Notes under the pieces: generated by a model
Seen by the model: only the letters and a program-made list of their open reading frames with translations
The model's database searches: none
What the model was told of the DNA's origin: nothing
In this document: piece by piece, positions 1-64,000 of the stretch
Layout of the letters: every line of letters begins with the position of its first letter
How positions within the stretch are numbered: the first letter of the stretch is position 1
Made by a program: the position numbers and the translations under genes
Origin: Blasia pusilla
Lineage: Eukaryota
Length of the DNA stretch: 64,000 nucleotides
Assembly (NCBI GenBank): GCA_050084515.1
Contig: CM114271.1
Span: 28,582,001 to 28,646,000 of the forward strand
Reading direction: 5' to 3'

Positions 1-2041
1 GATTTAGTGCTCGATAGTCGATACACAGTCGCATGCTTCCATCCTTCTTTTTCACAAAAAGGACAGGGGCTCCATATGGCGAGACGTTTGGTTGGTTAAA
101 GCCTTTCTGCAACATCTCCTCCACTTGGGCTTTGCATTCTTCTAATTCTCTTGGAGCTAAGCGGTAAGGAGCTTAACATGGTGGTGTGCTTCTTGGAAGG
201 ATCTCAATCTTGTGGTCTACCCTCCGTTTGGGTGCTAACCCTGATGGTAAATCATTTGGGAATACATCTTTGTATTCCTCCAAAACTTCTCTCAATTCGT
301 CTGGTACCTCTGAATATTTTTTTAAACCATAAACATCTCTTATTAAACCTAGGAAACATACATCTTGATGTTTGATGGCGGTTTTTCCTATTACATATAG
401 GGGTAGGGTTCTAGGACATGATCTGACTCTGTCTCCGTTAAGCTTCCACTCTCGGGTCTTCACAATCTTTTTTCTCCAATCTACCTCTGGATTATACTGT
501 TCCATCCAAGGCATTCCTAAGATAACATCATAACGTGCTAACCTAATGACCTTCATCTCCAACTCTTCCAGATATTTTCCTATCCTCAACTCTACCTTTT
601 GAGGAAGCTTCTCAATCTTTTCTGTTTGCCCGTTTGGTAATTCTACCTCTTCTTTTTGATCCCTCTCTAAAGCTAAGCCCAATTTCATAGTTATGGCTCT
701 TGAAAGGAAGTTTTCTGTTGCCCCAGGATCAATCAACACTCTAACTTGGGATCCTTCTACTTCCCCGTCTATAACAATAAGACGTGTTTCTCCTCTCTTC
801 AAACCATTTACCTCCACATGTTTGTGTCGACCCTCGCCTTTCCTCCTTTTGTTAGAATCCAGATATATCGCGAGGCGCGACATCGTGGTTGGCGTTTCCC
901 TGAGGTCCGCCTTCTTCGTCATCTTCCTGCATATGCCCTCCTTCAAGATGATTAAGGGGGCGACGATGTGGCCTATTTCCGAGCCTACGAAGACGAAAAT
1001 TCATGGCTATATGACCATATCTACCACACTCAAAACATTGGCGTGTATCTCTTTGGACTTCGAATTCTCTCCCTCCTCTAGGAACCCCGACCCCGTCGGT
1101 TCGAGGAGCAATCCCTTGTATGTTGGGGTTCCGATCTCTCTCCATTGGCACCCTTCCATTATACCTTCGCGGCGCATAACCATCTCGTGCTCGAATGTTA
1201 TCCAACTCCATGGGTGTGGGTCCGTAGTGGTTATCCATGGAAGCAACCACCTCTCCTCCTCCTTCGTACACATTTGCCATACGTTGGGCACATGCGATTG
1301 CTTCATTGATATCTTTTGGGTTGTCTGAATCACCTCTTGACGCACCTTCTTCTTCAAACCTCTCCTAAAGAGATCGAGAGCTTATGGCCCACTCATGTCG
1401 TGGATTTGTATCTGCAAGTCACAAAACTCTTTGATGTAATCCTCCACATTTCCTTTCTGCTCCAATCATCATAATTTCATTCTAGCAGTGAGGATTGGAT
1501 CCACAGCTTGGAAATTTTGCAGCAGCCCTTGCTTCATTCCGCTCCATGTAATTTGTTGAGTTGTTTCAATCAAGGATCTCTCCCATTCTTGATACCATGT
1601 CAATGCTCGATCGATCAACCAAGATCTTACGAACATCCCTGCAATATGATCATCAATGTTGAAAAGGGATAAATGGATTTCCATCCGAGTGATCCAACCC
1701 TCTCATACCCCCATGGCTCGACTTCCTTTGTACGGTTCTACCTTACATGCATTTGTCATTTTCAATATCAATGATGCTTGAGCATTCATCTCCATCACTC
1801 TTTGTGCTGCTTGGGCCTCCAATGCTCGTGCCCTTAAGGTTTCGTCACTCTCCCCAGAAGTCACGATACTCGTGATTTCCGACTCCATCCCACCTATCGG
1901 AAAAACTCTCTCTCTCTCTACTCTCATATTTCTGACCGAAGCAACTTCTTCCGCTAATTCTTGGACTTAGTTTTGACTTTGATCAAATGCAACTCTCAAC
2001 TCTCTCAATTCACGAATCATATCCCTCAAAGTTTCTTCCAT
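1..2041 (-). pseudogene. Disrupted gag-pol of the Ty3/Gypsy element
   Basis: ATG at 2041 (MEETLRDMIRE...). ORF pieces 1703-1927, 1469-1684, 852-1280 and 173-946 are separated by in-frame stops and frameshifts. Confidence 0.9.
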
Positions 2042-2659
2042 GATCGCTCCGACTTTCCCCTGACCCTTTACTATCACTCTAATATAAGATCAAGATATAC
2101 ACCTGCCAATTTCGCACAATAGGGACTACAAAAGGCAGTGTTGACGCAATAACTTCATTATAATACTCTTGGCCAAACTTCCTCACCATAAACTCTCTAT
2201 ATGCTATCTTAGGTTGACAAACCACATGAACTATACATCGAGTGTTAAAAAACACTTGTGGAGGCCTATTCAAATCCATTCCCCATATCTCCTCTAAAAC
2301 AATATATAAATAGTGCAATCCCACACACGATCATATGTAACAATAGGGAGGATCACCGGATAGCGAGACTCCATCACTTGCGTCATGAAAACTTGACCAA
2401 AGTGATATACGAGGTATCTCGTGAACCAGTGTCTATCTACATATAAGAGTTTGATGGTGAACAGATTAAGAAACGGAAAATTAGGAGCCACTCTCGCTCC
2501 CCTTCCATCCATTACCTTCAAAACAACCCTTCCCCCTTACTCTACTTGCAGCTCTATAGCCACTACCAGCCTCTAACAACCTATATACTCTAAACAGTAT
2601 ATCATTACTTGGTCACCCTTCCAAGAGGGGTAATCCACTCTCGTTGGAAGAGTAACCTT

Positions 2660-2671
2660 GCTCTGATACCA
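2660..2671 (-). promoter_or_regulatory. Primer-binding site complementary to initiator tRNA-Met
   Basis: Plus-strand GCTCTGATACCA = TGGTATCAGAGC on the minus strand, 1 nt from the LTR-terminal CA. Confidence 0.92.
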
Positions 2672-2672
2672 T

Positions 2673-3025
2673 TGTAACTCTCCACCTCACGGAACCACTC
2701 TAGAGTTGCTCAAAAGTAGAACGCCCTCAAGGCCTCACCTCTTCCTTTATATACTTAGAGATAGGTACAATGAAGACAAATTAGCTCTACCTATCCTTAT
2801 GCCACATGTCCTACTCTCATAGCATGAGAGAATCTCCTTTGGAGTCTAATGTCCCAACCTCATCTTCCTCAACATCATCCTTATCTTCCTTTTCAGCAAC
2901 CTATGGCCCCACTCTCATCTTTATCTCGTGTATCTTGTCTTTTCTCTTTTTGGTTTATTCTTTCCCACTTATGCGCTTCATGTCATAGATTCTAACTTAA
3001 CTATGACTAACAAAGGATGGTTACA
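2673..3025 (-). repeat. 5' LTR (353 bp) of the Ty3/Gypsy element
   Basis: 6-bp terminal inverted repeat TGTAAC/GTTACA; TATATAAAG on the minus strand near 2745-2753; adjacent PBS. Confidence 0.88.
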
Positions 3026-3137
3026 CTCAAGCAATTCACGGGCATGCACTTTGTGTTGTAGTTGCACATTCATAACATACTTTCGCATGCGGCAAGCAGC
3101 TGCAAATTCTTCCTCCTCCTATCCCTTTGTAAGAGAA

Positions 3138-3323
3138 TCTACATAATTACAAGAGGACAAAATTTGAGGACCCCGTCCTCTGGTGATGACACATATACAT
3201 TAGGTTGCTCCCATGATGACACGTGTACAATTTTCATTAATATAGCAACGCTGAATTCAAATTAACTAACGGGTGCTATGCACGGGTGATTTTTACATGT
3301 GCATAGCACGGGTATTATACTAG
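3138..3323 (+). mobile_element. Putative non-autonomous mini-Helitron
   Basis: A|TC 5' end; 3' end GTGCATAGCACGGG-TATTATA-CTAG|T (short hairpin, then CTAG, inserted in AT); no TSD. Confidence 0.55.
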
Positions 3324-4202
3324 TATTCTCTACAAAAGGAGATGCTCTATGATTCACAGGACCAAAAGGAGAACGGAGGCAAGATGGAAATGGAAACGAC
3401 ATAAGTCAGGAACATGAGGCGGAGACCGCAGAGTGAGGATTTGCTTGTATTTTAAGAGTGAAGTAACCTGATGTAAGAATAACTCCGCCAGCCTAGGTGA
3501 TAGAGTTAGGCGTAGACAACAGTTGGAAATGGCGTTCAAGACCATGCCACGTCGAACAAAGCCATGGCGGACGGAGCTTTCTTGATAGCCCCACGGATAG
3601 ACACCTTGTTCTTTCCACCGAGGATTGGCAAGAGCAACACACAAAATCACACCACTCCTTGATCGACACGTAAGGCAAAATTGCAACATTTCATCTCATT
3701 TTCATTAATTTCCCCTCATTTTGCCCCAATTTGTGGCATTTCAATTCACTTCAGTTCAACAAGGTCGACTAAGGACGTGACTAGTTTTGTCTGGGCAATG
3801 ATTGAAAGAGCGCCTCCAGTGCTACGAGGAATTTGTGGAGCGGTTCAAGGATCAACTGTTTAGGGGTGATTGATTCACGGCCGCCTTGTCCCCACCAATG
3901 TAGACTTGGATTTGGTTTGGATTGTGGAGTTGGGTTTCATCTTGTACATCACATCCCCTGCTCTACTCCTTCTCTTGATGTTTTCTCTCCCATGAGAGAG
4001 AGAGAGAGTTCAGACTCTCTTCTTCTCCTCTGTTTTCATTTCTTTTCTTCTTCTCTAACGGCTTTCTCTCATGCGCGTTCTTGCGCTGTCTTTTGCCCAT
4101 ACATTCTGCAATCTCTTGTGGATAAGTCCCATGATCCAACATCTTCTTAAAATTTCCCCCCTACAAACGATGTTTGCATTTCAACTCTGAGAAAGAGTAC
4201 AT

Positions 4203-4321
<119 letters not shown>

Positions 4322-4459
4322 GAGACGTCGTGATGTTTGGAGATGGGGAACTTCATACACTACATGGTTATATTCATTGCAAGTTGAAGTATGGAATTCT
4401 CTTGTCAATGGCGCATCGCTGCGGTCACATTAGTCGTCGTGACTCTGATCGTAATAACC

Positions 4460-5780
4460 TTCTATATTGCAAGCTCCTTTCTCCTATTCGACTTCTAGGG
4501 TGAAAGATCGGGATCCAACCATATCCTCCGTCCTTTGAGAATGGCCTTGTTAGCCATGGCAGTATCACGTTGAGTTTGATCAAAAAACTTAACTAGAATA
4601 GCACAAGGCTGTGTTCCCGTTTTCCCAATGCATAAAGCATGAGCCAAGTCTGGGTTGTGAACATGAAGTGTATTGACCAAGAACTTGGTGACAACACTCT
4701 TCATCTCTTCGCACTTTATTTCCGGCAATCCGGAGATTCTCACATTCTTTCTACGTGCAATTTGGTTTTTTTGTTCTATCTCTTGCTCTTGATAGAAAGA
4801 GATACGAGCAACCTTTGTAGCTTCAGCATAAGATCTCATTCTCACTTCCAAAGTTTCAACAAACTCATGCAATCTTGAACTATAGGGAGTAGTCGCTAAT
4901 GATGATTTGGAAAGATCCAACATCACACTAAAGCTATCTTTCAACACCTTCTCCAAAACCTCTTGCGTTGCCTTCAACTCTCGGATTCGAATATATGCAA
5001 GGTTCAATTGAGAAGTACGTACCTTGAATTCTTGTCGAAGATCTTTCAATTCATGCAACACCACTTGCACTAGATTCAAGATTTCGTCTTGAGTAGTCAT
5101 CATGTAGTCGACTTCATTACATCCCAGATATTGCACGACCTCCAATCAAGTAGAGTAGAATTTTCAACACCACACAACTTCTGCTCTAGAAGGCGGTTGT
5201 GCTTGAAATTTCCATAGCTTGGGCGTCTCCTCATATTCCATGTTTTCTAAAAATATCAGCTTCATATGATACTCCACATGAAAGATATGGCCTCTGCAAG
5301 ATTCCAATCTGAAATCCTCAAATGTGGAAGAGCAAAAACTCAAATCTCTCACAACTTCATTTTTGTAATCTTTTTGGCCTTAAAACTTGTAGAGCTAGGG
5401 CGTCTCCTTACACTTAACCTCTCTTCCAAATCTCACCTTCATTTGATACTCCCCCTGAAAGATATGGCCTCCGCAAGATTCAGATCTGAAATATTCAAAT
5501 GTGGAAGAGCAGAAACTCAAATCTCTCACACCTTCGTTCGTCTCTATAACTCGGTTGGCCTTGAAATTTGCAGGGCTAAGGCACCTCTTCACATTCCTTG
5601 TGTTTTGAAAATCTTAGCTTCATGTAACATTCTACCTAAAAGCTATAGCCTCGGCAAGATTCAGATCTGAAATCCTCAAATGTGGAAGAGCAGGAACTCA
5701 AATCTCTCACAACATCGTCTCTATAGATGATTGACGAGAGGAAGCTATGGGCAACGTCTTTTCGTGAGCTGAAAAATCAG
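4460..5780 (-). mobile_element. LINE fragment: 5'UTR tandem monomers plus ORF1 (4495-5145)
   Basis: ORF1 coiled coil plus RRM-like motif KNVRISGLPE...AILVKF...RIWLDPDL, shared with copies at 18522-19310, 33201-33914 and 34801-35470; about 179-bp monomers at 5281, 5459 and 5639. Confidence 0.88.
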
Positions 5781-5789
5781 CCATCCACC

Positions 5790-6378
5790 ACATATGCTCT
5801 TCATCCTCAATACTTTCTCAACATAACCTATCACTTCTATCAATATTAAGCCATCGTCATTCCTCAATTCCTAGTCTATAAGACCCAATTCTATGTCGTG
5901 CGATAATATGATGTAAGAACGTGGAGATCCCTGCAAGTAGGTATCCTTGTTCATACTATAAAAGCATAGGATTAACATGAAGTTGATAATACCCCATTTT
6001 TATGCCCGGGCGGCTCCAAATAATGTTGAGGAATTGTTTCTGAAGATGCTCGCGGAGTGTCATTGGTTTCAGGTTCCAATCTTGTTTCGCCATATTCAAC
6101 TTTGAAGAGATAGTCACCACATCCGCAATCCACCTTATGGAATGTATGGCTCGTAAAGCTTGATGAGGGAGATGAGAAACATCAAGAGATCTCACCCTTG
6201 CGATATAAGTGATGGTCAAGTAGAAAGCTTCTTCTTCTAGAGGAAGACAACTTGTTTCCGCAAGAAGAATAGCATAAGGATTTTGGTTACACCCAATTCT
6301 TCTTGTAAAACGATCTTTTGCACCCTCTCCACGCGCTCCCAACCGGTCTTCTTACAGCTAGGGCCCCAAACTTGGGTC
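5790..6378 (-). mobile_element. 3' part of LINE ORF2, split from 15994-19520 by the Gypsy insertion
   Basis: Matches the ORF2 C-terminus of other copies (NQNPYAILLAETSCLPLE...). The sequence resumes at 15994 after a GGTC duplication. Confidence 0.9.
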
Positions 6379-6852
6379 TGTCACATCTGAGTAGCCGATA
6401 GGCCGAGATCTATCGTGGATAGGGCGTAGGAGCCAACGGACTATCTTGAGTGTAACTTTGTCCCACAGTGTCGGATGAGGTTGAGGATAGGTCCATTGTG
6501 TCAGAACGCGTCGTTTCGACGACTTTCTGTTGAGGTCTTTTACACCGGGTGACTTGTTGACCAGGTCACGCCCCTGGTAACCTGTCAGGTGCGCAGTTAC
6601 CAAGGAAGGGCTATTTTTGGGGTTTGAGCCTTTTGGCTCTTCCCAACCTATATAAGAGAGGAAGATGGCTTTCCTAAGCCATCTTTCTCATGTTGGGCCG
6701 TTGGAGCACCTCCCTTGTATGTGTGTGAGCTAGGACTAGGGTGCTAGCGTCCGGATTCCTTGATAGCACAAGGTGGACGAGGCTCGATATGCCGATGTAG
6801 ATTGAGGAGTGGAGTTTTAGGCCGGGTGTGCGTTTTGCTACTCTTTATTTTT
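6379..6852 (+). repeat. Terminal repeat A1 (promoter-bearing LTR part)
   Basis: Closely matches 15387-15855; contains TATATAAG at 6649-6656. Confidence 0.93.
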
Positions 6853-6866
6853 ACATGAGAAAGATG
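6853..6866 (+). promoter_or_regulatory. Putative self-priming primer-binding site
   Basis: ACATGAGAAAGATG is the exact reverse complement of CATCTTTCTCATGT at 6680-6693, which starts 31 nt after the start of the TATA box. There is no TGG-type tRNA PBS here. Confidence 0.75.
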
Positions 6867-8081
6867 TCGGGGTGGTGGGAATTGTTGTTTGCGGGTAGGC
6901 AAGCGTGTTGCCTCGGTTGGGGAGCCCCCGAGACGTGTGTGTGTCATTTTGTGTCATTTTTTTGTTCGAAGGCCGTGGGGAAGCGTATCCGTTTTTCGAT
7001 TTTCTTTGGTGCGATTGTTGGGGACGGCGGCGAGTGTAGCGTGTGGTGGGGCGTCGGGTGTACGCAAGTGAAGGCGTCGAAAAGAGAAGGAACGGACAAG
7101 TTGGGTCTTGCGCCGCCAGCCGGGGCTATCAAGTAAAGCGGCTAGAGTTAGGCACGGATGGCGACGGCGTGGCACGGATGGCGACGGCAGCGCGGCGGTG
7201 GGCGGGGCGCGTGCGCGATGAGCGGCCGGGCGGACCACGGCGCGCGCAGGCCTTCCTCCCCGCGCATTTAGGGCCCAAAGGGCGATAGGTCGTGGCCCAA
7301 GTTCTTCCCCCTCTTTCCGGCGTGGGTAGCACCGACAAGCGGCGGTTGGGCGATCAGTAGCGAACGTGGTAGGACGGACGAGGTCGGTCCGGCGAACGCG
7401 GTGCGCATGAGCAACGTGAGGGCAGGGAGGATGTCGACGTGCTGAGTGATCGACAAGTTGGGCAGCAGGCGTGACATGTTGTTTTGAGGCGCGCATAGGG
7501 CGTTGCGAGAGTTTACGCTGGAGGGGCAGTGTGCATGATGCCGACGGGTTGTCCGCATCTGTTGACGGGAGGATCGACGTGTTGGTCGAGGGGAGTGTTA
7601 TGTGGCGGAGATTGTCATATCATGTGGAGGAGTGCATATTGACGGTGCAGCAGGTTGGAGGGCGTGATCAGGTTACCCATTCGAGTCCCTTTTCCCGCAC
7701 TTATCGTGTGTGATTGAGAGTGTTGGGTATCGGGTATTAGCTGGTGCTAGATGGGTGCAGTGATGGTGACGAGTGTAGATTCTTTTCATGTGTAGCATGT
7801 TGGTGGATATACGGCGGTTGCCGAGTAGGGGTCGCGTGTATGACCCGAGAGAGTGTCGCTAGGTTAGGTGAGTCAGTTGGGAGGCTCATGGTGAGGCCGA
7901 GTGTTGAGCGTGCGTGAGGCCGGGTGTGTCATCACGGGATTGATGTTCGCATAGGTGAGCTAGTGAGGCGTGTGGGAGACTCTCGGTGAGTCTGAGTGCA
8001 TGAGCGGGTGAGACAGGGTTTGTCATCACGGCGTTCTTCCAGGGTTCGGAAGAACGGGGTAGTGCGAGTTGTGGTAGTGGT

Positions 8082-10500
8082 GTGACACGGAGTGGAGTGA
8101 GATATCGAGGGGTTACCAGTGAGGAGCTACCTCGACATCCATCCGTGACTGGATCGTCATCATTAGACACTGGGTCTGGTGACGAGATTGCAGACAGAGA
8201 CAGTAGTACTTGGCAGGAGATGGACGACATGGGCCATCGGGGCATGCGTCGTTTCTCGGGTGCAGTGGGCACCATCCACTTAGATGATTTCATCCAGGAG
8301 TTCGACACATGGTGCGACTTCCAGGAGATACGGACCCCCACACGGTTCAACCCTTTCATGGCATGGAAGGGGTTGTTCCAACACTTGGAGGGTCCTCCGA
8401 TGGATGACTACATGGAGTTTCGATCACTATATTCAATAGAGATCGATGCCTGGAGGATGTATTGGGCTCCAAGGTATGTGTCCACTAGTGGTCGCGAGGC
8501 ATATGATGGGATTGTGAGAGGAGAGAGACCCACACCATCAGCCCGGAGACTAGATGGAGAGGAGGACAAAGTGACACAAAGCGATGTGGCGAGACCTCTC
8601 GATGGTAGAGGGCCACCAGCCAGCCCCACAAAGTGGAGTTCTTCCGACGGTTGGGGAAGAGCTACAGGCGCATGCGCACCGACATGGTGAAGAGTCTACA
8701 GGATTTTTAGCGACGATCGGGTGAGAGTCTGAGAGAGGCATTCACACGCATGAGGAGGCTGATCATTGCTACGTTTGGAGGATCGAGTGGTGTCCGGCAC
8801 CCAAAGATTGGTACTGGGTTCGGGACCGAGAACTACGGAGGAGAGTCCGAGATGCGGTCTTTGATTCACACAACGGCCCACATTGAAGGTGGTCTTTGAG
8901 TTGTCTCGAGCGTATTGAGCTCAACATAAGTGAGGAGCAGGTAGTGACCGCTGGATTTTCTCAAGAGTCGACGGGTCCACAAGCGGCGGTGACCCCACCG
9001 GTGCCATAGCGGGCACCAGTACCACGGGAGCGGGCCAGTGTGCCTAGAGAGCGGGGCGATGGTACCGTGAGCCTATGAGGCAACGACCGCATCTACATAT
9101 GTTGCCCCAGGACCGATGTGGTCTTGTTGGGCGTGTGGAGGGGCCCATAGGCGGAGAGAGCGCCACAAGCATGGGAGAGGACCACAGCGCCTCGATTGCA
9201 CAGAGCCAGGAGAGGATGGCCCCACCACACACACAGTGTGACCATTGCCCAGATATGGTCACACTAGGGATAGATGTTTTGACCTTCGCCGAGGGCCTGG
9301 GGGCGGTCGTCCTGGAGGAGGTCGGGGAGTTCTTCTGGGCGTGGTGGTAGAGGACCACCACCGGCCAGAGGAGATGGAGCAGAGCACACAGAGCCGGCGC
9401 TTCTCGCATCGATCGGTTGAGCGGAGAGGATTGCCGCCATGACGATGATGCGGCTTAGGGAAGGCACGGAGTGCGAGCAACTAGTGTGACTCAGTCTCTA
9501 CCTCTTACCACGACCCGGTGAGGATCTCTCCAATATGGGATTCATGTGTAGTGCAGCCCAGGTTGAGGCAAAATGCGATGTGGTGACTCGGGGTGTCTGC
9601 CGAGAGGCACCGAGCCATCGAGAGGTGGAGTTGAGATTGACCCACCGAGGGGACCGATGGGCGGCAGCCGGGTTCCACATTGTTCACATTGTCGAGGCAC
9701 TACACACACCATCGATGGTGCCTCGGCGACCAACGGTGCCTACGTTCAGCACCCACGTCGACGTCACGAGGAGTTGGAGTGACAACTCCTATGCCGGCTC
9801 GAGTGGAGTCAGTGTCGACTATAGTGTTGGAGGTGGCCACTAGAGTGAGCCAGACTCCGTTATTTTCCGCCATAGAGTTGGCGACGTTGGGAGTTGGACC
9901 AGCTGAGGTGTTCCGGTTGGCCGCCACGTTGTGTGAGCGTGGAGAGATGACTCCTTCTTGTTCAGAGGTAGTTGAGGAGGTGGTGGACTTGCCCTCAGAG
10001 CCGGTGCTCGGGACGTTCCCCACAGAGTCATGGCATGCGGCGGCGGGCGGTTGGTAGATATGCCACTCGACCGGCCATAGAGCGGCGATGGTGACACTGA
10101 GTAGTGATTTGGATAACCGAAGTGGAGTATTTCGCTTGGTTAGTCCGACGGGACGGTATACCACCAGCAGTAGCGTCCTACTTGATTCGGGGCGCAACCC
10201 TTGATGTTAGGGAAGCGGCGTGTTTAGCGTTAGGGTTACGGAAGGCCGACATTGAGCCTTGTCCCTTCCGATCTGAGACCTTGATTGGGGCGTATCACCC
10301 ACTCGATATATGACTCGATAGGAGATTGTTGTCGAGTCGGCCGAGCATGTGACGGATAGTGCTATGGTACGACCGCGCGATTACGACTCGGTGAGTAAAT
10401 GCGATGTGTTGGTGGGGAATGCGAGTGTTATATCCCCTAGGATTCATCCTTGACACGGGAGGAGACCGTTGCTTATCGGCCAGGATGGCGGTCGGTGACG
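8082..10500 (+). pseudogene. gag and aspartic protease region (frameshifted)
   Basis: gag-like RRFSGAVGTIHLDDFIQEFDTWCD; Zn-knuckle remnant CDHC...HT.DRCFDL at ~9235-9290; protease motif LLDSGAQ at ~10178-10200. Confidence 0.75.
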
Positions 10501-10889
10501 TTCGGATGAGTCGATTACCCGTGCGCTTTTGCGGGGCGAGATGGTCGATCACGAGGCGAGTCTGCGACCACGTTGGCGGCTTTCACGGTAGTGTTAGTTG
10601 GCCAGGAGAGTTGTTAGAGGGGAACGACATGCGGAGGATGTCCCGAAAGCGGATAGTCCCACGGAGAGACAGGCCATGGCGGGTGTCTCTTCCCATGTTA
10701 GCAATGCCTCTTCACCATTATGGGGTACAACTCGAGAGCTGAGAGGAGTGCCGCGACCTCGTGAGGCAAAGCGGCGTGGAGTCATGTTTTTATCCCAGCA
10801 GCGTGAGAGTCACGTGGCGTCGGGCTCTTGGAGTGGAGACGATGACCCCACTAGATACCACACTGTTGTGTGGCGGTGCCTGAAGGAGG

Positions 10890-11830
10890 GTGTTAGGGTG
10901 TTAGATCTCTTTGGAGGGATTAGCACCGGATTGGCCGCAGATTGCAAAGCGGGCATACGGGTGCACCAGTACCTTTATGTGGAGAGAGATGAGACTGGCG
11001 AGTATCATTACGCCACGTGGCGAGATTGGTCGAGGTATTACGAGTTGTTGTCGGTATCTGCGATGACGGGGATACAAAGATACGCTACCCGCCGACATAT
11101 CGTTGGTGGGGCGCAGGATCTCGATAGAGTTGGCACCATTCATTTGGTGATTTGGATGGCCATGTCGGGTCATTCATCGGTGGCCGAGGATTTGGATTGC
11201 GGGGGAGGTCGGGGATGTTTTGGGAGATGCTGCGAGTAGTACGACACTTGCAGCAGAGTCAGATATGTTCTATAGCGTATATTTTGGAGAACGTGCCGTT
11301 GTTGGGAGATACTCATGCACGTGTGATGACGAGTGTACATCAGGTGAGGTCCTGGTTGGGACCGGCTGTGTTGTTAGATGCAGCGAGAGTTGGGTCACGT
11401 GCCCATCGTCCATGACTATGGTGGACGAACCTGATTCCATCAGAGGTACTGAGTCGAGCCTACAATGGAGTCCGGAGAGCACCACATCTCACGGTGGATG
11501 CTATTTTGGACTCAGGGCGTCGATCTCAAGTGGTGACACGCGATGATAGACCACCATTGGCCACGGCCAATAGGGTGGGGGAGTTGAGGGCAGCCTTACC
11601 TACGTTGGTGAGCTTCCAAGCATCCCATGCCTTTCGTCAGGGAGGGCCAGGTATGATTTGGGATGAGGTGACCAGAGTATTGGAGGAGCCTACAGCGAGA
11701 TGAGAGCGTGGAGCGCCATGGGGTTCACTACCGGTACTACTGGCGGTGCCGAGGGGATGGCGAGGCATCACGGAGACAGTGTTGGGGAGGCGGCGATGGA
11801 CCTCAAGCTGTCTCTCATATGGATAGTCAC
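10890..11830 (+). pseudogene. DNMT3-like C5 cytosine DNA methyltransferase domain inside the retrotransposon pol (frameshifted)
   Basis: Motif I VLDLFGGI (10898); motif IV GWPC(Q)GHS (11154-11176, across indels); RSGMFWEMLRV; motif VI YILENVP (~11278); motif VIII AHRP*LWWTNL (11401); motif IX/X-like ERAMGF..G.T...RRQ..G.AMD (~11700-11810). Confidence 0.88.
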
Positions 11831-12229
11831 CTAGGTATGGCGAGCGAGACGGATACGAGTGTCATCCATACCGTCACGTCCCAGTTGGACCCCGCCTCTG
11901 TGGTCTATCTGAGGCATTGGTCAAGGGGCGAGACGAGGAGAGATAGGCATCCATGGACTTCTGGGACGTCGTTCGAGCGAGAGAGAGTGCGAAGGCGGCT
12001 AGAGTAGCACATGTTCATTTTGCGAATGTGGGAGCATGGTGTAGGAGGTCATAGTGGAGTGGTACATTGCTATGGAGGTGGCTAGGGTTGCTACATAGCA
12101 ACCAAAGCCGGAGGTTGCGTCCTCTCCGAGTGAGGTCAGAATGGAGACTTGGGAGCCTGTGATAGGTCTCAAGTTGATAGGAGGAGAGCGACGGCAAGTT
12201 CATAGGTTTCTGCGAGGGAATGTCACTTG

Positions 12230-15175
12230 TTTTGCCTTCAGTATGAGAGACTTGGGTTGAAGGGTCGGGATACGGATTGAGTTGGCTAGTGATACGCCAA
12301 TCTTTCGTCGACCCTACAGGTATTCTCGATATGGAGCGAGCCTTGATTGAGCAGAGTCAAGACTTGTGGAGTTATCACATGGGGAGTATGCATCCGCCAT
12401 TCATGTCATGCGGCGAAGAAGGATATGTATGGCAATTGGACGGATAGGCAGATGTGTGGAGATTATCGTTCTATCAACCGACAGACGAGGTCAGATCAGT
12501 ATGCCATGCCTACTCTTGAGGAGATCTTTGATGCGGTAGGGCATGCAAAGATCTTGAAGACGTTAGATCTCGTCTTTGGCTATCATCGGCCTTCCTATCA
12601 GTTGGAGGACAGGAGAAGACAACATTCTGGGGATAGATCGGTTCGGGAGAGATTGCTTGTATCGATGGCGGTTCTTACCATTTGGGTTGAAGAATGCGCT
12701 CGGAGTTTCGAGAGTGATGGATAGGATTCTGGGTGGCTTGGATTTTGTACGATGTTACATAGATAATATTCTTATCTTGATTCCACGGTTGAGGAGCATG
12801 AGCGACACTTGGAGGAGGTGTTTGGCGATTGCGATTACATGGACTGAAGTTACATCCGGCAAGTGCAGATTCTTTCAGAGCAGATTGAGTACTTGGGACA
12901 CACCATATACCCGAGTGGGTTAGGCGTTCAGCAGACGAAGGTAGAGGCTATTGCGCAGATTCCACGCCCTACAGATGTGAGTCGAGTCCGAACATTTCTT
13001 GGACTGGCGAACTTCTATCGACGGTATGTCTAGGGTTTTAGTGCGATCGCAAAGTCTTTGACCTTGTTGACGAGACTTGATCAGGTGTGGTTGTGGGGAG
13101 ATGATCAGGAGCGAGCATTTCAGAGCTCAGGACGAGTTGACGTCCTCACCCATTTTCTGAGAGACCGGTTAGGGGTCGCCCATTCCAGTTACATACGGAT
13201 TGGAGCATGTTGGGTCTAGGAGGAGTGCTTACTCAGAGGGATGACGAGGAGAGGGAGTTCGTTGTGGCTTACGCGAGTTGATTGAACAACATTGCAGAGG
13301 CAAAGTACAGCTCCTATGAGGGAGAGTGCTTGGCTGCAGTGTGGGCCGTGGCACATTTTAGGTGCTATTTATTCGGCAACCCTTTCACACTTATCATTGA
13401 TCATCAGCCGTTGAGATGGTTGATGGAGTCCGACAAGCTTACGGGAAAGCTTGCCAGGTGGGCTCTATTACTACAGGAGTATGAGTTTGAGGTGGTTCAT
13501 AGGCCAGGTTGGCTGAACCAGGATGCGGATGGGTTGAGTCGTAACCCATGTCCGAGTCAGAGAGACGTCACGGGAGCTCGATGGCACGGAGAGAGTGATG
13601 AGGAGATGGTGCCCGATTGGCATGCATCTGCCTATCTTTGTTGGTTGACTATGGTAGGTCAGCCACAGGTGATGACTCAGTGGTGGGGTTGGATGATGAG
13701 TCTTTGGATCCGGAGGTCAGTGAGGAGGTGACATGTGGTCGTGATATCCATGACGACGTGGAGGTTGTGGAGTTCTTGCGCACTGGCGTCATAGCGAGCA
13801 CAGTGAGTACTAGGGAGCGGGATCGGATCCTACAGAGAGCCAAGAGGTTCAGGTGGGAGGGGACTCACATTTTGCGGGTATGGGGAGATGGTAGGATACG
13901 AGTGGTACCTCATCCTTCCCAGCAAGCACGTGTAGTGCGACATGCCCATGAGGAGTTGGGACATTTCGAGTAAAGCGTTACGACTTACTCTAGGTTCGAT
14001 ATTGGTGGCGCGGCATGCATCTTTGGGTGTTGAGCGGTTGTGGCGGATGTATGGTATGTGACAGAGTGCGAGCATCCTTCAATGCTCCCACTCAGATTAC
14101 ATCCTTTGCCGATTATGGGTTTAGGTTATCGGTGGAGTTTAGACTTTTTGCGGGACCTTTGCCATTGACATGGCGTCATCATAGGTGCGTGTTGGTCATG
14201 GTGGAGCATTTCTCCAAGTGGATAGAGTTGGTGGCACTACCGGACAAAGCGGCGAGGGAACTTATGCATTTCTAGATCGTGTGCTTAGTCACTTTGGTGC
14301 ACCGGCGGAGGTGTTGAGTGACCAGGGTACCGAGTTTAGGGGAGAGTTTCAGGCCTTGTGTGATCAGGCGCTGATAGATCACCGCACCACGTCCAGGGAT
14401 CATCCTGAGGCGGATAGATTGGCGGAGAGAGTGGTACAGACGGTGAAGAGAGGATTGCGCAAGTATGGCTTGCAGCGAGGACAGTTGAGGGAGTGGGACC
14501 TACAGTTGCCATGGTTGGCTATGGGTTATCGCTTTAGTCGGCAGGCATCCTTGGCGTCATTTTCACCATACTTTTTGCTCTTTGAGAGAGAGCCAGATTT
14601 ACCTGCAGCGATTCGACGTGACATGGCGGAGGTGTTAGATCTTGATGATCCAGATGTGTGGGTGCAAGCATGTTCTCAGAGGGCAGAAGTTTTTCGTAGA
14701 GTTATGCCAATGGCCTTTGAGAACTTAGCTATTGCCCAGCATAGAGATACATTGAGGTACGCGACCATTCGTGGAGGAGGTTATCGTCTAGGGATTAGGA
14801 GGTTTCATCCTAGAGATAACGTGTATTTACAGCCGGCGGCACCCACGACGCTAGATGTCACTGCAGGGCGCACGATCCTACGTGTGCGCGAGGTATTACC
14901 GACCGGAGTCCTCATGTTGGAGGGACGAGATGGTATGGTTTGGAAGGATCATGTGCGCAATTGTGCGCCATGTCATCTTCCGAACGTAGATGGGATGGTG
15001 GATCCAAGCTTGGCGGTGGTACTGCAAGCTTGAGGTGTATGTTGTGCGGATCACGAGAGTGCGGCCACCATGTTGGTATGTGATGGTTGTTCTCGAGGGT
15101 GGCATATGTCATGTCTGACCCCCCCCTCTTGATGTGGTTCCCACGGGACGATGGATGTGTCCGAGATGTGTATAG
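12230..15175 (+). pseudogene. RT, RNase H, integrase and PHD finger of the DNMT-bearing element (frameshifted)
   Basis: RT MCGDYRSINRQT...TLDL..GY and YIDNILI; RNase H LHTDWS...YSSYEGECLAAVWAV; integrase HAHEELGHF...CMVC and SDQGTEF...AERVVQTVK; PHD C4HC3 at 15036-15175. Confidence 0.93.
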
Positions 15176-15246
15176 GGTAGTAGGTCATGTCAGAGAGATG
15201 TGATATTTTCTATCTGGAGTTAGGAGGATCCAAGCGCCTAGAAGCG

Positions 15247-15993
15247 GTTGTGTGATCTCCATGTATATGTATGAGTTTATTTTTGTACATGTGTGGATCG
15301 ACCCGTGTGTGGGGAAGATCGGTGTTATGTGGTGTAGATGTGACGAGCGATGTATGTTGTGTAGCGATATGTATGCGCACGACAGTTGTCACATCTGAGT
15401 AGCCGATAGGCCGAGATCTATCGTGGATAGGGCGAGGAGCCGGACTATCTTGAGTGTAACTTTGTCCCCAAAGGTGTCGGATGAGGTTGAGGATAGGTCC
15501 ATTGTGTCGAACGTCATTTTTACGACTTTCATGTTTAGGTCTTTACAGTAGGGTGACTTGTCGACCAGGTCACACCCCAGTAACTGTCTTGAAAGTTACC
15601 AAGGGAAGGGCTATTTTTGGGGTTTGAGCCTTTTGGCTCTTCCCAACCTATATAAGAGAGGAAGATGGCTTTCCTAAGCCATCTTTCTCATGTTGGGTCG
15701 TTGGAGCACCTCCCTTGTATGTGTGTGAGCTAGGACTAGGGTGCTAGCGTCCGGATTCCTTGATAGCACAAGGTGGACGAGGCTCGATATGCCGATGTAG
15801 ATTGAGGAGTGGAGTTTTAGGCCGGGTGTGCCGTTTTTGCTACTCTTTATTTTTTGATGTGTGATCTCCATGTATATGTATGAGTTCATTTTTGTACATG
15901 TGTGGATCGACCCGTGTGTGGGGAAGATCGGTGTTGTGTGGTGTAGATGTGACGAGCGATGTATGTTGTGTAGCGATATGTATGCGCACGACA
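15247..15993 (+). repeat. 3' terminal repeat block B1-A2-B2
   Basis: B1 (15247-15384) and B2 (15856-15993) are near-identical 138-bp copies flanking A2; the B1/A2 junction is GACA-GT-TGTC. Confidence 0.93.
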
Positions 15994-18900
15994 GGTCCCA
16001 TGTAAGACCACCGACAACACTAAGCTCCTAAATAAGAACTTTCTAAGACCTAGGATACAAGATGAGCTCTTCTATACCGATTTAAAAATGAATATATAGC
16101 TTTGTAACGAGCTTATACTCTCTTTTGCACCCAAAGTGCCCAACTATAATCATGAGATAAATCAATGCGTAGATATTTATAACTCCTCATTTTTCTAATT
16201 GTTGAAATTTTTAAAAGAAGGAGAATTTGGATCTAGTATCCATTATAATGATTTTAGACTTCACCATATTAACCTCCATCTGATTTTGGGTACAAAAACT
16301 TGCCAAAGTGTCGAGGCGTTTTTTGAAACTAATACCATCACGTGCTAGTAATATGATATAAATAAATTTTTAATAAAAAAAGTCTCCAAGCTGGACATCT
16401 TCATTGTCACATTCTTCCAACCACTTTTCGATATCATATAGGAAAACTCCAAATAGAGTAGGGGAGAGAGGGCAACATTAAGTGACTCCGATAGTACTCA
16501 AGATCTCTTGAGTTTGTGAATCTTTGATCTTGGCTTGAATGGAATGGTACAACGTGACCACGGCAACTAGAAGATATTTTGGTACTCCAATGGCTCGCAA
16601 CCTATCCCATAAGAGCTCAGGAGATAACATATTAAAAGCTTTCTTGAAATCGATGAAACTGCAAAATAAAGCTTTTCCATTGCCCTTAGATTTCTCCCAT
16701 GAAACACGTAAGGCCAAGATATGGTCGATGGTGTTGTATGTTGTGCAAAAACCAACTTGGACTCTACTCTCTTTTGAAAAGACTCCGTCCATGCACTCAA
16801 TTTTGACTCCACCAATTTCCCAAACAGCTTGGCAAAGACACTACCCGCCATGATAGAGCGATAGTTTGTCACCAAATCCTTCCTTCCTGATTTGTGAATA
16901 GGAACAATCTCTTGTAGCGACCAAGTAGAAGGAAAACCATAGATAGCAGCATCACCCAATACTTTGGTGAGGATCGGCCCAATAGAATCTCCTTCCCACT
17001 TGAGAAGTTCAACCGAATGACCATCCAAATCCTCATATATGCCATTTTCTAATTTTCTTAGTTGAGTCATCACGTATGCTTCAGAGAATAAGCCTGGTAT
17101 GCCATCACAATGGGACATAGATGTAGCATGGGGGAAGAAATACAACTTTTCAGCAAAAGATATCAAAGACTAGGGATCAAAATAGGTTTTGAAGACCGTA
17201 CTACTAACCGTCTCCAAAATGATTTGGGGTCGTTATGGAGTTCTCTTGTTCGAAATTCCTGCTTCAGCTACAAGAAATCTTGTTTCTTAGATTTCACCAA
17301 GTGTTTGTAAAGGCTCGTCATGATAAGCCGATTTTGGAGATCCAAAGATTTTCCCATTAATCATAACCTTGCTTGCTTGCATTTAGAGTCAAACCACCCA
17401 TTACAAGGCAGCCTCCTAGCACTTCTACCCCTGTGACGGGAAAAGAACTTGGATGTAGTGTTCTTGAGCAATTTGGTTGGTTGCAAACTTGTTGTGTATT
17501 GATGAGGGCTCCATACAATGTGAGTCTAGAGTTGTTGTAAATGTAGCCTGTAAAGATTTTTTTTACGAGGATCTAATCAAAACTTGGGAGAAGCTAAAAC
17601 GGATTGACATGTTGAGAGAGGAACTTTCTTCGACAATGAGAAAGTATACAAAAGAGGCTCATGATCAGATTCAGATAGAGCTTCTAAAATTTCAAACGTA
17701 GAGATATGAGAGCTATTAGTGGGTGAGGAGAGAAGATAGTCGATGAAGCTAGCACCGGTAGAGGAGAAACATGTATTGGCCTTTTGACCCTTTGGATCCC
17801 ACAGGCTTGATCTAAAGATGCTCGCGGAGTGCCATTTACCATTTATTGGAGTGAGAGTTGGGAAAATGAGAGGTTCCATTAAGAACTTTCAAATTATAAG
17901 TGGCTCCAAAAGTTAAAAAATGCTCTATCAAAGGATTTGTAGAAAGATCTGAAGAGATTCTAGACCACAAACCATCCTCTGGTTCTTCAAGAAGAGGAGA
18001 AGTCAAGGACTCACTAAAATGGGTAAATTGAGCAGTACATGTGCGAGCATTGAAATCCCCAACTAGAAAGACTTCACCTTTGCTTTGATATTTGAGAACA
18101 TCCTCAATAAGTCGATGAAATGGTTGACTCTAACTGCAAGTACACGTTGAGTAGATAAGCATGGACAATGGTCCAAAATAACAAATTGTCAAATAACAAT
18201 AAGATCCCCCTACCAAACCAAGATGTAGCCAATGATATTGGCCCCCAATGTCTTGATCTTCTAGATGTATGAGATGTAGAAATGAAGACCTTATGAAAGT
18301 AGCAATACCGCCATAACCCCTGTTTCATGTTGCCTTCTTTTGTTCCATGTTGATCCCACCAAAGTAAACCTTTGCATCTTTACAATAGTATTGCTCTCAT
18401 GTTCCCAAGTCTCCACAATATTGATGATGTCCGCCATCTTCCAAATTGGTAGAACACTCACATACTTTGTTGTTGAAAGACGGCGTATATTCCACATGAA
18501 CACTCTCAACTTCTTGGATTCCTAGGTTGATAAGTCTCTCTTTCTATTGGTAGCAATTGCTCGACCATCGTGTATAAAAGTTATAAAACTTGCTTCTTGC
18601 GCCTCTTTGACCTTTGCAAGCTCCTTTCTGCTAGTTTCAACTTGTAAAAGTGTAAGATCATGATCCAACCATACCCTCTGTCCTTTGAGAATGGCCTTGT
18701 TATCCATGGTAGTATCACATTGAGTTTGATCAAAAAACTTAACTAGAATAGCACGAGGTTGTGTTCCCTTTTTCCTCATGCGAAAAGCTTGAGCCAATTC
18801 CAGGTTGTGAACATGAAGTGTATCAATCAAGAACTTTGTGACAACACTCTTCACCTCTTCACTCTCTATTTCTGGAAATCTTGAGATTTCACATTCTTTC

Positions 18901-19520
18901 TACGTGGAAATTGGTTCTCCTTTTTTTTTTAATCTTTGGCTCTTGATAGAAAAAGATATGAGCAATCTTTGTAGCTTTAATTTGCACAATATTTCATTTT
19001 CACTTCCAAAGTTTCAACAACCTCATGCAATCTTGAACTATAGGGAGTAGTTGTTAAGGATGATGCCTTCTCTTGAACATCCACAATAGATTTGGAAAGA
19101 TCCACCATCACACTAGAACTATCTTTCAACACCTTCTTCAAAACCTCTAACATTGCCTTCAACTCTCGAATATGTGCAAGGTTCAATTGAGAAGTACGTA
19201 CCTTGAATTCTTGTCAAAGCTCTTTCAATTTATGCAAGACCACTTGTTCTAGATTCAAGATTTCCTCTTGAGTAGTCATCATGAAGTGGACTTCACTATA
19301 TCCCCGATATTACACGACCTACAATCAAATAGAGCAGAATCTCCAACACCACGCAACTTCTTCTTTATAAGTCGGTTGTGCTTGAAATTTTGAGCAATTC
19401 TGTGCCTTGTCAAATCCTAAAAGCTACAAGATCAGAATCTCCAACACCCTACAACTTCTTCTCTACAAGTCAATTATGCTTGAAAGTTTGAGCAATTTTG
19501 GATCTTGGCAACCTCCATCC
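15994..19520 (-). mobile_element. RTEX-like LINE: 5'UTR, ORF1 (~19310-18522) and ORF2 APE-RT (from ~18521), degraded
   Basis: APE motifs LRVFMWNI, NIVETW, LVGDFNA, IDYLL, SDH; RT motifs IVPIHKSG, FIDFKKAF, CPLSPTLF; many stops. Confidence 0.9.
17780..17843 (+). mobile_element. 64-bp 5'-truncated LINE 3' end with TSD
   Basis: LINE terminal motif CTTTTGACCCTTTGGATCCCACAGGCTTGATCTA plus ATTTACCATT tail; TATTGG duplicated at 17774-17779 and 17844-17849; the site is empty in the paralog near 36060. Confidence 0.8.
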
Positions 19521-19529
19521 TCCTTGACG

Positions 19530-21725
19530 GCTTATCATGACGTGCCTTTACAAACACTTGGTGAAATCCAAGAAACAAGTTTTCTTGCAGCGGAAGCAAG
19601 AGTCCTTAACAAGGGAACTCCATGACGACCCCAAATCATTCTAGAGGCGGTTAATAGTACGGTCTTCAAAACCTACTCTTGATTCAAAGTCTTTGATATC
19701 TTTTGCTGAAAAGCTCGACTTCTTTCCCCATGCTACTACATCTATGTCGCGTTGTGGAGGCATACCAGGCTTATTCTCTCAAGCAGAGGTGATGACTCAA
19801 CTACGAAGATTAGCAAATGGAAAATGTGAGGATCTAGATGGTCTTTCTATTGAACTTCTCAAGTGGGGAGAAGATTCTATCGGACCGATCCTCACCAAAG
19901 TATTGGGTGATGCTGCTATCTATGGTTTTCCTTCTACTTGATCGCTACGAGAGATTTTCCTATTCACAAATCAAGAAGGAAGGAATTTGTGACAAACTAT
20001 CGTACTATCATGGTAGATAGTATTTTTGCCAAGTTGTTTGGGAAATTGATGGAGTCAAAGTTGAGCGGATGGACAGAGTCTTTCCAAAAGAGAGCACGGG
20101 TCCAAGTTGGTTTTCGTCCAACATACAATACCATCGACCATATCTTGGTCTGACGTGTTTTATGGGAGAAATCTAAGGGCAATGGGACAGCTTAACTTTG
20201 CGATTTCATCAATTTCAAGAAAGCTTTTGATATCGTAAGCTCTTATGGGATAGGCTGCAAGCCATTGGAGTACCACCAAATCTCCTAGCAGCCGTGGCCA
20301 CATTGTACCATTCCGTTCGGGCCAAGATCAAAGCTTCACAAACTCAAGAGATCTTGAGTACTATCGGAATCATTCAAGGTTGCCCTCTCTCCCCTACTCT
20401 ATTTGGAGTTTTCATAGATGATATCGAAAAGTGGTTGGAGGAATGTGATAGTGAGGGTATCACGCTTGGGGGCTTTATCATCAAAGCTCTACTGTATGCA
20501 GATGATATCATATTACTAGCACGTGATGGCGTTAATTTACAAAAACTCCTCGACACTTTGGCAAGTTTTTGTACCCATAATCAGATGGAGGTTAATATGG
20601 AGAAGTCTAAAGTCATTATAGTGGATACTATATCCAAGTTCTCGTTCTTTTATAAAGGTCTACAATTAAAACAAGTGAAGAGTTACAAATATCTAGGCAT
20701 TGATTTCTCTCATGACTATAGTTGGACACGTTGCGTGCAAAAGAGAGTAGAAGCTGGTTACAAAGCTCTATATTCATTTTTAAATTGGTGTAGAAGAGCT
20801 CATCTTGTGTCCTTGGGTCTTAGGAAGTTCTTATTTAGGAGCTTAGTGTTGCCCGTGGTCTTATATGGGATCTGAGTTTGGGGCCCTAGTTGTAAGAAGA
20901 CAAGTAGAGAGCGCATTGAGAGGTTGCAAAAGATCATTCTACAAGAAGAATTGGGTGTAAGAAACCAAACTCCTTATGCTTTTCTTCTTGCGGAAACAAG
21001 TTGTCTTCCTCTAGAGGTTGAATTCTCTACTTGACCATCACTTATATTGCACGCGTGAGATCTCTTGATGTTTCTCGTCTCCCTCATCAAGTTTTGCGAA
21101 CCACACGTTCCATAGGGTGGATTTTGGATGTGGTAACTTGGTCTTCAAAGTGGAATGTGGCGGAATGAGATTGGGACTTGAAACCGATGGCACTTCGCGA
21201 TCATCTACAAAAGCAATTTCTCAACATTATTTGGAGCAACGTGGGCACAAAAATGGAGTATTATCAACTTCATGTTAATCCTATTGTGAACAAGGATAGC
21301 TTCTTGCGAGGATCTCCACATTCTTATGTCATATTATTGCACGACATAGAAGTGGGTCTCATAGGCAAGGAATTGAGGAACACCGATGGTTTAATATTGA
21401 TAGAAGTGAATAAATTTGTAGGTTATGTGACGGAGAAAATATCGAGGATGAAGAGCATGTGTTTGTTATATGCCCAAGATATGAAGAGATTAGACTATCT
21501 CATAAAATAGATGTGCAGAATTTCTATTCTTTACTACAACTAGTGCCTTATGATTTAGGTTGTTTTAGTAGGGATGTCATTATTCATTGCTCAAATGCTC
21601 TTGGAAATAGCTAGGAGAAGGTCTCTAGGATCTTTTTTCGGGTTAGTGAATGAATAACTTGTAATGTGTTTTTTAGCCTTTGGATCCTTTGGGTTGCACA
21701 GGCTTGATCTATTTACCATTTACCA
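19530..21725 (+). mobile_element. 5'-truncated RTEX-like LINE (RT, C-terminal Cys/His domain, 3' tail)
   Basis: QGCPLSPTLF, LLYADD and YKYLG in ORF 20294-20875; ends GGCTTGATCT-ATTTACC-ATTTACC. Confidence 0.92.
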
Positions 21726-21729
21726 ATTA

Positions 21730-22360
21730 TTTGCAAATTTCTGCTTGAGATCACCACCCCCCACAAAGATATAGCCTCCGCAATATTTTGAGCTCAAATC
21801 TACAAGACTAGAATCTTCAACACCACACAACGTCTTCTCTATGATTTGGTTGTGCTTGAGATTTTGAGAAGTTGTGTGCTTTGGAAACGTCCAACTTACC
21901 AATAAAATTTCAGCTTGAGATCAGAACCCCCCACAAAGATACAGTCTCTGCAAGATTTTGAGCTCTAATCTTCAAATCTACAAGATCAAAATTTCCAACA
22001 CCACACAACTTCTTCTCTATAAATTGGTTGCCCTTGAAATAGTGAGAAATTATGCACCTAGGAAACCTTCAACTTCCCTAAAAATTCTAGCTTGAGATCA
22101 CAATACACCACAAAGATAGAGCCTTGCAAGATTCTAAGTTCCAATCCTCAAATCTACAAGATCGGAATCTTCGACACCATACAACTTCTTCCCTATAAAT
22201 CAATTATCCTTGAAAGTTTAAGCAGTTGTGCACCTTGGAAACCTCCAATTTCCTTGCAAATTTCAGCTTGAGATCGCAACTCACTACAAAGATATAGCCT
22301 CCGCAAGATTATGAGCTCCAATCCTCAAATCTACAAGATCAGAATCTCCAACACCACCAC
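21730..22360 (-). repeat. Tandem ~175-bp monomers of the LINE 5'UTR type
   Basis: AAGATATAGCCTCCGCAAGATT...AAATCTACAAGATCAGAATCTCCAACACCAC recurs at about 21766, 21936, 22112 and 22289; the same monomer precedes ORF1 at 32700-33050. Confidence 0.85.
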
Positions 22361-22364
22361 ATCC

Positions 22365-25300
22365 AACAGGGCGTGCAGACCAACAAGTTAAAGAGTCTAC
22401 AGGATTTTCAATGAAGATCAGATGAGAGTCTAAGAGAGACGTTCATACGCATGCGGAGACTGATCATTGCAATATATGGGGTGACTAAGCTGCAGTCGGG
22501 ACCAGGAGCTATGGAGGAGAGTTTGGGATGTGATGTTGCTTCACACGCCAAAGCCCACATTAAAGATGGTCTTCGAGTTGTCAGAGCAGGTAGAGCTCAA
22601 TGTGAGTGATCGAGGAGCAGGTGATGACCACATAATTTTCATGGGATTTGACGGGTTTGCAAGTAGGAGTAGCCCCATAAGTGCTCCAGCATGCACCAGT
22701 ACAACGAGAGCGAGCCTGTGGGCCTAAAGAGTAGGGCGGGTATTGTAAGTCGCTCACACAACAGCCCGTGTCAACATATGTTACCTAGTAGGGACCAAGG
22801 TTGGCTTGTTGGACGTGTGGTGGGCCATATAGGCAGAGGAACCACCCACACCATGGTAGAGGGCCAAGGACACCTTCGATTGTTGAGGAGCCACCTCAGA
22901 TGGCCCCACCACAATTGTAGTGTGATCATTGTTTCCGATGTGGTCACACTAGGGATAGGTATTTTGATCTTCGTCGGGAGATACGTCTAGAGGCAGGCAG
23001 AGGACCTAAGGGTGAGAGAGTTGGTGGAGATTGAGTACTGGATGATCATGGTGGTAGAGTTCCATCACCAATCACAAGAGATGGAGGGAGTGCACCCGAT
23101 GCAACATTCCTTTCTCGCGTCGATTAGTTGGAGTAGAGGATTGCTACCATGATGGTCATGCAGCTAGGGACAGGCACAAAGCTGAGAGTAGCTAGTGTGG
23201 CTCCAACCCCATGTCTTACCATGATACGAGTGAGGATTCTTGTGGTATGGGATTTATGTGTAGTGCAGCTCAGGTTGAGGCTGTTGCGGAGGTCACTCGG
23301 GGTGCTGCGAGAGTAACCGCGCCATCGAGAGGTGGGATTGAGATTAACCGAGAGAAAGGGACCCATGGGCGGCAAGCCAGGGTTCCTAGTCGTTCACGTT
23401 GTTGGAGGCACTTCATATACTGTCAATTGGCGCCTCGACGACCAGTAGTACCAACGGGTGGGACAGGTATGTCGACGTTATGAGGAGTTGGAGAGACGAC
23501 TCCTATGTCAGCTTGGATGGAGCCTTTGTTGACCACATTGTTGGAGGTGGCCACTAGGATGAACCAACCTCCGTTGTTTTCTATCATAGAGTTGGCGGCA
23601 AAGGGAGTCAGACTAGCGGAGGCGTTCTGGCTGGCCACCATGTTGTGTGAGCGTGGAGAGGTGACTCCCTCTCATTCAGAGATATTTGAGGAGATGGTGG
23701 ATGTATCCTCGGATCAGGTGCTCAAGACGTCCCCCACTCAATCATGACATGTTGCGATGATAAAGTTGGTAGATATGCCAACTAGGCCAGCGATAGAGCG
23801 AGCCATGATCACAGCAAGTGTGGTATTGTTGGATAACCGAGCAAGAGTGCTTTGCTTGGTTAGTCCCATAGGTACAGTGTACCACCTACTGCGCGTACTA
23901 CTTGATTCGAGAGCGCAACTCTCGAGGTTACGGAAGGTGGTGTATTTAGCGTTGGGGTTACGGAAAGGCGACATCCAATAATGTCCCTTTCAGATATAGA
24001 CCTCTATTAGGGGCGTATCACCCACGCGGTTCATGACTCGATAGGAGTTGGTGGTTAGACTCGAGCCATAGCATGAGACAGATAGTGTGATGGTACACAC
24101 TCGGGCGATTACGACACCGACAAAGTCATATGATGTGTTGCTTGGGAGTACGGTGTTGTATTCCCTTGGTTTTATCTTGGATTTTTGGGAGGAGACAATT
24201 TCTTATCGGCCATGGTAGCAATCAGGTGATGGATGACTCGATGAGCCATCTACCGATGAAATTTGCAGGGGGTAGTGATGGTCGACCACGTGAGGATACA
24301 GTTACCACATCGGCAACATTCACAAGTGGTGTTAGTTGATCAAGAGGGTTTGAGGAGAGGAGTACACATATGGAGGACATTCCCATAGCGGATAGTCCCA
24401 CAGAGAGACATGCCAGTGTGGGTGTCTCTTCCCATGGTGCGGAGCTTCTTTATTGTTGTTAGGGATGAGCGTTGAGTTGCGTGGAGTCCAAACGAGCTCG
24501 TGAGGCAGTCGTGGAGTCATGCCTGTTTCTTGGAGCAGATAGAGTCAGGTGAAGGTCGTACTCTTGGGATGGAGACTTCATATCTTCGGGTACCATATGT
24601 GGTAGCGTTTGGAGCAGGGTAGGAGAGTGTTAGATCTCTTACGAGGGATCAACACGACAGGTACTTGCAGTGTTGCAATGTTGGAGGGACAACAACACCG
24701 ATGGTGCTAGATGTGTATAGGATAGTAGATCATGTAGGGCATATATGCGTGTGTTGTCTGGAGTTAGGGGCACCCAAATGCCAGCTAGGGGGGCGGTTGT
24801 GGGATCTTGATGTATATGAGTGAGTTAGTTTGGTTTATGGATAGATCGACCCTTGTGTTGGGAAGATTGGTATTGTGTGGTGTGTAGATGTGGGTTGTGT
24901 AGCGATGTGTTTGGGCACGACAATTGTCACATCTTAGTAGGTGATAGGTAGAGATCTATCGCAGTGACGACATAGAGAGCTGGCGGACTGTCTTGAGTGT
25001 AACTTCGTTCCGAGGTGTTGGATGAGGTTGAGGATAGGTCCATTGTGTTAGGAACGTTGTTTCTGAGAACTTTTTTATTTTGGTCGTTGTCAACCGGATG
25101 ACTTGTTGAGCAGGTCATCCACCCCCTAGTAACCTGTGCACATAGGTTACCACGAGGATTGTTAGTTTTAGGGAAAGAGCCTTTTGGTTCTTCCTACATC
25201 TATATAAGGGAGAGAGATGGCTTTCCCAAACCATCTTTCTTATGTTGGGCCGTTGGAGCACCTCTCTTGCTCGTGTGTGAGATAGGACCAAGGTGCTAGC

Positions 25301-25541
25301 GTCCAGACTCCCTCATCGCGGAGGGTGGATGAGGCTCGATATGTCGATGTCGATTGAACAGTGGAGTTTTAGGTCGGGTGTGCCATTTTCACTCTTATTT
25401 TTGTTGTGGGATCTCGATGTATATGTGTGAGTTTGTTTGGTTTATGGATGGATCAACCAGTGTGATGGGAAGATCGGTGTTGTGTGGTGTGTAGATGTGA
25501 CCAACGATGTGGGTTGTGTAGCAATGTATATGCGCAAGACA
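22365..25541 (+). mobile_element. Second, diverged, 5'-truncated and internally deleted copy of the DNMT-Gypsy family
   Basis: Colinear with 8665-10930 (gag, protease VLLDSRAQ, MTase motif I start RVLDL at ~24625). It then jumps to a PPT-like AGGGGGGCG and B1 24796-24922, A2 24925-25402, B2 25403-25541. Confidence 0.9.
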
Positions 25542-25858
25542 AAGTAGAAAAAAAGAGCACGAGAACGAAGGAGGAACCTCTTGCGTCTACCATAGAAAAG
25601 AAGACGACAAGAGAAAGAATTTAAATTATAAACAATTTTTTAAAAAATTAGCAAGAATATAATTATAACATTTGAATTGTCCCTTAAAATCTAAAACATA
25701 TATGATGGATTGAAAAAACTAGAGGAGAATGATGGAAAAAAAGTCCAATGAAAATAAGGAAATTTAAAATATCTATTATAGTAAAAATGAAAAATACTTA
25801 AGAAAGAGAAAAAAAAGATATAAAGAAGGTTGACGGAGAGGGAGACTCATGAGGGAAA

Positions 25859-26350
25859 TCTATAGTAGTATGGGAGAGTGCCTTCTTAATTTGCAAACAT
25901 CTCTCTACTTCAGACGTGGCAATTGGGCAGCAAGAAAATGTTTCACATGCTACGGGCAGCAAGAAAAAATTGAATTTATGTGTAGCATTATTAACATCTT
26001 CCCTTCACGGCCAATACACTAGCTCTTCAAACACTTTTTTATTTCGCGTGGATTGCAGTGACATCTTATATCTATATATTATTGGAGAGTGCCTTCTTGA
26101 TTCGCAAACACCTCTATGCTTGACACGTGGTAATTGAACAATAAGAAAATCTTTCACATGCTACGGACACTAAGAAAAAAAATTGAATTTATGTGGAGTA
26201 TCATTAATCTCTTTCCTTCACGGCCTATACACTAGCTCTTCAAATACTTTTTTATTTCGCGTGCATCGCACGGGCACCTTATCTATATTATTATGAGAGA
26301 ATACCTTTTTAATTTGCAAACATCTATGCTTGACACGTGACAATTGAATT
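25859..26350 (+). repeat. About 212-bp tandem repeat (2.3 units) with Helitron-like motifs
   Basis: Units start TCTATA at 25859, 26071 and 26282; CACGGCC.ATACACTAG in two units; hairpin CGTGCATCGCACG near 26260. Confidence 0.7.
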
Positions 26351-26598
26351 TTTTTTTCCGTACTATAAAAATTAAATTATTATTTTGAACTCATATAAAA
26401 CATCATTAATCTCTTCTAAATTAAATTTGAATATATATTAAATTTTCAAAAGTTTTTAATTTCCCAAGTGGAGGTTTGCTAATAGTTGTGGGGAATTCCC
26501 AAGGGAGGCGGGAATTATTGTTTCAGCGGTTTGCGGGCTTGGGTGGCTGAAACCGGCTGAGAACCTCCGGCCAGCATGCGGTTTCGGCGGCCCAATTG

Positions 26599-26645
26599 GA
26601 TAAGGACCTTAGTGTACTTACTTCCGCCAGCCAATCTTATCTTAT
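26599..26645 (+). promoter_or_regulatory. I-box (GATAAG) and CCAAT motifs upstream of the PsbP-domain gene
   Basis: GATAAGG at 26599-26605, then CCAATCTTATC (CCAAT plus reverse GATAAG) at 26631. These are typical of light-regulated promoters but are short motifs. Confidence 0.4.
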
Positions 26646-26767
26646 TAAATCTGCTTCCTATCTCCTTTCTCACGAGGAGGAAGTGAGGTAACATACTCTG
26701 CCGGATTCCCTGCTATGTCCGCAGTCGACCTCTTACAACGACCTCTTACAACTCACTCTTGCTCGCC

Positions 26768-28676
26768 ATGAATCTGGCAGTGTGTAGTAGAGGAACATCC
26801 ATGGCAAGACTTTTACCTGCACGCATCTTGTCATTAGCATCCGCTTCAACCTCTGGAGGCATTGGCTTACCGCCATTGGAGGTTCGGCAGTCGCAATGCT
26901 GGAGAATTCGCGCTCACCTGGTGTGTACGGAAGGACGTGGAGATGATTTGGGCCGAAGGAAGGCGTGCTTAGAGATAGCGATTGCCCTGGCGTCCGGGGG
27001 ATTTTGGTCTACGACACGAGAAAATGCGACCGCGCGGGAGGTGGAGGTAGGATCTTACTTGCCCGTGTCCACCATCGACCCCAATTTTGTGCAGTTCAGG
27101 GCTTCCACGAAAGATACGCCTGCTCTTCGAGCCGGTAAGGAGTCCTTTCTACTACCCTCACAATAAATCTCTGATGACCCATGGCCTACCTGTGAGATGC
27201 AAAATCTGAGGGGCAGTTGATCTGCAGCAACTTACAGGCGCTGACGCGATCTTCATGCAGCATTCCTTTCCCCTCCATCGATTGTTTGTTGCAAATGATG
27301 CGAGAATTGTGAGGTGTGAATCCGAGGGGTAGTAGCTGATGCGTAATAGCGTGAGTGGTTATGCGAGTGCGTATAACGTTCATTCCTTGGACTCTCTCTG
27401 GGTTTGATTGCTGTCTAGAGCTACTGCCTGGTGAAACGAGCCTTCGAAAGTTCAATTCAGCAGTTCATTTTGGAAGGATGAATGGAGTAGGAGCACTTCT
27501 CCCCTAAGAAAACTTCTGTTAAGCCAGAATTGTAAGGGTTATAAAGCCCACGCTGATATTTTCTAATTCCATCTAGAACTGAGTAGGTAAGTATATTACT
27601 TCAAGCCTCAGGACGGAAACTCGTGCCGTGTGCATAAATCTCATATTCTCTCGAAGGAATCTTCTTATTAAACCATCTATAGCTGTTGCTCATATGCATG
27701 TATATGCAAACTCTTCTTCTATAGAGAGGAAGGGTTGTAGAGTGCAGGGAAAGGAAGATGGCTGAGGCAGGCGTGAATGTCAGGCAATGTGCAGCCGTAT
27801 GAATTTGTCCTCCCTCCGACATGGAAGCAAGAGCGGGTTGCCAACATTCTCTCGGGAAATTACTGTCAGCCCAAGTGCGCGGAACCATGGGTTGAGGTGA
27901 AGTTTGCAGATTCGAAGCAAGGCGCCATCCAAGTGGTGGCATCGCCGATGGTACGTCTCACGAATAAGCCCAAAGCCTCCATCGAGGAAATTGGAGACCC
28001 CGAAAAAATTATCTCAGCTTTGGGGCCTTTTGTTACTGGCAACAGCTATGATCCGGAGGAAGTGATCGAGACAAATGTCGAACGCCGGGGTGATCAAACT
28101 GTAAGTGCGATTGTTCTTGTGAAGCATTATCAAAGATGAAAAACCAGCAGTTGATATTTCTTTAGCGATGTCCACTAACTGGATTCTTGAGTAGATCAGG
28201 ATCCAAAACATATCCTCGACCCACCTTCCTGTTGATGGCGTTAAATATTGACTGACATTATTAGAAGGATTGCAGGGTGGGTGTAAATACAGGACCTCCT
28301 AAATCGCACGGAACGGCAGATAGCTGGGATAGTTTTGCAAATCGGTGTCTAGGTTTGCAGAGTACAGTCTAGATAATTTTCCCTTGATCTAAAGTGCATC
28401 GAAATAATATCTAGCCGCTTGCGGCAGTTCTTGCTTTTTGAAGTTGAAAGTTGACAGTGATCCCGGGACGTCGGAGGTATCAGATTCTTGTGTGGTATGA
28501 TGCAGTATTATACCTATCAGCTAGAGACTCCGTTTGCGAGGACTGGACAACATAACTTGGCTACAGCAACGGCGAAAGGAAGTGTGGTGATGCTGTTTGT
28601 TGTGAGTGCCTCTGATGCACAGTGGTCGACCTCAGAGAAGCTTCTCAGAGCTATCGTGGAGTCGTTTGCCGTTTAA
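26768..28676 (+). CDS. PPD6: PsbP domain-containing protein 6, thylakoid lumen (exons 26768-27134, 27784-28100, 28506-28676; 284 aa)
   Basis: GT-AG introns join to an open frame; transit peptide, twin-arginine RR and ATA cleavage site; REVEVGSYLP...DTPALRAGNVQPYEFVLPP...ANILSGNYCQPKCAEPWVEVKF...LGPFVTGNSYD signature. Confidence 0.93.
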
Positions 28677-29159
28677 GCGTCAGTTCATTTGAGAATGTTT
28701 TTGATATGAGCCTGTTTTGGGGTGCATCAACTGCAGCTCGTCCAATATGATGTCTGTTTGTTAAGCAATTCTTCGTAAAAGCTCAGGGCTTCCAAGTGTA
28801 GGGAAAGAAGTTTTTACTCTCCAAACCAACTGTCAGGATACTCACAATGGCCCTCAATGAAGAGTGTCTCGGGTATTTCTTACATTGTGTAGAACAAGGC
28901 TGGAATAACGCCTGAACAAGTTGTCTTGGTCATACAAATCTCATACCAATCAATGGAAACAAAGTGTTGATTGATAAACGTTCTACCGACTACAAACAGC
29001 TGTAAACCCTCACTTAAGTATTACTCAACCTATCACATCTTTGTAACGGCTTCCCACAACAATGAATAATCCTCGTTCCAAAACTCCCACTCATCAATCA
29101 ATTCTGACTTTTCAATCAAATATTCATGTTTGTCTTAAGTAACTCTTAATTGAAGTATA

Positions 29160-30550
29160 GGCTATCATACCACTTGTAGAACATGTGAAGTTATGGATCC
29201 TTTTTGGACCTGCAGGTTTGTATAATGATAGTGAATGTGAATATGCTGATTTTGGTTATGGTGCTTTGTTTTCCAAAAGTTGACCACTTGTAATATTCAC
29301 TCTTTCTAATATATTTAAAGTTTGCAAGCAATCTTATCAAATAAATGGTCTTTGATGTTCCATTAATTGAAGGCATATATTCAACTTAGCATGTTATCCT
29401 TAGTTATTTGCTTGCTTAATTCATCACTCCAATTATTAGGGAACAATGTTTCCTCGTCGACCTTCTTGAGTTGAAAGCACCCCCCCCTTCTTGGCAACCG
29501 TAAAATCTTGTAAGAGTTGATAACACTTGCCTACTTGGAATTTGTAAAATCTTGTAAGTGTAGAATTGTTTCTTGCCCACTTAAGTAAAGACGGATGTGG
29601 GGGAGTTCCATTCATGTAGAGGCAAATCGTTTTCATATCGGTCCAATGCATTGGACCAAGTTCTAGACATAAATCTAGGTACTCTTTCAATCGGGTGACA
29701 ATGTTAGGTCCATTGGATCAAGGTCTAGACATAAGTCTATATACTCTTTCAATCGGGTGACAATGTTAGGTCTAGTGCATACGATTGGCCATGTTTAATT
29801 CCAACCATACTTTGGTATGGGATTTTTCCCAACATTTTTTTCCTCCAATGTGGTATGATAACCTTTGGTTGTGCCATTGGCTATATTTTATTCCAACAAT
29901 ACTTTGTTATGGAATTCTTTCCAACATGTTGCTCCTCAAATGTGGTAGAACAATCTTTGGTTGTGAATGCAGTCTCGAGTTGGATGGGTGTATCAATTGG
30001 CTTGTGATCTGCCATAATTGAGTTTCTTGAACAAGTACCTTTGTTGAAAAATTTGCATCCATCCTTCTTCTTGGAGACTTCATTCCAAGAAGTTCATGAA
30101 TTTCTTCCATTTCTTTGCGAATGCTCTACTTTGAAGATAGTTCGTCACATGTATCCTCTTCCTAATAGGATTTCTTAGGATAGAGTTGGAATATTAGACA
30201 AAGAACAACCTTAATGACTGTTATAATGTTTTGTTTTACCTAGTTTGGTTGAGGCTTAGGGGGAGTTTTGAATTGGCATTGAATGCCATATTTTACACAC
30301 AATGCATTGAAGTCTCCATATGTGTTCTTTCATTATCACACCTTAGACATTTATCTTTTCTCCTTTTTTGGATTGTCATATAAGTCTTGTACTTCTTGAA
30401 AGTACTCAATGTTTCATGCTTAAATTTTGAGCTATTTACTTGACGAGTCTCGAGATCGACCATTGTAACTAGACCAATTCCTATATATTTTAGTTCATTT
30501 AGTCGAATTCTTTTACACACATAGTAAACATATTCATTGTCCACTCACAA
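29160..30550 (-). mobile_element. Highly decayed LTR retrotransposon remnant, probably Ty1/Copia
   Basis: Integrase-like KHETLSTFKKYK...KCLRCDNE (30293-30544); PPT-like AAGAAGGGGGGGG near 29480-29492; degenerate PBS TGGTATGATAGC at 29161-29172 beside a TG/CA end. Confidence 0.5.
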
Positions 30551-31471
30551 AGTCATAGGCGGCTAGCACTTAGTAGTTGACTTGAGATGGTTGTATGTAC
30601 TTTTGGTTAGACGAAGGATACAACATGTTCTTAGTATCTTCCCACCAATTTCAGCTTTTTGAACGTACTTACCATCTATAGGTACAACCTTTTAGTGAAG
30701 GACTTTCCCGCACGTAGGTGGCAAGTGTCTGAAAGGGCTCATGGACTCTAGACATAGGATTTTGAACTTGCGCGATTCGGAAGTGAAAAGATATGCCCAA
30801 GGCAACAATGTATGGTTTTTTTGTAGTTGGTGACAATGGGAAGTTCATATGCATTGCATGCAACTTCCAAAAACTACGAGAATCGAGGTTATGAAGTTGC
30901 TCTATTCTAAGAACCAAACTTCAAACATTATACATCATTCCCCATGTCCCCTTCCACTGTGCACAATGCAAGAACTCACACATGTGGCGCACTTGGTGTT
31001 AGTCGGTGTAGGCATTTATTTGGTTAGGAATCGAGATGAGAGCATTTTTGTCATCCATGTCGAACATCTCTCTACGTTTCTTGCTTGCAATTGGCAAGCC
31101 TGAAATTCCATTCTAGGAATGAGCAGGCATAAATTCAAGGGGACATCATGCAATGAGCAAATTAATATTTTACAAATGAGGATATCATGGCCTTGGTGGT
31201 AAGGGGTGGAATGTAAAGGAAGAGGACGTTGTTAATGACGCTACCCATGGATTAGACGATACAACAACATATTGTTTTCGTTTTGTCGTTGATGTTCACA
31301 AGGAAGAAGAGGAAGTAACACCAATTTTGAAAAATATGGTAAATTAAAATATTTATGGATTTTCGACTCCCTTGATAATTTTGAATTCCTTGAAGGAGTG
31401 TTTCTAAGTAAAATTAATACTTAAGTTCATTTAATCTAAATCAAAATCTTCCCCACAATAACAAGTCCACT

Positions 31472-31700
31472 CACTAGAAGAAAATCATGATTTTTATGAC
31501 TAGGATCCAAATGACTAGGACTTATGATTAAAATCTCCCTTAGTCATATGGTTGTAGTATCTTTCCAAAAAATAACACTATTTTAGTCACATAGAAATAT
31601 GACTGAGTCATTGACTCATTTGAGAACATGACTCAATCATATACAAGAATGACGTATCCAATAGTGAGTTATTTTACACTCAATATGACTGAGTCATACT
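31472..31700 (+). mobile_element. CACTA (En/Spm) transposon terminus
   Basis: CACTAGAAGAAAA followed by clustered ATGACT/AGTCA subterminal repeats in both orientations; no partner end found. Confidence 0.6.
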
Positions 31701-32689
31701 AAATGTTAGATGTTTATAAGGCTTTGGATAAATTTAGGGTTCAAAAATTTTTGGGAGAAGCAATTCTCCTTGTAATAGACCATACTAAGGTAACACCCGC
31801 GAAAGGGTTTAGAGTGTTTAGACAACGATTGAGACCCCCAAAAGGAGTTGAGCAACATTCTAAAATAGTTAAGGTATGTAGGAGGGGTAGCAGAGTATGG
31901 AAGGGAAGAAAATTGAGGAGAAGAAAAGTGAATGGGCGCTTGCGATTAGGTGTGTGAGCATATGTGGGCAGGAGACTGTGCAGTAAGGGGAATTCAAGCG
32001 TAAGAAGTAAGCACACAAGTAGGGCGGGAGTCAAGAGAGGAGAGAAGATAGTGAAGAAGAAAGCTAGCGTGGGAGCGGAGAGATAGAGGAGCAAGAGAGA
32101 GGTGTAGGAGGTGCAAGAGATCGAGAATGCAATACATTGAGAGGTGCCAGAAGTGCAGCTGTAGAGGGTTTACGTGCTTCGAGTTGCAACCACAAAGAGT
32201 GACAGAGGGCGCAAGGATCGGTAAGAAGGGAAACATGCACCATCTTGTGAGCAAGGGCCTAGAAGATTGGGATTTCAATCATGCTAGAAATTCCATGTGA
32301 CCCCATATTTTATGAGGGTTCAATGGCTTTAGGATTTCAACAACAATACCAGACATGAGATAGTTATATGAAATAAGAATATGAGAAGCCTGGATGGTGA
32401 TACACCATTTGCAATGTTTGATATGATAGTTTCCAAAGAGAGAAAGTTGAAGTAGGATGGCACTAGATATATGTTCCTTATAAGAAAATGAGCACAGTGA
32501 ACTTATTTAATAAAAAATGTGTATTAGATCTCCTTGATTGAAGTTATTAAGCAGTCGGGGCCGTGGCAAGAGAGCAATTTTAGGTGAAGTATATACTGGT
32601 TCCAAATGTTTCTCTACTCATATGTCAAAATCTCACCAGATAGGACATGAGGTCAATTATGGAAATTAGTCAAGACTTTATGTATTATG

Positions 32690-33960
32690 GCTTAAATATT
32701 AAAGTTGCTAGGAGTGATGATAGAAAGAACTTGCAAAGGCTGTATCTTTGTGGTGGATTTTTCTCTCAAGCTGCAATTTGTAGGAAAGTTGGACGTTGCC
32801 AAGGCGCACAACTGCTGACAATTTCAAGCACAACCAAATTATAGAGAAGAATTTGTGTGGTCTTGGAGATTCAACTCTTGGAGATTTGAGGATTGGAGTT
32901 CAGAATCTTGCAGAGGCTGTATCTTTGTGGTGGGTTGTGATCTCAAGGTGAAATTTGCAAGGAAGTTGGAGGTTGCTAAGGCGCACAACAAATAAAAATT
33001 TCAAGCACAATTGACTTATAGAGTAGAAGTTGTGTGGTGTTGGAGATTTGCTACGCTTGATTGGAGGTCATGCAATATCTTGGGATGTTGTGAAGTCCAT
33101 TTCATGATGACTACTCAAGATGAAATCTTGAATCTAGTACAAACGGTCTTGCATGAACTGAAAGAGCTTCGAAAAAAAATTCAAGGTACAAACTTCTCAA
33201 TTGAACCTTGCACATATTCAAACTAGAGAGTTGAAAACAACGCAAGAGATCTTGAAGAAGGTGTTGAAAGATAGCTCTAGTATGATGGTGGTTCTTTCCA
33301 AATCTGTTGCGGATGTTGAAGAGAAGGCATCATCATTAGCGACTACTGCTAATAGTTCAGGATTGCATAAGGTTATTGAAATTTTGGAAGTGAAAATGAA
33401 ATCTTATGTTGAAACTACAAAGGCTTCTTATATCTCTTGCTATCAAGAGCAAGAGATAGAAAAAGAAAACCAATTTGCTCATAGAAATGAGCATACAAAG
33501 AATGTGAGAATCTCAGATTTGCCGAAAACAGAGAGTCAAGACGTGAAGAGTGTTGTCACCAAGTTCTTGGTTGATATACTTCATGGTCACAACGGAGACT
33601 TGGCTCAAGCTTTCCGCATTGGTAAAAAGGGAAGACAATCTCGTTCCATTCTACTTAAGTTTGTTGATCAAACTCAACGTGATACGGCCATGGCTAACAA
33701 GGCCATTCTCAAAGGAAGGAGGATATTGTTGGATCCTGATCTTACCCCTCTACAAGTTGAAGCTAGGAGAAAGGAGCTTGCAAAGGTCAAAGAGGCTCAA
33801 GAAGTAGGTTTAATTGCTTATCTATGCGATGGTCAAGCAATTGTTACCCAGAGAAAGAGAGACTTATCAACCAAGCAATCCAAGAAGTTGAGAGTGTTGA
33901 TTTGGATTATATGAGGCCTTTCAATGACAAAGTTTTTGTGAGTGCTCTATCACTTTGAAA
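32690..33960 (+). mobile_element. LINE 5' fragment: monomers, ORF1 (33201-33914) and first codons of ORF2
   Basis: ORF1 homologous to the other copies; reads into KKLRVLIWI, the APE start. Confidence 0.9.
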
Positions 33961-34110
33961 GATGGTAAATGGTAAATAGATCAAGCCCATGAGACCCAAA
34001 GGTTCAAAAGGCTAAAAAACACTTTACAAGTAATACACTGACACAGAAAAACACCCGAAAGGCATTCTCCTAGCTAATGCCTAAAGCACTTGAGCGATGC
34101 ATAATGATAT
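33961..34110 (-). mobile_element. LINE 3' end fragment
   Basis: GGTAAATGGTAAATAGATCAAGCCC is the reverse complement of the family terminus and tail. Confidence 0.8.
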
Positions 34111-34119
34111 AAAAAGCTA

Positions 34120-36780
34120 AATATATCATATCTTTCAAGTGGAATATTATGTGAAGCTGAAATTTTTAGAAAATATAGAATGTAAGCAGTTGCTTTAGCC
34201 CTGAAAATTTCAAACACAACCAAGGTATAGAAACGAAGTTGTGAGAGATTTGAGTTTATGCTCTTCTACATTTGAGGATTTCAAATCTGAATCTTGCGGA
34301 GGCCATATCTTTTAGGTGGAGTATCATATGAATCTCAGATTTTGAGTCAATGTGAAATATAAAGAGCTTCCATAGATTTTCAAATGTCAAGCACAATCAA
34401 GTTACATAGACGAAGTTATGAGAGATTTGAGTTTCTACTCTTTTATATTTGAGGATTTCAGATTGGAATCTTGCGGAGGCCATATCTTTCAAGTGGAGTG
34501 TTGTCTAAAGCTAATATGTTGAGGAAGCGTGGAGTGTGAGAAGGTGCCTTAGCCTTGCAAATTGCAAGCATAATTGAGTTATAAAGACGAAGCTGTGAGA
34601 GATTTGAGTTTCTGCTGTTCCACATTTGAGGATTTCAAATTTGAATCTTACGGAGGCCATATCTTTCAAATGGAGTGTCACATGTAAGTGAAAATTTGAG
34701 GAAATGTGTAATGGAATAGATGCTCTAGTCTTGAAATTTTCAAGTACAACCAATTCCTATAGCAAAAGTTGTGTGGTGTTGGAGATTTGGTAATACTTGA
34801 TTGGAGGTCGTGCAATATCTGGGATATAGTGAAGTTGACTACATGATGACTACTGAAGATGAAATCTTGAATCTAGTGCAAGTGGTCTTGCATGAATTGA
34901 AAGAGCTTCAACAAGAATTCAAGGTACAAACTTCCCAATTGAACCTTGCACATATTCAAATCCGAGAGTTGAAGGCAAGGCAAGAGATTTTGAAGAAAGT
35001 GTTGAAAGATAGCTCTAGTGTGATGCTGGATCTTTCCAAATCTGTTGCGGATGTTCAAGAGAAGGTATCATCATTAGCGACTACTCCCAATAGTTCAGGA
35101 TTGCATGAGGCTGTTGAAATTTTAGAAATGAAAATGAAATCTTATGGTGAAGCTACAAAGGTTGCTCATATCTCTTTCTATCAAAAGCAAGAGATAGAAA
35201 AGGAAAACCAATTTGCCCGTCGAAAGAATGTGGGAATCTCAGGTTTGCCGGAAATAAAGAGTGAAGAGGTGAAGAGTGTTGTCACCAAGTTCTTGGTTGA
35301 TACACTTCATGTTCACAACCCGGACTTGGCTTAAGCTTTCCGTATTGGGAAAACGGGAACACAACCTTGTGCCATTCTAGTTAAGTTTGTTGATCAAACT
35401 CAACGTGATACAGCTATGGCTAACAAGGTCATTCTCAAAGGACGGAGGATATAATTGGATCCTGATCTTACATCATGACGGACATCATCAATATTGTGGA
35501 GACTAGGGAACATGAGAGCAATACTATTGTAGAGATCCAAGGGTTTACTTTGGTGGGATTGACATGGAACCAAAGAAGGCAACGGATTGGAAGGGGTTAC
35601 GGCGGTATTGCTACTTTCATCAGGTCTCAATTTCTACCTTTCATACATCTAGAAGATCAAGATATCGAGGGCCAATATCATTGGCTACATCTTGGTTTGG
35701 TTGGGGGATCTTATTATTATCAGGCAGTTTGTTATTTTGCACCACTGTCCATGCCTATCTACTCAACATGCACTCACAATCGAAGTCAACCGTTCCATCG
35801 ACTTATTGGGGATGTTCTCAAACATCAAAGCAAAGGTGAAGTCTTTCTAGTTGGGGATTTCAATACGCGCACACGTATTGCTCAATTTACCCAATTCAAT
35901 GATTTCTTGATTTCTTCTCTTCTCAATAAACGCGAGGATGGTTTGTGGTCTAGAATCTCTTCAGATATATCTACAAATCCTTTGATAGAGCATTTTTTAA
36001 CCTTCGGAGCCATTTGTAATTTGAAAGTTCTTAGTGGAGCCTCTCATTTTCCCAACTCTCACTCCAATACGTGTTTCTCCTCTACCGGCGCTAGCACCAT
36101 CGATTATCTTCTATCCTCGCCACTAATAGTTCTCTTATCTCTATATTTGATATTCTAGAACCTCAGCCTGAATAAGATCATGCACCTCTTTTGTTTACTC
36201 TCTCACTGTCAAAGGCAATTCCTCTCTCGACATGTCAATCTGTTTTAGCTTCTCCCAAGTTTTGCTTAGATTCTGGAAAAAAAGATTTTATATGCTACAT
36301 TTACAAGAACTCTTGACTCGCATGGTATGGAGCCCAGATCCACACACGGCAAGTTTGCAACTAACCGAATTGCTAAAAAACACTGCATCTAAGTTCTTTT
36401 CGCGGCAGAGGGATAGAAGTACTAGGAGGTTGCCTTCTAATGGGTGATTTGACTCTGAATGCAAGCAAGCAAGGGCAAGATCATTAGATAAATCTTTGGA
36501 TATCCAAAGTCAGCTTATTATGAGGAGCCTCTACAAATACTTGGTGAAATCTAAGAAATGAGCTTTCTTGCGGCAGAAGCAAGAGTCCTTGACAACGGAG
36601 CTGCATGACGACCCCAAATCATTTTGGAGACGGTTAGGAGTACGATCTTCAGAATCTACTCTTGATCCCAAGTCTTTGATATCTTTTGCGGAAAAACTCT
36701 ATTTCTTCCCGGATGCTACATCTATGCCATGTTCTGAAGGAATACCTGGCTTATTCTCTGAAGCAGAGAAGATGACTCAA
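34120..36780 (+). mobile_element. LINE: 5'UTR monomers, ORF1 (from 34801), APE endonuclease (35475-36158) and linker; truncated
   Basis: About 179-bp monomers; GYGGIATFI, LVGDFNTRT, TIDYLL; deletion at the ORF1/ORF2 junction near 35470. Confidence 0.9.
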
Positions 36781-36783
36781 ATA

Positions 36784-37830
36784 AAATGGTAAATGGTAAA
36801 TAGATCAAGCCCGTGGGACCCAAAGGGTCAAAAGGCTTAAAAACATATTACAAGTCATTCATTCATTGACCCAGAAAAAGATCCTTAAGACCTTCTCCTA
36901 GCTACTGCCTAGAGCACTTGAGCGATGAATAATGACGTCCCTAATATAACAACCTAAATCATAAGGCACTAGCTGTAGTAAAGAATAGAAATTCTCCACA
37001 TCTATTTTATGAGCTAGTCTAATCTCTTCATACCTTGGACATGTAACAAACACATGCTCTTCATCCTCAATATTTTCTCCGTCACATAACCTACAAATTC
37101 GTTCATTTCTATCAATATAAAACCATCTTCCTTCCTCAACTCCTAGCCTATGAGACCCAGTTCTATGTCGTGCGATAATATGACGTAAGAACGTGGAGAT
37201 CCCCGCAAGTAGGTATCCTTGTTCACAAAATACAAGCATAGGATTAACATGAAGTTGATAAAACTCCATTTTGGTGCTCGGGCTGCTCCAAATAATGTTG
37301 AGAATTTGCTTCTGTAGATGCTCGCGGAGTGCCATCGGTTTCAAGTCCCAATCGCGTTCCGCCACATTCCACTTTGAAGACCAAGTCACCACATCCGCCA
37401 TCCACCCTATGGAACGTGTGGCTCGCAAAGCTTGACGAGTGAGGGAAGAAACATCAAGAGATCTCACACTTGCGATCTAAGTGATGGTCAAGTAAAGAGC
37501 TTCAAGAAGACAACTTGTTTCCGCAAGAACAATAGCATACGGAGTTTGGTTCCTTACACCTAATTCTTCTTGTAGAAAGATCTTTTGCACCCTCTCCACA
37601 CGCTCCCAACCTGTCTTCTTATAACTAGGGCCCCAAACTTGGATCCCATATAAGACCACGGGCAACATTAAGCTCCTAAATAAGAATTTTCTAAGACTCC
37701 AAGACACAAGATGAGCTCTTCTACATCGGTTTAAAAATGAATATAGAGCTTTGTAACCAGCTTCTACTCTCTTTTGCACACAAAGTGCCCAACTATAGTC
37801 ATTAGAGAAATCGATGCCTAGATATTTGCT
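36784..37830 (-). mobile_element. LINE 3' part with C-terminal Cys/His domain and tail
   Basis: ORF 36898-37467 contains HRTGSHRLGVEEGRW...RICRLCDGENIEDEEHVFVTCPRYEEIR; ATTTACC tail at 36784-36802. Confidence 0.92.
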
Positions 37831-37974
37831 ATAAAATGCTATGCTTAGATCCATCCTATAAAATGCTAAATGCTAAATAGATCAAGCCCGTGGGACCCAA
37901 AGGGCGTTTATAGAACGTGTTGCTCGCAAAGCTTGATAAGTGAGGCGAGAAACATCAAGAGATCTCACCCTTGC

Positions 37975-38972
37975 TGTCGCGACCCTCATGACCAAACAAG
38001 TGCCAAGCGGAACATCGGAACATTAGCGGGCTCACGCTAAGATGGTTTGCGCGTTGGAATTATCTCAAAGAGGAGACAAGAGATGAGACGCGAGCGAGAA
38101 GCCGCATTTCAGATGTGATGGTCGCGACTCGGAAACCTGGACCAAACGCGGAATGAGACTTGAAAGAAGTCGAGTCTAGGAAGTGGGTTGCCAAAGGAAA
38201 GATCCGGACTTGGAACGTCACTTGCGTTTGAGAGTTTCCGACTGTATTTATGGCCATAACTTTTAGCGCCCAGATGCGTTTGGAGCAAATGAGAGTGCGT
38301 TGGAAAGCTTATGGAGAGCCGGTTCAAACGCACGAAAGATCGCTGCAAGCGCATAAGCAGCGGCCGAGATACGACCCGAAAACGACTATAAGTGGAGTCG
38401 GGTTGAGGGCCACAATGAAGGGCCCGAACCTCTTTTCCCAAAGGGGAGGGGTTATTGGAGAACCCCAGAAGTACTAGTAAGGGGGAAGGTCTCCGAGAGT
38501 GCTTGGAACCCAAACCCCACTTTGGGCGCCGCGGGGCGGCTCAAGGGCATGGAACGGAACACGAGTTTGGGCGTTGGGTTGGAAAACCTACACCAAGTCC
38601 ATTGAGGCGATTTTAGACATCCCTCTTGGATTTCACGCCGCGACTCAATTACTTGGGTCTCGGTTCGGAACTCACACGAGGACCGTTGAACAGTTGGGAT
38701 TGCTAGGCGTGTAAGTGCCGTTTGATCCCCTGGACTAACCAGAAGTCTGTTCCAAGTCTTGAAGGACTTGCCATGTGTTGGGAGCTAGGAATTAAGGAAG
38801 GTTGAGCTTGATGAGGCCGAGTTGAGGACTCGGTGGGTTGGAACGCCGGTTGGCCAAACCCGACTAACGAGAGTGCGTGTTTGGGTGCAGATCGGCGATG
38901 AGTTCGTGACCTACTGAACGCACGCTTCCGCAACACTAAAGATTGACGTTCAAGGAGAGTAGGGGCGCGACA
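37975..38972. mobile_element. Solo LTR (998 bp) inserted in a LINE
   Basis: TGTCGCG...CGCGACA termini; 5-bp TSD CTTGC at 37970-37974 and 38973-38977; the LINE sequence rejoins across it. Confidence 0.9.
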
Positions 38973-40186
38973 CTTGCGATATAAGTGATGATCAAGTAGA
39001 GAGCTTTGGCCTCTAGAGGAAAACAACATGTTTTTGCAAGAAGAATGGCATAAGGAGTTTGGTTTCTTAAACCCAATTCTTCTTGTAGAAAGATCTTTTG
39101 CACCCTCTCCACGTGTTGCCAACCTGTCTTCTTACAACTAGGGTCCCAAACTTGGGTCCCATATAAGACCATCGGCAACACTAAGCTCCTAAATAAGAAC
39201 TTCCTAAGACCCAAGGACACAAGATGAGCTTTGAAACGAGCATCAACTCTCTTTTGCACGCAAAGTGCCCAACTATAGTCATGAGAGAAATCAATGCCTA
39301 GATAATTTTTAACCCTTCACTTGTTCTAATTGTTGACCTTTGTAAACTAACGAGAACTTGGATCTAGTACCCACTATAATGACTTTAGACTTCTCCATAT
39401 TAACCTCCATGTCACTCTGGGTACAAAAACTTGCCAAAGTGTTGAGGTATTTTTGTAAACTAATGTCATCACGTGCTAGTAATATGATATCATCGGCATA
39501 CAATAGAGCTTTGATGACAAAGTCTCCAAGCTTGACACCTTCACTATCACATTCCTCCAACCACTTTTCGATATCATCTATGAAAACTCCAAAAAGTGTA
39601 GGGGAGAGAGGGCAACCTTGAATGACTCCGATAGTACTCAAGATTTCTTGAGTTTGTGAATCTTGGATCTTGGCCCGAACGGAATGGCACAACGTGGCCA
39701 CAGCAGCGAGGAGATTCAATGGTACCCAAATGGCTTCAAGCCTATCCCATAAGAGCTTATGGGGTACGGTATCAAAAGCTTTCTTTAAATCGATGAAACC
39801 GCAAAACAAAGCTTTCTTAATGCCCTTAGATTTCTCCCATAAAACACGTAAGACCAAGATATGGTGTTGAGAATGGCCTTGTTAGCCATGGCAGTATCAC
39901 GTTGAGTTTCATCTACAAACTTAACTAGAATAGCACGAGGTTGTGTTCTCATTTTCCTAATGCGAAAAGCTTGAGCCAAGTCCGGGTTATGAACATGAAG
40001 TGTATCAACCAAGGACTTGGGGACAACCCTCTTCACCTCTTCGCTCTCTGTTTCCGACAATCGGGAGATTCTCACATTCTTCCTAGGTGCAAATTGGTTT
40101 TCCTTTTCTATCTCTTGCTCTTGACAAAAAGAGATATGAGCAACCTTTGTAGCTTCAGCATAAGATTTTATTTTCACTTCTAAAGT
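38973..40186 (-). mobile_element. LINE with internal deletion (ORF1 part fused to RT part)
   Basis: RT ORF 39309-39857 (QGCPLSP, YADD) joined near 39868 to ORF1 sequence. Confidence 0.88.
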
Positions 40187-42365
40187 TGCCACGTTATAGA
40201 GGCATACCAGGCTTATTCTTTGAAGAAGAGGTGATGACTCAACTAAGAAGATTAGCAAATGACAAATACAAGGATTTGGATGGTCTTTCTGTTAAACTTC
40301 TCAAGTGGGAAGGAGATTCTATTGCACCGATCCTCACCAAAGTATTAGGTGATGCTGTTGTCTATGGGTTTTCTTCTACTTGGTTGCTACGGGAGATTGT
40401 TCCTATTCACAAATCAAGAAGGAAGGATTTGGTGACAAACTATCGCACTATCATGGTAGGTAGTGTCTTTGCCAAGCTGTTTGGGAAATTGGTGGAGTCA
40501 AAGTTGAGCGCATGGACAGAGTCTTTCCAAAAGAAAGCACGGGTCCAAGCTGGTTTTTGCCCAACATACAACACCATTAACCATATCTTGGTCTTACGTG
40601 TTTTATGGGAGAAATCTAAGGGCAATGGAAAAGCTTTGTTTTGCGGTTTTATCGATTTCAAGAAAGCTTTGGATACCGTACCTCGTAAGCTCTTATGTGA
40701 TAGGCTGCAAGCCATTGGGATACCATCAAATCTCCTCGTTGTCGTGGCCATGTTGTGCCATTTTTTTTGGGCCAACATCCAAGATTCACAAACTCAAGAG
40801 ATCTTGAGTACTATCGGAGTCATTCAAGGTTGCCCTCTCTCCCCTACACTTTTTGGAGTTTTCATAGATGATAATGAAAAGCGGTTGGAGGAATGTGATA
40901 GTAAAGGTCTCAAGCTTGGAGACTTTGTCATCAAAGCTCTATTGTATGCCGATGATATCATATTACTAGCATATGATGGCATTAGTTTACAAAAATACCT
41001 CGACACTTTGGCAAGTTTTTGTACCCTGAATCAGATGGAGGTCAATATGGAGAAGTCTAAAGTCATTATAGTGGGTACTAGATCCAAGTTCTCGTTCTTT
41101 TACAAAGGTCTACAATTAAAACAAGTGAAGAGTTACAAATATCTAGGCATTGATTTCTCTCATGACTATAGTTGGGCACTTTGCGTGCAAAAAAGAGTAG
41201 AAGTTGGTTACAAAGCTCTATATTCATTTCAAGATTGGTGAAGAATAACTCATCTTGTATCGTGGGGTCTTCAAAAGTTCTTGTTTAGGAGTTTAGTGTT
41301 GCTTGTGGTCTTATATGGGACCCAAGTTTGGGACCCTAATTGTAAGAAGATAGATTTGGAGCGCGTAGAGAGGGTGCAAAAGATCTTTCTACAAGAAGAA
41401 TTGGATGTAAGAAACCAAACTCCTTATGCTAGAGGCTAAAGCTCTCTACTTGACCATCACTTATATCGAAAGGGTGAGATTTCTTGATGTTTCTCGTCTC
41501 CCTCATCAAGCTTTTCGAGCCACATGTTCCATAGGGTGGATTTCAGATGTGGTGACTTGATCGCCACATTTGCAAATCGGCAAACAGGTTTGGAAAGATC
41601 CAGCATCACACTAGAGTTATCTTTCAACCCCTTCTTCAAAACCTCCTACGTTGCCTTCAACTCTCGCATAGGTTCAATTGAGAAGTTTGTACCTTGAATT
41701 TTTGTGGATGCTCTTTCAATTCATGCAAGCACACGTTTCATGGGGTGGATTGCGGATGTGGTGACTTGGTCTTCAAAGTGGAATGTGGTGGAACGAGATT
41801 GGGACTTAAAACTTATGGCACTCCGCGAACATCTACAGAAGTAATTTCTCAATATCATTTGGAGCAGTGCGGGCACAAAAATGGAGTATTATCAGCTTCA
41901 TATTAATCCTATGCTTGTATATTATGAACAAGGATGCCTACTTGCGGAGATCTCCACGTTCTTATCTCATATTATCACACGACATAGAAGTGGGTCTCAT
42001 AGGCTAGAAAATGAGGAAGGACGATGGCTTAGTATTGATAGAAGTGAACGAATCTGTAAGTTATGTGACGGAGAGAGTATTGAGGATGAAGAGCATGTGT
42101 TTGTTACATGTCCAAGGTATGAAGAGATTTGACTAGCTCATAAAATAAATTTGGAGAATTTCTATTCTTTACTACAGCTAGTGCCTTATGATTTAGGTTA
42201 TTAGATGAGGGATATCATTATTCATCGCTCAAGTGCTCTAGGAAATAGCTAAGAGAAGGTCTTTAGGATCTTTTTTCGGGTGAGTGAATGAATGATTTGT
42301 GATGTGTTTTTAAGCCTTTTGACCCTTTGGGTCCCACGGGCTTGATATATTGACGATTTATCATT
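40186..42365 (+). mobile_element. 5'-truncated LINE, RT (40186-41241) to 3' end, with an inverted ORF1 fragment at ~41575-41730
   Basis: 351-aa RT ORF; C-terminal RICKLC...EDEEH...CPRY; family terminus at ~42315-42365. Confidence 0.92.
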
Positions 42366-42367
42366 AT

Positions 42368-43967
42368 TGCGAGTTTGGGAGAATAGTAGAATACACGTAA
42401 TGCCTCATCCTTTTGAGAGAGCATGTTTGGTGCAACATGCCCATGAGAAGTTGAGTCACTTATGAGTGAGGCAGACCTACAACTTGCTACAGATATAGTA
42501 TTCGTGGTGAGACATGCTGATTAATGTTCAACAGTTTATCCCCAAATGCATTGTGTGTGACCAAGTTTGGGCATCGTTCAATGCTCTTTGACTCTACACT
42601 TGAAGCCATTTCCAATCATAGGTTTAGATTATAGATAGAGTTTGGATTTTGCAAGATCTCTACCTTTGACGTGTTGCCATAATTGTTATGTGGTGGTGAT
42701 GATCGAACACTTCTCGAATTGGCAGTGTTGACAAATCAGGGTAGGGAGTTTTTTCGGGAGTTTCAAACCTTGTGTGATCAGGCATTGATTGACCATTATA
42801 CTCCTTCGCAAGATCACCTTGAGACAGATGGATTAGCGGAGAGAGTTGTGGATACAGTGAAGAGAGTTTTACGCAAGTATAGCTTGTAGAGAGGTCACTT
42901 AGGAGATTAGGACCACAATTAATCAAAAAAATGCAACCATGGTTGAATTGCCAACCATATTGGTTGACGATTGGATATGGATTTAGCAAGAAAGTATCCT
43001 TAGCATCTTTCTCACCATAGTTTTTGCATTATGGACGAGAGCCTGATTTTCCTGCGGTCATTTTTTGCGATGTTGGTGAGGTGTTGAACCTCGATGACCC
43101 TGATATATGGATGCAAGCATATTCTTAGAAGGCTGAGTTTTTTCGGAGAGTTATGCCCATGACATTTGAGAACTTGGAGATTAGGCAACATCGTGATACT
43201 TTGAGGTATGCAACTATTCGGGGAGGTGGTTATCGACCAACGATCCAGAGGTTTCATCAATAGACGATACCTACGACGTTATATGTGACTGCAAGGCACA
43301 CCATCTTGAAAGTGTGTGATGTCTTGACATCTGATGTTCCGTTCATTACTGTATCCTCGCCCGAGTACACCCGGAATTGTGGGCCTGGTGTGGAGAGACG
43401 CAAAGGTATGATTTGGAAGGATCATGTGCGTAATTGTGTGTTATTTCACCTTCCTAACATTGAAGATACAATTGATCCGAGCTTAGCAGTAGTTCTTGCA
43501 AGCTTTCATTGTATGTTGTATGGTCTTTCCCTAGTGCAGCCAAGATGCTAGTCTATGATGGGTGTTCAAGAGGATAGCACATGGCACATCTGACGCGAGC
43601 CCTCACTAGGCTTCTTCGTGGATGATGGATGTATCCCAGATGTACATAAGGTAGATACTAAGTAGTTTTAGATCCATATTTTTGTGTGTTACGTAGATGA
43701 CAAGAAGGCGAAAACAATGGGGTCATATGAGCATCCGCCATTTTTACTCTTAGCATCTTAGAGATGTACGGCATGGTAGGTAGGGATAGATAGCTATTTA
43801 GAGTTAGAGGGACCTAACTACCAGCTAGGGAGGCGATTGGATATATTTTGGTACTCGATTTTCTTGATGTTTTGATGTCATTAATTAGCATGGTATCTTG
43901 TGTGTTTGTATGTGTATTTGGTGACAAACATGTATATTATATAGCGATGGGTATGCCCATGACAATT
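42368..43967 (+). mobile_element. Third, older fragment of the PHD-integrase Gypsy family (integrase, degenerate PHD, PPT, B repeat)
   Basis: Colinear with 13870-15390 (HAHEKLSH, DGLAERVVDTVKR, WKDHVRNC); PHD remnant ~43510-43650; CTAGGGAGGCG; ends GACAATT at 43961-43967. Confidence 0.82.
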
Positions 43968-45114
43968 ACCTTTTAGGTTGGATTGACGAGTTTATAGTAG
44001 AGCGCCTTCAAGGATATTGAATGACATCCTCATGAGGTCAAGGATGGCCTATTAAGGCCACAAGTAGCTTGAGAGAGTAGGTTTCCCCTTCAATTTGGTT
44101 CATTTGGAGATATATACAAAAACTTACTAGTTTGGGTAAGTTTCTATTATGAGTATATTTTAATTTCCACTTTGGGAAGTGGCCCTTGACTCCCCCCTAC
44201 AAGAGATCAAGATCCAACTAGGTGACGTGCGAGCATAGGTTACAATAGGGAGAGCTTGGGAGAGGGAAGAGGGTTTAGGGTCAAGGAGATAGAGCTTTGG
44301 AGTTCATTTTCTCTTTGTTGAATATTTTGGCATGAGATGGCGGAGCTATGGTCTTCCTTGCCTTGTGAATAACCCAAGCCTCTCATTAGGATGTGTGTGT
44401 GTGCATTACCTAAGACTTGCGGTGCCTAGAGAGAGGAACTTAACCTCAAGATCCCAACATCCAAGTTTTGGGACTAAAGAGAAGTTAATGGTAGAGTGTG
44501 AAGATCAACAATGGGAGCCATAGTAGTACAGTGGCCGCCAAGTTTCAATGAGATCCAACGTACTATTTTGTAGGTGTTGAAGGAATGATTACAAGCCCAA
44601 ATGGACTTTGAGATGTAGAATTCAACCTCTACTTCTTGCTCCACTTTTAGTTTTGCGAGGAGAAATCTTGGGTTGAGTCTGAGAGACCCAACCAATCGCG
44701 TGTTTCATAGATAAGTGTGGATCCATGTCCAACGCTAAATGGTTCAAAGTCCTCCAAGATACATATCATCTCCTTATAAAGTCTCTTCCCCGGACTTTGA
44801 AGAATCTCCCAAAGTCACTTATATAAATCGGGATATGATGGTTAAATTTTCAAGATATGAACCAAATAATTCCATCGTAAAACATTTTTTTAAAAGGACA
44901 AGGAAAAAGTATTTTTGGTATTCTCTAAGGAAATCCTACGTTTCTCATATTCCATCCCAAGTCCTTAATTTTAGCCGACCCAATAGGATTTCAAAATTGT
45001 TGGGCATTCACTTCTCCATAAGCCATAGCAACATCTCTAGATGGTAAAGCATTTCTACGCAACACCACTTCTACAATTTTACTATTTACACTTACTTTGG
45101 AAGCCACGCTGATT

Positions 45115-46280
45115 TAAAATGGTAAATAGTAAAGAGATCAAGCCCGTGGGATCCAAAGGGTCAAAAGGCTAAAAAACACTTTAGCAGTAATACACTCATT
45201 TGGAAAAAGACCCTAGAGGCCTTCTCCTAGCTCATGCTTAGAGCTTTTGAGCCATGAATAATGATATCTCTAATATAATTATAATAATGATATCACTAAT
45301 TGTAGTAAAAAATAAAAATTCTCCACATCTATTTTATGAGTTAGTCTAATTTCTTCACACCTTGGACATGTAACAAACACATGCTCTTCATCCTTAATAC
45401 TTTCTCCGTCCCACAACCTACAAATTTGTTCTTTTCTATCAATGTTGAGTCAACGTCCTTCCTCAATTCCTAATTTATGAGACCCAGTTTTATGTCGTGC
45501 GATAATATGATGTAAGAATGTAAAGATCCCAGCAAGTAGATATACTTGTTCACAATATACATGCATAGGATTAACATGAAGTTGATAATACTCCATTTTC
45601 GTGTTCGTGCTGCTCCAAATAATGTTGAAAAATTGCTTCTGTAGATGCTCACGGAGTGCCATCAATTTCAAGTCTCATGCGTGTTACACGACATTCCACT
45701 TTGAAGTCCAAGTCACCACATCTGCAATCCATCCTATGGAACGTGTGGCTCGTAAATCTTGATGAGGGAGACAAGAACCATCAAGACATCTCATCTTTGC
45801 AATATATATATCAAGTAGAGAGCTTTAACTTCCAGTGGAAAACAATCTATTTTCGCGAAAAGAATAGCACAAGGAGTTTGGTTTCTTACGTCCAAAATTC
45901 TTCTTATAAAAATATCTTTTGCGCCCTCTACACGCGCTCCCAACATGTCTTCTTGCTACTAGAGCCCCAAACTTGGGTCCCATATAAGACCACATGCAAC
46001 ACCAAGCTTCTAAATAACACAACACTCTCTTTCGCTCACAAAATGCCGAACCATAATCATGAAAGAAATTAATACTTAAATTTTTAACTCTTCACTTGTT
46101 CTAATTATAGAATTTTATAAGCGAATGGAAATTTGGATCTAGCATCCATTATAATGATTTTAGACTTCTTCATATTAATTTCCATTTAATTTTGAATACA
46201 AAACTTACCAAAATATCAAAATATGATTATAAATTAATGTCACGTACTAATAATATGATATCAAAAATCTTCAAATTTGA
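45115..46280 (-). mobile_element. Decayed LINE 3' part
   Basis: Family terminus and tail at 45115-45170; ORF2 C-terminal homology at 45450-45671. Confidence 0.85.
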
Positions 46281-47405
46281 CATAGAATCTCTTGATGTCT
46301 CGACTTGGAGCTTAAAATTATTTTCGTACTTGTTGGGAAAAAGGCACATTCGGGAACGCTTATGATTAGGAGTTAGTGCCACTCAAAATATGGTCATCAT
46401 TGTGCAAATGTTGCTGACAAACTCCAGCCGTGTCCTAAAAATAAAAATTAAATCTAGGTCTGAAACATGAGCTGTCACATCTATGGGAGAACCGGAAGAA
46501 GACCAGCTTTGTGTGCCTCTATTAAAAAGTTTTCTTGAATATCAAAAAGAGGACTAATCAACAGATGGCTGATTGATAGAAGTCGATCCAATCCAACTGT
46601 CAAAAATGGACCGACCCATACGGACGATCTAGATTAGATTAGAATCAATGTTTTGTTTATGACCATTGATTACTGGTAGTTACGTTTCATGTTGCATAAC
46701 TATAGACGATGCGTAGCTATGAGAAATTTCTGAAGTGACACATCGTCACATCTTTTAATAACCGCTTTTAGTTTAGCGCAGACTTTACTACTTATGAATC
46801 AGCTCTTAATCTACCGACACACAGTACAAATGCAATTTCAATTCATTTTGCATTTCTCACAGTTGGGGGCCTCTATTCACTTACCAAAGAACTCCGGTAT
46901 TGAACAATTCGGCCACAACCAGAGAAACTGCTTCATTTTCTACGTTGAAGCAGACAGATGAATGCAGCAGGCTCCCTCATGATCCATGTGGCAAAGTGTC
47001 CTGGTTGGACATTGCAAGTGAACAGGTGGGTGCACAAGAAGGGAGATTCTCTCATCAAGTGTGCTTACCACATTGTTGACACGTTTCAGGGTCCCTAAAA
47101 CATGTGGCAAAGTTCACCTAAAGAGGATGCTGAGAAAATACAGAAGGATATTCTTTGTAGCATGAACAAGGAGAATCACTGCGCTTTATTCTCTCAAGTG
47201 TATTCAACCAGAGCTCAAAGTACAGAATATCTGTGCCAATGTGCTGAACAATGTCGTAGGAGCAAAAATTTCAGTACTCCTTGAGACAATGTCAAAAAAA
47301 ATCTTCAACTCAGATGTATATCTACAAGGGGTCAGCCTAGAACAGAATAAAGAAATATATACCCCTTTCACAACCTAAAATTCTTCATTGGGTAGATAGC
47401 CAGCA

Positions 47406-50400
47406 TCAAGGCAAGAGAGTAACAAGTCGTGCTTTGAAAAGATTCCCCAATGCCCTGCGAACATCCATCTACAATCAAAAACAGAAAAATGTTAGAAGAC
47501 TTTAGAAGATCTACTGGTGTGGCAAGTATAGGTCATAGCAGACCATTTGGACAGAAGACATGGACAACTTTGATGATAAATTCCCACTCCAAAGAGATGC
47601 TTCAGCTCTGAGAAACTACATTCAGCTGCCGCACAGACCCAGGTAGAGAGTGAAAAAGAGTACCTGATCACTGCAGATAAGCTTGGTAAAATACGGGTAG
47701 AACTCAGGGAGATGCTTTTTGAACATTGTCTTCTCCATCTGACACATCGAATTTAACACCTACCCCACATTGCATTCAACATTCAGGAGCAGAAGGATAA
47801 AACATACCGAAGTGTTAACAAAACCGAAAGCTTCTAAAATCTAAATGGGATGTAAGATGCTGTTGGCCTACACATTCTTAAGAGGATCCAAAATGTAAGG
47901 TGCTGTTCGTTTCACTCTATATGGTTCTGGCTGTAACCCGCAGCATCTTACATCCTAATTTATGGCCCAGACACCATTGCTTGCTGAGTTTATTTCCATA
48001 CCTTCACTGTGACAGGAGATCGCAGTGATAGAGCTCGGTGAGCATCTGCTTGAACAGCCTCACCAGGTCCTGGTTGTAACCCAGCAGCCTCCTTCAAGAT
48101 GTGGCCATAAAAAGTGACCAATCGACGTTCAGCTTCATCATGAAGCCTGTCTTCTTCATCTTTCAAGCCAGTCTCCTTTTCATATTCTATGTCTGAGCTT
48201 GGTTCTTGATTTGGCCGATTAGTCAAACTTTCCTGTCGATTTGGCTCCTTCACTGGCTTTGTACAAGCTCGCTGAAGAACTGTCAAGTACAATTGTGTAC
48301 CCTCTACCTCTTGACGTAATAAATTAGGGGGGGGTCTGTACACAGAAATTACACATTAATTCCAAAAGGCATTCAACAGTATGTCATTGAGCAAAAGCAA
48401 CCCCTAATAATTGACCATGGTATCCTATCACAAGCCTGCATACCTGTCCCCAGACACTTGTTGCATGCGCAGGCGCAGGTTAGCATCAGAATCATAGGAG
48501 GCGGCAAAGTCCACCATAGACAAAAGTATGTCCATGATCACAATTTGGTGTAAAGGTTTCAAACGTTCCCAATGCTTTTTCTGCAAGCCCACAAATTTAC
48601 CAAGAAGTATATTTAATACATGACAATTGCCAACTGGGTCTGCAACAAAGTGGACCACTCATCTACACCACTTAGGAAGATTCTGCTGTGGTCTCACAAT
48701 CCTTCACTTCAGTCTTGAGCACTCCAACAAGTTATCCTTCAATTCCTTATGATCTAGAAGGACTTGTTTGCTTCGAATGTCGTTTGAAATCCAGTAGAGG
48801 CAGCATTCCTTGTAAGAACCTTGTGCGTTATAGGACGACAGCGTAGATAAAATCAGACCAAGAAGTAGAAGAGCTACATATGAAATTATACTCACAGGCA
48901 GTATCAGAAACAGGATTGGAAATACGATGAAGAATTTGAATGTCTACCTGAAGACTATCAAGTGCCCCAAGTAGCAGTAGTTGAATGACACACTTAGATC
49001 TCACACAATGAAGTAGGGACCCTTCGTCCTCTCCTTCACTTAGGCCCAGGTCTTCATCATCGACAGTCTACAGTGAACCCACCATGGCACCATAAGCTTT
49101 AGAAACATTTTTCCATCACTAATGAAGACGGAAATTTGACTAAAGACATATTTGTACCTGAGTAGAAGTATTCAAGTTGGGTGCATCCGATGTTCTACTT
49201 TTCCCCTTGAATGTGGGTAAGTTTTTTAGCATCAATGTGTCCATGAAATTCCCCATGAATTTTCTCCCCTTTTGAACCCCAAAAAAGCCTCCAACCAAAC
49301 TTTTTGGTTCCTTTGGAGATGCAGGAGGGAGTGTAGTCTCAGGACCTTGAAAAAAAACAGAAGAAAACACATCAACACTCCTGGTAGCTGATCACTTGGC
49401 GGTTTCCAATCACATGACCCCTACCCAGTCCAGGAGAATCATTACTTCAACGAGTGCAAACATTCAACTTTCAACTTCTGATTCAGGCGATGTGTGTATA
49501 CAGAAATAGTGAAAGTAAATTGGAGTGCTTACCTTCCAGATCTCCGACACTATGCTGATCACCATCAAGAAATTCAAGTGTCATTCTACGACCAGACTTG
49601 TTTACATCACCGTTACTAGTAGTAGTTGGCATCCCAGAGTAATATTGTCCATTCTCATGTGTATCCAGACTATCTCCATCTGACATGCCAGCCTCAGAAG
49701 TTGTTCCAGTAGGTGTCTGATCGCCCGAGTAACCATAATTTGGAGTATTGATGCCCCCCCTCTTTGACCCAGATCGGTAATCTAATCCGAAGCTCAGAAC
49801 ATTATCAGGATTAAGAAGCTCCACAGGCTGAGTGGTGTAACACGCGTCCCTGGACCCATCAACACAAATTAAAAAATAAGCAGATTAGTGAGACCGCATT
49901 GCCTCCAGACATTACATCAAAGAGATCACAAGGACAAGTAAAATTGGATTATCAACGAACCGAATGCTGTCCAAAAGCGTAGTCCAATCCTTGTCATCAA
50001 ATTGATATCCTCCAACTTCCATAAGGCGCACCAAAGCACCCACAGAGATGGAAGCCAATGTTTGGTCTGGTCGTGTTGCACAGTCTAGCAATAGACTTAA
50101 TAGGGATGGCAGTAAGAAAGACACTTCCTGCATGCCAAATGTTTCTCTGATTAGTGATTATCCATCTCACCAACACAACACCAAAATACTGGAGGATGAT
50201 ATCAGAGGAATGAGAGTTTACAATAGTCATCAATAAGCGACTTCATCAACATTGGCACTCAAAAGCATGGGATTGTCTGCATTCTTAGCTCTGAAGATCA
50301 ACTTTTCCTTGAGCTTGCATGGAATTCAACAGCGATTGAAATTATATAAATTTTAAAACACCGTTGAGCCCATACCTTGTAAAAGCTAGAAAAGAGGTCA

Positions 50401-53400
50401 CAGAGAAGCTGGAGAGAATGAATGCATGTCTCTCGCAGCCATTCATCAGAAGATGCAGCTGGCTTTTCCCCATCTTTTCCAGCATGCCGGACATAGTCAA
50501 AAATTGGAAACAATACTCTATGGAAAACACTTTCCCAAAAAGTGGAGGAAAACTGGTGTCCTCTCTCTTTCAGAAGGTCGAAGAGAACCTCCAAAGCACA
50601 ATTTCTGACCTCCAGTCGTGGATCCGAAGTTAGGTCAGATAGACCCGCAAGCATTGGAAACCAATAATATTCTGCCACTTCTAGGTCTCCTTTCCCAGAA
50701 TCTTCTATTGGCCGAGACATACCCCCAGGAATATGGCCCTGGCACATGCACAGGATGAACTTTTAGAAAGAGAAACATGTTACCACAACCAGGCAAGGGT
50801 TCCAAGAGTCTCAAAACGATAAATGCAATAAAGCTACGGTGAACCCTGTCCAATGTCCCAATACGGGGGTAATCACGTCCCAAGAGTGTCACAAAAATGA
50901 GTACAATACATTTTCGGTGCCTACTGTAGAATGTCCTAATCAGACTGTAGGGTGCACAAATAAATAAGCAGCAGAAAATTCTCAAGAGATTACTAGAGAG
51001 CTGACTACATTTTCTAGTTGCAAGTAAATCTTTCAACTACATGGATGTCGATACATAGTACCTCCTTATAATTTCTTACGTCACAAAGTAACTTACCTCA
51101 GCAAGCCTATCCTCGCATATTCGCAGCAGAGCAATTGCCTTCAAACTTGTCCGTGGACTAGATTTATTGTTAGCAAATGCAATCAAGCAGTTGACACAGT
51201 CCATGAAGCAATCTCCAACTACTTGATCAAAATGTTCTAATATCACTGCACCCACAGAACCAGTTGCTGTGTTACATTTCAAACTGTGCATGTGTTGCAC
51301 AGCACATGTCCCATCCTAAACCAATACTCATTGATACTGACTTTGAATATGAATCAAGGCAGAGTTCAAAGTAGATCAACTAGAAACACAAACAAAGCAG
51401 TTCAAAAGGGCTTACCTTGTTCCACGTTTTCAAAAGCAATATCCGCAATGGACTCGGTATCATCGTACGCTGCAGTGGTGAACACCATGAAGACACTTTT
51501 CCAACCTGATTTTATGCTTCCTACCTTAGACTTTATCATCTGCAATACTTGAAAAGTAAGAGCAAAGGAGGTTACCTTATCCTTTCATTTGGGAACTCCA
51601 ACACTGCTAATGATCAAATAACTCCAAGAATTTGTGGATAGTGCAACTTACAATACACAACTTCTTCAAACAAAAAAACAGCAGATTTTTGTTTAATGGA
51701 ACATAAATATGATTGCATGGTGTAGAAACCCACCTGAACAATGCAGTCCACTATGAGGGCACGAATCGTTGCACTCTTGCTACTCCGGACAAGGATAACA
51801 AATGGCTTCAAAATATCATTCTGGAACGTGTAGTTAACTAGTTCAGATCGCTCAAGGTACTTGATCCCAAGTTGCCTCAATGAATCAATTGCATACATAG
51901 CAATTTTCTCATCCTGGTGACTCCCAGCAGCCACAAAATGTAGAGATAGTACAGCCCATATCCGGGCCCATACCTGCAAAGAAAACACCAAATTCCATAT
52001 TTCACTAAAAGCCTCTTTCAATCAGCTGACAGCACTCCTTTAAGAGATAAAAACCATAGACATTTTCTTACATTTGATAACTTCTTCCAAAAACCCTAAA
52101 TCCTTTCTCCCTGAGGAGGAAAGATGATCCATGGATGTGACATGAAGTAGTATTACACATTCTCATAGGAGACATAAAGGGAGGAGTATGCAACAGTCAG
52201 TCACCTACTTACAACTTGGACGAGCAATAACATCATGCAGACAGAAAAAGTTTCTCCTTCCAGGATAGGGCAGCTAAGAGCAAATATGCATCTCCAAACT
52301 GCACTAGCTACTCCCACTCTTGGTTTGGCAATGAGTGTAAACAGCAATCAAGGATAATTAATTCAACAGGGGCAAACCCAAGCTCTACACAGATCTGGTT
52401 GATGATAAGTTCTTCCAAAGGAGTACAGCACAGAAAAGAGGCAAATACATTTCTGACAAGAATTCAGACCGTGAACAACAACTCATGAACACCTCTCCAT
52501 CCTTCTGGACAACTTTAAGCATAGAAAAGGCCACTAACTTCGACACGAGCTTCCGGTCTGGGCAGCATATGGTCACAAAGTTTGCAATTATGGTCTCTCT
52601 GCACTGACCAACCCATGGCTAGATGAAGATGGAGACATACCTGACCTCATTACATCAGAGGAACTGGCTCCAGGTACTACACAGTAAACCAGGGCCATAG
52701 ATAATATCAAGCACAGATTTTCAGACTGGACAAGGAAGATATTGCTAGGATTACCACAAATTGTTCAGTCCTGCAGTTCAAAAAGGATTCCTGCTCCTGT
52801 GACAGATGAATGTTATCCTACCGTCTTCAAACCGGGAGATCAAATAGATCCCTCTGACCACAGACCAATCACAGTTAGCTTGCTGTTCGCCAAACCATGT
52901 GGCCTGGTTCTGGAGAGAAAGTTAAGTGATTGGACAAAGAAGCTGAAGGCTTGGCCTCAAGAGCATGTTGGCACCTGGACATCACAGGAACCTCAGCATA
53001 AACCATTATACTCAAGGTACTTGAGGAAACATCCAAAGATTAAAATCAATCATGAGTAAATTACTACATCTACATTTCGGAAAGCCATTTGACACATTTC
53101 CAAGGCTGTCCACACAGCTTATGTCTGTCACATTGACACATAAAACAAGGCTGTCCAGTGTGTGTGTGGACTGTCTCTTGAAAACGCATCAATCAGTTAT
53201 CAAATTGCTACTGTGTACATACGAAATTGTCTGGATATAGGGAAAAGCAAATGCTTTCCAACACTGCCAAGGGAAACTCTGTAACCTTGGCAAAAATTTG
53301 GGAAAGGAAGTCAATCTGTATCAAAGAAAGGTGCACGATCTTTGGTTTAATCACATAGCAGCTAGGACGGTGTAAATCTTCACAAATTAGATGAGGCCAA

Positions 53401-56400
53401 TCCTGATGTAAAAGACATCATACGAGGGTGTATCTACAAAGGCACCACATTCAATCCCAAACAATAGGCAGTTAACTGGCAATCAAAACTACAGTAATCA
53501 GGTATGAGGGACACTTATCGACTGCACCAACGATAGAAACATGCACCAGTGACTCACATCACACACGTTCTCACAATTCAATGGTACAGTAGTATACACC
53601 ACACTCCATGGCTCTGAAGTTTGGGGGCAAAGTTTTCATAATTTTCCAAGTCTGGAGAGAAAACAAGGAATGGCCAGCCACATTGCCTTGGCATCATGAA
53701 AACCACACCTCAGGATTTGGAGTGGTCATAGTTCAGGAGATCCCTGGAGACATAATACATGTTCTTAAGAAATTTTTAACTGTTCTCCAGCACGAAGAAG
53801 ATATCAATGCTGATGATCCTAATCAGCTTCATGACAGAAATTTCTACAGACAGCTCTTGCTGGTGCCAAACACTGGTGCTATGATTGTGGACAGAGGCTT
53901 CACAAGAGGACCATGCCAATTTATAACCTGCCAAGAAGCAGTACTCTCTACCAGATGGACACTCTCAGCAGGAACAATAGGAGAGAGGCATCTAAAAATG
54001 GATTAGAAGATGACATATCTTGATGAATGTTGCATCTTGACACCTCTCAGCACCTATGTCTACTAAAAAGTATTAGGCACTGTGTCAATTCAGATGTAGC
54101 TTACCAGACAGTTAGAAAGCCTCGAGTTTTTCCTTCAAAACAATGAAAGAAAACCTAAATAGATTTGAGGGACTTAATAGTTCAGAGCATCACCAACCCA
54201 AATGCAGTTCCTCTAGGAGAACTATAATAAGGGTTTTCACTAACCTATTCGGGGGAACTTACTCAATTTCATGTCCAATAGGAACAAGGTTCAAATAGTC
54301 AAGTTTTAGAATATTCTGTGAGTGCTTTAATAAATCATCTAGTACAGTTTTACCTTCCCTAGGCATCCTTGGCTTCTCCTATTACTACGTTCCTAACAAG
54401 GCATCATCTAGCCTGCCCACCTGTCACAAATATTGGAATTTCAGGTTCAATGGTCCTCCTGGGTCCCATCCGCAATAAATCAGTTCATTCATTCCACAAG
54501 GAGAAAAAATCAGCATTAAAGGGAGATTCAGCGGGAAAAAAATTAGAAGAAACCCCAAAGGAAAGGCACCGGAAAACATCTTATAAACCGAAGAGGAATA
54601 ATATCCACACCATACGGATACGAGCCATGTTGTAGTAGCTGATCTCCACAAGCTTTGTCAAACTGAACACTCGGGCAGGCACTTGCTTCAACTCCTCAGC
54701 AGAGACACCACACAATGCTGTGAAAAACTCCACAATAGCTTCACTGGGAAGTTTCACACTATTCACAAAAACCTGCTCCGTAGGTTTCCCCGTGAGCTCC
54801 ACTAGGGATTGCAGCAAAGCATCCCTTGAGATTTGATTTGAGCCTAGCATGAGAGTGGCTGTGATATTTGTAGATGTAGTAATGAACTCTAATCTTGAAA
54901 CACACTCTAGAACTGCATTCCAAGTATCTTGCAAAGCATCTGGCTCTCCCTGACATAACGCTAGCAAAGTCCTTAAGGCTTCGACATTTTTGCTCCGCAT
55001 CTCCTTTGGTGCATGTAAGAAGGTGAACCTGTGGCAGTTTAAACTTTCCATGGTCAGATCAGAAACTCATAATGCCACATGCTGCTTTAACTATGATCAG
55101 CTAAACCCATAAACTACCTCATGACGCCAAGGAAGGTGACTTGATCAGCCAAAACTAGCCACAACTTGATCAAGAAAGTTAACTCAAATTTACCTTACAA
55201 GAGACGTAAGAAAAGCATAACGCATGGTTTCCATGCCAAGAACTTTCGTTAGATGAATGCCCATTCGGAATCCCTCCATACAGAGGAGAACGCGAGGTTT
55301 GTTGTCACTGTCTTCCATAGTCACAGAAAATGCAGCTAGAAGAGGCCATCCAATAGCTTCTAGCATTGGACGAGCTATCTCCAAATGCTTCGCCTTGTGA
55401 AAAATACCTCTTTTAACTCCTCCTTTGAACAGAGCTTGTGTGCGCTTGACAATCTCTTCACTTTCCTTTTTAGTGTCTGTAGCAGCTTTGTGCTTTGCAA
55501 AGTTCAAGTTCAGAATATTGACTAGGCGGTTCTTTTGCTCCTCATCTCGCTTGTGTTTTAGGCTCTTGCTCAGCTGTGAATTTTCATCCTTCAGCTTGAT
55601 TTCATCCCTAACAATTGAATCATATATCTCTTCTAGCATCTCCTGAGACGCATGCTCTTCTTGGTCACCTGAAGAATTGATTCGAACAAAGTCGGCCTTT
55701 GACATCTTCGGCCAAACCATAGGATTGTGAGCATCTGTGTTCAGCATAATGACAGCATAAGCCAGTACATATGCTGTGTCTGCGTTTGTGAAGAGAGTAG
55801 GATTATCTCGACAATACCTGCACATCATACATACATGAATAAGCACATCCCCACCACCTATCCTACCAAAAACCCTCTACTTGTTGTGGAACTTGAAAAT
55901 TTTAGTCAGCTCAGCAAAATGAAATGAACTGAACTACAAATGGAAGTGATGACAGAACGGCATAGCATGATCGCAGTAACCAGGGGCCTAGGACAGGCAA
56001 GACCAGGAAAGTATTCACAACAATAGACCACGACCCTAGAGAAAGCCACCTGCGAATCAAAAGTAATTCTCACGCCCTTTGCCTGAGAATTCTCAGACTT
56101 TCCACATAATCCCAGAAATTAGTTGCAAAGCCACTTCTGACTTTTAAAACTGATAAAGAACCTTCATCACTGAAGAAACATAGAATGTGTGCACGAAGTA
56201 AATCCGGAGTACATCCAAAGTACAATAAAAGAATGTCCTTCATTCCTAAATCTAATGAATCTCATTATGTTCTCCATATACAAATCACCCTTGACAAGAA
56301 CACCAATGAGAAAAGTAAAACTCCGCCAGTAGGACACATCTTCACACAAAGCAATCACAGATAGTACTTCATCTAATTACTGATTTGAGGACTAACCGCT

Positions 56401-59400
56401 CTGCAAACTTCTCCATAATACGATCAATCTTTTGTGCTTCTCCCGGAAGTCGGAATCCTTTCAAAAATGTCCGAATAGCCTGATCAAACTTCATGCCTTC
56501 AAAATTCATGTCGTCAACATAGGCATGCATGACACTCAATTGAAACTCCTCATGCTGGCCCAGATAGTCACCGATCATGGTCTGCAATCCCACCAGTCAC
56601 AAAGGTTACCACCAACTTGTGCAATCTTCAGCCGAACCTTACAGGTAGTCCTCCCAAAGGATGTAACGAACAAATCTGACTGTCTGCAGCCAGCTCAGAA
56701 AAGAACATACCTTGTCTAATCCAGGACTCCACAGAAATTGAGCTATGGCTGCTGGGTCTCGCGGGAATAGCTTGTTTTCAATGACAAAATTTACACCTTT
56801 GGAAGGCTTCCGATTGAACTGCACAAAAAAATGTTTTCCTGGCGATATGAGAGTTTGCACACATTTCAAAACTCACAAAAGCTGTGTCAACATCACGAGA
56901 TCTTCTTTGAATCCCAATTTACCATCTGAAGATAAACTTCACTTCAATCCAGCCAGTGGAAAACTTTTGTTCAGTTTGCACCAACAAGCACACTCTCTGA
57001 ACCTGATCTCCATATTACTAAAACATAAAGACACTGCTCCTGCAATCATGTGAGACAATGACACATACGATGAAGTTCATGGCAAAGCATAACATGGAAT
57101 TCCAAAGGAGAACAAGAACCTGTCCATTCTAACGAACATCATAAACATACAAAAATACGGAACACAAGATGCTGGAATACCTCAGCAACAGCAGCCTCCA
57201 TCTTTGACTTGAAGTCTTTAGCCTTCTCAACTTTATCAGCCTGCGTCTCAACCTTCACTTCCTTGAGCTCTGACTCATTACACTGCTCACTAACAGGATA
57301 ATCTCCTGAATTTTGATCTTCTATCGAAGGTACTTCCGACAGGACTGCCGGAACTGCAGTTGTTTGTTGATGTGTAGCAGTATACTCCATGAGTGATTTT
57401 AAAACACTAACCAAACACTGAATCCAACCAAGCCCCAATCAGTAGGAAAATAACAGCAGTCTTGTTAAAGCAAGCTCTAACAGTGCAGAAACCTACAAAT
57501 TGTCTTCATATTGATTTGAAACCTCGACCTCAAACCAAGCTTTGTTTCTGGACTATGAAGGAAAGGAAGGGTAAATGATTCACACTTGTAGAGAAGAAGC
57601 TTTCAGAGCAGTGTTCTGAGCTACCACAACAGTATTTGGATCAACAGCTGGAGTCCCTTGCGCAAGCTTTGACAAAGAATTAACCTTCAAAACAGATAAC
57701 AACTCTCATGTTAGTGCAACAGACCTCGAGCAGCTAGCGATTGAATGTTCAAGGTTGAAAATACACTCCAAACACAAGCATCAAAAAGTATTCACAGTGT
57801 TTTGAAATACACAGAACTAAACACCGAACATCAAGAAATTGCACCAAGAATTGGCGAAGTTAAATCATCATGGCAAGATATTCGACCAGATAATTTAGTA
57901 CCAACTTACATCTACCTTTCTGAATATATCAAATTAAAGAATCTGCAGATGGGAAAAAACTGATGGACAAAAGCCAACTCACCATGCGCTCAAACAAGTT
58001 GGTAGCTTCTAAATCACAATCATAATTGACAAAAACATCAGCGAGCATCTGAGGTTCCCTGCACACTTTCTCCAACATCCTGAATTCAAAGAAGTCAGAG
58101 AGTAATTTGATGGAACCAAAACCTGACAACCTGCTGGTCAGTGAATTTCTCTTATACCACTTAACTTGTGGCTTGAAAATTGCAATCAGAGACCTCTGAA
58201 AGGAAAAATCAATCACTGAGGACTAAAAGCCTAAAAGCCTCTACTTCAAGTCAATTCCGATGCACCAAAGTAGACAGTCACCAAGAAACTTATTTTCTTA
58301 TGCCACCCTTACCACTGTGTCTTGGAACAAGATACCAAATGTGACCAAATAGACAGAACATTAAACCATGCACTTTCAGGGAATAATATTTTTTCCAACC
58401 GGACTCACTTAAGGACTGCAATTCGCTGATGTTGAGGACTTTCAGGCGTATCAAGTGCCCTCAACACAATCAAAGGGAAAAACACTCCAATCTCTCCCTG
58501 TATAGCACAGTTGGAGTTTTTAGAAACAGATTTACGCAAGTTATCAACAAAACTTTAGGCCTCCATGAACAAAGCTTTTGCATCAAAAACATGTGTACCC
58601 AATCCTGTTGAGCCAATCAACAACAAGGTCAATGTGGGACTGCACTTGTAAAACACACTTTTCAATCATCTGCAGTGAATTTTGTAAGTTTACCTTGAGA
58701 CTCTCTCTGAAGCGAAGTAACAATGTCGTGAAAATGCCACACGCAAACTGCAAACCAGTAGCATGCATGTCATCCAACTCTCCCAAACAATGCCAAGCAA
58801 GCCAATTTTAAATGACATGACTGCTGATCATAACAATGCTTTGTTTATACAGCTTCTGGAATAAGAAACTTCAAATTGATCATGGTGATAGCATGTCCTT
58901 TGTTCATCAAAGGTTCACTTCATGATGAGCACCATTTTATCTCTTCGAACAGCTGCATTCAAGGAACCACTTAACATTTCTGCAGAGATGCTCTCTCTTT
59001 GATATCACAAATCCCATCAGCCTAAACAATGCCATCTCAAAGCAGATTTAAATGAGCATGGCTGTTGACCATAATTGTGAGTTCTTCAACATCTAGTATA
59101 ACGAACGGCAAATTGGTCTTTGCATGTCCTTTGTTCATCGAGGTTGCCTTCATGATGAGCCTTTCAGCATTTTAACCACCTCTATCCAAGACACCACGAG
59201 TAACACGACATTTCCACAGCATGACACTCTGATCCATGTGACAAACCTGATAAGTGGTTGCATCTGGAGGGACACATGCTCTTAGGAGAGCATAGCACAG
59301 GTAAGCTTTCACAGAATCGAGAAAGGCAAAATTGACGGTGAAGGCATGGCCTACAGTCTCCAGCAGACTCTGTATGATGAAAATTGTAAAAAATTAGACT

Positions 59401-62400
59401 TCAGCTTTGCCATTTTCAAAGTTCCATAATATACAATTAAAATTGGAACAAATAATCACTAGATCTTCTTTGACTGAACCTTTTCCAAATTGAGGGAAAG
59501 GCTTTCATCATAAACTCATTATAAGAATGACGTCAGAAACACTTTAAATATCCTGGACTCACAGTCAAGGTTAAGATTGAGGTCCCGAAAGAAGACTTCA
59601 TAATGCCTACATCCTGAAAAAGTATATAGAAATGCTTCATTGCATAGGAGAGAAGTATCACACCTGAAGTAACTCAAGGGAAAGTAACTTCATCTTAGGA
59701 ATTATCTCTTCTGCTCCTTCCTTCATTGACATCTGTTCCACAGAAAAGCATCAAAACGAATCTGAAAATTAATGATCAGGTATGCTTCATATAACTGGTA
59801 GATCTCATAGATAGGAGAGTGTACAGAATCAACGAGAAAAGTTTTCTGCCAACGGAAACCCTGTGAAGAAAGCGTGGACAGTGCAAGGGAAAGGTGTTAA
59901 GAAAGATGAAGATCATTGCATGTCACCTTGCAAAGGGTTCGGAAGACAAGGAGGGCATCCCTTTGGCATATTGTCAAAGTTTCCAGGTCCATTCCTCTAC
60001 AAAAGATAAACTTTCTGTTATCTGGCCAACATCTTCAAATCTTTCGAGTGCGTACTTCTTGACATGAAGAATTCCCCCATAAATTACTTCTAGAGCCCTC
60101 ATTACAGCAATGCAAATTCAAATTAGCAAGCCAAGATTCAACTACAAATTGTATCACAAGCTTGTGAAACTTTCAGAAGTATCAAACCAGCACGCTTCAA
60201 ACTTCTGAGTTCTAATATGGCTTACTCATTAGTCTTTATCCCACCCTCAGATTGGACTGCCTTGTCAAGCACAGCTTCCAGACCCTGGAATCCACATGTA
60301 AGCAGAGTCAGCAAGTATGGAATATTCCATGGCCTCCATGGACAAGTAATTGACAGCAAATGCATGTACCCTCACAACAGAAACGAAGTACCCTACATTT
60401 CAGTAGAAGGAAAATGGGGTGATTATCCACTAGTGGTTCAACATTCAGAATCCCCCAAAATACACTTTGATGCAAGATGTGATATTCTGCACCCAAACAA
60501 AAAACTATCACAAGGAAAAAAACAGTAGTTCACAGCAAACAGGAAACCTAACACAATAGTCTCAGGTTGTCTAATTGCACAAGTACAGGAAATCTCTCTC
60601 AAGCTCCGGTTCTTACCATTAGAAGCAATGATCTGGAAGTGAAGATGAAAAGATAGCTTCAAACAGGTATATGAAAGACTCCTCAAACCTTGATGTCAGC
60701 ATCCCCTGCAAGATGTTGAAGTGCTTCCAAAGTGACAGATTCCCCAACAGCAGATGGAGTTGAACCCTCTGCAGCAGCATTTTCATCACTGCTTCTGTCC
60801 ACTCTTTCAGTGTCCCCTCCAAACTGACCGGATCTGCTGTCAGCCTCAGTGTCAAGTTGAGAAGACTCACTGTGTGAAGACGCTTCAGGAACCTGCACGT
60901 GTATGTTTAAATTATGGTCAGAAATATAGAGAATTTTCCGATGTTTGGAAAGAACCAAAGACAGAAAATTCTGCATGAATATAAAGATAGCAGCAGACTC
61001 CCCACTGTTAGTATGGGAGTCCTCTCCCGTACTGTGTTTCATCTGAAAGCACAAAATAGACCTTATCCAAACCGTACAAGAAAATCTAATTGTTCTTGTG
61101 TGCACAAAAGCCAACAAGATTGAGTAGCCCCCTTCACCCTAAAACTAAGTCCCATGGCTCTGTGGGGTCCCCGTGGACAATAAATCTATTCATTCATTCA
61201 TTCATTGGCATTATTCTAAATTTGTACTGGCTACCTTTTACACAGAGGACATTGACTCTATGAAATTAAAAAAAGGGCTCAGATCAGAAGGGAATTTAAT
61301 TCCACAGAGGGAACTATACCCTATCTCAAAGCACTTTCATCACTGGACAATTTCCAAAAAAATGTGACAAAAACATAGTCCGAGTAGTGCAAGCAGGTAG
61401 ACCGTTGCACCTGAGTCTCCGACTCCATTCTCTTAAATACAATGTTGATCATCTGAGTAAGCGTGGCCTTTGCAGTCGCTTGATTCACTACACTCTTGCT
61501 GCAAAGTGATTCATCCAAGAAATTTAGTTGTTCCACATTTGGCCATGTTTGACATTTTCTTAGAATCCAACAGCCCTAATCCCTCCATTCAATGCCTCAC
61601 TTCTACATATGATAAAATTCAAAGCAGTTTCAGAACCTTCTAATCAGGTGCCTTTTATGCCGAATTTATAAACTTAACACATATCTTACTAAACCCATGC
61701 GTATCCCCAATTCTTCCAAGGAATATAACATGCCATCAAAACCCATCGTCAAGGTTACCTGCTGACAACGATGTTGTAGCATGTCCTTATAGAGGTCAGC
61801 AAGCATTCGCCATGTACTGTAAACAAATTTACAAATTCATTCAGTGATATGTGAGGAGGAAGATGCTGTCACAGATGATGGGATCTCGCTGACTCCTCAG
61901 GCAAGAGCCCGATTGTTTACCAATCAATATAGCCAGCTGATGCCGTATATGACAATCTTGAACACATATGCTAAACACACTCATGAGTTCAAGTTCAATT
62001 CCCAACAGCCTTCAAAACTATTTGCATGCATTTGATCTGACACTTCTCAAGCAGTTGCCAACTGCAGAGCTTGGCCCAGTCACTTGGCACAGGCACTCAA
62101 ACCATTAGGTAATTGTAAGTAGTCTTATTCGTTGTTCCACAATATCATCTTCACATCTTTCAACAGACTTTTAAAATGCCAGAATTTTTCAAGACTCTTC
62201 TTCTATACACACAAAAGACCCACTTGTGTTCTCTCATTAAATGAACTATTTGACATCTATGGGGGTACTAGAGCTACTTCGCACTAGAATATGCAGTAGC
62301 CACAGTTGTGGTCTATTCATCTTATCACCAGCATATTTGATGATGTCAAGGGGAACAAGTTTTACTGCCCTAAAATTAATTCCAATCGCCAATTCAAACC

Positions 62401-63984
62401 CGGACAGCAGATCACAGGATCAATAGATATCTTTTGAATCTGTTATGTTTCACAATGGTAGCAATGGCAGTAGCTCATCAGGTCACCACAAGTGGCTAAA
62501 GTAGTATTCATATTCTGCACTTCACTGTCATGAGATTAAAAAAAATCCACTAATCCACCTCTTCTGCATTAATCCAAATTTGCAATTATCAGGCACCCTC
62601 TTCACAAGCTAAAAGCATTTGTACCTTGAAAAGATGGTGATGCCACTGCAGTTAAGAGGACTTTGATGACTTGCAACACAACACTGCATCCACTTGGACA
62701 AGCTCAAGTCTTAGCACAAACTTCTCCAAATTGAAATCAGCGATACATCAATTTCAGCATCTTTAGCATGTGTGACACAATCTTCCACGGTTTGTGCAGA
62801 AGTACAAACCATGGAAGATACTGTCACACAAGTTTCTGCTTTTGTAACATGGTTGGCCTTCTTAGAGCAATCATGATCAGGGGTGTATATGTGTGTACTA
62901 AGGAGCAGAAAACTGATACAGTAGCAAACAATACTAATATTTGAGAACACCAATACACAGTTTGAATAGTTCAACCCTCAACTCACACAGCTTATTAATG
63001 TTGAAATTTGTTAATATCAAATTTAGTCATGCCCTAAAAGTAGTTAGTTGAATACTAACTTAGTTGGAAACTAACTTAGTTTGCTGGAGACAACTTAGAG
63101 CTCCTCCATGGTTTTAGGGTAATCTCGAATTAGGGCTAGCCGTCACCACATTTAGGGTATGGATCTGTTCAAGAAGATCTAAGGGTCAGAAATGCTCACC
63201 CTCATGTATATATTGTCTCTACATAGAGTCAGAAGATAATTCTACAGTATGCACAGCTTTTGATGAGGACTCCTGAGGCTCTTGGTGTGTCGTGCAGCAC
63301 TGGCCCTGCTGCAGAGTGATCTGAGAGAAAGAAGAGGAGATTGAGACTAAGTTCTGTGCTTGCTATAGCCTCACTGGAAGGCAGGTCGTTTTGTCTAGAT
63401 CGCTGATGAAGATTGTTTGTGCTCAGTGACGTGAGCCATGTGTGATCTCTGAGCTGGTGACATGTGAGGATTTGTGTTGTGAGTGCACGGTGTGACTGTG
63501 AAGAATCCTTCTTCGTATCTGATAGATAGCAAGGAGAGTCACATGATGGTAGGGCTCTGATTTGGCAATTGAGTTAGAAACTGATTTGCTGATTGTATAC
63601 AAGCTGAAATCATGGATGGTTTAGATGATGCTAGTTCTGACTTTGTACAAGGAGATACTTCTGCTGGTCAATCCTTTCACAATAAGACCACGGGTCCATC
63701 AATCATAGGTCTCAACACTTGTTCCAAAAAGATCATAGAAAGGATCCATTGCCAACATCTTCATACTGACTTGGAGAAGGCTCAACCCTAGTCACCACAA
63801 AATATTACAATGGTAAAGAGGTCACTTCTTGCGAGAAAGGTGATGATGTTACATGTATATACCTGTCAGAGGCGGCACTGTCTGCAGAAGCACAAACCAT
63901 GTTGAATATGTTCGTAACAGTAGCTCCATTCTTACCACTCTCCAGACCGGCCTCACCCTCCAAATGTCCATAGCTAATAAGTTT
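47406..63984 (-). CDS. BIG5: Brefeldin A-inhibited ARF guanine-nucleotide exchange factor (BIG5/MIN7/BEN1 type), multi-exon; 5' exons lie beyond the window
   Basis: Sec7 motifs [20 protein letters not shown] (~56400-56580) and [16 protein letters not shown] (~55730-55780); HUS box FVNYDCD (~58020); HDS exons [11 protein letters not shown] and [14 protein letters not shown]-terminal [10 protein letters not shown] and [15 protein letters not shown] (last exons 48002-48335, 47664-47759, 47406-47468); GT-AG introns. Confidence 0.93.
52700..53960 (+). mobile_element. Old LINE RT remnant in the largest BIG5 intron, antisense to the gene
   Basis: [37 protein letters not shown] and [10 protein letters not shown] resemble the RT motifs of the local LINE family but are much diverged. 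Confidence 0.65.
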
Positions 63985-64000
63985 CTGCAGAAACAGTAAT

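What the first reader, a model, noticed from the sequence alone, without database searches (positions are those of the whole stretch)
6379..15993. Integrated system: Gypsy retrotransposon with a methylation writer, a chromatin reader, self-priming and permuted termini
Seen: one TSD-bounded element combines a DNMT3-like domain, an integrase-linked PHD finger, a self-complementary priming site and A...B-A-B ends. Two other diverged copies in the window share subsets of these, so it is a family. Inference: a retrotransposon that is independent of host tRNA, may methylate its own cDNA or target, reads histone marks and integrates through a circle. I do not know of this combination being described in a land plant.
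Basis: partly seen in the sequence, partly recalled or inferred. Interest (0 to 1): 0.95.

Follow-up and report, generated by a model that had tools for sequence, protein, structure and literature searches.

The report
Decayed methyltransferase-carrying Gypsy retrotransposon, bryophyte lineage
This is a dead copy of a jumping gene that carries its own DNA-methylating enzyme and a histone-reading finger and has oddly rearranged end repeats; the type was published for a freshwater alga and is here shown to be common in liverworts and mosses.

Summary
All parts of the observation hold. Window 6379-15993 is one insertion with TG...CA ends, a 4-bp target duplication (GGTC) and paralogous empty sites. 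Its repeats are A1...B1-A2-B2. Its domain order is PR, DNMT3-like methyltransferase, RT, RNase H, integrase, PHD. Just after A1 lies a 14-nt site perfectly complementary to the predicted RNA 5' end, about 30 nt after the TATA box.

The copy is dead: at least 12 in-frame stops, at least 6 frame changes, and the catalytic Pro-Cys is lost.

It is not a chimera. Two independent TSD-bounded metagenome elements (L018, L034) repeat the repeat layout, the methyltransferase and the priming site; L018's one ORF holds integrase core and PHD. L032 shows gag-to-integrase in one frame, and P0058 has DNMT-to-PHD in one ORF.

The kind is published: KnitGypsy-Dnmt3 of Klebsormidium nitens (de Mendoza 2018), a Gypsy with DNMT3 and "A-coding-B-A-B" repeats. 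Self-priming is also already predicted for plant Tcn1 elements.

Added here: members in Marchantia, Calypogeia, Riccia and Sphagnum; the integrase-PHD fusion; and the anatomy. PPT and PBS bound B-A, while integrase ends lie at an internal palindromic B|A junction (GACAGCTGTC). The provirus is thus a circular permutation of the canonical reverse transcript. Integration through a circle is plausible but unproven.

The parts
6375..6378 (.). left copy of the 4-bp target-site duplication GGTC
   Evidence: paralogous empty sites carry a single GGTC
6379..6852 (+). repeat A1. It starts with TG. It holds a TATA box at 6649-6654 and the predicted RNA 5' end (anti-PBS) at 6680-6693.
6853..6866 (+). self-priming primer-binding site ACATGAGAAAGATG, 14/14 complementary to 6680-6693
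   Evidence: 0 of 2000 shuffles reach it. In one search the MFE and centroid folds pair RNA nt 1-14 with nt 174-187.
6867..9754 (+). leader plus presumed gag region. No domain was recognised here; the ORF 8004-8690 is unassigned.
   Evidence: nothing significant. DNA read depth is lowest at 6868-7535.
9755..10625 (+). aspartic protease region, broken across two frames
   Evidence: tblastn to P0003, P0015 and P0019
10847..11730 (+). DNMT3-like C5 cytosine methyltransferase domain with motifs I, IV, VI, VIII, IX, X in unpermuted order. There is a frameshift near 11152-11215 and one stop. The motif IV Pro-Cys is lost.
12135..13126 (+). reverse transcriptase, broken
13150..13650 (+). RNase H
   Evidence: (PF17917, 74 bits)
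13659..15033 (+). integrase (H2C2 zinc finger and DDE core), broken across three frames
15034..15171 (+). PHD finger remnant, in frame with integrase, with 2 stops
   Evidence: The intact counterpart is seen in L018 (PF00628, 34 bits) and P0058.
15240..15247 (+). degenerate polypurine tract AGAAGCGG directly upstream of B1. The intact form AGGGGGGCG(A)G is seen in copy 2 and the metagenome relatives.
15248..15384 (+). repeat B1, ending in CA
15385..15386 (+). 2-nt spacer (GT here) of the internal CA-NN-TG junction. The commonest form in reads of the source species is GC, which gives the palindrome GACAGCTGTC.
15387..15854 (+). repeat A2
15857..15993 (+). repeat B2, ending in CA, the right terminus of the element. 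The A2|B2 junction equals the U5 end joined to the U3 start.
15994..15997 (.). right copy of the target-site duplication GGTC
22366..25541 (+). copy 2 of the family: 5'-truncated and internally deleted. It keeps the protease region and a B-A-B 3' end (B 24798-24892, A 24925-25402, B 25403-25541).
42364..43646 (+). copy 3 of the family: an integrase plus PHD fragment

Best explanation
A decayed, once integrase-inserted copy of a Ty3/Gypsy LTR retrotransposon. It belongs to the 'Gypsy-DNMT3' kind first described as KnitGypsy-Dnmt3 in Klebsormidium nitens, here in a bryophyte (probably liverwort) lineage.

Shown:
- Domain order PR-DNMT3-RT-RH-INT-PHD.
- TG...CA ends and a 4-bp TSD.
- Split direct repeats A...B-A-B.
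- A PBS complementary to the predicted RNA 5' end.
- A purine tract directly upstream of B1.

Inferred mechanism:
1. RNA starts about 30 nt after the TATA box in A.
2. Its first 11-14 nt fold back onto the PBS and prime minus-strand synthesis, as in Tf1, without a tRNA.
3. Because the PPT precedes B and the PBS follows A, the LTR made by reverse transcription is B-A.
4. The integrated copy is a circular permutation of that product. Integrase uses the pre-formed internal CA-GC-TG palindrome at the B|A boundary as its two ends, most simply by opening a two-LTR circle or tandem-LTR intermediate.
5. The A2|B2 joint is the U5-end/U3-start joint of that intermediate.

In intact relatives the DNMT3 domain presumably methylates cytosines (cDNA or target). 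The PHD presumably tethers integrase to histone H3 tails. Neither activity is shown.
For: One element: TSD and empty sites. The same layout with 4-bp TSDs occurs in independent elements L018 (CATA) and L034 (AAGG). L018 carries the DNMT, plus integrase core and PHD in one ORF. L032 has gag(CCHC)-DNMT-RT-RH-INT in one frame with only 2 stops. P0058 has DNMT-RT-RH-INT-PHD in one ORF.

Family link: the integrase ORF hits K. nitens KFL_009030040 (P0106, E 3.7e-62), which has PR-DNMT-RT-RH-INT. The DNMT motifs align.

DNMT3 type: all 29 PDB matches of P0001 are DNMT3A, 3B or 3C.

PHD: 115 of the 120 listed integrase relatives carry PF00628.

Self-priming: window 14/14; L031 and L034 14/14 with a different sequence at the same distance from the TATA box; L005 13/14; L011 12/14. 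Both folds pair the 5' end with the PBS.

PPT: AGGGGGGCG(A)G, or a variant with one or two substitutions, lies directly upstream of B1 in 9 of 11 relatives and in copy 2.

Junctions: A|B equals the U5 end plus GTTGTG (the U3 start) in 4 of the 6 A|B junctions printed (W_c2, L018, L034, L028, allowing single transitions). W_c1 deviates by 1-2 changes; L024 carries extra PBS/PPT-derived letters. B|A is CA-NN-TG in 6 of 6. In DNA reads of the source species the spacer is GC in 188 reads, AC in 82, GT in 30 and AT in 9.

Termini: none of 10 family 5' ends has B upstream of A1, so B-start and A-end are never used as ends. Reads show diverse flanks at 6379 and 15993 (agreement 0.33).

Precedent: the K. 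nitens repeat layout (PMC5890265, passages); integrase cleavage of palindromic LTR-LTR junctions (PMC1905944 and PMC1180852, listing and abstract starts only).
Against: This copy cannot work: at least 12 in-frame stops inside the aligned stretches, at least 6 frame changes, and motif IV reads AMS instead of PCQ.

No circle, no RNA 5' end and no polyA site was observed. RNA reads are few (260, 320 and 290), mostly 95-99% alike, so they come from sister copies. They barely touch the DNMT region.

The PBS match is weak (10-11 of 14, not above shuffles) in L008, L010, L018, L024 and L027, which are decayed copies.

A plain two-LTR circle cut at either B|A site should also give A-B-A-int-B. None was seen, though only 4 complete-type elements bear on this (4 versus 0, not decisive).

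Many copies are A-int-B only, with a TSD: L011 and L024 certainly, L010 with 3 of 4 TSD bases. This form could be a primary product or a B1/B2 recombination product.

The window's PPT is degenerate. A1/A2 differences cluster in the middle of A, so some post-insertion conversion is possible.

The K. nitens DNMT showed no activity in yeast; the authors called this inconclusive.
Confidence: 0.85

Rival explanations
1. Same element and family, but the A...B-A-B provirus is made without any circle. Reverse transcriptase would build a linear cDNA with A-start and B-end termini by extra template switches between the repeated A and B segments. This is the kind of model proposed for DIRS/PAT/Ngaro elements. 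Integrase would then insert it in the ordinary way.
For: The repeat layout is that of DIRS-type elements (PMC5890265, passages). The title and abstract start of PMC7192593 (listing only) report linear single-stranded cDNA intermediates for DIRS-1. No A-B-A-int-B permutation was seen among 10 family 5' ends.
Against: I could not derive a switch series from the PBS/PPT positions that puts B downstream of A2. The A|B joint is exactly the U5 end plus the U3 start, as blunt joining would give. The internal B|A palindrome looks like an integrase site.
Confidence: 0.3
2. The features come from different nested or recombined elements. For example, a DNMT gene fragment or a second element may have been inserted into an ordinary Gypsy. 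The combination would then be an accident of this locus.
For: The copy is heavily broken. DNA read depth differs about 5-fold between the DNMT region (76-143) and RT-INT (about 450). Many relatives in the database show RT-RH-INT-PHD without DNMT.
Against: The same collinear order occurs in L032 (one frame), P0058 (one ORF), P0106 of K. nitens, and the TSD-bounded L018 and L034. No internal TSDs or extra termini were found.
Confidence: 0.03
3. An ordinary LTR element with LTR = A (or A+B), in which the extra B is a post-insertion duplication or deletion peculiar to this copy.
For: A1 and A2 look like plain LTRs with a PBS after A1. A-int-B forms show that rearrangements between the repeats can occur.
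Against: B-A-B 3' ends recur in window copy 2, L018, L034, L028 and L005 (the last cut by the locus end), and in K. nitens according to the paper. The TSD encloses A1 to B2. The PPT precedes B1, not A2.
Confidence: 0.03
4. A DIRS-order element that moves by a tyrosine recombinase.
For: The split direct repeats, and a methyltransferase in Pol as in DIRS elements.
Against: No recombinase was found in any ORF. A DDE integrase is present, with TG...CA ends and 4-bp TSDs in 5 elements.
Confidence: 0.02

Closest known systems
KnitGypsy-Dnmt3 of Klebsormidium nitens (de Mendoza et al. 2018, PMC5890265; passages and section 10 read, supplements not seen)
   Same: A Ty3/Gypsy domain set with an unpermuted DNMT3-type domain inside Pol. 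In the K. nitens protein P0106 the DNMT sits between PR and RT, as here. Repeats are A-coding-B-A-B. The integrase and DNMT are sequence relatives.
   Different: The host is a bryophyte, not a charophyte alga. Three things are documented here and not mentioned in that paper's main text (PHD and chromodomain: 0 occurrences): the integrase-PHD fusion, the self-priming PBS, and the PPT/PBS-versus-termini permutation. This copy is dead. The paper placed the acquisition 'in the K. nitens lineage'; the bryophyte members argue for an older or transferred origin.
DIRS-order elements with split direct repeats (PAT/Ngaro types; SymbioDIRS-Dnmt3)
   Same: A1-internal-B1-A2-B2 repeat layout. Some carry a methyltransferase in Pol.
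   Different: Those use a tyrosine recombinase and make no TSD. This element has a DDE integrase, TG...CA ends and 4-bp TSDs, and no recombinase was found.
Tf1/sushi group and plant Tcn1 chromoviruses (PMC6317226, passages; the original Tf1 work is recalled, not read)
   Same: The RNA 5' end is complementary to the PBS, giving tRNA-independent self-priming. A chromatin-reader module sits at the integrase C-terminus.
   Different: Those elements carry a chromodomain where this one has a PHD, have conventional LTRs and lack a DNMT. Phylogenetic relation was not tested.
PHD-bearing Gypsy elements of green algae (REM1 of Chlamydomonas, Perez-Alegre 2005: cited in a PMC8557442 passage, details recalled; database relatives from Pleodorina, Tetrabaena, Haematococcus)
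   Same: Integrase followed by a PHD finger. The integrases are 45-50% identical.
   Different: Most listed relatives show no DNMT (10 of 120 carry PF00145). In some, the DNMT sits between RNase H and integrase instead (P0078, P0081, P0090).
Cellular DNMT3A/3B
   Same: Best solved-structure matches (E 1.7e-7). Motif order I-IV-VI-VIII-IX-X, not the DRM permutation.
   Different: No PWWP or ADD modules were seen. The domain is embedded in a retrotransposon polyprotein. About 25-30% identity only.
Integrase cleavage of palindromic LTR-LTR junctions of retroviral 2-LTR circles (PMC1905944, PMC1180852; listing and abstract starts only)
   Same: A CA...TG palindrome that integrase can cut to give integration-competent ends.
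   Different: In retroviruses the palindrome is made by ligating the two LTR ends. Here it is a standing internal sequence of each B-A unit, and the ligation-type joint is A|B.

Membership tests
Ty3/Gypsy LTR retrotransposon | Pol order PR-RT-RH-INT | tested here: met
   (with DNMT inserted between PR and RT)
Ty3/Gypsy LTR retrotransposon | TG...CA termini and a 4-5 bp target duplication made by a DDE integrase | tested here: met
   4-bp TSDs also occur in L011, L018, L024 and L034.
Ty3/Gypsy LTR retrotransposon | two identical-at-birth LTRs directly bounding PBS and PPT | tested here: not met
   The repeats are A...B-A-B. The PBS follows A1, but the PPT precedes B1, not A2. This is a permuted variant.
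Gypsy-DNMT3 (KnitGypsy-Dnmt3 kind) | unpermuted DNMT3-type domain within the Pol frame of a Gypsy element | tested here: met
Gypsy-DNMT3 (KnitGypsy-Dnmt3 kind) | A-coding-B-A-B repeats | tested here: met
   The K. nitens layout was taken from the PMC5890265 Fig. 4 legend only.
Gypsy-DNMT3 (KnitGypsy-Dnmt3 kind) | sequence relatedness to the K. nitens elements | tested here: met
   P0106: integrase E 3.7e-62; DNMT aligned at 33% identity to P0001. No tree was made.
Gypsy-DNMT3 (KnitGypsy-Dnmt3 kind) | conserved catalytic residues of the DNMT | tested here: not met
   In this copy PCQ is replaced and a stop is present. The feature is met in the relatives P0001, P0019, P0058 and P0106.
DIRS order | tyrosine recombinase | tested here: not met
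   No hit in any ORF of either strand or in L018 and L032.
DIRS order | no target-site duplication | tested here: not met
   4-bp TSDs
Tf1/sushi-type self-priming elements | RNA 5' end complementary to the PBS next to the LTR | tested here: met
   The RNA start itself is predicted from the TATA box, not measured.
Tf1/sushi-type self-priming elements | phylogenetic placement in Tf1/sushi/Tcn1; chromodomain | not tested
   No REXdb or GyDB references were at hand. The C-terminal module is a PHD, not a chromodomain.
PHD finger (PF00628) | Cys4-His-Cys3 zinc-binding pattern | tested here: inconclusive
   The window remnant has lost cysteines and has 2 stops. The pattern is intact in L018 (34.2 bits), P0058, P0042 and P0045.

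The most novel reading that the evidence does not exclude
A lineage of integrase-bearing Ty3/Gypsy elements spans charophytes and bryophytes, with relatives in chlorophytes. Its provirus is an obligate circular permutation of its reverse transcript. Integrase opens a two-LTR-circle or tandem-LTR intermediate at a standing internal palindrome (GACAGCTGTC), so that B ends up downstream of A2. There B could act as a terminator element that the 5' A lacks. The element also brings its own DNMT3 and an H3-tail-reading PHD to set or choose its chromatin state.
Probability: 0.35. Interest if true: 0.8.

Novelty: new member of a known kind. Interest (0 to 1): 0.5.

Why it matters
The published view is that a Gypsy element captured DNMT3 'in the K. 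nitens lineage'. Here the same kind turns up in liverworts and mosses. Gene models in Marchantia polymorpha, Calypogeia fissa, Riccia sorocarpa and four Sphagnum species are fragments of it. Some are annotated as DNA (cytosine-5)-methyltransferase or PHD-type proteins, and these could be mistaken for host epigenetic genes.

In the source species the family is high-copy and weakly transcribed at family level.

The anatomy poses a concrete question: how does a DDE integrase produce an A...B-A-B provirus? Marchantia is a genetically tractable plant, so retrotransposon-encoded methylation, PHD-guided targeting and circle-mediated integration could be tested there.

Tried and rejected
- Whole-genome search of the source: no genome is held.
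- Pfam on the window's own DNMT fragments: nothing. PDB search with them gave only E 0.11-0.8. The domain became clear only through relatives.
A 5-protein alignment worked. L046-L080 of that scan are weak (24-34% identity) and were not used.
- gag: the window ORF 8004-8690 shows no similarity to the L018 ORF and has no Pfam hit. gag is therefore unconfirmed in this copy.
- dN/dS on the DNMT was abandoned. Only 1 of 26 extracted DNMT stretches was full length (1188 nt) with no stop. Among the 17 extracts whose length is a multiple of 3, 16 carry 1-6 stops; the other 9 also lose the frame, so their higher stop counts partly reflect that.
- Expression: no RNA holder was listed by the index. Raw RNA reads laid at 95% mostly come from sister copies, so nothing can be said about this copy.
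- Earlier scan notes: none for this genome. One note from another genome is cited below.
- No RT/INT phylogeny against REXdb or GyDB was possible, and no tree was built.
- Not done: structure prediction, complex prediction, atlas search. Sequence evidence sufficed.
- Supplements of PMC5890265 (element structure, catalytic alignment) could not be seen. They may already show a PHD or PBS.

Full report
**What is there**

Window 6001-16000 stands out by composition. GC is 0.50-0.57 against about 0.40 around it, and G exceeds C on the + strand by a skew of about 0.25.

Self-comparison shows four repeats: A1 6379-6852, A2 15387-15854 (92.9% over 481 columns), B1 15248-15384 and B2 15857-15993 (98.5% over 137 nt).

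The element begins TGTCAC and ends CGACA, and GGTC flanks it on both sides. It sits inside another repeat of which the window holds at least five more copies. Those copies read straight through with a single GGTC-type site, so they act as empty sites.

**Coding content**

All frames are broken. Stop-to-stop ORFs give RT_RNaseH (74 bits), plus RVT_1 and rve hits below their cut-offs. They give nothing for the methyltransferase.

Relatives make the picture clear.
- The 213-aa fragment 10598-11239 finds P0001 (E 9e-17) and a Sphagnum troendelagicum protein annotated as a cytosine methyltransferase. A full scan finds 36 representatives.
- tblastn of P0001 covers 10847-11664 in two frames, E 2.6e-76.
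- Motifs I, VI, VIII, IX and X are readable in DNMT3 order. Motif IV has lost its Pro-Cys.
- All 29 solved-structure matches of P0001 are DNMT3A, 3B or 3C.
- The integrase ORF 14185-15033 finds 180 relatives. Of the 120 listed, 115 carry a PHD finger and 10 carry PF00145.
- The window keeps a PHD remnant in the integrase frame at 15034-15171, with two stops.
- From PR to PHD I count at least 12 in-frame stops inside aligned stretches and at least 6 frame changes. The copy is dead.

**One element or a mosaic?**

It fails to refute.
- A metagenome scan with a DNMT alignment returned 45 close loci. By their nearest named proteins these are probably Sphagnum-like moss DNA.
- L018 and L034 are complete, TSD-bounded (CATA, AAGG) elements with A...B-A-B repeats and the DNMT.
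- One ORF of L018 holds integrase core and PHD.
- L032 has gag (CCHC), DNMT (49 bits), RT, RNase H and integrase in a single frame with two stops.
- P0058 has DNMT-RT-RH-INT-PHD in one ORF. K. nitens P0106 has PR-DNMT-RT-RH-INT.
- No tyrosine recombinase or other enzyme was found on either strand.

**Priming**

Directly after A1, 6853-6866 is the exact reverse complement of 6680-6693. That site starts 31 nt after the TATA box, where transcription should begin. No shuffle of 2000 reached 14/14.

The moss lineage uses a different sequence (CTCAAAGAACTATG) with the same geometry, 28 nt after TATAAA. Matches there are 14/14 in L031 and L034, 13/14 in L005 and 12/14 in L011. Five more decayed copies score only 10-11/14, not above shuffles.

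Both RNA folds close the leader by pairing the 5' end with the PBS. No TGG-type tRNA site abuts A.

This is the Tf1 type of self-priming. It has already been predicted for 12% of plant LTR elements, notably Tcn1 of mosses (PMC6317226, passages).

**Termini**

A purine tract, AGGGGGGCG(A)G, lies directly upstream of B1 in copy 2 of the window. It or a variant with one or two substitutions is there in 9 of 11 moss loci. It is degenerate (AGAAGCGG) in copy 1.

So the landmarks of reverse transcription bound B-A, whereas the integrase ends are the start of A and the end of B.
- The A2|B2 joint is the U5 end joined to the U3 start (GTTGTG...) in 4 of the 6 A|B junctions printed (copy 2, L018, L034, L028, allowing single transitions). 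Copy 1 deviates by 1-2 changes, and L024 carries extra PBS/PPT-derived letters.
- The internal B1|A2 joint is CA-NN-TG in 6 of 6.
- In DNA reads of the source species the spacer is GC in 188 reads, AC in 82, GT in 30 and AT in 9. The GC form makes the 10-bp palindrome GACAGCTGTC. The variants are single transitions at CHG-type cytosines.
- None of 10 family 5' ends has B before A1.
- Reads show many different flanks at 6379 and at 15993 (agreement 0.33).

The integrated form is therefore a circular permutation of the canonical B-A...B-A reverse transcript. The simplest route is a two-LTR circle or tandem-LTR intermediate opened by integrase at one B|A palindrome. Retroviral integrases are reported to cut palindromic LTR-LTR junctions (PMC1905944, PMC1180852; listing and abstract starts only).

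Caveats:
- No circle was observed.
- The other permutation (A-B-A-int-B) was not seen, though only four complete-type elements bear on it.
- Several loci are A-int-B with a TSD (L011 TTCA, L024 CACA, L010 with 3 of 4 bases). These may be primary products of one-LTR circles or B1/B2 recombinants.
- A DIRS-like template-switch route remains a rival.

**Comparison with what is known**

De Mendoza et al. 2018 (PMC5890265; passages and section 10 read, supplements closed) describe KnitGypsy-Dnmt3. It has DNMT3 in the Pol of a Gypsy element, with repeats "the same as that of a DIRS retrotransposon" (A-coding-B-A-B). The DNMT is under purifying selection and showed no detectable activity in yeast, which the authors called inconclusive.

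Later texts still speak of "streptophytes (Gypsy-DNMT3)" with that citation (PMC12344493; bioRxiv 10.64898/2026.05.21.726589; passages). My searches found no report for land plants.

The databases do hold fragments of this family as gene models:
- Marchantia polymorpha: Mp_7g09570, AXG93_3217s1680 and others.
- Calypogeia fissa and Riccia sorocarpa.
- Sphagnum tenellum, S. troendelagicum, S. jensenii and S. balticum.
No vascular plant appears among the named hits.

The PHD of a family member matches best the PHDs of KMT2C/D, CHD4, WSTF, KDM5A/B, DPF2/3, ATXR5, PHF21A, UHRF1 and AIRE. From memory these mostly read unmodified H3K4, so binding to unmethylated H3 tails is my guess, untested.

**State in the source species**

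DNA reads at 95% likeness or better pile up to about 450-550 on A and on RT-INT. Depth is 76-143 on the DNMT and 18-50 on the leader. The family is therefore abundant, and DNMT-bearing close relatives are a minority of it.

RNA reads are few and mostly sense. They lie on A, RT-INT and the 3' end, and 4-6 reads per run cross the B|A joint. They come from sister copies.

**Verdict**

The kind is known, so this is a new (bryophyte) member. It brings three added points (PHD fusion, self-priming, permuted anatomy) and an open mechanistic question.

Noticed in passing
database proteins P0078, P0081, P0090 versus P0058, P0106 and the window: The methyltransferase sits at two different places in related PHD-Gypsy polyproteins: PR-DNMT-RT, and RT-RH-DNMT-INT. 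The two DNMT versions are 36% identical over 336 aa (E 8e-54), far closer to each other than to DNMT3A. This suggests one capture that was later moved within Pol.
   Followed up: partly
L011 (=L041), L024 (=L021), L010; also L009, L020, L025, L036: Family copies of the form A-internal-B, without A2-B2. They are bounded by 4-bp duplications (TTCA, CACA; 3 of 4 bases in L010). They may be products of one-LTR circles or of B1/B2 recombination.
   Followed up: partly
window 6379-15993; L018, L034, L032: G exceeds C on the coding strand by a skew of 0.17-0.26 in all family members. CpG observed/expected is 0.90 in the window element against 0.51 in the rest of the window. Unexplained.
   Followed up: no
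window 6425-6600 versus 15433-15600: A1/A2 differences and indels cluster in the middle of A, while the first 48 nt are identical and the last 250 nt about 99% identical. Reads show a variant middle segment in other copies (joint 6504 to 15522). Gene conversion is possible.
   Followed up: no
window 20355-21237 (-), 37275-37827, 38970-39640, 40805-41875 (-), 45606-46212, and the flanks 6003-6378 / 15994-16500: The element is inserted in another repeat family with at least six copies in this window (80-90% alike). That family was not identified.
   Followed up: no
window 5179-5725: Three tandem copies of a unit of about 180 nt (75-78% alike), just upstream of the insertion.
   Followed up: no
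window 13935-13966: About 1700-2000 DNA reads and 33-49 RNA reads per run match only this 30-nt stretch and continue into unrelated sequence on both sides. It is a short segment shared with another abundant, transcribed repeat.
   Followed up: no
L024 13693-13712: The A|B joint of this copy contains the first 9 nt of the PBS and a piece of the pre-PPT sequence between A and B, as if almost the whole interior had been deleted from an A-PBS...PPT-B unit.
   Followed up: no
P0046 (Mp_7g09570), P0205, P0003, P0176: Public gene models in Marchantia and Sphagnum named PHD-type or DNA (cytosine-5)-methyltransferase proteins are fragments of this retrotransposon family. They could inflate counts of host epigenetic genes.
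   Followed up: partly

Follow-up and report, generated by a model that had tools for sequence, protein, structure and literature searches.

Self-primed reverse transcription is established for the Tf1 element of fission yeast, as reported by Lin and Levin in 1997 and by Atwood-Moore in 2006. Among plant elements, self-priming is predicted, in the available text of one survey, only for the Tcn1 chromoviruses of mosses and club-mosses and for the Ty1/copia TAR elements, and the same text names no other plant Ty3/gypsy group with self-priming and mentions no elements with a PHD integrase (Neumann 2019, PMC6317226). A Gypsy element with a Dnmt3 domain, KnitGypsy-Dnmt3, has been described from Klebsormidium nitens, and the legend of Fig. 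4c in that paper states that its repeats are arranged as in DIRS; the accessible parts of the paper give no primer site, junction anatomy or replication model (de Mendoza 2018, PMC5890265). A 2026 preprint, in its accessible part, uses the name streptophyte Gypsy-DNMT3 for the KnitGypsy-Dnmt3 elements and mentions no primer site. Gypsy-DNMT3 or KnitGypsy-Dnmt3 as a name was found in no more than two papers. In Chlamydomonas, Gypsy-7a_cRei is described, in the available text, as carrying a PHD finger beside the integrase and a left LTR without the last 8 bp of the right LTR (Craig 2022, PMC9940879). Literature on split direct repeats with an integrase dealt only with tyrosine-recombinase elements or consisted of general reviews, with the combination not described, and a literature search found no paper combining a self-priming retrotransposon with Marchantia.

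The window analysed here, a 64,000-nucleotide stretch of DNA from the liverwort Blasia pusilla, contains at 6379-15993 a decayed Ty3/gypsy-type retrotransposon of the DNMT3-like/PHD-finger-integrase lineage. In a manner like that of Tf1/sushi elements, the 5′ repeat is directly followed by a site that can pair with the 11-15 nt proposed to begin the element's RNA, and a TGG-type tRNA site is lacking. In contrast to these elements, the integrase ends in a PHD finger and not in a chromodomain, a DNMT3-like domain is present, and the repeats are split in the order A-internal-B-A-B instead of forming two identical bounding LTRs. The comparison with Tf1/sushi elements in an earlier note on this DNA extends no further than the proposed mechanism; the PHD finger, the DNMT3-like domain and the split A/B repeats mark a different lineage. 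On these features the element is outside the Tf1/sushi group and belongs with the split-repeat Gypsy-Dnmt3/PHD elements.

With Tcn1 and TAR the element has in common a predicted self-priming in a non-seed plant, whereas Tcn1 is a chromodomain lineage related to Tf1/sushi. As far as the available description of KnitGypsy-Dnmt3 goes, both elements combine the domains of a Gypsy element with a Dnmt3-type methyltransferase inside pol and show the A-coding-B-A-B repeat order, and PF00145 proteins of Klebsormidium are among the relatives listed in our protein search; the host in the present case is, in contrast, a liverwort. The A1-internal-B1-A2-B2 order, with an internal B-A junction that mirrors both ends, is also that of DIRS, Ngaro and PAT, but in the window element it comes with a DDE (rve) integrase, TG...CA ends and a 4-bp target duplication. 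DIRS elements, in contrast, insert without a target duplication and encode a tyrosine recombinase, for which there was no hit in the 16 open reading frames scanned or in the 120 relatives listed. Gypsy-7a_cRei is similar in its PHD finger by the integrase and in a small LTR asymmetry of the same kind, but it has long ordinary LTRs, and neither self-priming nor a B repeat is described for it in the available text (PMC9940879).

Repeat layout and coding region

The element is flanked by a 4-bp GGTC duplication at 6375-6378 and 15994-15997, which was located by comparison with four uninterrupted copies of the host repeat H in the window, each carrying the site once. Compared with these empty sites, the insertion begins with TGTCAC at 6379 and ends with CGACA at 15993, all features lying on the plus strand. 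Repeat A1 (6379-6852) starts with TGTCAC, is 92.9% identical to A2 over 481 nt by blastn, and is divisible into a U3-like part (6379-6679) and an R/U5-like part (6680-6852). At the other end of the internal part, the purine-rich tract AGAAGCGG (15240-15247), represented by a G run in the older copy and in other families, stands immediately 5′ of repeat B1 (15249-15384), which ends in CGACA and is 98.5% identical to B2 over 137 nt. A 2-nt spacer, GT (15385-15386), separates B1 from A2 (about 15387-15855, from blastn and a three-way alignment), and B2 (15858-15993, from its match to B1 and the empty-site comparison) follows, its terminal CGACA forming the right end of the inserted unit. The layout is thus A1-internal-B1-A2-B2, and in both the window element and an older copy the B repeat flanks A2. 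Because the GGTC duplication encloses B2, B2 belongs to the inserted unit, and a plain two-LTR element was rejected on the same ground. The TG...CA ends and the short target-site duplication are those of a Ty3/gypsy element.

The older relative (22366-25541, plus strand) has lost its 5′ end and consists of an internal part, B1′ (24796-24892), A2′ (24925-25402) and B2′ (from 25403). Its A2′, the second copy of the earlier note, is 79% identical to A, and its B2′ matches B1′ at 89.7% through 25499 and the B repeat of the window element at 82% through 25541. The surviving 5′ part stops against an array of ~177 bp tandem repeats near 22361. Such arrays, at 5118-5725, 21735-22357 and 32730-34712, lie among nested repeats, and the window element is itself nested in a copy of H (5790-6378 with 15996-16178). 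H also occurs around 37050-37827, 45434-46017, 20875-21409 (minus strand) and 38970-39230, with at least four uninterrupted copies in the window.

The two A copies are a mosaic: the first ~225 nt (6379-6603 versus 15387-15603) show many substitutions and indels, and the last 233 nt are 99% identical. Since reverse transcription should give identical copies, this pattern indicates that gene conversion or recombination took place afterwards, and the identity of the repeats is therefore unusable for dating the window copy.

The coding part is interrupted by stops and frameshifts, and Pfam hits were obtained in three of the 16 open reading frames scanned. A degraded DNMT3/DRM-like C5-methyltransferase domain (10898-11700, plus strand) was recognised by tblastn and by alignment of motif I. 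Residues 113-271 of the relative P0017, its PF00145 region, matched 11215-11700 with 40% identity (E = 1.7e-18), and methyltransferase motif I aligns to the start of P0017. This domain is below the Pfam threshold in the window copy and gave no hit by Pfam alone; its PDB matches were weak (E = 0.11-0.8), and a PDB sequence search with a second methyltransferase-like open reading frame returned no matches. The reverse transcriptase and RNase H (12111-13650, plus strand), with frameshifts and stops, were identified by Pfam (RT_RNaseH, E = 1.1e-20) and tblastn. They are followed by a frameshifted integrase with an H2C2 zinc finger, an rve core and a C-terminal PHD finger (13683-15126, plus strand; Pfam and tblastn). 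The hits to RVT_1 (E = 3.2e-4) and rve (E = 9.8e-6) are both under their curated cut-offs. In tblastn, the integrase was 59-73% identical to P0017, P0006 and P0002, through their PHD ends. The order reverse transcriptase, RNase H, DDE integrase, that of Ty3/gypsy elements, is supported by Pfam, by tblastn and by intact relatives. Among these, P0017 has the order DNMT-RT-RNaseH-integrase-PHD and P0037 has the DNMT domain between RNase H and integrase, and the PHD finger (PF00628) is at the integrase C-terminus in P0002, P0006, P0017 and P0037.

In a search with the integrase open reading frame, 7999 candidates were scored and 180 proteins matched at E up to 0.001; 120 of these were listed. Named sources among the matches listed are Marchantia polymorpha (78%), Calypogeia fissa (77%), Klebsormidium nitens and volvocine algae, from which the host, too, looks like a liverwort or something closely related. 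Most of the 120 carry PF00628, 10 carry PF00145, and none carries a chromodomain (PF00385). No tyrosine recombinase (Phage_integrase) hit was obtained in the 16 open reading frames scanned or in the 120 matches listed. Within the window, a further integrase-coding stretch at 42362-43519 has ~75% DNA identity to 13868-15045 and, judged from this identity, is another relative of the same lineage.

The complement at the end of repeat A and in related families

The 14 nt at 6853-6866 (ACATGAGAAAGATG, plus strand) are the exact reverse complement of 6680-6693 (CATCTTTCTCATGT, plus strand); a direct check of the sequence thus bore out the perfect complementarity that the earlier note had claimed. 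Its placement of these 14 nt directly 3′ of repeat A was also correct, since blastn and the three-way alignment both end A at 6852. The spacing it had given from the TATA box agrees as well: TATATAAG (6649-6656, plus strand) is the sole TATA[AT]A of repeat A, and the segment 6680-6693 begins 31 nt past its first T. In what follows, 6680-6693 is the proposed self-primer, the putative first 14 nt of the transcript, and 6853-6866, which adjoins A1, is the proposed primer-binding site.

The 23 nt spanning the end of A are complementary to the remainder of A over at most 14 nt, a length reached in none of 5000 dinucleotide shuffles of A (mean 6.06, maximum 12). A scan of both strands of the 64-kb window, with 78 TATA[AT]A sites, for a segment of at least 11 nt placed 24-40 nt after the TATA and with its complement 90-600 nt downstream returned only the 6680/6853 site. 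The earlier note had further relied on the second copy. The spacing there is as described, TATATAAG at 25201 being followed 31 nt later by CATCTTTCTTATGT at 25232 with a single C>T change that would yield a G-U pair. Its value as evidence is nevertheless smaller than was assumed, because this copy is the 3′ copy (A2) of an older element without its 5′ end and has no site of its own; it shows conservation of the segment only.

TGG is the mark of a tRNA primer site in the available text of Spaller 2016 (PMC5006619), and no TGG occurs within 20 nt after A1 in the window element or in the loci L004 and L038, which represent two further families. The sole TGG-type candidate in the window element is the leader motif TGGTGGGAATTG (6875-6886, plus strand), 23 nt past the repeat end. 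Its core GTGGGAATT, shared with the second family, is found in leaders 5-27 nt past the proposed site in families 1 and 2 (L002, L003, L008, L018, L019 and L024) and is absent from family 3. ARAGORN predicted no tRNA genes in the window or in any of the 80 loci described below, and Rfam gave no matches in 6000-16200 at E up to 1.

Relatives were collected by a profile scan of metagenome contigs, which gave 394 confirmed stretches, 80 loci being kept. Among the 51 loci of at least 6 kb, both A copies were found around the integrase in L038, L066, L074 and L077, whose integrases are ~50% identical to that of the window element. These four have a G run, a B1 ending in ...CACGACA, 2 nt, an A2 starting with TGTCATG, and then B2. 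The 4-bp duplication is perfect in three of the five units, namely the window element, L066 (CATT) and L074 (ATCA), and L038 matches at three of four bases, whereas L077 shows no clear duplication. Of 48 related loci whose sequence continues for 1500 nt or more past the integrase match, 18 had a B1...B2 repeat. A second family, with integrases 72-78% identical to that of the window, provided A1 copies in L002/L003, L004, L008, L018/L019 and L024. L002-L010 and L079, the closest loci by integrase (72-78%), have no bracketing A1/A2 pair in their contigs, which may be due to assembly breaks at repeats, and the A1 copies of these closest relatives were used singly. L008 was considered as an intact reference and set aside, being degraded too. 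Exact-pattern scans for repeat A gave no matches in viral contigs and none in metagenome contigs.

The same arrangement recurs in the other two families with different letters. In L004, TATAAAGT is followed 31 nt later by AGTTCTTTGAGT, and ACTCAAAGAACT stands directly after A1, giving a 12-nt complement that was reached in eight of 5000 shuffles. In L038, TATAAAAG is followed 32 nt later by AGTTTTTCTAGAATT, and AATTCTAGAAAAACT directly after A1 forms a 15-nt complement that was reached in none of 5000 shuffles. Each family has one TATA only in its A, at the same 31-32 nt spacing from the segment, and the sequences of segment and site differ among the three families while their position is the same. 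Each segment pairs with its own site over 14, 12 and 15 nt (window, L004 and L038, respectively), versus 5-6 nt for every cross-family pair; the integrases of the three families are 50-76% identical. The sequence after A1 marks the exact repeat end in three of the five whole units, as is required of a minus-strand primer site. Joint change of primer and site across subfamilies, which the earlier note had put forward as a check, is accordingly seen in three families, each with a 12-15 nt complement to its own site.

Within families the pairing is partly eroded. Fifteen A1 copies were examined after the duplicates L003 and L019 had been dropped, and a Watson-Crick run of at least 10 nt was present in nine of them; with G-U pairs allowed, the run reaches 15 nt in L039 and 13 nt in L070. 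In four of the five copies of the second family (L002, L008, L018 and L024) only 5-9 nt are left, with segment deletions in two. Within the third family, that of L038, two paired positions are changed together in L074, with G>A in the segment and C>T in the site; the G-U intermediate occurs in L070 and L056, and an A-C mismatch in L066. Transitions are the commonest decay changes, and this single compensatory pair could be due to chance. Therefore, the weight was placed on the comparison between families and little on L074.

The earlier note had also described an upstream arm able to pair with the segment, and folding confirmed it: the primer-site-like sequence at 6656-6670 (plus strand) forms a hairpin with 6676-6690 of −22.4 kcal/mol, and only one of 200 shuffles folds as well. 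The corresponding hairpin has −13.9 kcal/mol in copy 2 and −14.3 in L004, where the arm differs in sequence and is again site-like; no such hairpin was found on folding L038. Lying between the TATA and the proposed start, the arm would presumably be transcribed in the 3′ copy only, where it could mask the segment, and it would compete with the primer site if transcription began further upstream. When the RNA was folded from the segment start, pairing of the 5′ end with the site appeared in the minimum-energy and centroid folds of all three families.

Reads from three raw RNA runs carrying the same species label were aligned to 6300-7100 at 90% likeness, 99-102 of them per run. In these runs there was no pile-up of RNA starts near 6680, and depth mirrors the conservation of DNA copies. 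The leader (6867-7100) had almost no RNA reads, and no full-length RNA from an A1 was seen. The first mates of reads over A lie mostly on the minus strand, which in most stranded libraries corresponds to sense RNA. RNA reads that reach the end of A continue into B, and the RNA runs as well as a DNA run show either the end of B or varied flanks in front of A. In this DNA run, which has the same species label, copies of the repeat family are very numerous; summed word depth there was 10,000-20,000 over A versus about 200-400 for flank and leader. An index search of sequencing runs returned matches that include air metagenomes, with no RNA run among them.

Proposed self-priming and alternative explanations

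We regard self-priming as the best-supported explanation of the complement, with a probability of about 0.65, the start site, the cleavage and the priming being putative. That pairing is kept with different letters in relatives suggests, as far as sequence comparison can tell, a start of copying that is independent of tRNA. The RNA would most likely start ~31 nt downstream of the TATA, close to 6680 or exactly there, and its first 11-14 nt would fold back onto 6853-6866, directly after A1. As in Tf1, the 5′ end of the RNA itself would then prime minus-strand DNA, which would begin at the last base of A.

An unusual 3′ end was found in two loci from different samples, L006 (3362-3878) and L007 (1413-1928). 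It consists of B1, A2, the site sequence and an inverted copy of 176-179 nt, which comprises the U3-like part with the segment and ends in ...GGTCATGACA beside unrelated DNA. This form looks like the insertion of a plus strand whose end was a primer copy and which had folded back onto the start of its R; it may also be an artefact of assembly. Since a plus strand that copies the primer would make such a form, the site sequence after A2 was counted for self-priming.

Covariation demonstrates pairing, not its purpose, and the pairing could function without priming the minus strand. It might act as a long-range RNA interaction in packaging, dimerisation or translation control, or it might prime the second strand, in which case the 3′ end of the completed minus-strand cDNA, identical in sequence to the site, would fold onto the complement of the site. 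The upstream hairpin, which gives the segment more than one partner, is in keeping with such a role, as is the fact that the split-repeat layout is known from tyrosine-recombinase elements, which replicate via internal complementary sequences. On the other hand, in each of the three families the site begins precisely where A ends, a position that a primer site predicts and a packaging or translation signal does not, and no other candidate for a primer site adjoins A1. The fold-back copies in L006 and L007, moreover, join the site sequence to the end of A2, which fits a plus strand that copied the primer. We consider a role of this kind unlikely, though it is the most serious of the alternatives.

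The complement might instead have arisen through the history of the sequence and serve no function today, for example if a copied primer-site sequence had been taken into the repeat. The upstream arm is indeed a second site-like copy inside A, and every copy seen is decayed; however, families with no more than 50% integrase identity, and with A sequences that have diverged beyond alignment, still keep the complement, and its position relative to the TATA is fixed. This makes a functionless relic very improbable. Slightly less probable still is priming by a host tRNA or tRNA fragment, at 6853-6866 or at the TGG motif at 6875-6886, with an incidental complement in A. Although TGG opens TGGTGGGAATTG at 6875 and the second family also has its core GTGGGAATT in the leaders, the motif is 23 nt past the repeat boundary in the window element, about 40 nt past it in the second family and absent from the third. 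Priming there would also put the intervening bases into the repeat, and they are not in it. A shared tRNA would hold the site constant, whereas three families have three site sequences, each fitting its own R start.

A proposed B+A repeat and its bearing on replication

In every unit seen, a purine or G-rich tract adjoins the start of B1 and the site adjoins the end of A1. The spacer between B1 and A2 is always 2 nt (GT, AT, GC or AC) and lies between CA and TG. At the joint between A2 and B2, the base that immediately precedes the site meets the bases that immediately follow the purine tract, with minor variation from copy to copy. Among the joints in L022-L077 and at 15850-15860 of the window, some have five extra bases identical to those after the G run, others have one or two extra bases like the start of the primer site, and L038 has neither kind. 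The junctions of retroviral two-LTR circles vary likewise. We infer that repeat A is not the whole replicative repeat. Because the G-rich tract adjoins the start of B1 and the primer site adjoins the end of A1, the replicative repeat may be B+A and the inserted form a permutation of it, which we hold with less confidence than self-priming.

Canonical priming alone does not give the order A-internal-B-A-B. In the model we propose, reverse transcription, starting from self-priming, would produce a B+A repeat with the purine tract and the self-primer site as its limits, and the A2-B2 joint would be two cDNA ends joined. Between B and A, at the CA-2 nt-TG junction, the product would then be opened by the integrase to generate A-internal-B-A-B with a 4-bp duplication; on paper, cutting at the B-A junction would leave recessed CA-3′OH ends with 2-nt overhangs. 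The alternative product, A-B-A-internal-B, was never seen: none of the 14 A1 copies with a site (13 distinct) is preceded by B, and their flanks are unrelated. Random opening of a two-repeat circle at either B-A junction is doubted for the same reason. Since no A1 copy is preceded by B, the choice of junction is not random, and the permutation model is incomplete.

A different form was found in L004 (8247-11224), which has A1, the primer site, an internally deleted pol, the purine tract and B, lacks A2-B2, and has the flanks GGTT and TGTT (three of four bases). This A-internal-B form could have resulted from recombination between B1 and B2 or could be an alternative insertion product.

Only tentatively, with the odds against it, do we propose that these elements form a widespread green-lineage branch of Ty3/gypsy with hybrid replication, in which the minus strand would be self-primed, the repeat would be B+A, the cDNA ends would be joined and a DDE integrase would open the CA-2 nt-TG junction. 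Such replication, if true, would be a third route between classical LTR and DIRS-type replication, and the split-repeat order, so far tied to tyrosine-recombinase elements, would have been reached with a DDE integrase. Self-priming in the PHD-integrase/DNMT3 lineage, if true, would mean either that priming without a tRNA has more than one origin or that its age and distribution have been underestimated. The present analysis would describe for the first time, base by base, the structure of Gypsy elements with DIRS-like repeats, in which the priming sites define B+A and the insertion ends lie at the internal junction, and it would turn a one-line remark in a figure legend into a testable replication model. 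Tools for finding and dating LTR elements that rely on a pair of identical LTRs and a tRNA site will overlook such elements in bryophyte and algal genomes or date them wrongly.

What the first reader, a model, noticed from the sequence alone, without database searches (positions are those of the whole stretch)
10890..11830. DNMT3-like cytosine methyltransferase embedded between protease and RT
Seen: C5-MTase motifs I, IV, VI, VIII and IX/X appear in canonical order (VLDLFGGI, GWPC.GHS, ILENV, AHRP.LWWTNL, ERAMGF). They are intron-free and on the pol strand, and motif I sits at the same position in copy 2 (~24625). Established: VLSLFDGI, GSPC, ENV and AHRARYFWGNL are DNMT3 signatures, and DNMT-carrying retrotransposons are reported from dinoflagellates and charophyte algae. 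Inference: this trait persists in, or re-entered, a land-plant lineage, and the domain would be released from Pol by the protease.
Basis: partly seen in the sequence, partly recalled or inferred. Interest (0 to 1): 0.9.

Follow-up and report, generated by a model that had tools for sequence, protein, structure and literature searches.

The report
Dead DNMT3 domain in liverwort retrotransposon
The flagged stretch is the broken remnant of a DNMT3-type DNA cytosine methyltransferase carried inside a gypsy-type jumping gene of a liverwort; the element type is known from a green alga, so this is a land-plant member of a known kind and this copy is dead.

Summary
The motifs are real, but they lie in three reading frames. 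The pieces alone give no PF00145 hit and no match to a solved methyltransferase. A 192-aa piece finds 44 proteins (best E 4.6e-66, 60-67% identity to Marchantia and Calypogeia) that do carry PF00145. A family profile matches DNMT3A best (E 3e-18; DRM 1.5e-8). A confident model (pLDDT 92.3) has only DNMT3A/B/C among the listed Foldseek hits down to rank 47.

The domain (about 10863-11983) sits between protease and RT of a 9.6-kb Ty3/gypsy-type element (6379-15993). The element has TG..CA ends, a 4-bp duplication (GGTC) and DIRS-like split repeats (B...A-B-A). This matches the description of KnitGypsy-Dnmt3 of Klebsormidium (PMC5890265).

This copy is a pseudogene: about 12 frameshifts and 2-3 stops in the domain, and 31 plus 16 over 9740-13605. 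A neighbouring host exon is 94% identical to Marchantia paleacea, so the host is a liverwort.

Family reads cover the DNMT part about as deeply as gag. Whether the family persisted vertically or re-entered is unresolved. Verdict: new member of a known kind, moderate interest.

The parts
6375..6378 (.). Left copy of the 4-bp target-site duplication GGTC
   Evidence: Three empty paralogous sites in the window read ...CTTGGGTCCCAT..., with one GGTC.
6379..6852 (+). 5' terminal repeat B1 (starts TGTCAC)
   Evidence: Matches 15387-15854 at 92.3% over 481 columns; the part 6604-6836 is 99% identical to 15604-15836.
8220..9300 (+). gag remnant (the CCHC knuckle region of relatives maps to about 9122-9286)
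   Evidence: tblastn and frameshift-aware alignment to Marchantia P0009 from residue 1. Over 8220-10891 there are 24 frameshifts and 4 stops, with 389/852 identity.
10106..10451 (+). Aspartic protease remnant
   Evidence: Maps to the PR domain of P0013 (125-243) and P0009 (612-730); 4 frameshifts and 1 stop.
10863..11983 (+). DNMT3-type C5-cytosine methyltransferase domain, pseudogenised (the finding)
   Evidence: Maps to the MT domain of P0013 (376-708) with 12 frameshifts and 3 stops. Against P0009: 12 frameshifts, stops TGA 11413 and TAG 11832, 229/400 identity.
12150..13075 (+). Reverse transcriptase remnant (Pfam-core part 12404-12934)
   Evidence: tblastn to P0013 and P0044; 5 frameshifts and 2 stops in the core.
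13076..13491 (+). RNase H remnant
   Evidence: PF17917 at E 1.1e-20 on ORF 13282-13731; domain mapping.
13914..14964 (+). DDE integrase remnant (zinc part 13914-14074, core 14106-14433)
   Evidence: PF00665 at E 9.8e-6 and 26.2 bits, below the 32.6 cut-off, on ORF 14185-15033. Alignment to P0069 from residue 1602 to 2238 covers 13013-14964 with 8 frameshifts, 3 stops and 295/625 identity.
15249..15384 (+). Repeat A1 (ends ...GACA), followed by GT at 15385-15386
   Evidence: 98.5% identical to 15858-15994; junction read.
15387..15854 (+). Repeat B2
   Evidence: Matches B1.
15858..15993 (+). Repeat A2, the 3' end of the element (...GCACGACA)
15994..15997 (.). Right copy of the target-site duplication GGTC
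22366..25541 (+). Copy 2: 5'-truncated, internally deleted relative (about 70-79% identity) that keeps gag-PR, a motif I vestige and the A-B-A 3' end
   Evidence: blastn 8664-10926 = 22366-24655 and 15154-15993 = 24700-25541; translation.

Best explanation
Window 10863-11983 is the decayed DNMT3-type C5-cytosine methyltransferase domain of one old copy of a Gypsy-DNMT3 retrotransposon. The element is of Ty3/gypsy type, 6379-15993, in the order gag-PR-DNMT-RT-RNaseH-DDE integrase. It has DIRS-like split direct repeats (B...A-B-A), TG..CA ends and a 4-bp target duplication. It is inserted in another repeat of a Marchantiopsida liverwort genome. This copy encodes nothing.

In intact relatives the domain is in frame within Pol and keeps the catalytic residues. 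From this I infer that Pol brings a de novo cytosine methyltransferase to the particle in which cDNA is made. There it would most likely methylate the element's own cDNA or new insertions, as proposed for SymbioDIRS-Dnmt3 and KnitGypsy-Dnmt3.

Shown here: identity, position, decay, family spread and host. Inferred: enzymatic activity, its substrate, and whether the domain is cut free by the protease.
For: Homology: P0001 finds 44 proteins, best E 4.6e-66, at 60-67% identity to Marchantia polymorpha and Calypogeia fissa proteins bearing PF00145. PF00145 passes its cut-off in 7 of the 8 relatives scanned; P0008 and P0031 gave no PF00145 row, so the count is 6 of 8.

DNMT3 type: profile A1 against PDB sequences gives DNMT3A 3e-18, DNMT3B 2e-16, DNMT3C 4e-16, tobacco DRM 1.5e-8, M.HhaI 5e-6 and DRM2 2e-4. 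DNMT1 is not listed among the 56 matches. The AlphaFold model on a 54-sequence alignment has pLDDT 92.3. All rows printed by Foldseek against PDB, ranks 1-47, are DNMT3A/B/C, best E 8.5e-20 with TM 0.82 on the target.

Position: the order PR-MT-RT-RH-IN is seen in relatives and in the window by tblastn and frameshift-aware alignment.

Conserved catalytic motifs: in 67 family domains, the W, P and C of GWPC, the E and N of ENV, the arginines of the AHR.R motif, ERE and the G..D of LG.AMD are at 95% or more.

Element borders: TSD GGTC against three empty sites. The B...A-B-A repeats are seen also in copy 2 and in 4 of 12 long metagenome loci (L073, L068, L077, L047). They are described for KnitGypsy-Dnmt3 in the Fig. 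4c legend of PMC5890265.

Decay. Ten of the 12 indel rows printed by read laying lie within 9 bases of a frameshift I called, with most family reads carrying the other state.

Family content: DNA depth over the DNMT part is 1040-1150, against 1310-1360 for gag and 1700-1980 for RT.

Host: the Sec7 exon at 55190-55876 is 94% identical to Marchantia paleacea, 87-88% to Riccia, 84% to Calypogeia and 77% to a lycophyte.
Against: The window's own fragments give no Pfam hit and no methyltransferase among solved structures. The assignment therefore rests on relatives.

No K. nitens sequence was retrieved, so kinship with KnitGypsy-Dnmt3 rests on shared architecture, not on a tree.

No reference DNMT3, DRM or DNMT1 sequences could be put in a tree, so 'DNMT3-type' rests on profile and fold ranking.

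Evidence for present-day function is weak. Only 3 of 57 metagenome loci examined have the DNMT match fully open. Pairwise dN/dS among those three is 0.62-0.83. RNA depth on the DNMT part is 3-26, against 45-128 on RT-integrase.

PMC5890265 reports that KnitGypsy-Dnmt3 gave no detectable de novo methylation in yeast, which the authors call inconclusive (passage read).
Confidence: 0.9

Rival explanations
1. The family reached bryophytes, or moved among them, by horizontal transfer rather than by unbroken vertical descent from a streptophyte-alga ancestor.
For: In the careful DNMT tree (47 rows), the two Sphagnum rows sit inside a 99/95 clade of 13 rows with the Marchantia rows. That clade excludes Calypogeia and the window's copy, although both come from liverworts. 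Branches inside the bryophyte clade are short.
Against: The same pattern arises from several old element lineages sorted among hosts. The window row is a pseudogene with an end branch of 0.4, and the Sphagnum rows are partial, so placements are shaky. The Closterium (Zygnematophyceae) rows fall outside the bryophyte-containing clade (95/95, 30 rows), as vertical descent predicts. The tree contains no K. nitens row and no host DNMT3 row.
Confidence: 0.3
2. The methyltransferase-like stretch is a one-off nested insertion or captured host DNMT3 pseudogene in this copy, not a part of the element's Pol.
For: The stretch is out of frame with its neighbours, and the copy is full of indels.
Against: PR and the DNMT domain lie on one protein, with the DNMT domain downstream of PR, in every fetched protein that shows both (table); where RT is also present it follows the DNMT domain. 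That includes complete PR-MT-RT-RH-IN polyproteins (P0069, P0076). Copy 2 has the motif I vestige at the same place. Read depth is continuous across PR, DNMT and RT. No repeats or duplication bound the segment.
Confidence: 0.03
3. The motif run is a chance resemblance and there is no methyltransferase homology.
For: No PF00145 hit and no PDB methyltransferase for the window's fragments.
Against: E 4.6e-66 to proteins carrying PF00145. The window copy falls in a 100/99-supported clade of 18 bryophyte and unnamed rows.
Confidence: 0.01
4. This very copy still yields an active enzyme, for example through programmed frameshifting or assembly errors that mimic frameshifts.
For: Motifs I, VI and VIII are still readable. 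Sense-strand RNA reads lie on 10836-11109 at depth 15-26.
Against: There are about 12 frameshifts plus 2-3 stops in roughly 1.1 kb, and decay is similar across gag, PR, RT and integrase. At the printed indel sites, 116 to 1746 Illumina reads share the window's state, so those states are not assembly errors. RNA reads at 80% likeness come mostly from other copies: 36/3050, 33/3144 and 34/3254 laid reads are 99% or more alike.
Confidence: 0.01

Closest known systems
KnitGypsy-Dnmt3 of Klebsormidium nitens (de Mendoza et al. 2018, PMC5890265; abstract, several passages and the Fig. 4 legend read, figure itself not held)
   Same: A Dnmt3-related, non-rearranged DNMT inside the Pol ORF of an element with Gypsy domain composition. 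The repeat structure is 'the same as that of a DIRS retrotransposon' (A-coding-B-A-B), which is what I find here and in 4 of 12 related loci.
   Different: The host is a liverwort (land plant), not a charophyte alga. This copy is a pseudogene. I could not see where the DNMT sits in the K. nitens Pol, and I retrieved no K. nitens sequence, so common descent is inferred, not shown.
SymbioDIRS-Dnmt3 of Symbiodinium (same paper)
   Same: A Dnmt3-type domain within Pol and A-coding-B-A-B repeats. It methylates CG de novo in yeast, according to the paper.
   Different: Those elements use a tyrosine recombinase in a separate ORF. Here the integrase is a DDE (rve) type, and the insertion has TG..CA ends and a 4-bp duplication.
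Cellular DNMT3A/3B/3C catalytic domain
   Same: Best sequence-profile match (E 3e-18) and best fold match (E 8.5e-20, TM 0.82-0.84 on the target). Motif order is I-IV-VI-VIII-IX-X, not permuted.
   Different: No PWWP or ADD was detected in the relatives scanned. The domain is part of a retrotransposon polyprotein, with about 20-24% sequence identity in the fold alignments.
Plant DRM methyltransferases
   Same: Distant relatives of DNMT3 within plants.
   Different: DRMs have rearranged motifs and match the family profile far less well (1.5e-8 and 2e-4).
EpiLTRs of Cymbomonas and Euglena (bioRxiv 10.64898/2026.05.21.726589; passages read)
   Same: LTR elements that carry a cytosine DNMT in pol.
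   Different: There the DNMT is appended at the 3' end of pol, groups next to DNMT4, and is combined with a Dam-like adenine methylase and a chromodomain. None of these is seen here.

Membership tests
C5 cytosine DNA methyltransferase (Pfam PF00145) | Score above the Pfam gathering cut-off | tested here: inconclusive
   The window's fragments give no hit. Natural relatives 60-67% identical to the window piece pass (34.9-35.6 bits against 22 in P0013, P0009 and P0014; 54.1 bits in P0069). The region that Pfam matches in relatives (motifs IV-VI) is cut by frameshifts in the window.
C5 cytosine DNA methyltransferase (Pfam PF00145) | Motifs I (FGG), IV (PC), VI (ENV), VIII (R.R), IX and X in that order | tested here: met
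   Present in order in the window, though across three frames and with a stop inside motif VIII. At least one residue of each motif is conserved at 95% or more across 67 family domains.
DNMT3 family | Closer to DNMT3 than to other C5-methyltransferase families by profile and by fold | tested here: met
   DNMT3A/B/C score 3e-18 to 4e-16, against DRM 1.5e-8, HhaI 5e-6 and DNMT2 about 1e-4 to 7e-4. All printed Foldseek rows (ranks 1-47) are DNMT3A/B/C.
DNMT3 family | Placement inside the DNMT3 clade in a tree with reference DNMT1, 2, 3, 4, 5, 6 and DRM | not tested
PMC5890265 reports such a placement for the K. nitens elements.
Ty3/gypsy LTR retrotransposon | Pol order PR-RT-RNase H-DDE integrase, TG..CA ends and a short target duplication | tested here: met
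   order; TGTC...GACA ends, GGTC duplication against three empty sites.
Ty3/gypsy LTR retrotransposon | Two identical-in-structure LTRs, one at each end | tested here: not met
   The 5' end has B only. The 3' end has A-B-A, and the sequence after B1 is unrelated to A. The same arrangement is seen in copy 2 and in loci L073, L068, L077 and L047.
Gypsy-DNMT3 (KnitGypsy-Dnmt3 kind) | Gypsy domains plus a Dnmt3-type domain in Pol plus DIRS-like repeats | tested here: met
   See the rows above and the Fig. 4c legend of PMC5890265.
Gypsy-DNMT3 (KnitGypsy-Dnmt3 kind) | Sequence kinship (RT and DNMT) with the K. nitens elements | not tested
   No protein named Klebsormidium appeared among the 44 and 71 hits listed. 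The ten clusters looked up had no organism names.
DIRS order (tyrosine-recombinase retrotransposons) | Tyrosine recombinase and no target duplication | tested here: not met
   The integrase is rve/DDE type and a 4-bp duplication is present. No Phage_integrase hit appeared among the element ORFs scanned or in the relatives.

The most novel reading that the evidence does not exclude
Gypsy-DNMT3 elements form one old, green-lineage-wide clade that persisted into land plants. It runs from a chlorophyte (Haematococcus) through Zygnematophyceae to mosses and liverworts, and the DNMT3 module has moved within Pol (RH-MT-IN-PHD against PR-MT-RT). In this liverwort, intact and expressed members would still exist among a family that takes about 0.8% of sampled reads. 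Their enzyme would methylate their own cDNA or insertions. A transposon family would then be a second, host-independent source of de novo cytosine methylation in a land plant.
Probability: 0.2. Interest if true: 0.8.

Novelty: new member of a known kind. Interest (0 to 1): 0.45.

Why it matters
Retrotransposons that carry their own DNMT3 have been described in print, as far as my searches reach, only for dinoflagellates and the charophyte Klebsormidium. These searches covered full text of open PubMed Central papers and bioRxiv. Supplements were closed and subscription papers are not held.

Here the same peculiar element type (gypsy genes, DIRS-like repeats, DNMT3 in Pol) is shown in a liverwort. 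Relatives are annotated only as hypothetical proteins in Marchantia, Calypogeia and Sphagnum.

That extends the kind into land plants, including the model plant Marchantia, where methylome, knock-out and expression tests are routine. The open question of what a transposon gains from its own methyltransferase thus becomes testable in a tractable plant.

The particular copy flagged is dead, so it has no functional weight of its own.

Tried and rejected
- Pfam on ten single-frame ORFs and on two longer pieces gave no PF00145 hit.
- phmmer of P0001 against PDB sequences gave only a spurious ankyrin row at E 0.35.
- The genome search 'own' reported that no genome is held for this window, so no genome-wide census was possible.
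- The first AlphaFold run, on the 9-sequence alignment, was unusable (pLDDT 45.8). It was replaced by the 54-sequence run.
- The ESM Atlas look-up only repeated 'PF00145'.
- The listing of cluster members on ten proteins gave no organism names.
- The Rfam scan of the window found 0 families.
- The look-up of sequencing runs listed no RNA holder among indexed runs. RNA raw-read runs of the same species label were laid instead.
- dN/dS among the only three loci with an open DNMT frame was 0.62-0.83, which gives no support for recent purifying selection.
- I looked for Klebsormidium relatives and host DNMT3 sequences to root the tree and found none among the listed hits.
- CpG observed/expected is 0.90 in the element against 0.48-0.61 in the flanks. 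I draw no conclusion on methylation from that.
- The search of earlier findings 'near' returned nothing.
- I considered a true DIRS element and rejected it: DDE integrase and a target duplication are present.

Full report
**What is in the sequence.**
- VLDLFGGI: 10898-10921.
- GWPC: 11154-11165.
- GHS: 11168-11176.
- ILENV: 11281-11295.
- AHRP: 11401-11412, then a TGA stop, then LWWTNL at 11416-11433.
- AMGF: 11715-11726.

A contiguous 'ERAMGF' does not exist; 'ER' lies just upstream in another frame. Scanned alone, the pieces give nothing. Ten ORFs gave 0 PF00145 hits, and so did two longer pieces. phmmer found no methyltransferase among solved structures.

**Why it is nevertheless a real methyltransferase remnant.** The one-frame piece 11128-11703, with stops read as X (P0001), finds 44 proteins at E<=0.01, the best at 4.6e-66. 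Identity is 60-67% to proteins of Marchantia polymorpha and Calypogeia fissa, and lower to Sphagnum and Closterium. Most of these carry PF00145.

Of eight relatives scanned, six pass the PF00145 cut-off, for example 35 bits against 22. The part Pfam matches in them (motifs IV to VI) is exactly where the window copy changes frame twice. That explains the blank for the window itself.

A profile of nine domain-sized relatives (A1) was run against PDB sequences:

| Match | E-value |
|---|---|
| DNMT3A | 3e-18 |
| DNMT3B | 2e-16 |
| DNMT3C | 4e-16 |
| tobacco DRM | 1.5e-8 |
| M.HhaI | 5e-6 |
| DRM2 | 2e-4 |

DNMT1 does not appear among the 56 rows. A first structure model on nine sequences was poor (pLDDT 45.8). 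A second, on 54 sequences (A2), reached pLDDT 92.3. Every row Foldseek printed for it against PDB (ranks 1-47) is DNMT3A, 3B or 3C, best E 8.5e-20 with TM 0.82-0.84 on the target. In 67 family domains the catalytic positions are kept at 95% or more: the P-C of motif IV, E-N of ENV, the arginines of motif VIII, ERE of motif IX and G..D of motif X.

**The element around it.** blastn of the region against the window shows an insertion at 6379-15993 into another repeat. The flanks of that repeat are contiguous in three other copies. Those empty sites read ...CTTGGGTCCCAT..., so the insertion made a 4-bp duplication GGTC, and its ends are TGTC...GACA.

The coding order, from tblastn and a frameshift-aware alignment to natural relatives, is:

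| Part | Coordinates |
|---|---|
| gag | from 8220 |
| protease | 10106-10451 |
| DNMT | 10863-11983 |
| RT | 12150-13075 |
| RNase H | 13076-13491 |
| DDE integrase | 13914-14964 |

The terminal repeats are not ordinary LTRs. The left end is B (6379-6852). The right end is A (15249-15384), then GT, then B (15387-15854), then A (15858-15993). Copy 2 in the window keeps the same A-B-A end at about 77% identity. Among 12 long metagenome loci of the family, 4 show B...A-B-A (L073, L068, L077, L047) and 2 more show the A..A pair.

The Fig. 4c legend of de Mendoza et al. 2018 (PMC5890265) says this of KnitGypsy-Dnmt3 of Klebsormidium: repeats as in DIRS, domains as in Gypsy. Unlike DIRS elements, this one has a DDE integrase and a target duplication.

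**State of this copy.** Against Marchantia P0009 the DNMT part has 12 frameshifts and 2 stops, with 229 of 400 aligned codons identical. Against P0013 it has 12 frameshifts and 3 stops, and the stretch 9740-13605 has 31 frameshifts and 16 stops. gag-PR has 24 and 4, and RNase H-integrase has 8 and 3. The alignment penalties may over- or under-call a few of these.

The calls are backed by reads. Of the 12 indel rows that read laying printed, 10 lie within 9 bases of a frameshift I called. At those sites most family reads carry the other state (for example 745 of 958 at 10191), while 116 to 1746 reads share the window's state. The indels are therefore real, and partly shared by a subfamily. None of the 12 printed rows lies in the DNMT part, and 258 rows were not shown. 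I therefore cannot say how many copies in this genome have that part open.

Copy 2 (22366-25541) is 5'-truncated. It keeps only a motif I vestige (RRVLDLLRGI) before a deletion that removes the rest of the DNMT, RT, RNase H and integrase.

**The family in this organism.** One DNA run and three RNA runs with the same coded species label were laid on 7000-15200 at 80% likeness. Of 12,434,590 DNA records read, 99,303 were laid (0.8%). Only 1,062 of these were 99% or more alike, and 55,596 were under 90%.

Depth, summed over both orientations:

| Region | DNA depth |
|---|---|
| gag | 1310-1360 |
| protease | 570-840 |
| DNMT (10836-11657) | 1040-1150 |
| 11658-11931 | 480 |
| RT | 1700-1980 |
| RNase H | 3025 |
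| integrase | about 2400 |

So the DNMT part is not missing from most family members. The higher RT-integrase depth is expected from other gypsy families matching at 80%. RNA depth was 3-26 on the DNMT bins and 45-128 on RT-integrase. Nearly all RNA read pairs had the first mate on the minus strand, which in most stranded libraries means plus-strand RNA. This is observation only, since most laid RNA reads are under 90% alike.

**Host.** The window holds a host exon, the Sec7 domain of a BIG-type ARF-GEF, at 55190-55876 on the minus strand. It is 94% identical to Marchantia paleacea, 87-88% to two Riccia species, 84% to Calypogeia fissa and 77% to a lycophyte. I infer a complex thalloid liverwort (Marchantiopsida), hence a land plant.

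**Spread and architecture of the family.** The exhaustive profile search finds 464 clusters (50% identity) at E<=1e-30, 2,059 at E<=1e-10 and 8,659 at E<=0.001. The last figure surely includes other C5-methylases.

Among the 97 fetched proteins mapped with domain profiles (Pfam checks), three orders occur:
- **PR-MT-RT-RH-IN.** Marchantia, Calypogeia, Sphagnum, Closterium and unnamed metagenome proteins, including the complete polyproteins P0069 and P0076.
- **RT-RH-MT-IN-PHD.** Haematococcus lacustris and many unnamed proteins.
- **MT-RT-RH-IN-PHD.** P0092 and P0098.

In the DNMT tree of 68 rows the PR-MT rows form one clade of 32 (SH-aLRT 99) that also contains P0092. This clade lies among the RH-MT-IN rows, though the root is only a midpoint. 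In the careful tree of 47 rows the window copy lies in a 100/99 clade of 18 bryophyte and unnamed rows. The Closterium rows fall outside the 95/95 clade of 30 that holds the bryophyte rows. Inside the bryophyte clade, however, the Sphagnum rows group with Marchantia (99/95, 13 rows) to the exclusion of Calypogeia and the window. This fits either several old lineages or transfer between hosts; I cannot tell which. The rows left out of these trees were proteins whose DNMT part was short or split, except the nine partial rows added by name.

**Function.** What the enzyme does for the element is not shown by anything here. Deep conservation of the catalytic residues argues that intact members make an active enzyme. 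Its place inside Pol argues that it travels with RT. PMC5890265 proposes methylation of the cDNA (passages read). That paper found de novo CG methylation in yeast for SymbioDIRS-Dnmt3 but none for KnitGypsy-Dnmt3, which the authors call inconclusive.

Against recent selection in bryophyte copies: 3 of 57 loci have the domain open, and their pairwise dN/dS is 0.62-0.83. This is what dead copies drifting apart would give.

**Literature.** Seven full-text searches found no paper that reports DNMT-bearing gypsy elements in liverworts or mosses.
- The 2026 preprint 10.64898/2026.05.21.726589 speaks of 'streptophytes (Gypsy-DNMT3)' (passage).

Supplements were closed and could hold bryophyte entries.

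**Verdict.** The interpretation as a DNMT3-like domain between PR and RT in a land plant holds. The copy is a fossil, and the kind is known from Klebsormidium. It is a new member of a known kind, of moderate interest mainly because Marchantia makes the question testable.

Noticed in passing
window 6379-6852 and 15249-15993; L073 6000-6336, 14634-15203; L068 6117-6444, 14514-15082; L077 1676-2017, 10238-10805; L047 1768-2074, 10378-10971: Split direct repeats (B ... A-B-A) are combined with a DDE integrase, TG..CA ends and a 4-bp duplication. The internal A|B joint (GACA-GT-TGTC) looks like an end-to-end junction of the element's termini. How such an element is reverse-transcribed is unexplained.
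   Followed up: partly
proteins P0031, P0036, P0060-P0068, P0070-P0075, P0077-P0086 and others: A second architecture, RT-RNaseH-DNMT-integrase-PHD finger, occurs in Haematococcus lacustris and many unnamed metagenome proteins. Two proteins (P0092, P0098) have DNMT-RT-RH-IN-PHD. The homologous DNMT3 module therefore sits at different places in Pol. I found no description of the PHD-bearing form in the papers read.
   Followed up: partly
DNMT tree: Sphagnum (moss) rows nest with the Marchantia rows, to the exclusion of Calypogeia and the window's liverwort copy. This means either several old lineages or transfer between bryophytes.
   Followed up: no
window 10191, 10214, 12823, 14145, 14251 and other sites (table 4): At sites where this copy has a frame-breaking indel, 116 to 1746 reads share its state. 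Already-broken copies therefore seem to have been multiplied, which suggests copying in trans by other elements.
   Followed up: no
window 7000-15200, RNA runs X19-X21: RNA depth on RT-integrase is 45-128, against 3-26 on the DNMT part, a far larger gap than in DNA (about twofold). The transcribed relatives may mostly be families or copies without a similar DNMT part.
   Followed up: no
window 55190-55876 (-): Host exon with a Sec7 domain (BIG-type ARF-GEF), 94% identical to Marchantia paleacea. It is the only clear host gene piece I saw in the window.
   Followed up: partly
window 42362-43654: Integrase fragment of a third, more distant relative (66-67% DNA identity to 13868-15180), without the upstream parts.
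   Followed up: no
window 173-1000 (-), 20231-20875, 35466-36158, 40153-41241: Other retroelement remnants: a retroviral-type protease (RVP_2), two RVT_1 reverse transcriptases, and an endonuclease/exonuclease/phosphatase domain of LINE type. The Gypsy-DNMT3 copy is inserted into one member of a repeat family with at least five copies in the window.
   Followed up: no
window 34127-34712, 5118-5725, 21949-22300: Short arrays of tandem repeats of about 177 bp, inside or beside the LINE-like repeats.
   Followed up: no
window 6379-15993 against flanks: The element has 54% G+C and CpG observed/expected 0.90. The flanking repeats have 39-43% G+C and 0.48-0.61, and copy 2 has 0.66.
   Followed up: no

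Follow-up and report, generated by a model that had tools for sequence, protein, structure and literature searches.

Split direct repeats are used as a diagnostic of retroelements with a tyrosine recombinase, and equal LTRs of those with an integrase. The PAT/Ngaro/TOC1-type elements of the DIRS order are arranged as A1-internal-B1-A2-B2, in which the joined ends recur internally. In the passages of the literature drawn on here, DIRS-order elements are described as encoding a tyrosine recombinase and making no TSD (PMC8969392), and some of them as carrying a methyltransferase-like domain (PMC4157794, PMC5890265). In the portions of the literature covered on split direct repeats, integrase/LTR, Gypsy and Dnmt, the sole precedent for split direct repeats in an integrase element was KnitGypsy-Dnmt3 from Klebsormidium nitens, whose Gypsy-type pol contains a Dnmt insertion (de Mendoza 2018, PMC5890265) and whose repeat layout is described as that of the DIRS-element type, A-coding-B-A-B (PMC5890265, Fig. 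4c legend); PMC8557442, PMC8969392 and PMC4157794 describe no such case. The passages of that 2018 article on KnitGypsy-Dnmt3 give no TSD, ends, PBS/PPT or mechanism, and the word "circular" is absent from the article. Self-priming has been described for the Tf1/sushi and plant Tcn1 clades (excerpts of PMC6317226), and the integrases of PFV and HIV-1 are described as cleaving 2-LTR circles at the palindromic LTR-LTR junction (excerpts of PMC1180852, PMC1905944 and PMC4372172).

We analysed a window of 64,000 nucleotides from Blasia pusilla (GenBank assembly GCA_050084515.1, contig CM114271.1, positions 28,582,001 to 28,646,000 of the forward strand). Using repeat finding and direct reading, we delimited a degenerate Ty3/gypsy element of 9.6 kb at 6379-15993 with the layout A1 (474 bp), internal region, B1 (138 bp), GT, A2 (469 bp), B2 (138 bp) (Table 1), which bears out the preliminary description of this DNA, made from the letters alone, in its report of a single A at the 5' end and a B-A-B 3' end with the 138-bp B present twice. 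B1 and B2 are identical at 135 of 138 positions, and A1 and A2 agree at 48/48 positions in the 5' part, at 85% in the middle (6427-6603) and at 98.4% in the 3' part. The element starts with TGTCAC and ends with ACGACA. Its flanks are contiguous (CTTGGGTCCCAT) in 5 uninterrupted paralogs of the host repeat elsewhere in the window, so the element ends and the TSD are fixed to a single base. These TGTC…GACA ends and the 4-bp GGTC TSD agree with the TG…CA ends and short TSD of Ty3/gypsy elements. As had also been noted beforehand, the TGTC/GACA ends lie at the B/A boundary, and a unit read as B+A has ends without TG/CA. The window copy is broken, with a mutated PPT and many frameshifts.

Table 1. 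Features of the element and its further copies, in positions of the window
Feature	Start	End	Strand	Details
TSD GGTC, left copy	6375	6378		basis: uninterrupted paralogs read CTTGGGTCCCAT
A1	6379	6852	+	474 bp; starts TGTCAC; TATA box 6649-6656; predicted transcript 5' end 6680-6693
Predicted self-primer	6680	6693	+	CATCTTTCTCATGT; 31 nt downstream of TATA box; complementary to PBS
Putative self-priming PBS	6853	6866	+	ACATGAGAAAGATG; directly 3' of A1; 14 nt pairing with 6680-6693
gag-like remnant	8208	8594	+	tblastn, query ORF1 of intact relative L019
Aspartic protease remnant	10189	10553	+	similarity to L019 ORF1; Pfam on L019 ORF1
C5 cytosine DNA methyltransferase (Dnmt) remnant	10859	11697	+	frameshifted; E 1e-44 vs L019
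Reverse transcriptase remnant	12135	13180	+	Pfam and similarity to L019
RNase H, Ty3/gypsy-type	13162	13650	+	PF17917, 108 bits
Integrase	13743	15033	+	H2C2 zinc finger ~13976-14074; rve core ~14245-14406; C-terminal part
PHD finger, integrase C-terminus	15040	15129	+	PF00628, E 0.0034; clear in relatives
Polypurine tract (PPT), degenerate	15238	15246	+	CTAGAAGCG; copy 2 and relatives: CTAGGGGGGCG
B1	15247	15384	+	138 bp; start of U3; ends ACGACA
Spacer GT	15385	15386		2 bp within the putative internal att site ACA-RY-TGT
A2	15387	15855	+	469 bp
B2	15856	15993	+	138 bp; ends ACGACA; A2/B2 boundary is U5 end joined to U3 start
TSD GGTC, right copy	15994	15997		4 bp
Second copy	22366	25541	+	diverged, 5'-truncated, internally deleted; B1 24796-24922, AT spacer, A 24925-25402, B2 25403-25541
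Third copy	42352	43654	+	integrase-PHD fragment only, without terminal repeats

To identify coding remnants, we ran Pfam on whole window frames with X at stops, which worked where single ORF pieces gave almost nothing. The domain order PR-RT-RNaseH-IN of Ty3/gypsy pol was found both in the window and in the intact relative L019, which encodes PR, Dnmt, RT, RNase H, H2C2, rve and PHD and whose best solved-structure match is Ty3 Gag-Pol (7q5b, E 4e-98). The integrase of the window copy is real yet degenerate (PF00665 26 bits, PF17921 also matched) and 85% identical to intact relatives. PF00145 is present in L019 ORF1 and in many homologs, K. nitens included. A tyrosine recombinase (PF00589) was detected by Pfam neither in the window's three + strand frames, nor in L019 ORF1/ORF2, nor in the three minus-strand frames of L019, which gave no Pfam family of any kind; the domain is carried by 0 of the 120 homologs listed. 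The combination of an rve integrase with a 4-bp TSD is as stated in the preliminary description. The window element resembles KnitGypsy-Dnmt3 in having a C5 Dnmt in the polyprotein and A-coding-B-A-B repeats together with Gypsy domains, and among the homologs listed, proteins from K. nitens that combine Dnmt, RT and rve show 54-56% identity over the integrase part; the hosts differ, the nearest named homologs of the window element being from liverworts. It adds to a barely described kind with one printed precedent. With the DIRS order it shares the split direct repeats and the A1-internal-B1-A2-B2 layout with its internal copy of the joined ends, but its integrase is of the DDE type, it ends in TG…CA and is flanked by a 4-bp TSD, and the frames scanned contain no recombinase.

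The positions of the PBS and of the PPT determine which part of the repeats acts as the LTR in replication. Both a PBS after the 5' repeat and a PPT before the 3' repeat are present, as Ty3/gypsy elements require. A1 ends exactly at the priming site, as stated in the preliminary description. The 14-nt complementarity of the window PBS to positions 6680-6693 was reached by 1 of 20,000 shuffles, and the MFE fold also pairs these positions with the PBS. R-U5-PBS as a whole folds with an ordinary energy (z -0.94), so that the specific pairing alone counts. Among the 11 elements with a 5' end, 9 have a TATA-like box followed at about 30 nt by the PBS complement, and the pairing is kept with different sequences between families (14 nt in the window, 17 in L009, 15 in L069 and 16 in L076). 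Such conserved pairing with changed sequences points to a self-priming PBS of Tf1 type, which would pair with the predicted 5' end of the transcript itself and not with a tRNA. At the other end, each of the listed B1 copies, 21 from one family and 22 from the other, directly follows a G-run PPT, in keeping with the purine tract seen earlier before B1 of the window copy. The self-priming PBS pairing and the conserved G-run PPT before B1 are new here. With the PBS after A1 and the PPT before B1, B+A is the replicative LTR, as had been proposed; A1 then amounts to distal U3 together with R and U5, and A2/B2 is a U5/U3 end-to-end joint. The converse assignment, an LTR read as A+B with a truncated 5' LTR, is opposed by the same positions, and tandem elements sharing one LTR were discarded, a second internal region being absent. 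The window family is like Tf1/sushi and Tcn1 in this putative self-priming and in its Ty3-type RT, RNase H and IN, whereas those clades combine equal LTRs at both ends with a chromodomain and the window family has permuted repeats, a Dnmt and, at the integrase C-terminus where the chromodomain would be expected in the Tf1/sushi-Tcn1 group, a PHD finger. The integrated form lacks the two equal flanking LTRs of Ty3/gypsy elements, which the deduced cDNA would have as equal B+A LTRs.

To assess how general the layout is, we examined the other copies in the window and 80 related loci, which are metagenome relatives. The second window copy has the B-A-B 3' end of the first (at 24796-25541) and is 70-77% identical to it over aligned stretches. 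B-A-B was retrieved in 16 of the 80 related loci by an automatic rule and in 3 more by visual inspection; of these loci, about 14 count as independent, and they fall into 2-3 families. L069 has the complete A1…B1-A2-B2, and L051 has A1…B1-A2, after which its contig stops. Each of the 11 independent 5' ends reads flank/A-PBS, and a perfect 4-bp TSD was found in 6 of the 9 elements with both ends, 3 of the 4 bases matching in 2 more. At the B/A junction, the 22 locus rows and the 2 window copies read ACA-NN-TGT, NN being always R-Y (GC, AC, GT or AT), and the spacers GC, AC and GT were also found in raw reads. Conservation between diverged elements is 85-90% over the last ~39 bp of B. At A2/B2, the A side stops within a few nt of the PBS-start position and the B side begins at the B1 start; the joint is nearly identical in 6 copies of the F53 family. 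Microheterogeneity of this joint, considered as proof of end-joining, was set aside, as it varies in one family and is uniform in the other.

We then mapped reads of the same species onto the element. Raw WGS reads cover the A2/B2 joint (depth 734 at position 15850), and depth in 1% of one run is 400-1100 on the element vs ~100 on its flanks; the element is abundant in the sampled species. At the B end, 1817 loose ends, taken for B→flank, compare with 158 joints plus uncounted contiguous reads, taken for B→A, counts that give no ratio of forms because the conserved B end recruits reads of diverged subfamilies. RNA reads cover the element and cross B/A, mostly in the orientation expected for + sense RNA; their begin and end places, with 5-7 molecules, are too few to locate a transcript start or poly(A) site. 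The second window copy has B-A-B and raw reads cover the A2/B2 joint, so the layout is neither an assembly artefact nor a one-off event. Two observations had been named beforehand as speaking against a permuted element: equal TG…CA LTRs in most of its intact copies, whereas no related locus showed equal LTRs, and a B duplication arising as an artefact, which the second copy and the raw reads over the joint counter.

How the permuted form arises is best considered from the cDNA. A-internal-B-A-B is a circular permutation of BA-internal-BA, and this part of the earlier proposal stands; the physical 2-LTR circle that it invoked was not observed, and the chance integration of one circle gives way to a standard family architecture, present in the second window copy and at ~14 independent loci. 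We lean, at slightly better than even chances, towards a Ty3/gypsy lineage (gag-PR-Dnmt / RT-RNaseH-IN-PHD, of the KnitGypsy-Dnmt3 kind by domains and layout) whose normal integrated form is A-PBS-internal-PPT-B-A-B, explained by the use of an internal att site. Transcription would begin ~30 nt downstream of the A1 TATA box, pass B1 and enter A2; the minus strand would be self-primed by the RNA 5' end folding back onto the PBS after A1, as in Tf1, and the plus strand would start from the G-run PPT before B1. Priming at these PBS and PPT sites would yield a BA-internal-BA cDNA. Other replication schemes would open if transcripts extended into B2.

The subsequent steps, att use by the integrase, joining and direction, are proposed from integrated copies only. 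The integrase would ignore the cDNA ends, which are without TG/CA, and use a U3-internal att site, …ACGACA-RY-TGTCA…, which lies on the B/A boundary. With both att halves of the 5' LTR as reactive ends, the insertion would be rotated and the outer cDNA ends joined as A2/B2; with the A-start of the 5' LTR and the B-end of the 3' LTR, the product would be A-internal-B. A 4-bp staggered target cut would leave the TSD. The outer ends may be joined before integration, in a joint of the 2-LTR-circle type, or after it by host end-joining, and the data fit a 2-LTR circle and joining after integration equally well. A preference for the att site of the 5' LTR might, as a speculation, be kinetic, the 5' LTR becoming double-stranded first. 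As in PFV and HIV-1, the DDE integrase would cut both strands at CA where two ends abut and regenerate integration-competent ends, but the retroviral junction is formed by the cDNA ends, in a side path, and has a 4-bp spacer, whereas here the junction lies within U3, has a 2-bp spacer and would be the main path. In IS3/IS911-type copy-out-paste-in, an integrase-related DDE enzyme acts on abutted ends a few bp apart in a circular intermediate; these are bacterial DNA elements without reverse transcription, and their likeness to the window family is a functional analogy only.

The rival explanations differ from internal att use in what they predict for the ends and the enzyme. If the cDNA were ligated to a 2-LTR circle and this circle opened randomly at either of its identical B/A sites, A2/B2 would be the expected U5/U3 circle joint and 1-LTR circles would yield A-internal-B copies, and cleavage of LTR-LTR junctions is described for the PFV and HIV-1 integrases in the excerpts cited above (PMC1180852, PMC1905944). 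We nevertheless consider this route unlikely: random choice predicts A-B-A-internal-B to be as frequent as A-internal-B-A-B, and this reciprocal form, also foreseen in the preliminary description, was found at 0 of the 11 independent 5' ends, the chance of which is ~0.01 if one third of copies were reciprocal and 0.0005 if half were. Reciprocal copies could decay faster via A×A deletion, so that this count is not final.

An even less probable route, to which we give little credence, follows the DIRS/PAT/Ngaro pathway, in which templated bridging rebuilds a circular cDNA that site-specific recombination inserts, the integrase being incidental or used differently. The repeat layout equals that of tyrosine-recombinase elements as described in parts of PMC8969392 and PMC4157794, and is stated to do so for KnitGypsy-Dnmt3 (legend in PMC5890265); the A2/B2 joint is reproducible in one family, and the near-uniform joint of F53 also fits a templated joint. 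Against it, the window + strand frames, L019 ORF1/ORF2 and the L019 minus-strand frames contain no tyrosine recombinase, the 4-bp TSDs and TG…CA ends mark a DDE integrase where DIRS elements are described without TSDs (same part of PMC8969392), and the PBS and PPT are placed as a normal LTR cycle needs. Close to refuted is the reading that starts from a canonical equal-LTR element (AB or BA) and invokes later rearrangement, nesting or mis-assembly. The window copy is indeed old, with its frameshifts, and A1 and A2 differ in one patch, but identical layout and junctions recur in the 70-77% identical window copy and in the independent loci of 2-3 families, the layout is printed for Klebsormidium (PMC5890265, same legend), equal-LTR forms (BA…BA or AB…AB) occur at none of the related loci examined, and raw reads cover the joints.

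The window family breaks both rules that link repeat layout to enzyme, and LTR finders would miss or mis-annotate it despite its abundance in the sampled species. Extended to a green-plant Ty3/gypsy lineage, the proposal would be that the DDE integrase acts on an internal junction-type att site (ACA-RY-TGT in U3) and that the cDNA is always inserted as a rotated, circle-equivalent molecule, a generalisation that we make tentatively and at somewhat less than even chances. To our knowledge, the integrase reaction on abutted ends is known only as a side activity of HIV-1 and PFV. If the U3-internal att site is used as proposed, the family would provide a natural example of an integrase of retroviral type that acts on abutted ends and would represent a third route of retroelement integration, between those of LTR and tyrosine-recombinase elements; the split-direct-repeat layout would then be convergent, having arisen independently of the recombinase, and the family would offer a system for studying the coupling of cDNA ends, circles and integration as well as the evolution of the DIRS-type layout. 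A Dnmt and a PHD finger are further features of the family, and bench tests are feasible in a bryophyte because RNA reads map onto it in the species.

Copies of the form A-internal-B with 4-bp TSDs, which the preliminary description had not foreseen, are common among the related loci. They may have arisen directly, by deletion between B1 and B2, or through collapse in short-read assembly. Taking integrase stop counts as an age proxy, we obtained a mean of 4.7 for single-B vs 2.9 for B-A-B copies, which hints only weakly at a greater age of the single-B copies. The loci L066 and L071 show an odd end, in which the AC spacer is retained together with a 6-bp duplication.

We located the terminal repeats of copy 1, the degenerate Ty3/gypsy retrotransposon, by repeat finding on window 5000-20000 plus direct sequence reading, and saw the A...B-A-B layout of the preliminary description, with its 474-bp A and its 138-bp B present twice. 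B1 and B2 are the same at 135/138 positions; A1 and A2 show no difference in their first 48 bp and 98.4% identity in their last 250 bp, with a middle patch at only 85%. The element starts with TGTCAC and ends with ACGACA. Host DNA on both sides is another repeat with several uninterrupted copies in the window, and the joined-flank sequence aligned across the insertion junction to five of these copies, the empty site reading …CCCAAACTTGGGTCCCATATAAGACC…. This places the insertion at precisely 6379-15993, with GGTC as its 4-bp duplication, and puts the element ends beyond doubt. The host repeat is dispersed, with at least five further window copies (79-88% identical) that served as empty-site controls. 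Around the A1/A2 patch the neighbouring parts are 98-100% identical, and inside it A1 in places sides with copy 2, the second, diverged copy in the window, against A2, a pattern that suggests a gene-conversion or recombination patch arising after insertion.

Features of copy 1 and of its surroundings in the window
Feature	Position	Length	Basis
A1	6379-6852	474 bp	repeat finding and direct reading
B1	15247-15384	138 bp	repeat finding and direct reading
GT between B1 and A2		dinucleotide	direct reading
A2	15387-15855	469 bp	repeat finding and direct reading
B2	15856-15993	138 bp	repeat finding and direct reading
A1/A2 patch	6427-6603 vs 15435-15603
Copy 2	22366-25541
Host repeat around copy 1	5800-6378 + 15994-16600
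Host-repeat paralogs	20256-21452 (-), 37060-37827, 38970-39735, 40706-42090 (-), 45387-46274
Tandem-repeat arrays (satellite-like)	5179-5725, 19312-19526, 21735-22357, 32730-33053, 34116-34792	unit ~177 bp
Tandem repeat downstream of copy 2	25858-26415	unit ~211 bp

Directly after A1 come 14 nt (ACATGAGAAAGATG, 6853-6866) that are exactly complementary to 6680-6693, a segment of A situated 31 nt past its TATATAAG box; 1 of 20,000 shuffles of A attained this match length. Related loci on metagenome contigs carry such a complement in different sequences (L009, 17 nt; L036 and L005, 12; L069, 15; L076, 16; L060, 13), ~30 nt past a TATA-like box in each. It was found at that place in 9 of the 11 elements with a 5' end, the exceptions being L062 (a shifted 10-mer only) and L066 (none). 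Such complementarity is the hallmark of self-priming as in Tf1, a mode of priming reported for the Tf1/sushi and plant Tcn1 clades (PMC6317226). Upstream of B1 lies a conserved G-run, CTAGGGGGGCG(A) in copy 2 and in all 21 listed B1 of the closer family, GGGGGGGGATACA in each of the 22 B1 in the other family, and mutated to CTAGAAGCG in copy 1. With the PBS directly after A1 and the G-run before B1, the cDNA should be BA-internal-BA, which fits the replicative LTR of B+A proposed in the preliminary description. At the A2/B2 boundary in the window, the base immediately 5' of the PBS abuts the bases that directly follow the PPT, and in relatives this joint lies a few nucleotides or less from that point. 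A contig variant in run X1 has the end of A and ~15 nt of PBS-like sequence joined straight to the start of B (6861→15247, TAAAGA between), which would be a U5-PBS-U3 type joint in another copy.

Copy 2 is 70-77% identical to copy 1 over aligned stretches, 5'-truncated and internally deleted, and its 3' end reads B1-AT-A-B2 in the same register. We then sorted 80 related loci from metagenome contigs by an automatic rule, yielding 16 loci with B-A-B, 3 with B/A then the contig end, 2 with B/A and the second B unrecognised, 29 with a single B then other sequence, 25 whose contig ends before B and 5 unrecognised; by eye, two B copies were also found in L064, L073 and L041, L074 proved to be B/A cut after 62 bp, and L076 a single B. 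As several rows are one insertion assembled twice (L031/32, L048/49, L058/70, L067/69/72, L002/11, L066/71), merging left ~14 B-A-B ends that are independent, spread over two to three families, including a complete A1…B1-A2-B2 (L069). Two equal LTRs were seen in none of the 80 loci. The B-A-B layout is a family trait and no accident, and the single integration event first proposed is wrong, since the layout recurs in copy 2 and in these independent loci.

The integrated ends of the family are located at B/A. In every copy the internal B1/A2 boundary reads …ACGACA-NN-TGTCA…, where NN is purine-pyrimidine without exception (GC in 10 rows, AC in 7, GT in 4 and AT in 1, the window copies having GT and AT); WGS reads with the same species label gave GC in 93 reads, AC in 54 and GT in 11 at this junction. 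The final ~39 bp of B are 85-90% conserved among elements whose integrases are 25-30% different. If B/A were cut after CA on both strands, the CA-3'OH ends would be recessed, each opposite a 2-nt 5' overhang; recessed CA-3'OH ends are the normal substrate of strand transfer. Reading ~1% of one WGS run at a 90% likeness cut-off, we obtained a depth of 400-1100 over the element versus ~100 on the flanks, so the family is abundant in the sampled species; depth was 734 at 15850, five bases from the A2/B2 joint. Two RNA runs had reads over the element (depth up to 27 in the RT-IN part), most with the first mate on the minus strand, usually meaning plus-sense RNA. RNA reads crossed B/A at 11 joints, and in 71 reads TGTCAC continued into A of a different subfamily; transcription thus covers B1-A2, as the model requires.

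The reading frames of copy 1 are broken. With stops read as X, Pfam scans of the window plus-strand frames detected RT_RNaseH (108 bits), Integrase_H2C2, RVT_1 and a PHD finger; the longest ORF gave rve. Relatives of the 282-aa integrase ORF number in the hundreds (identity up to 85%); among the named ones, the closest come from liverworts (Marchantia polymorpha, Calypogeia fissa), and remoter ones come from Klebsormidium nitens and from volvocine algae. In many of these relatives a C5 DNA methylase accompanies RT, RNase H, rve and PHD. The related metagenome contig L019 is intact, with an aspartic protease and DNA_methylase in ORF1 and, after one in-frame stop, RVT_1, RT_RNaseH, H2C2, rve and PHD in ORF2; among solved structures, the Ty3 Gag-Pol polyprotein is its best match. 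Mapped onto the window, its proteins give gag-like, PR, Dnmt, RT, RNase H, IN and PHD parts in order (8208-15193). Nothing was found in its minus-strand frames, and the Pfam scans of the window plus-strand frames, the L019 ORFs and the L019 minus-strand frames contained no tyrosine recombinase. On L019 (976-8226), gag-PR-Dnmt (1369 aa) and RT-RNaseH-IN-PHD (1047 aa) share one frame with a single stop codon between them, which suggests stop-codon read-through. The contig begins and ends within A, in G+C-rich palindromic repeats.

All 11 readable independent 5' ends (window, L002=L003, L005, L009, L036, L051, L060, L062, L066, L069 and L076) consist of flank joined to A, then the PBS; none has A-B-A. 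A-internal-B copies, with one B only, are common and have TSDs (L002 ACTA, L036 ATGC, L060 CCAA, L062 TCAT, L076 TGCA). In L005 and L069 the flanking tetranucleotides agree at 3 of 4 bases. Each single B could be a direct product, the result of a B1×B2 deletion, or a loop that short-read assembly collapsed; integrase stops average 4.7 in these copies versus 2.9 in B-A-B copies, a slight excess and weak evidence. One single-B insertion (L066 ~11205, L071 ~3600) retains an AC spacer after ACGACA and has a 6-bp duplication (TCTAGC) rather than 4 bp, and may represent an unprocessed end or aberrant integration.

Given the directly observed architecture, ends, TSD, PBS and PPT positions, their conservation and the transcription of B/A, the integrated copy is a rotation of the expected cDNA, and it follows that the A2/B2 joint has no template in a transcript ending within A2. 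The permutation logic of the preliminary description holds to this extent, its single event having given way to the family-wide layout. Rearrangement or artefact is excluded by the conservation of that layout and by the reads. A DIRS-like pathway would need a recombinase, none of which turned up in the window plus-strand frames or in L019, and clashes with the TSDs. If 2-LTR circles were opened at random, the reciprocal A-B-A...B form would be expected, and it is absent from the 11 readable 5' ends. In the simplest account, integrase acts on the internal att site and the outer ends of the cDNA become joined, either before integration (the 2-LTR-circle-type joint proposed initially) or afterwards by host end-joining. 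Both observed forms would use the A-start of the 5' LTR and would differ in the source of the B-end, the 5' LTR yielding A-int-B-A-B and the 3' LTR yielding A-int-B. Neither of the two forms that need an A-start from the 3' LTR was seen. Speculatively, this preference might arise because plus-strand synthesis makes the 5' LTR double-stranded well ahead of the 3' LTR. The Tf1 self-primer is said to be retained, which obliges Tf1 integrase to trim longer tails; this would be a plausible starting point for an inward shift of att.

Elements of this kind are already in print as KnitGypsy-Dnmt3 of Klebsormidium, in one sentence of the Fig. 4c legend of de Mendoza et al. (PMC5890265), where the repeats are given the arrangement of a DIRS element, the Blasia element being a new member; the available text of that paper gives no ends, TSD or mechanism. 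As far as our searches go, the TSD, TG/CA ends at B/A, self-priming PBS, RY spacer, absence of the reciprocal form and spread to bryophyte-type genomes are undescribed.

Within 6379-15993, positive GC skew is strong (+0.18 to +0.28) and the coding strand has 50-57% G+C, against a host background of ~40%. A G+C-rich stretch of the 5' internal region (7041-7387, 67% G+C) had almost no DNA depth, ~22 versus 400-1100 elsewhere at 90% likeness, and appears peculiar to copy 1 or a small subfamily. The truncation of copy 2 directly abuts one of the ~177-bp tandem-repeat arrays, and the ~211-bp tandem repeat lies just downstream of this copy.
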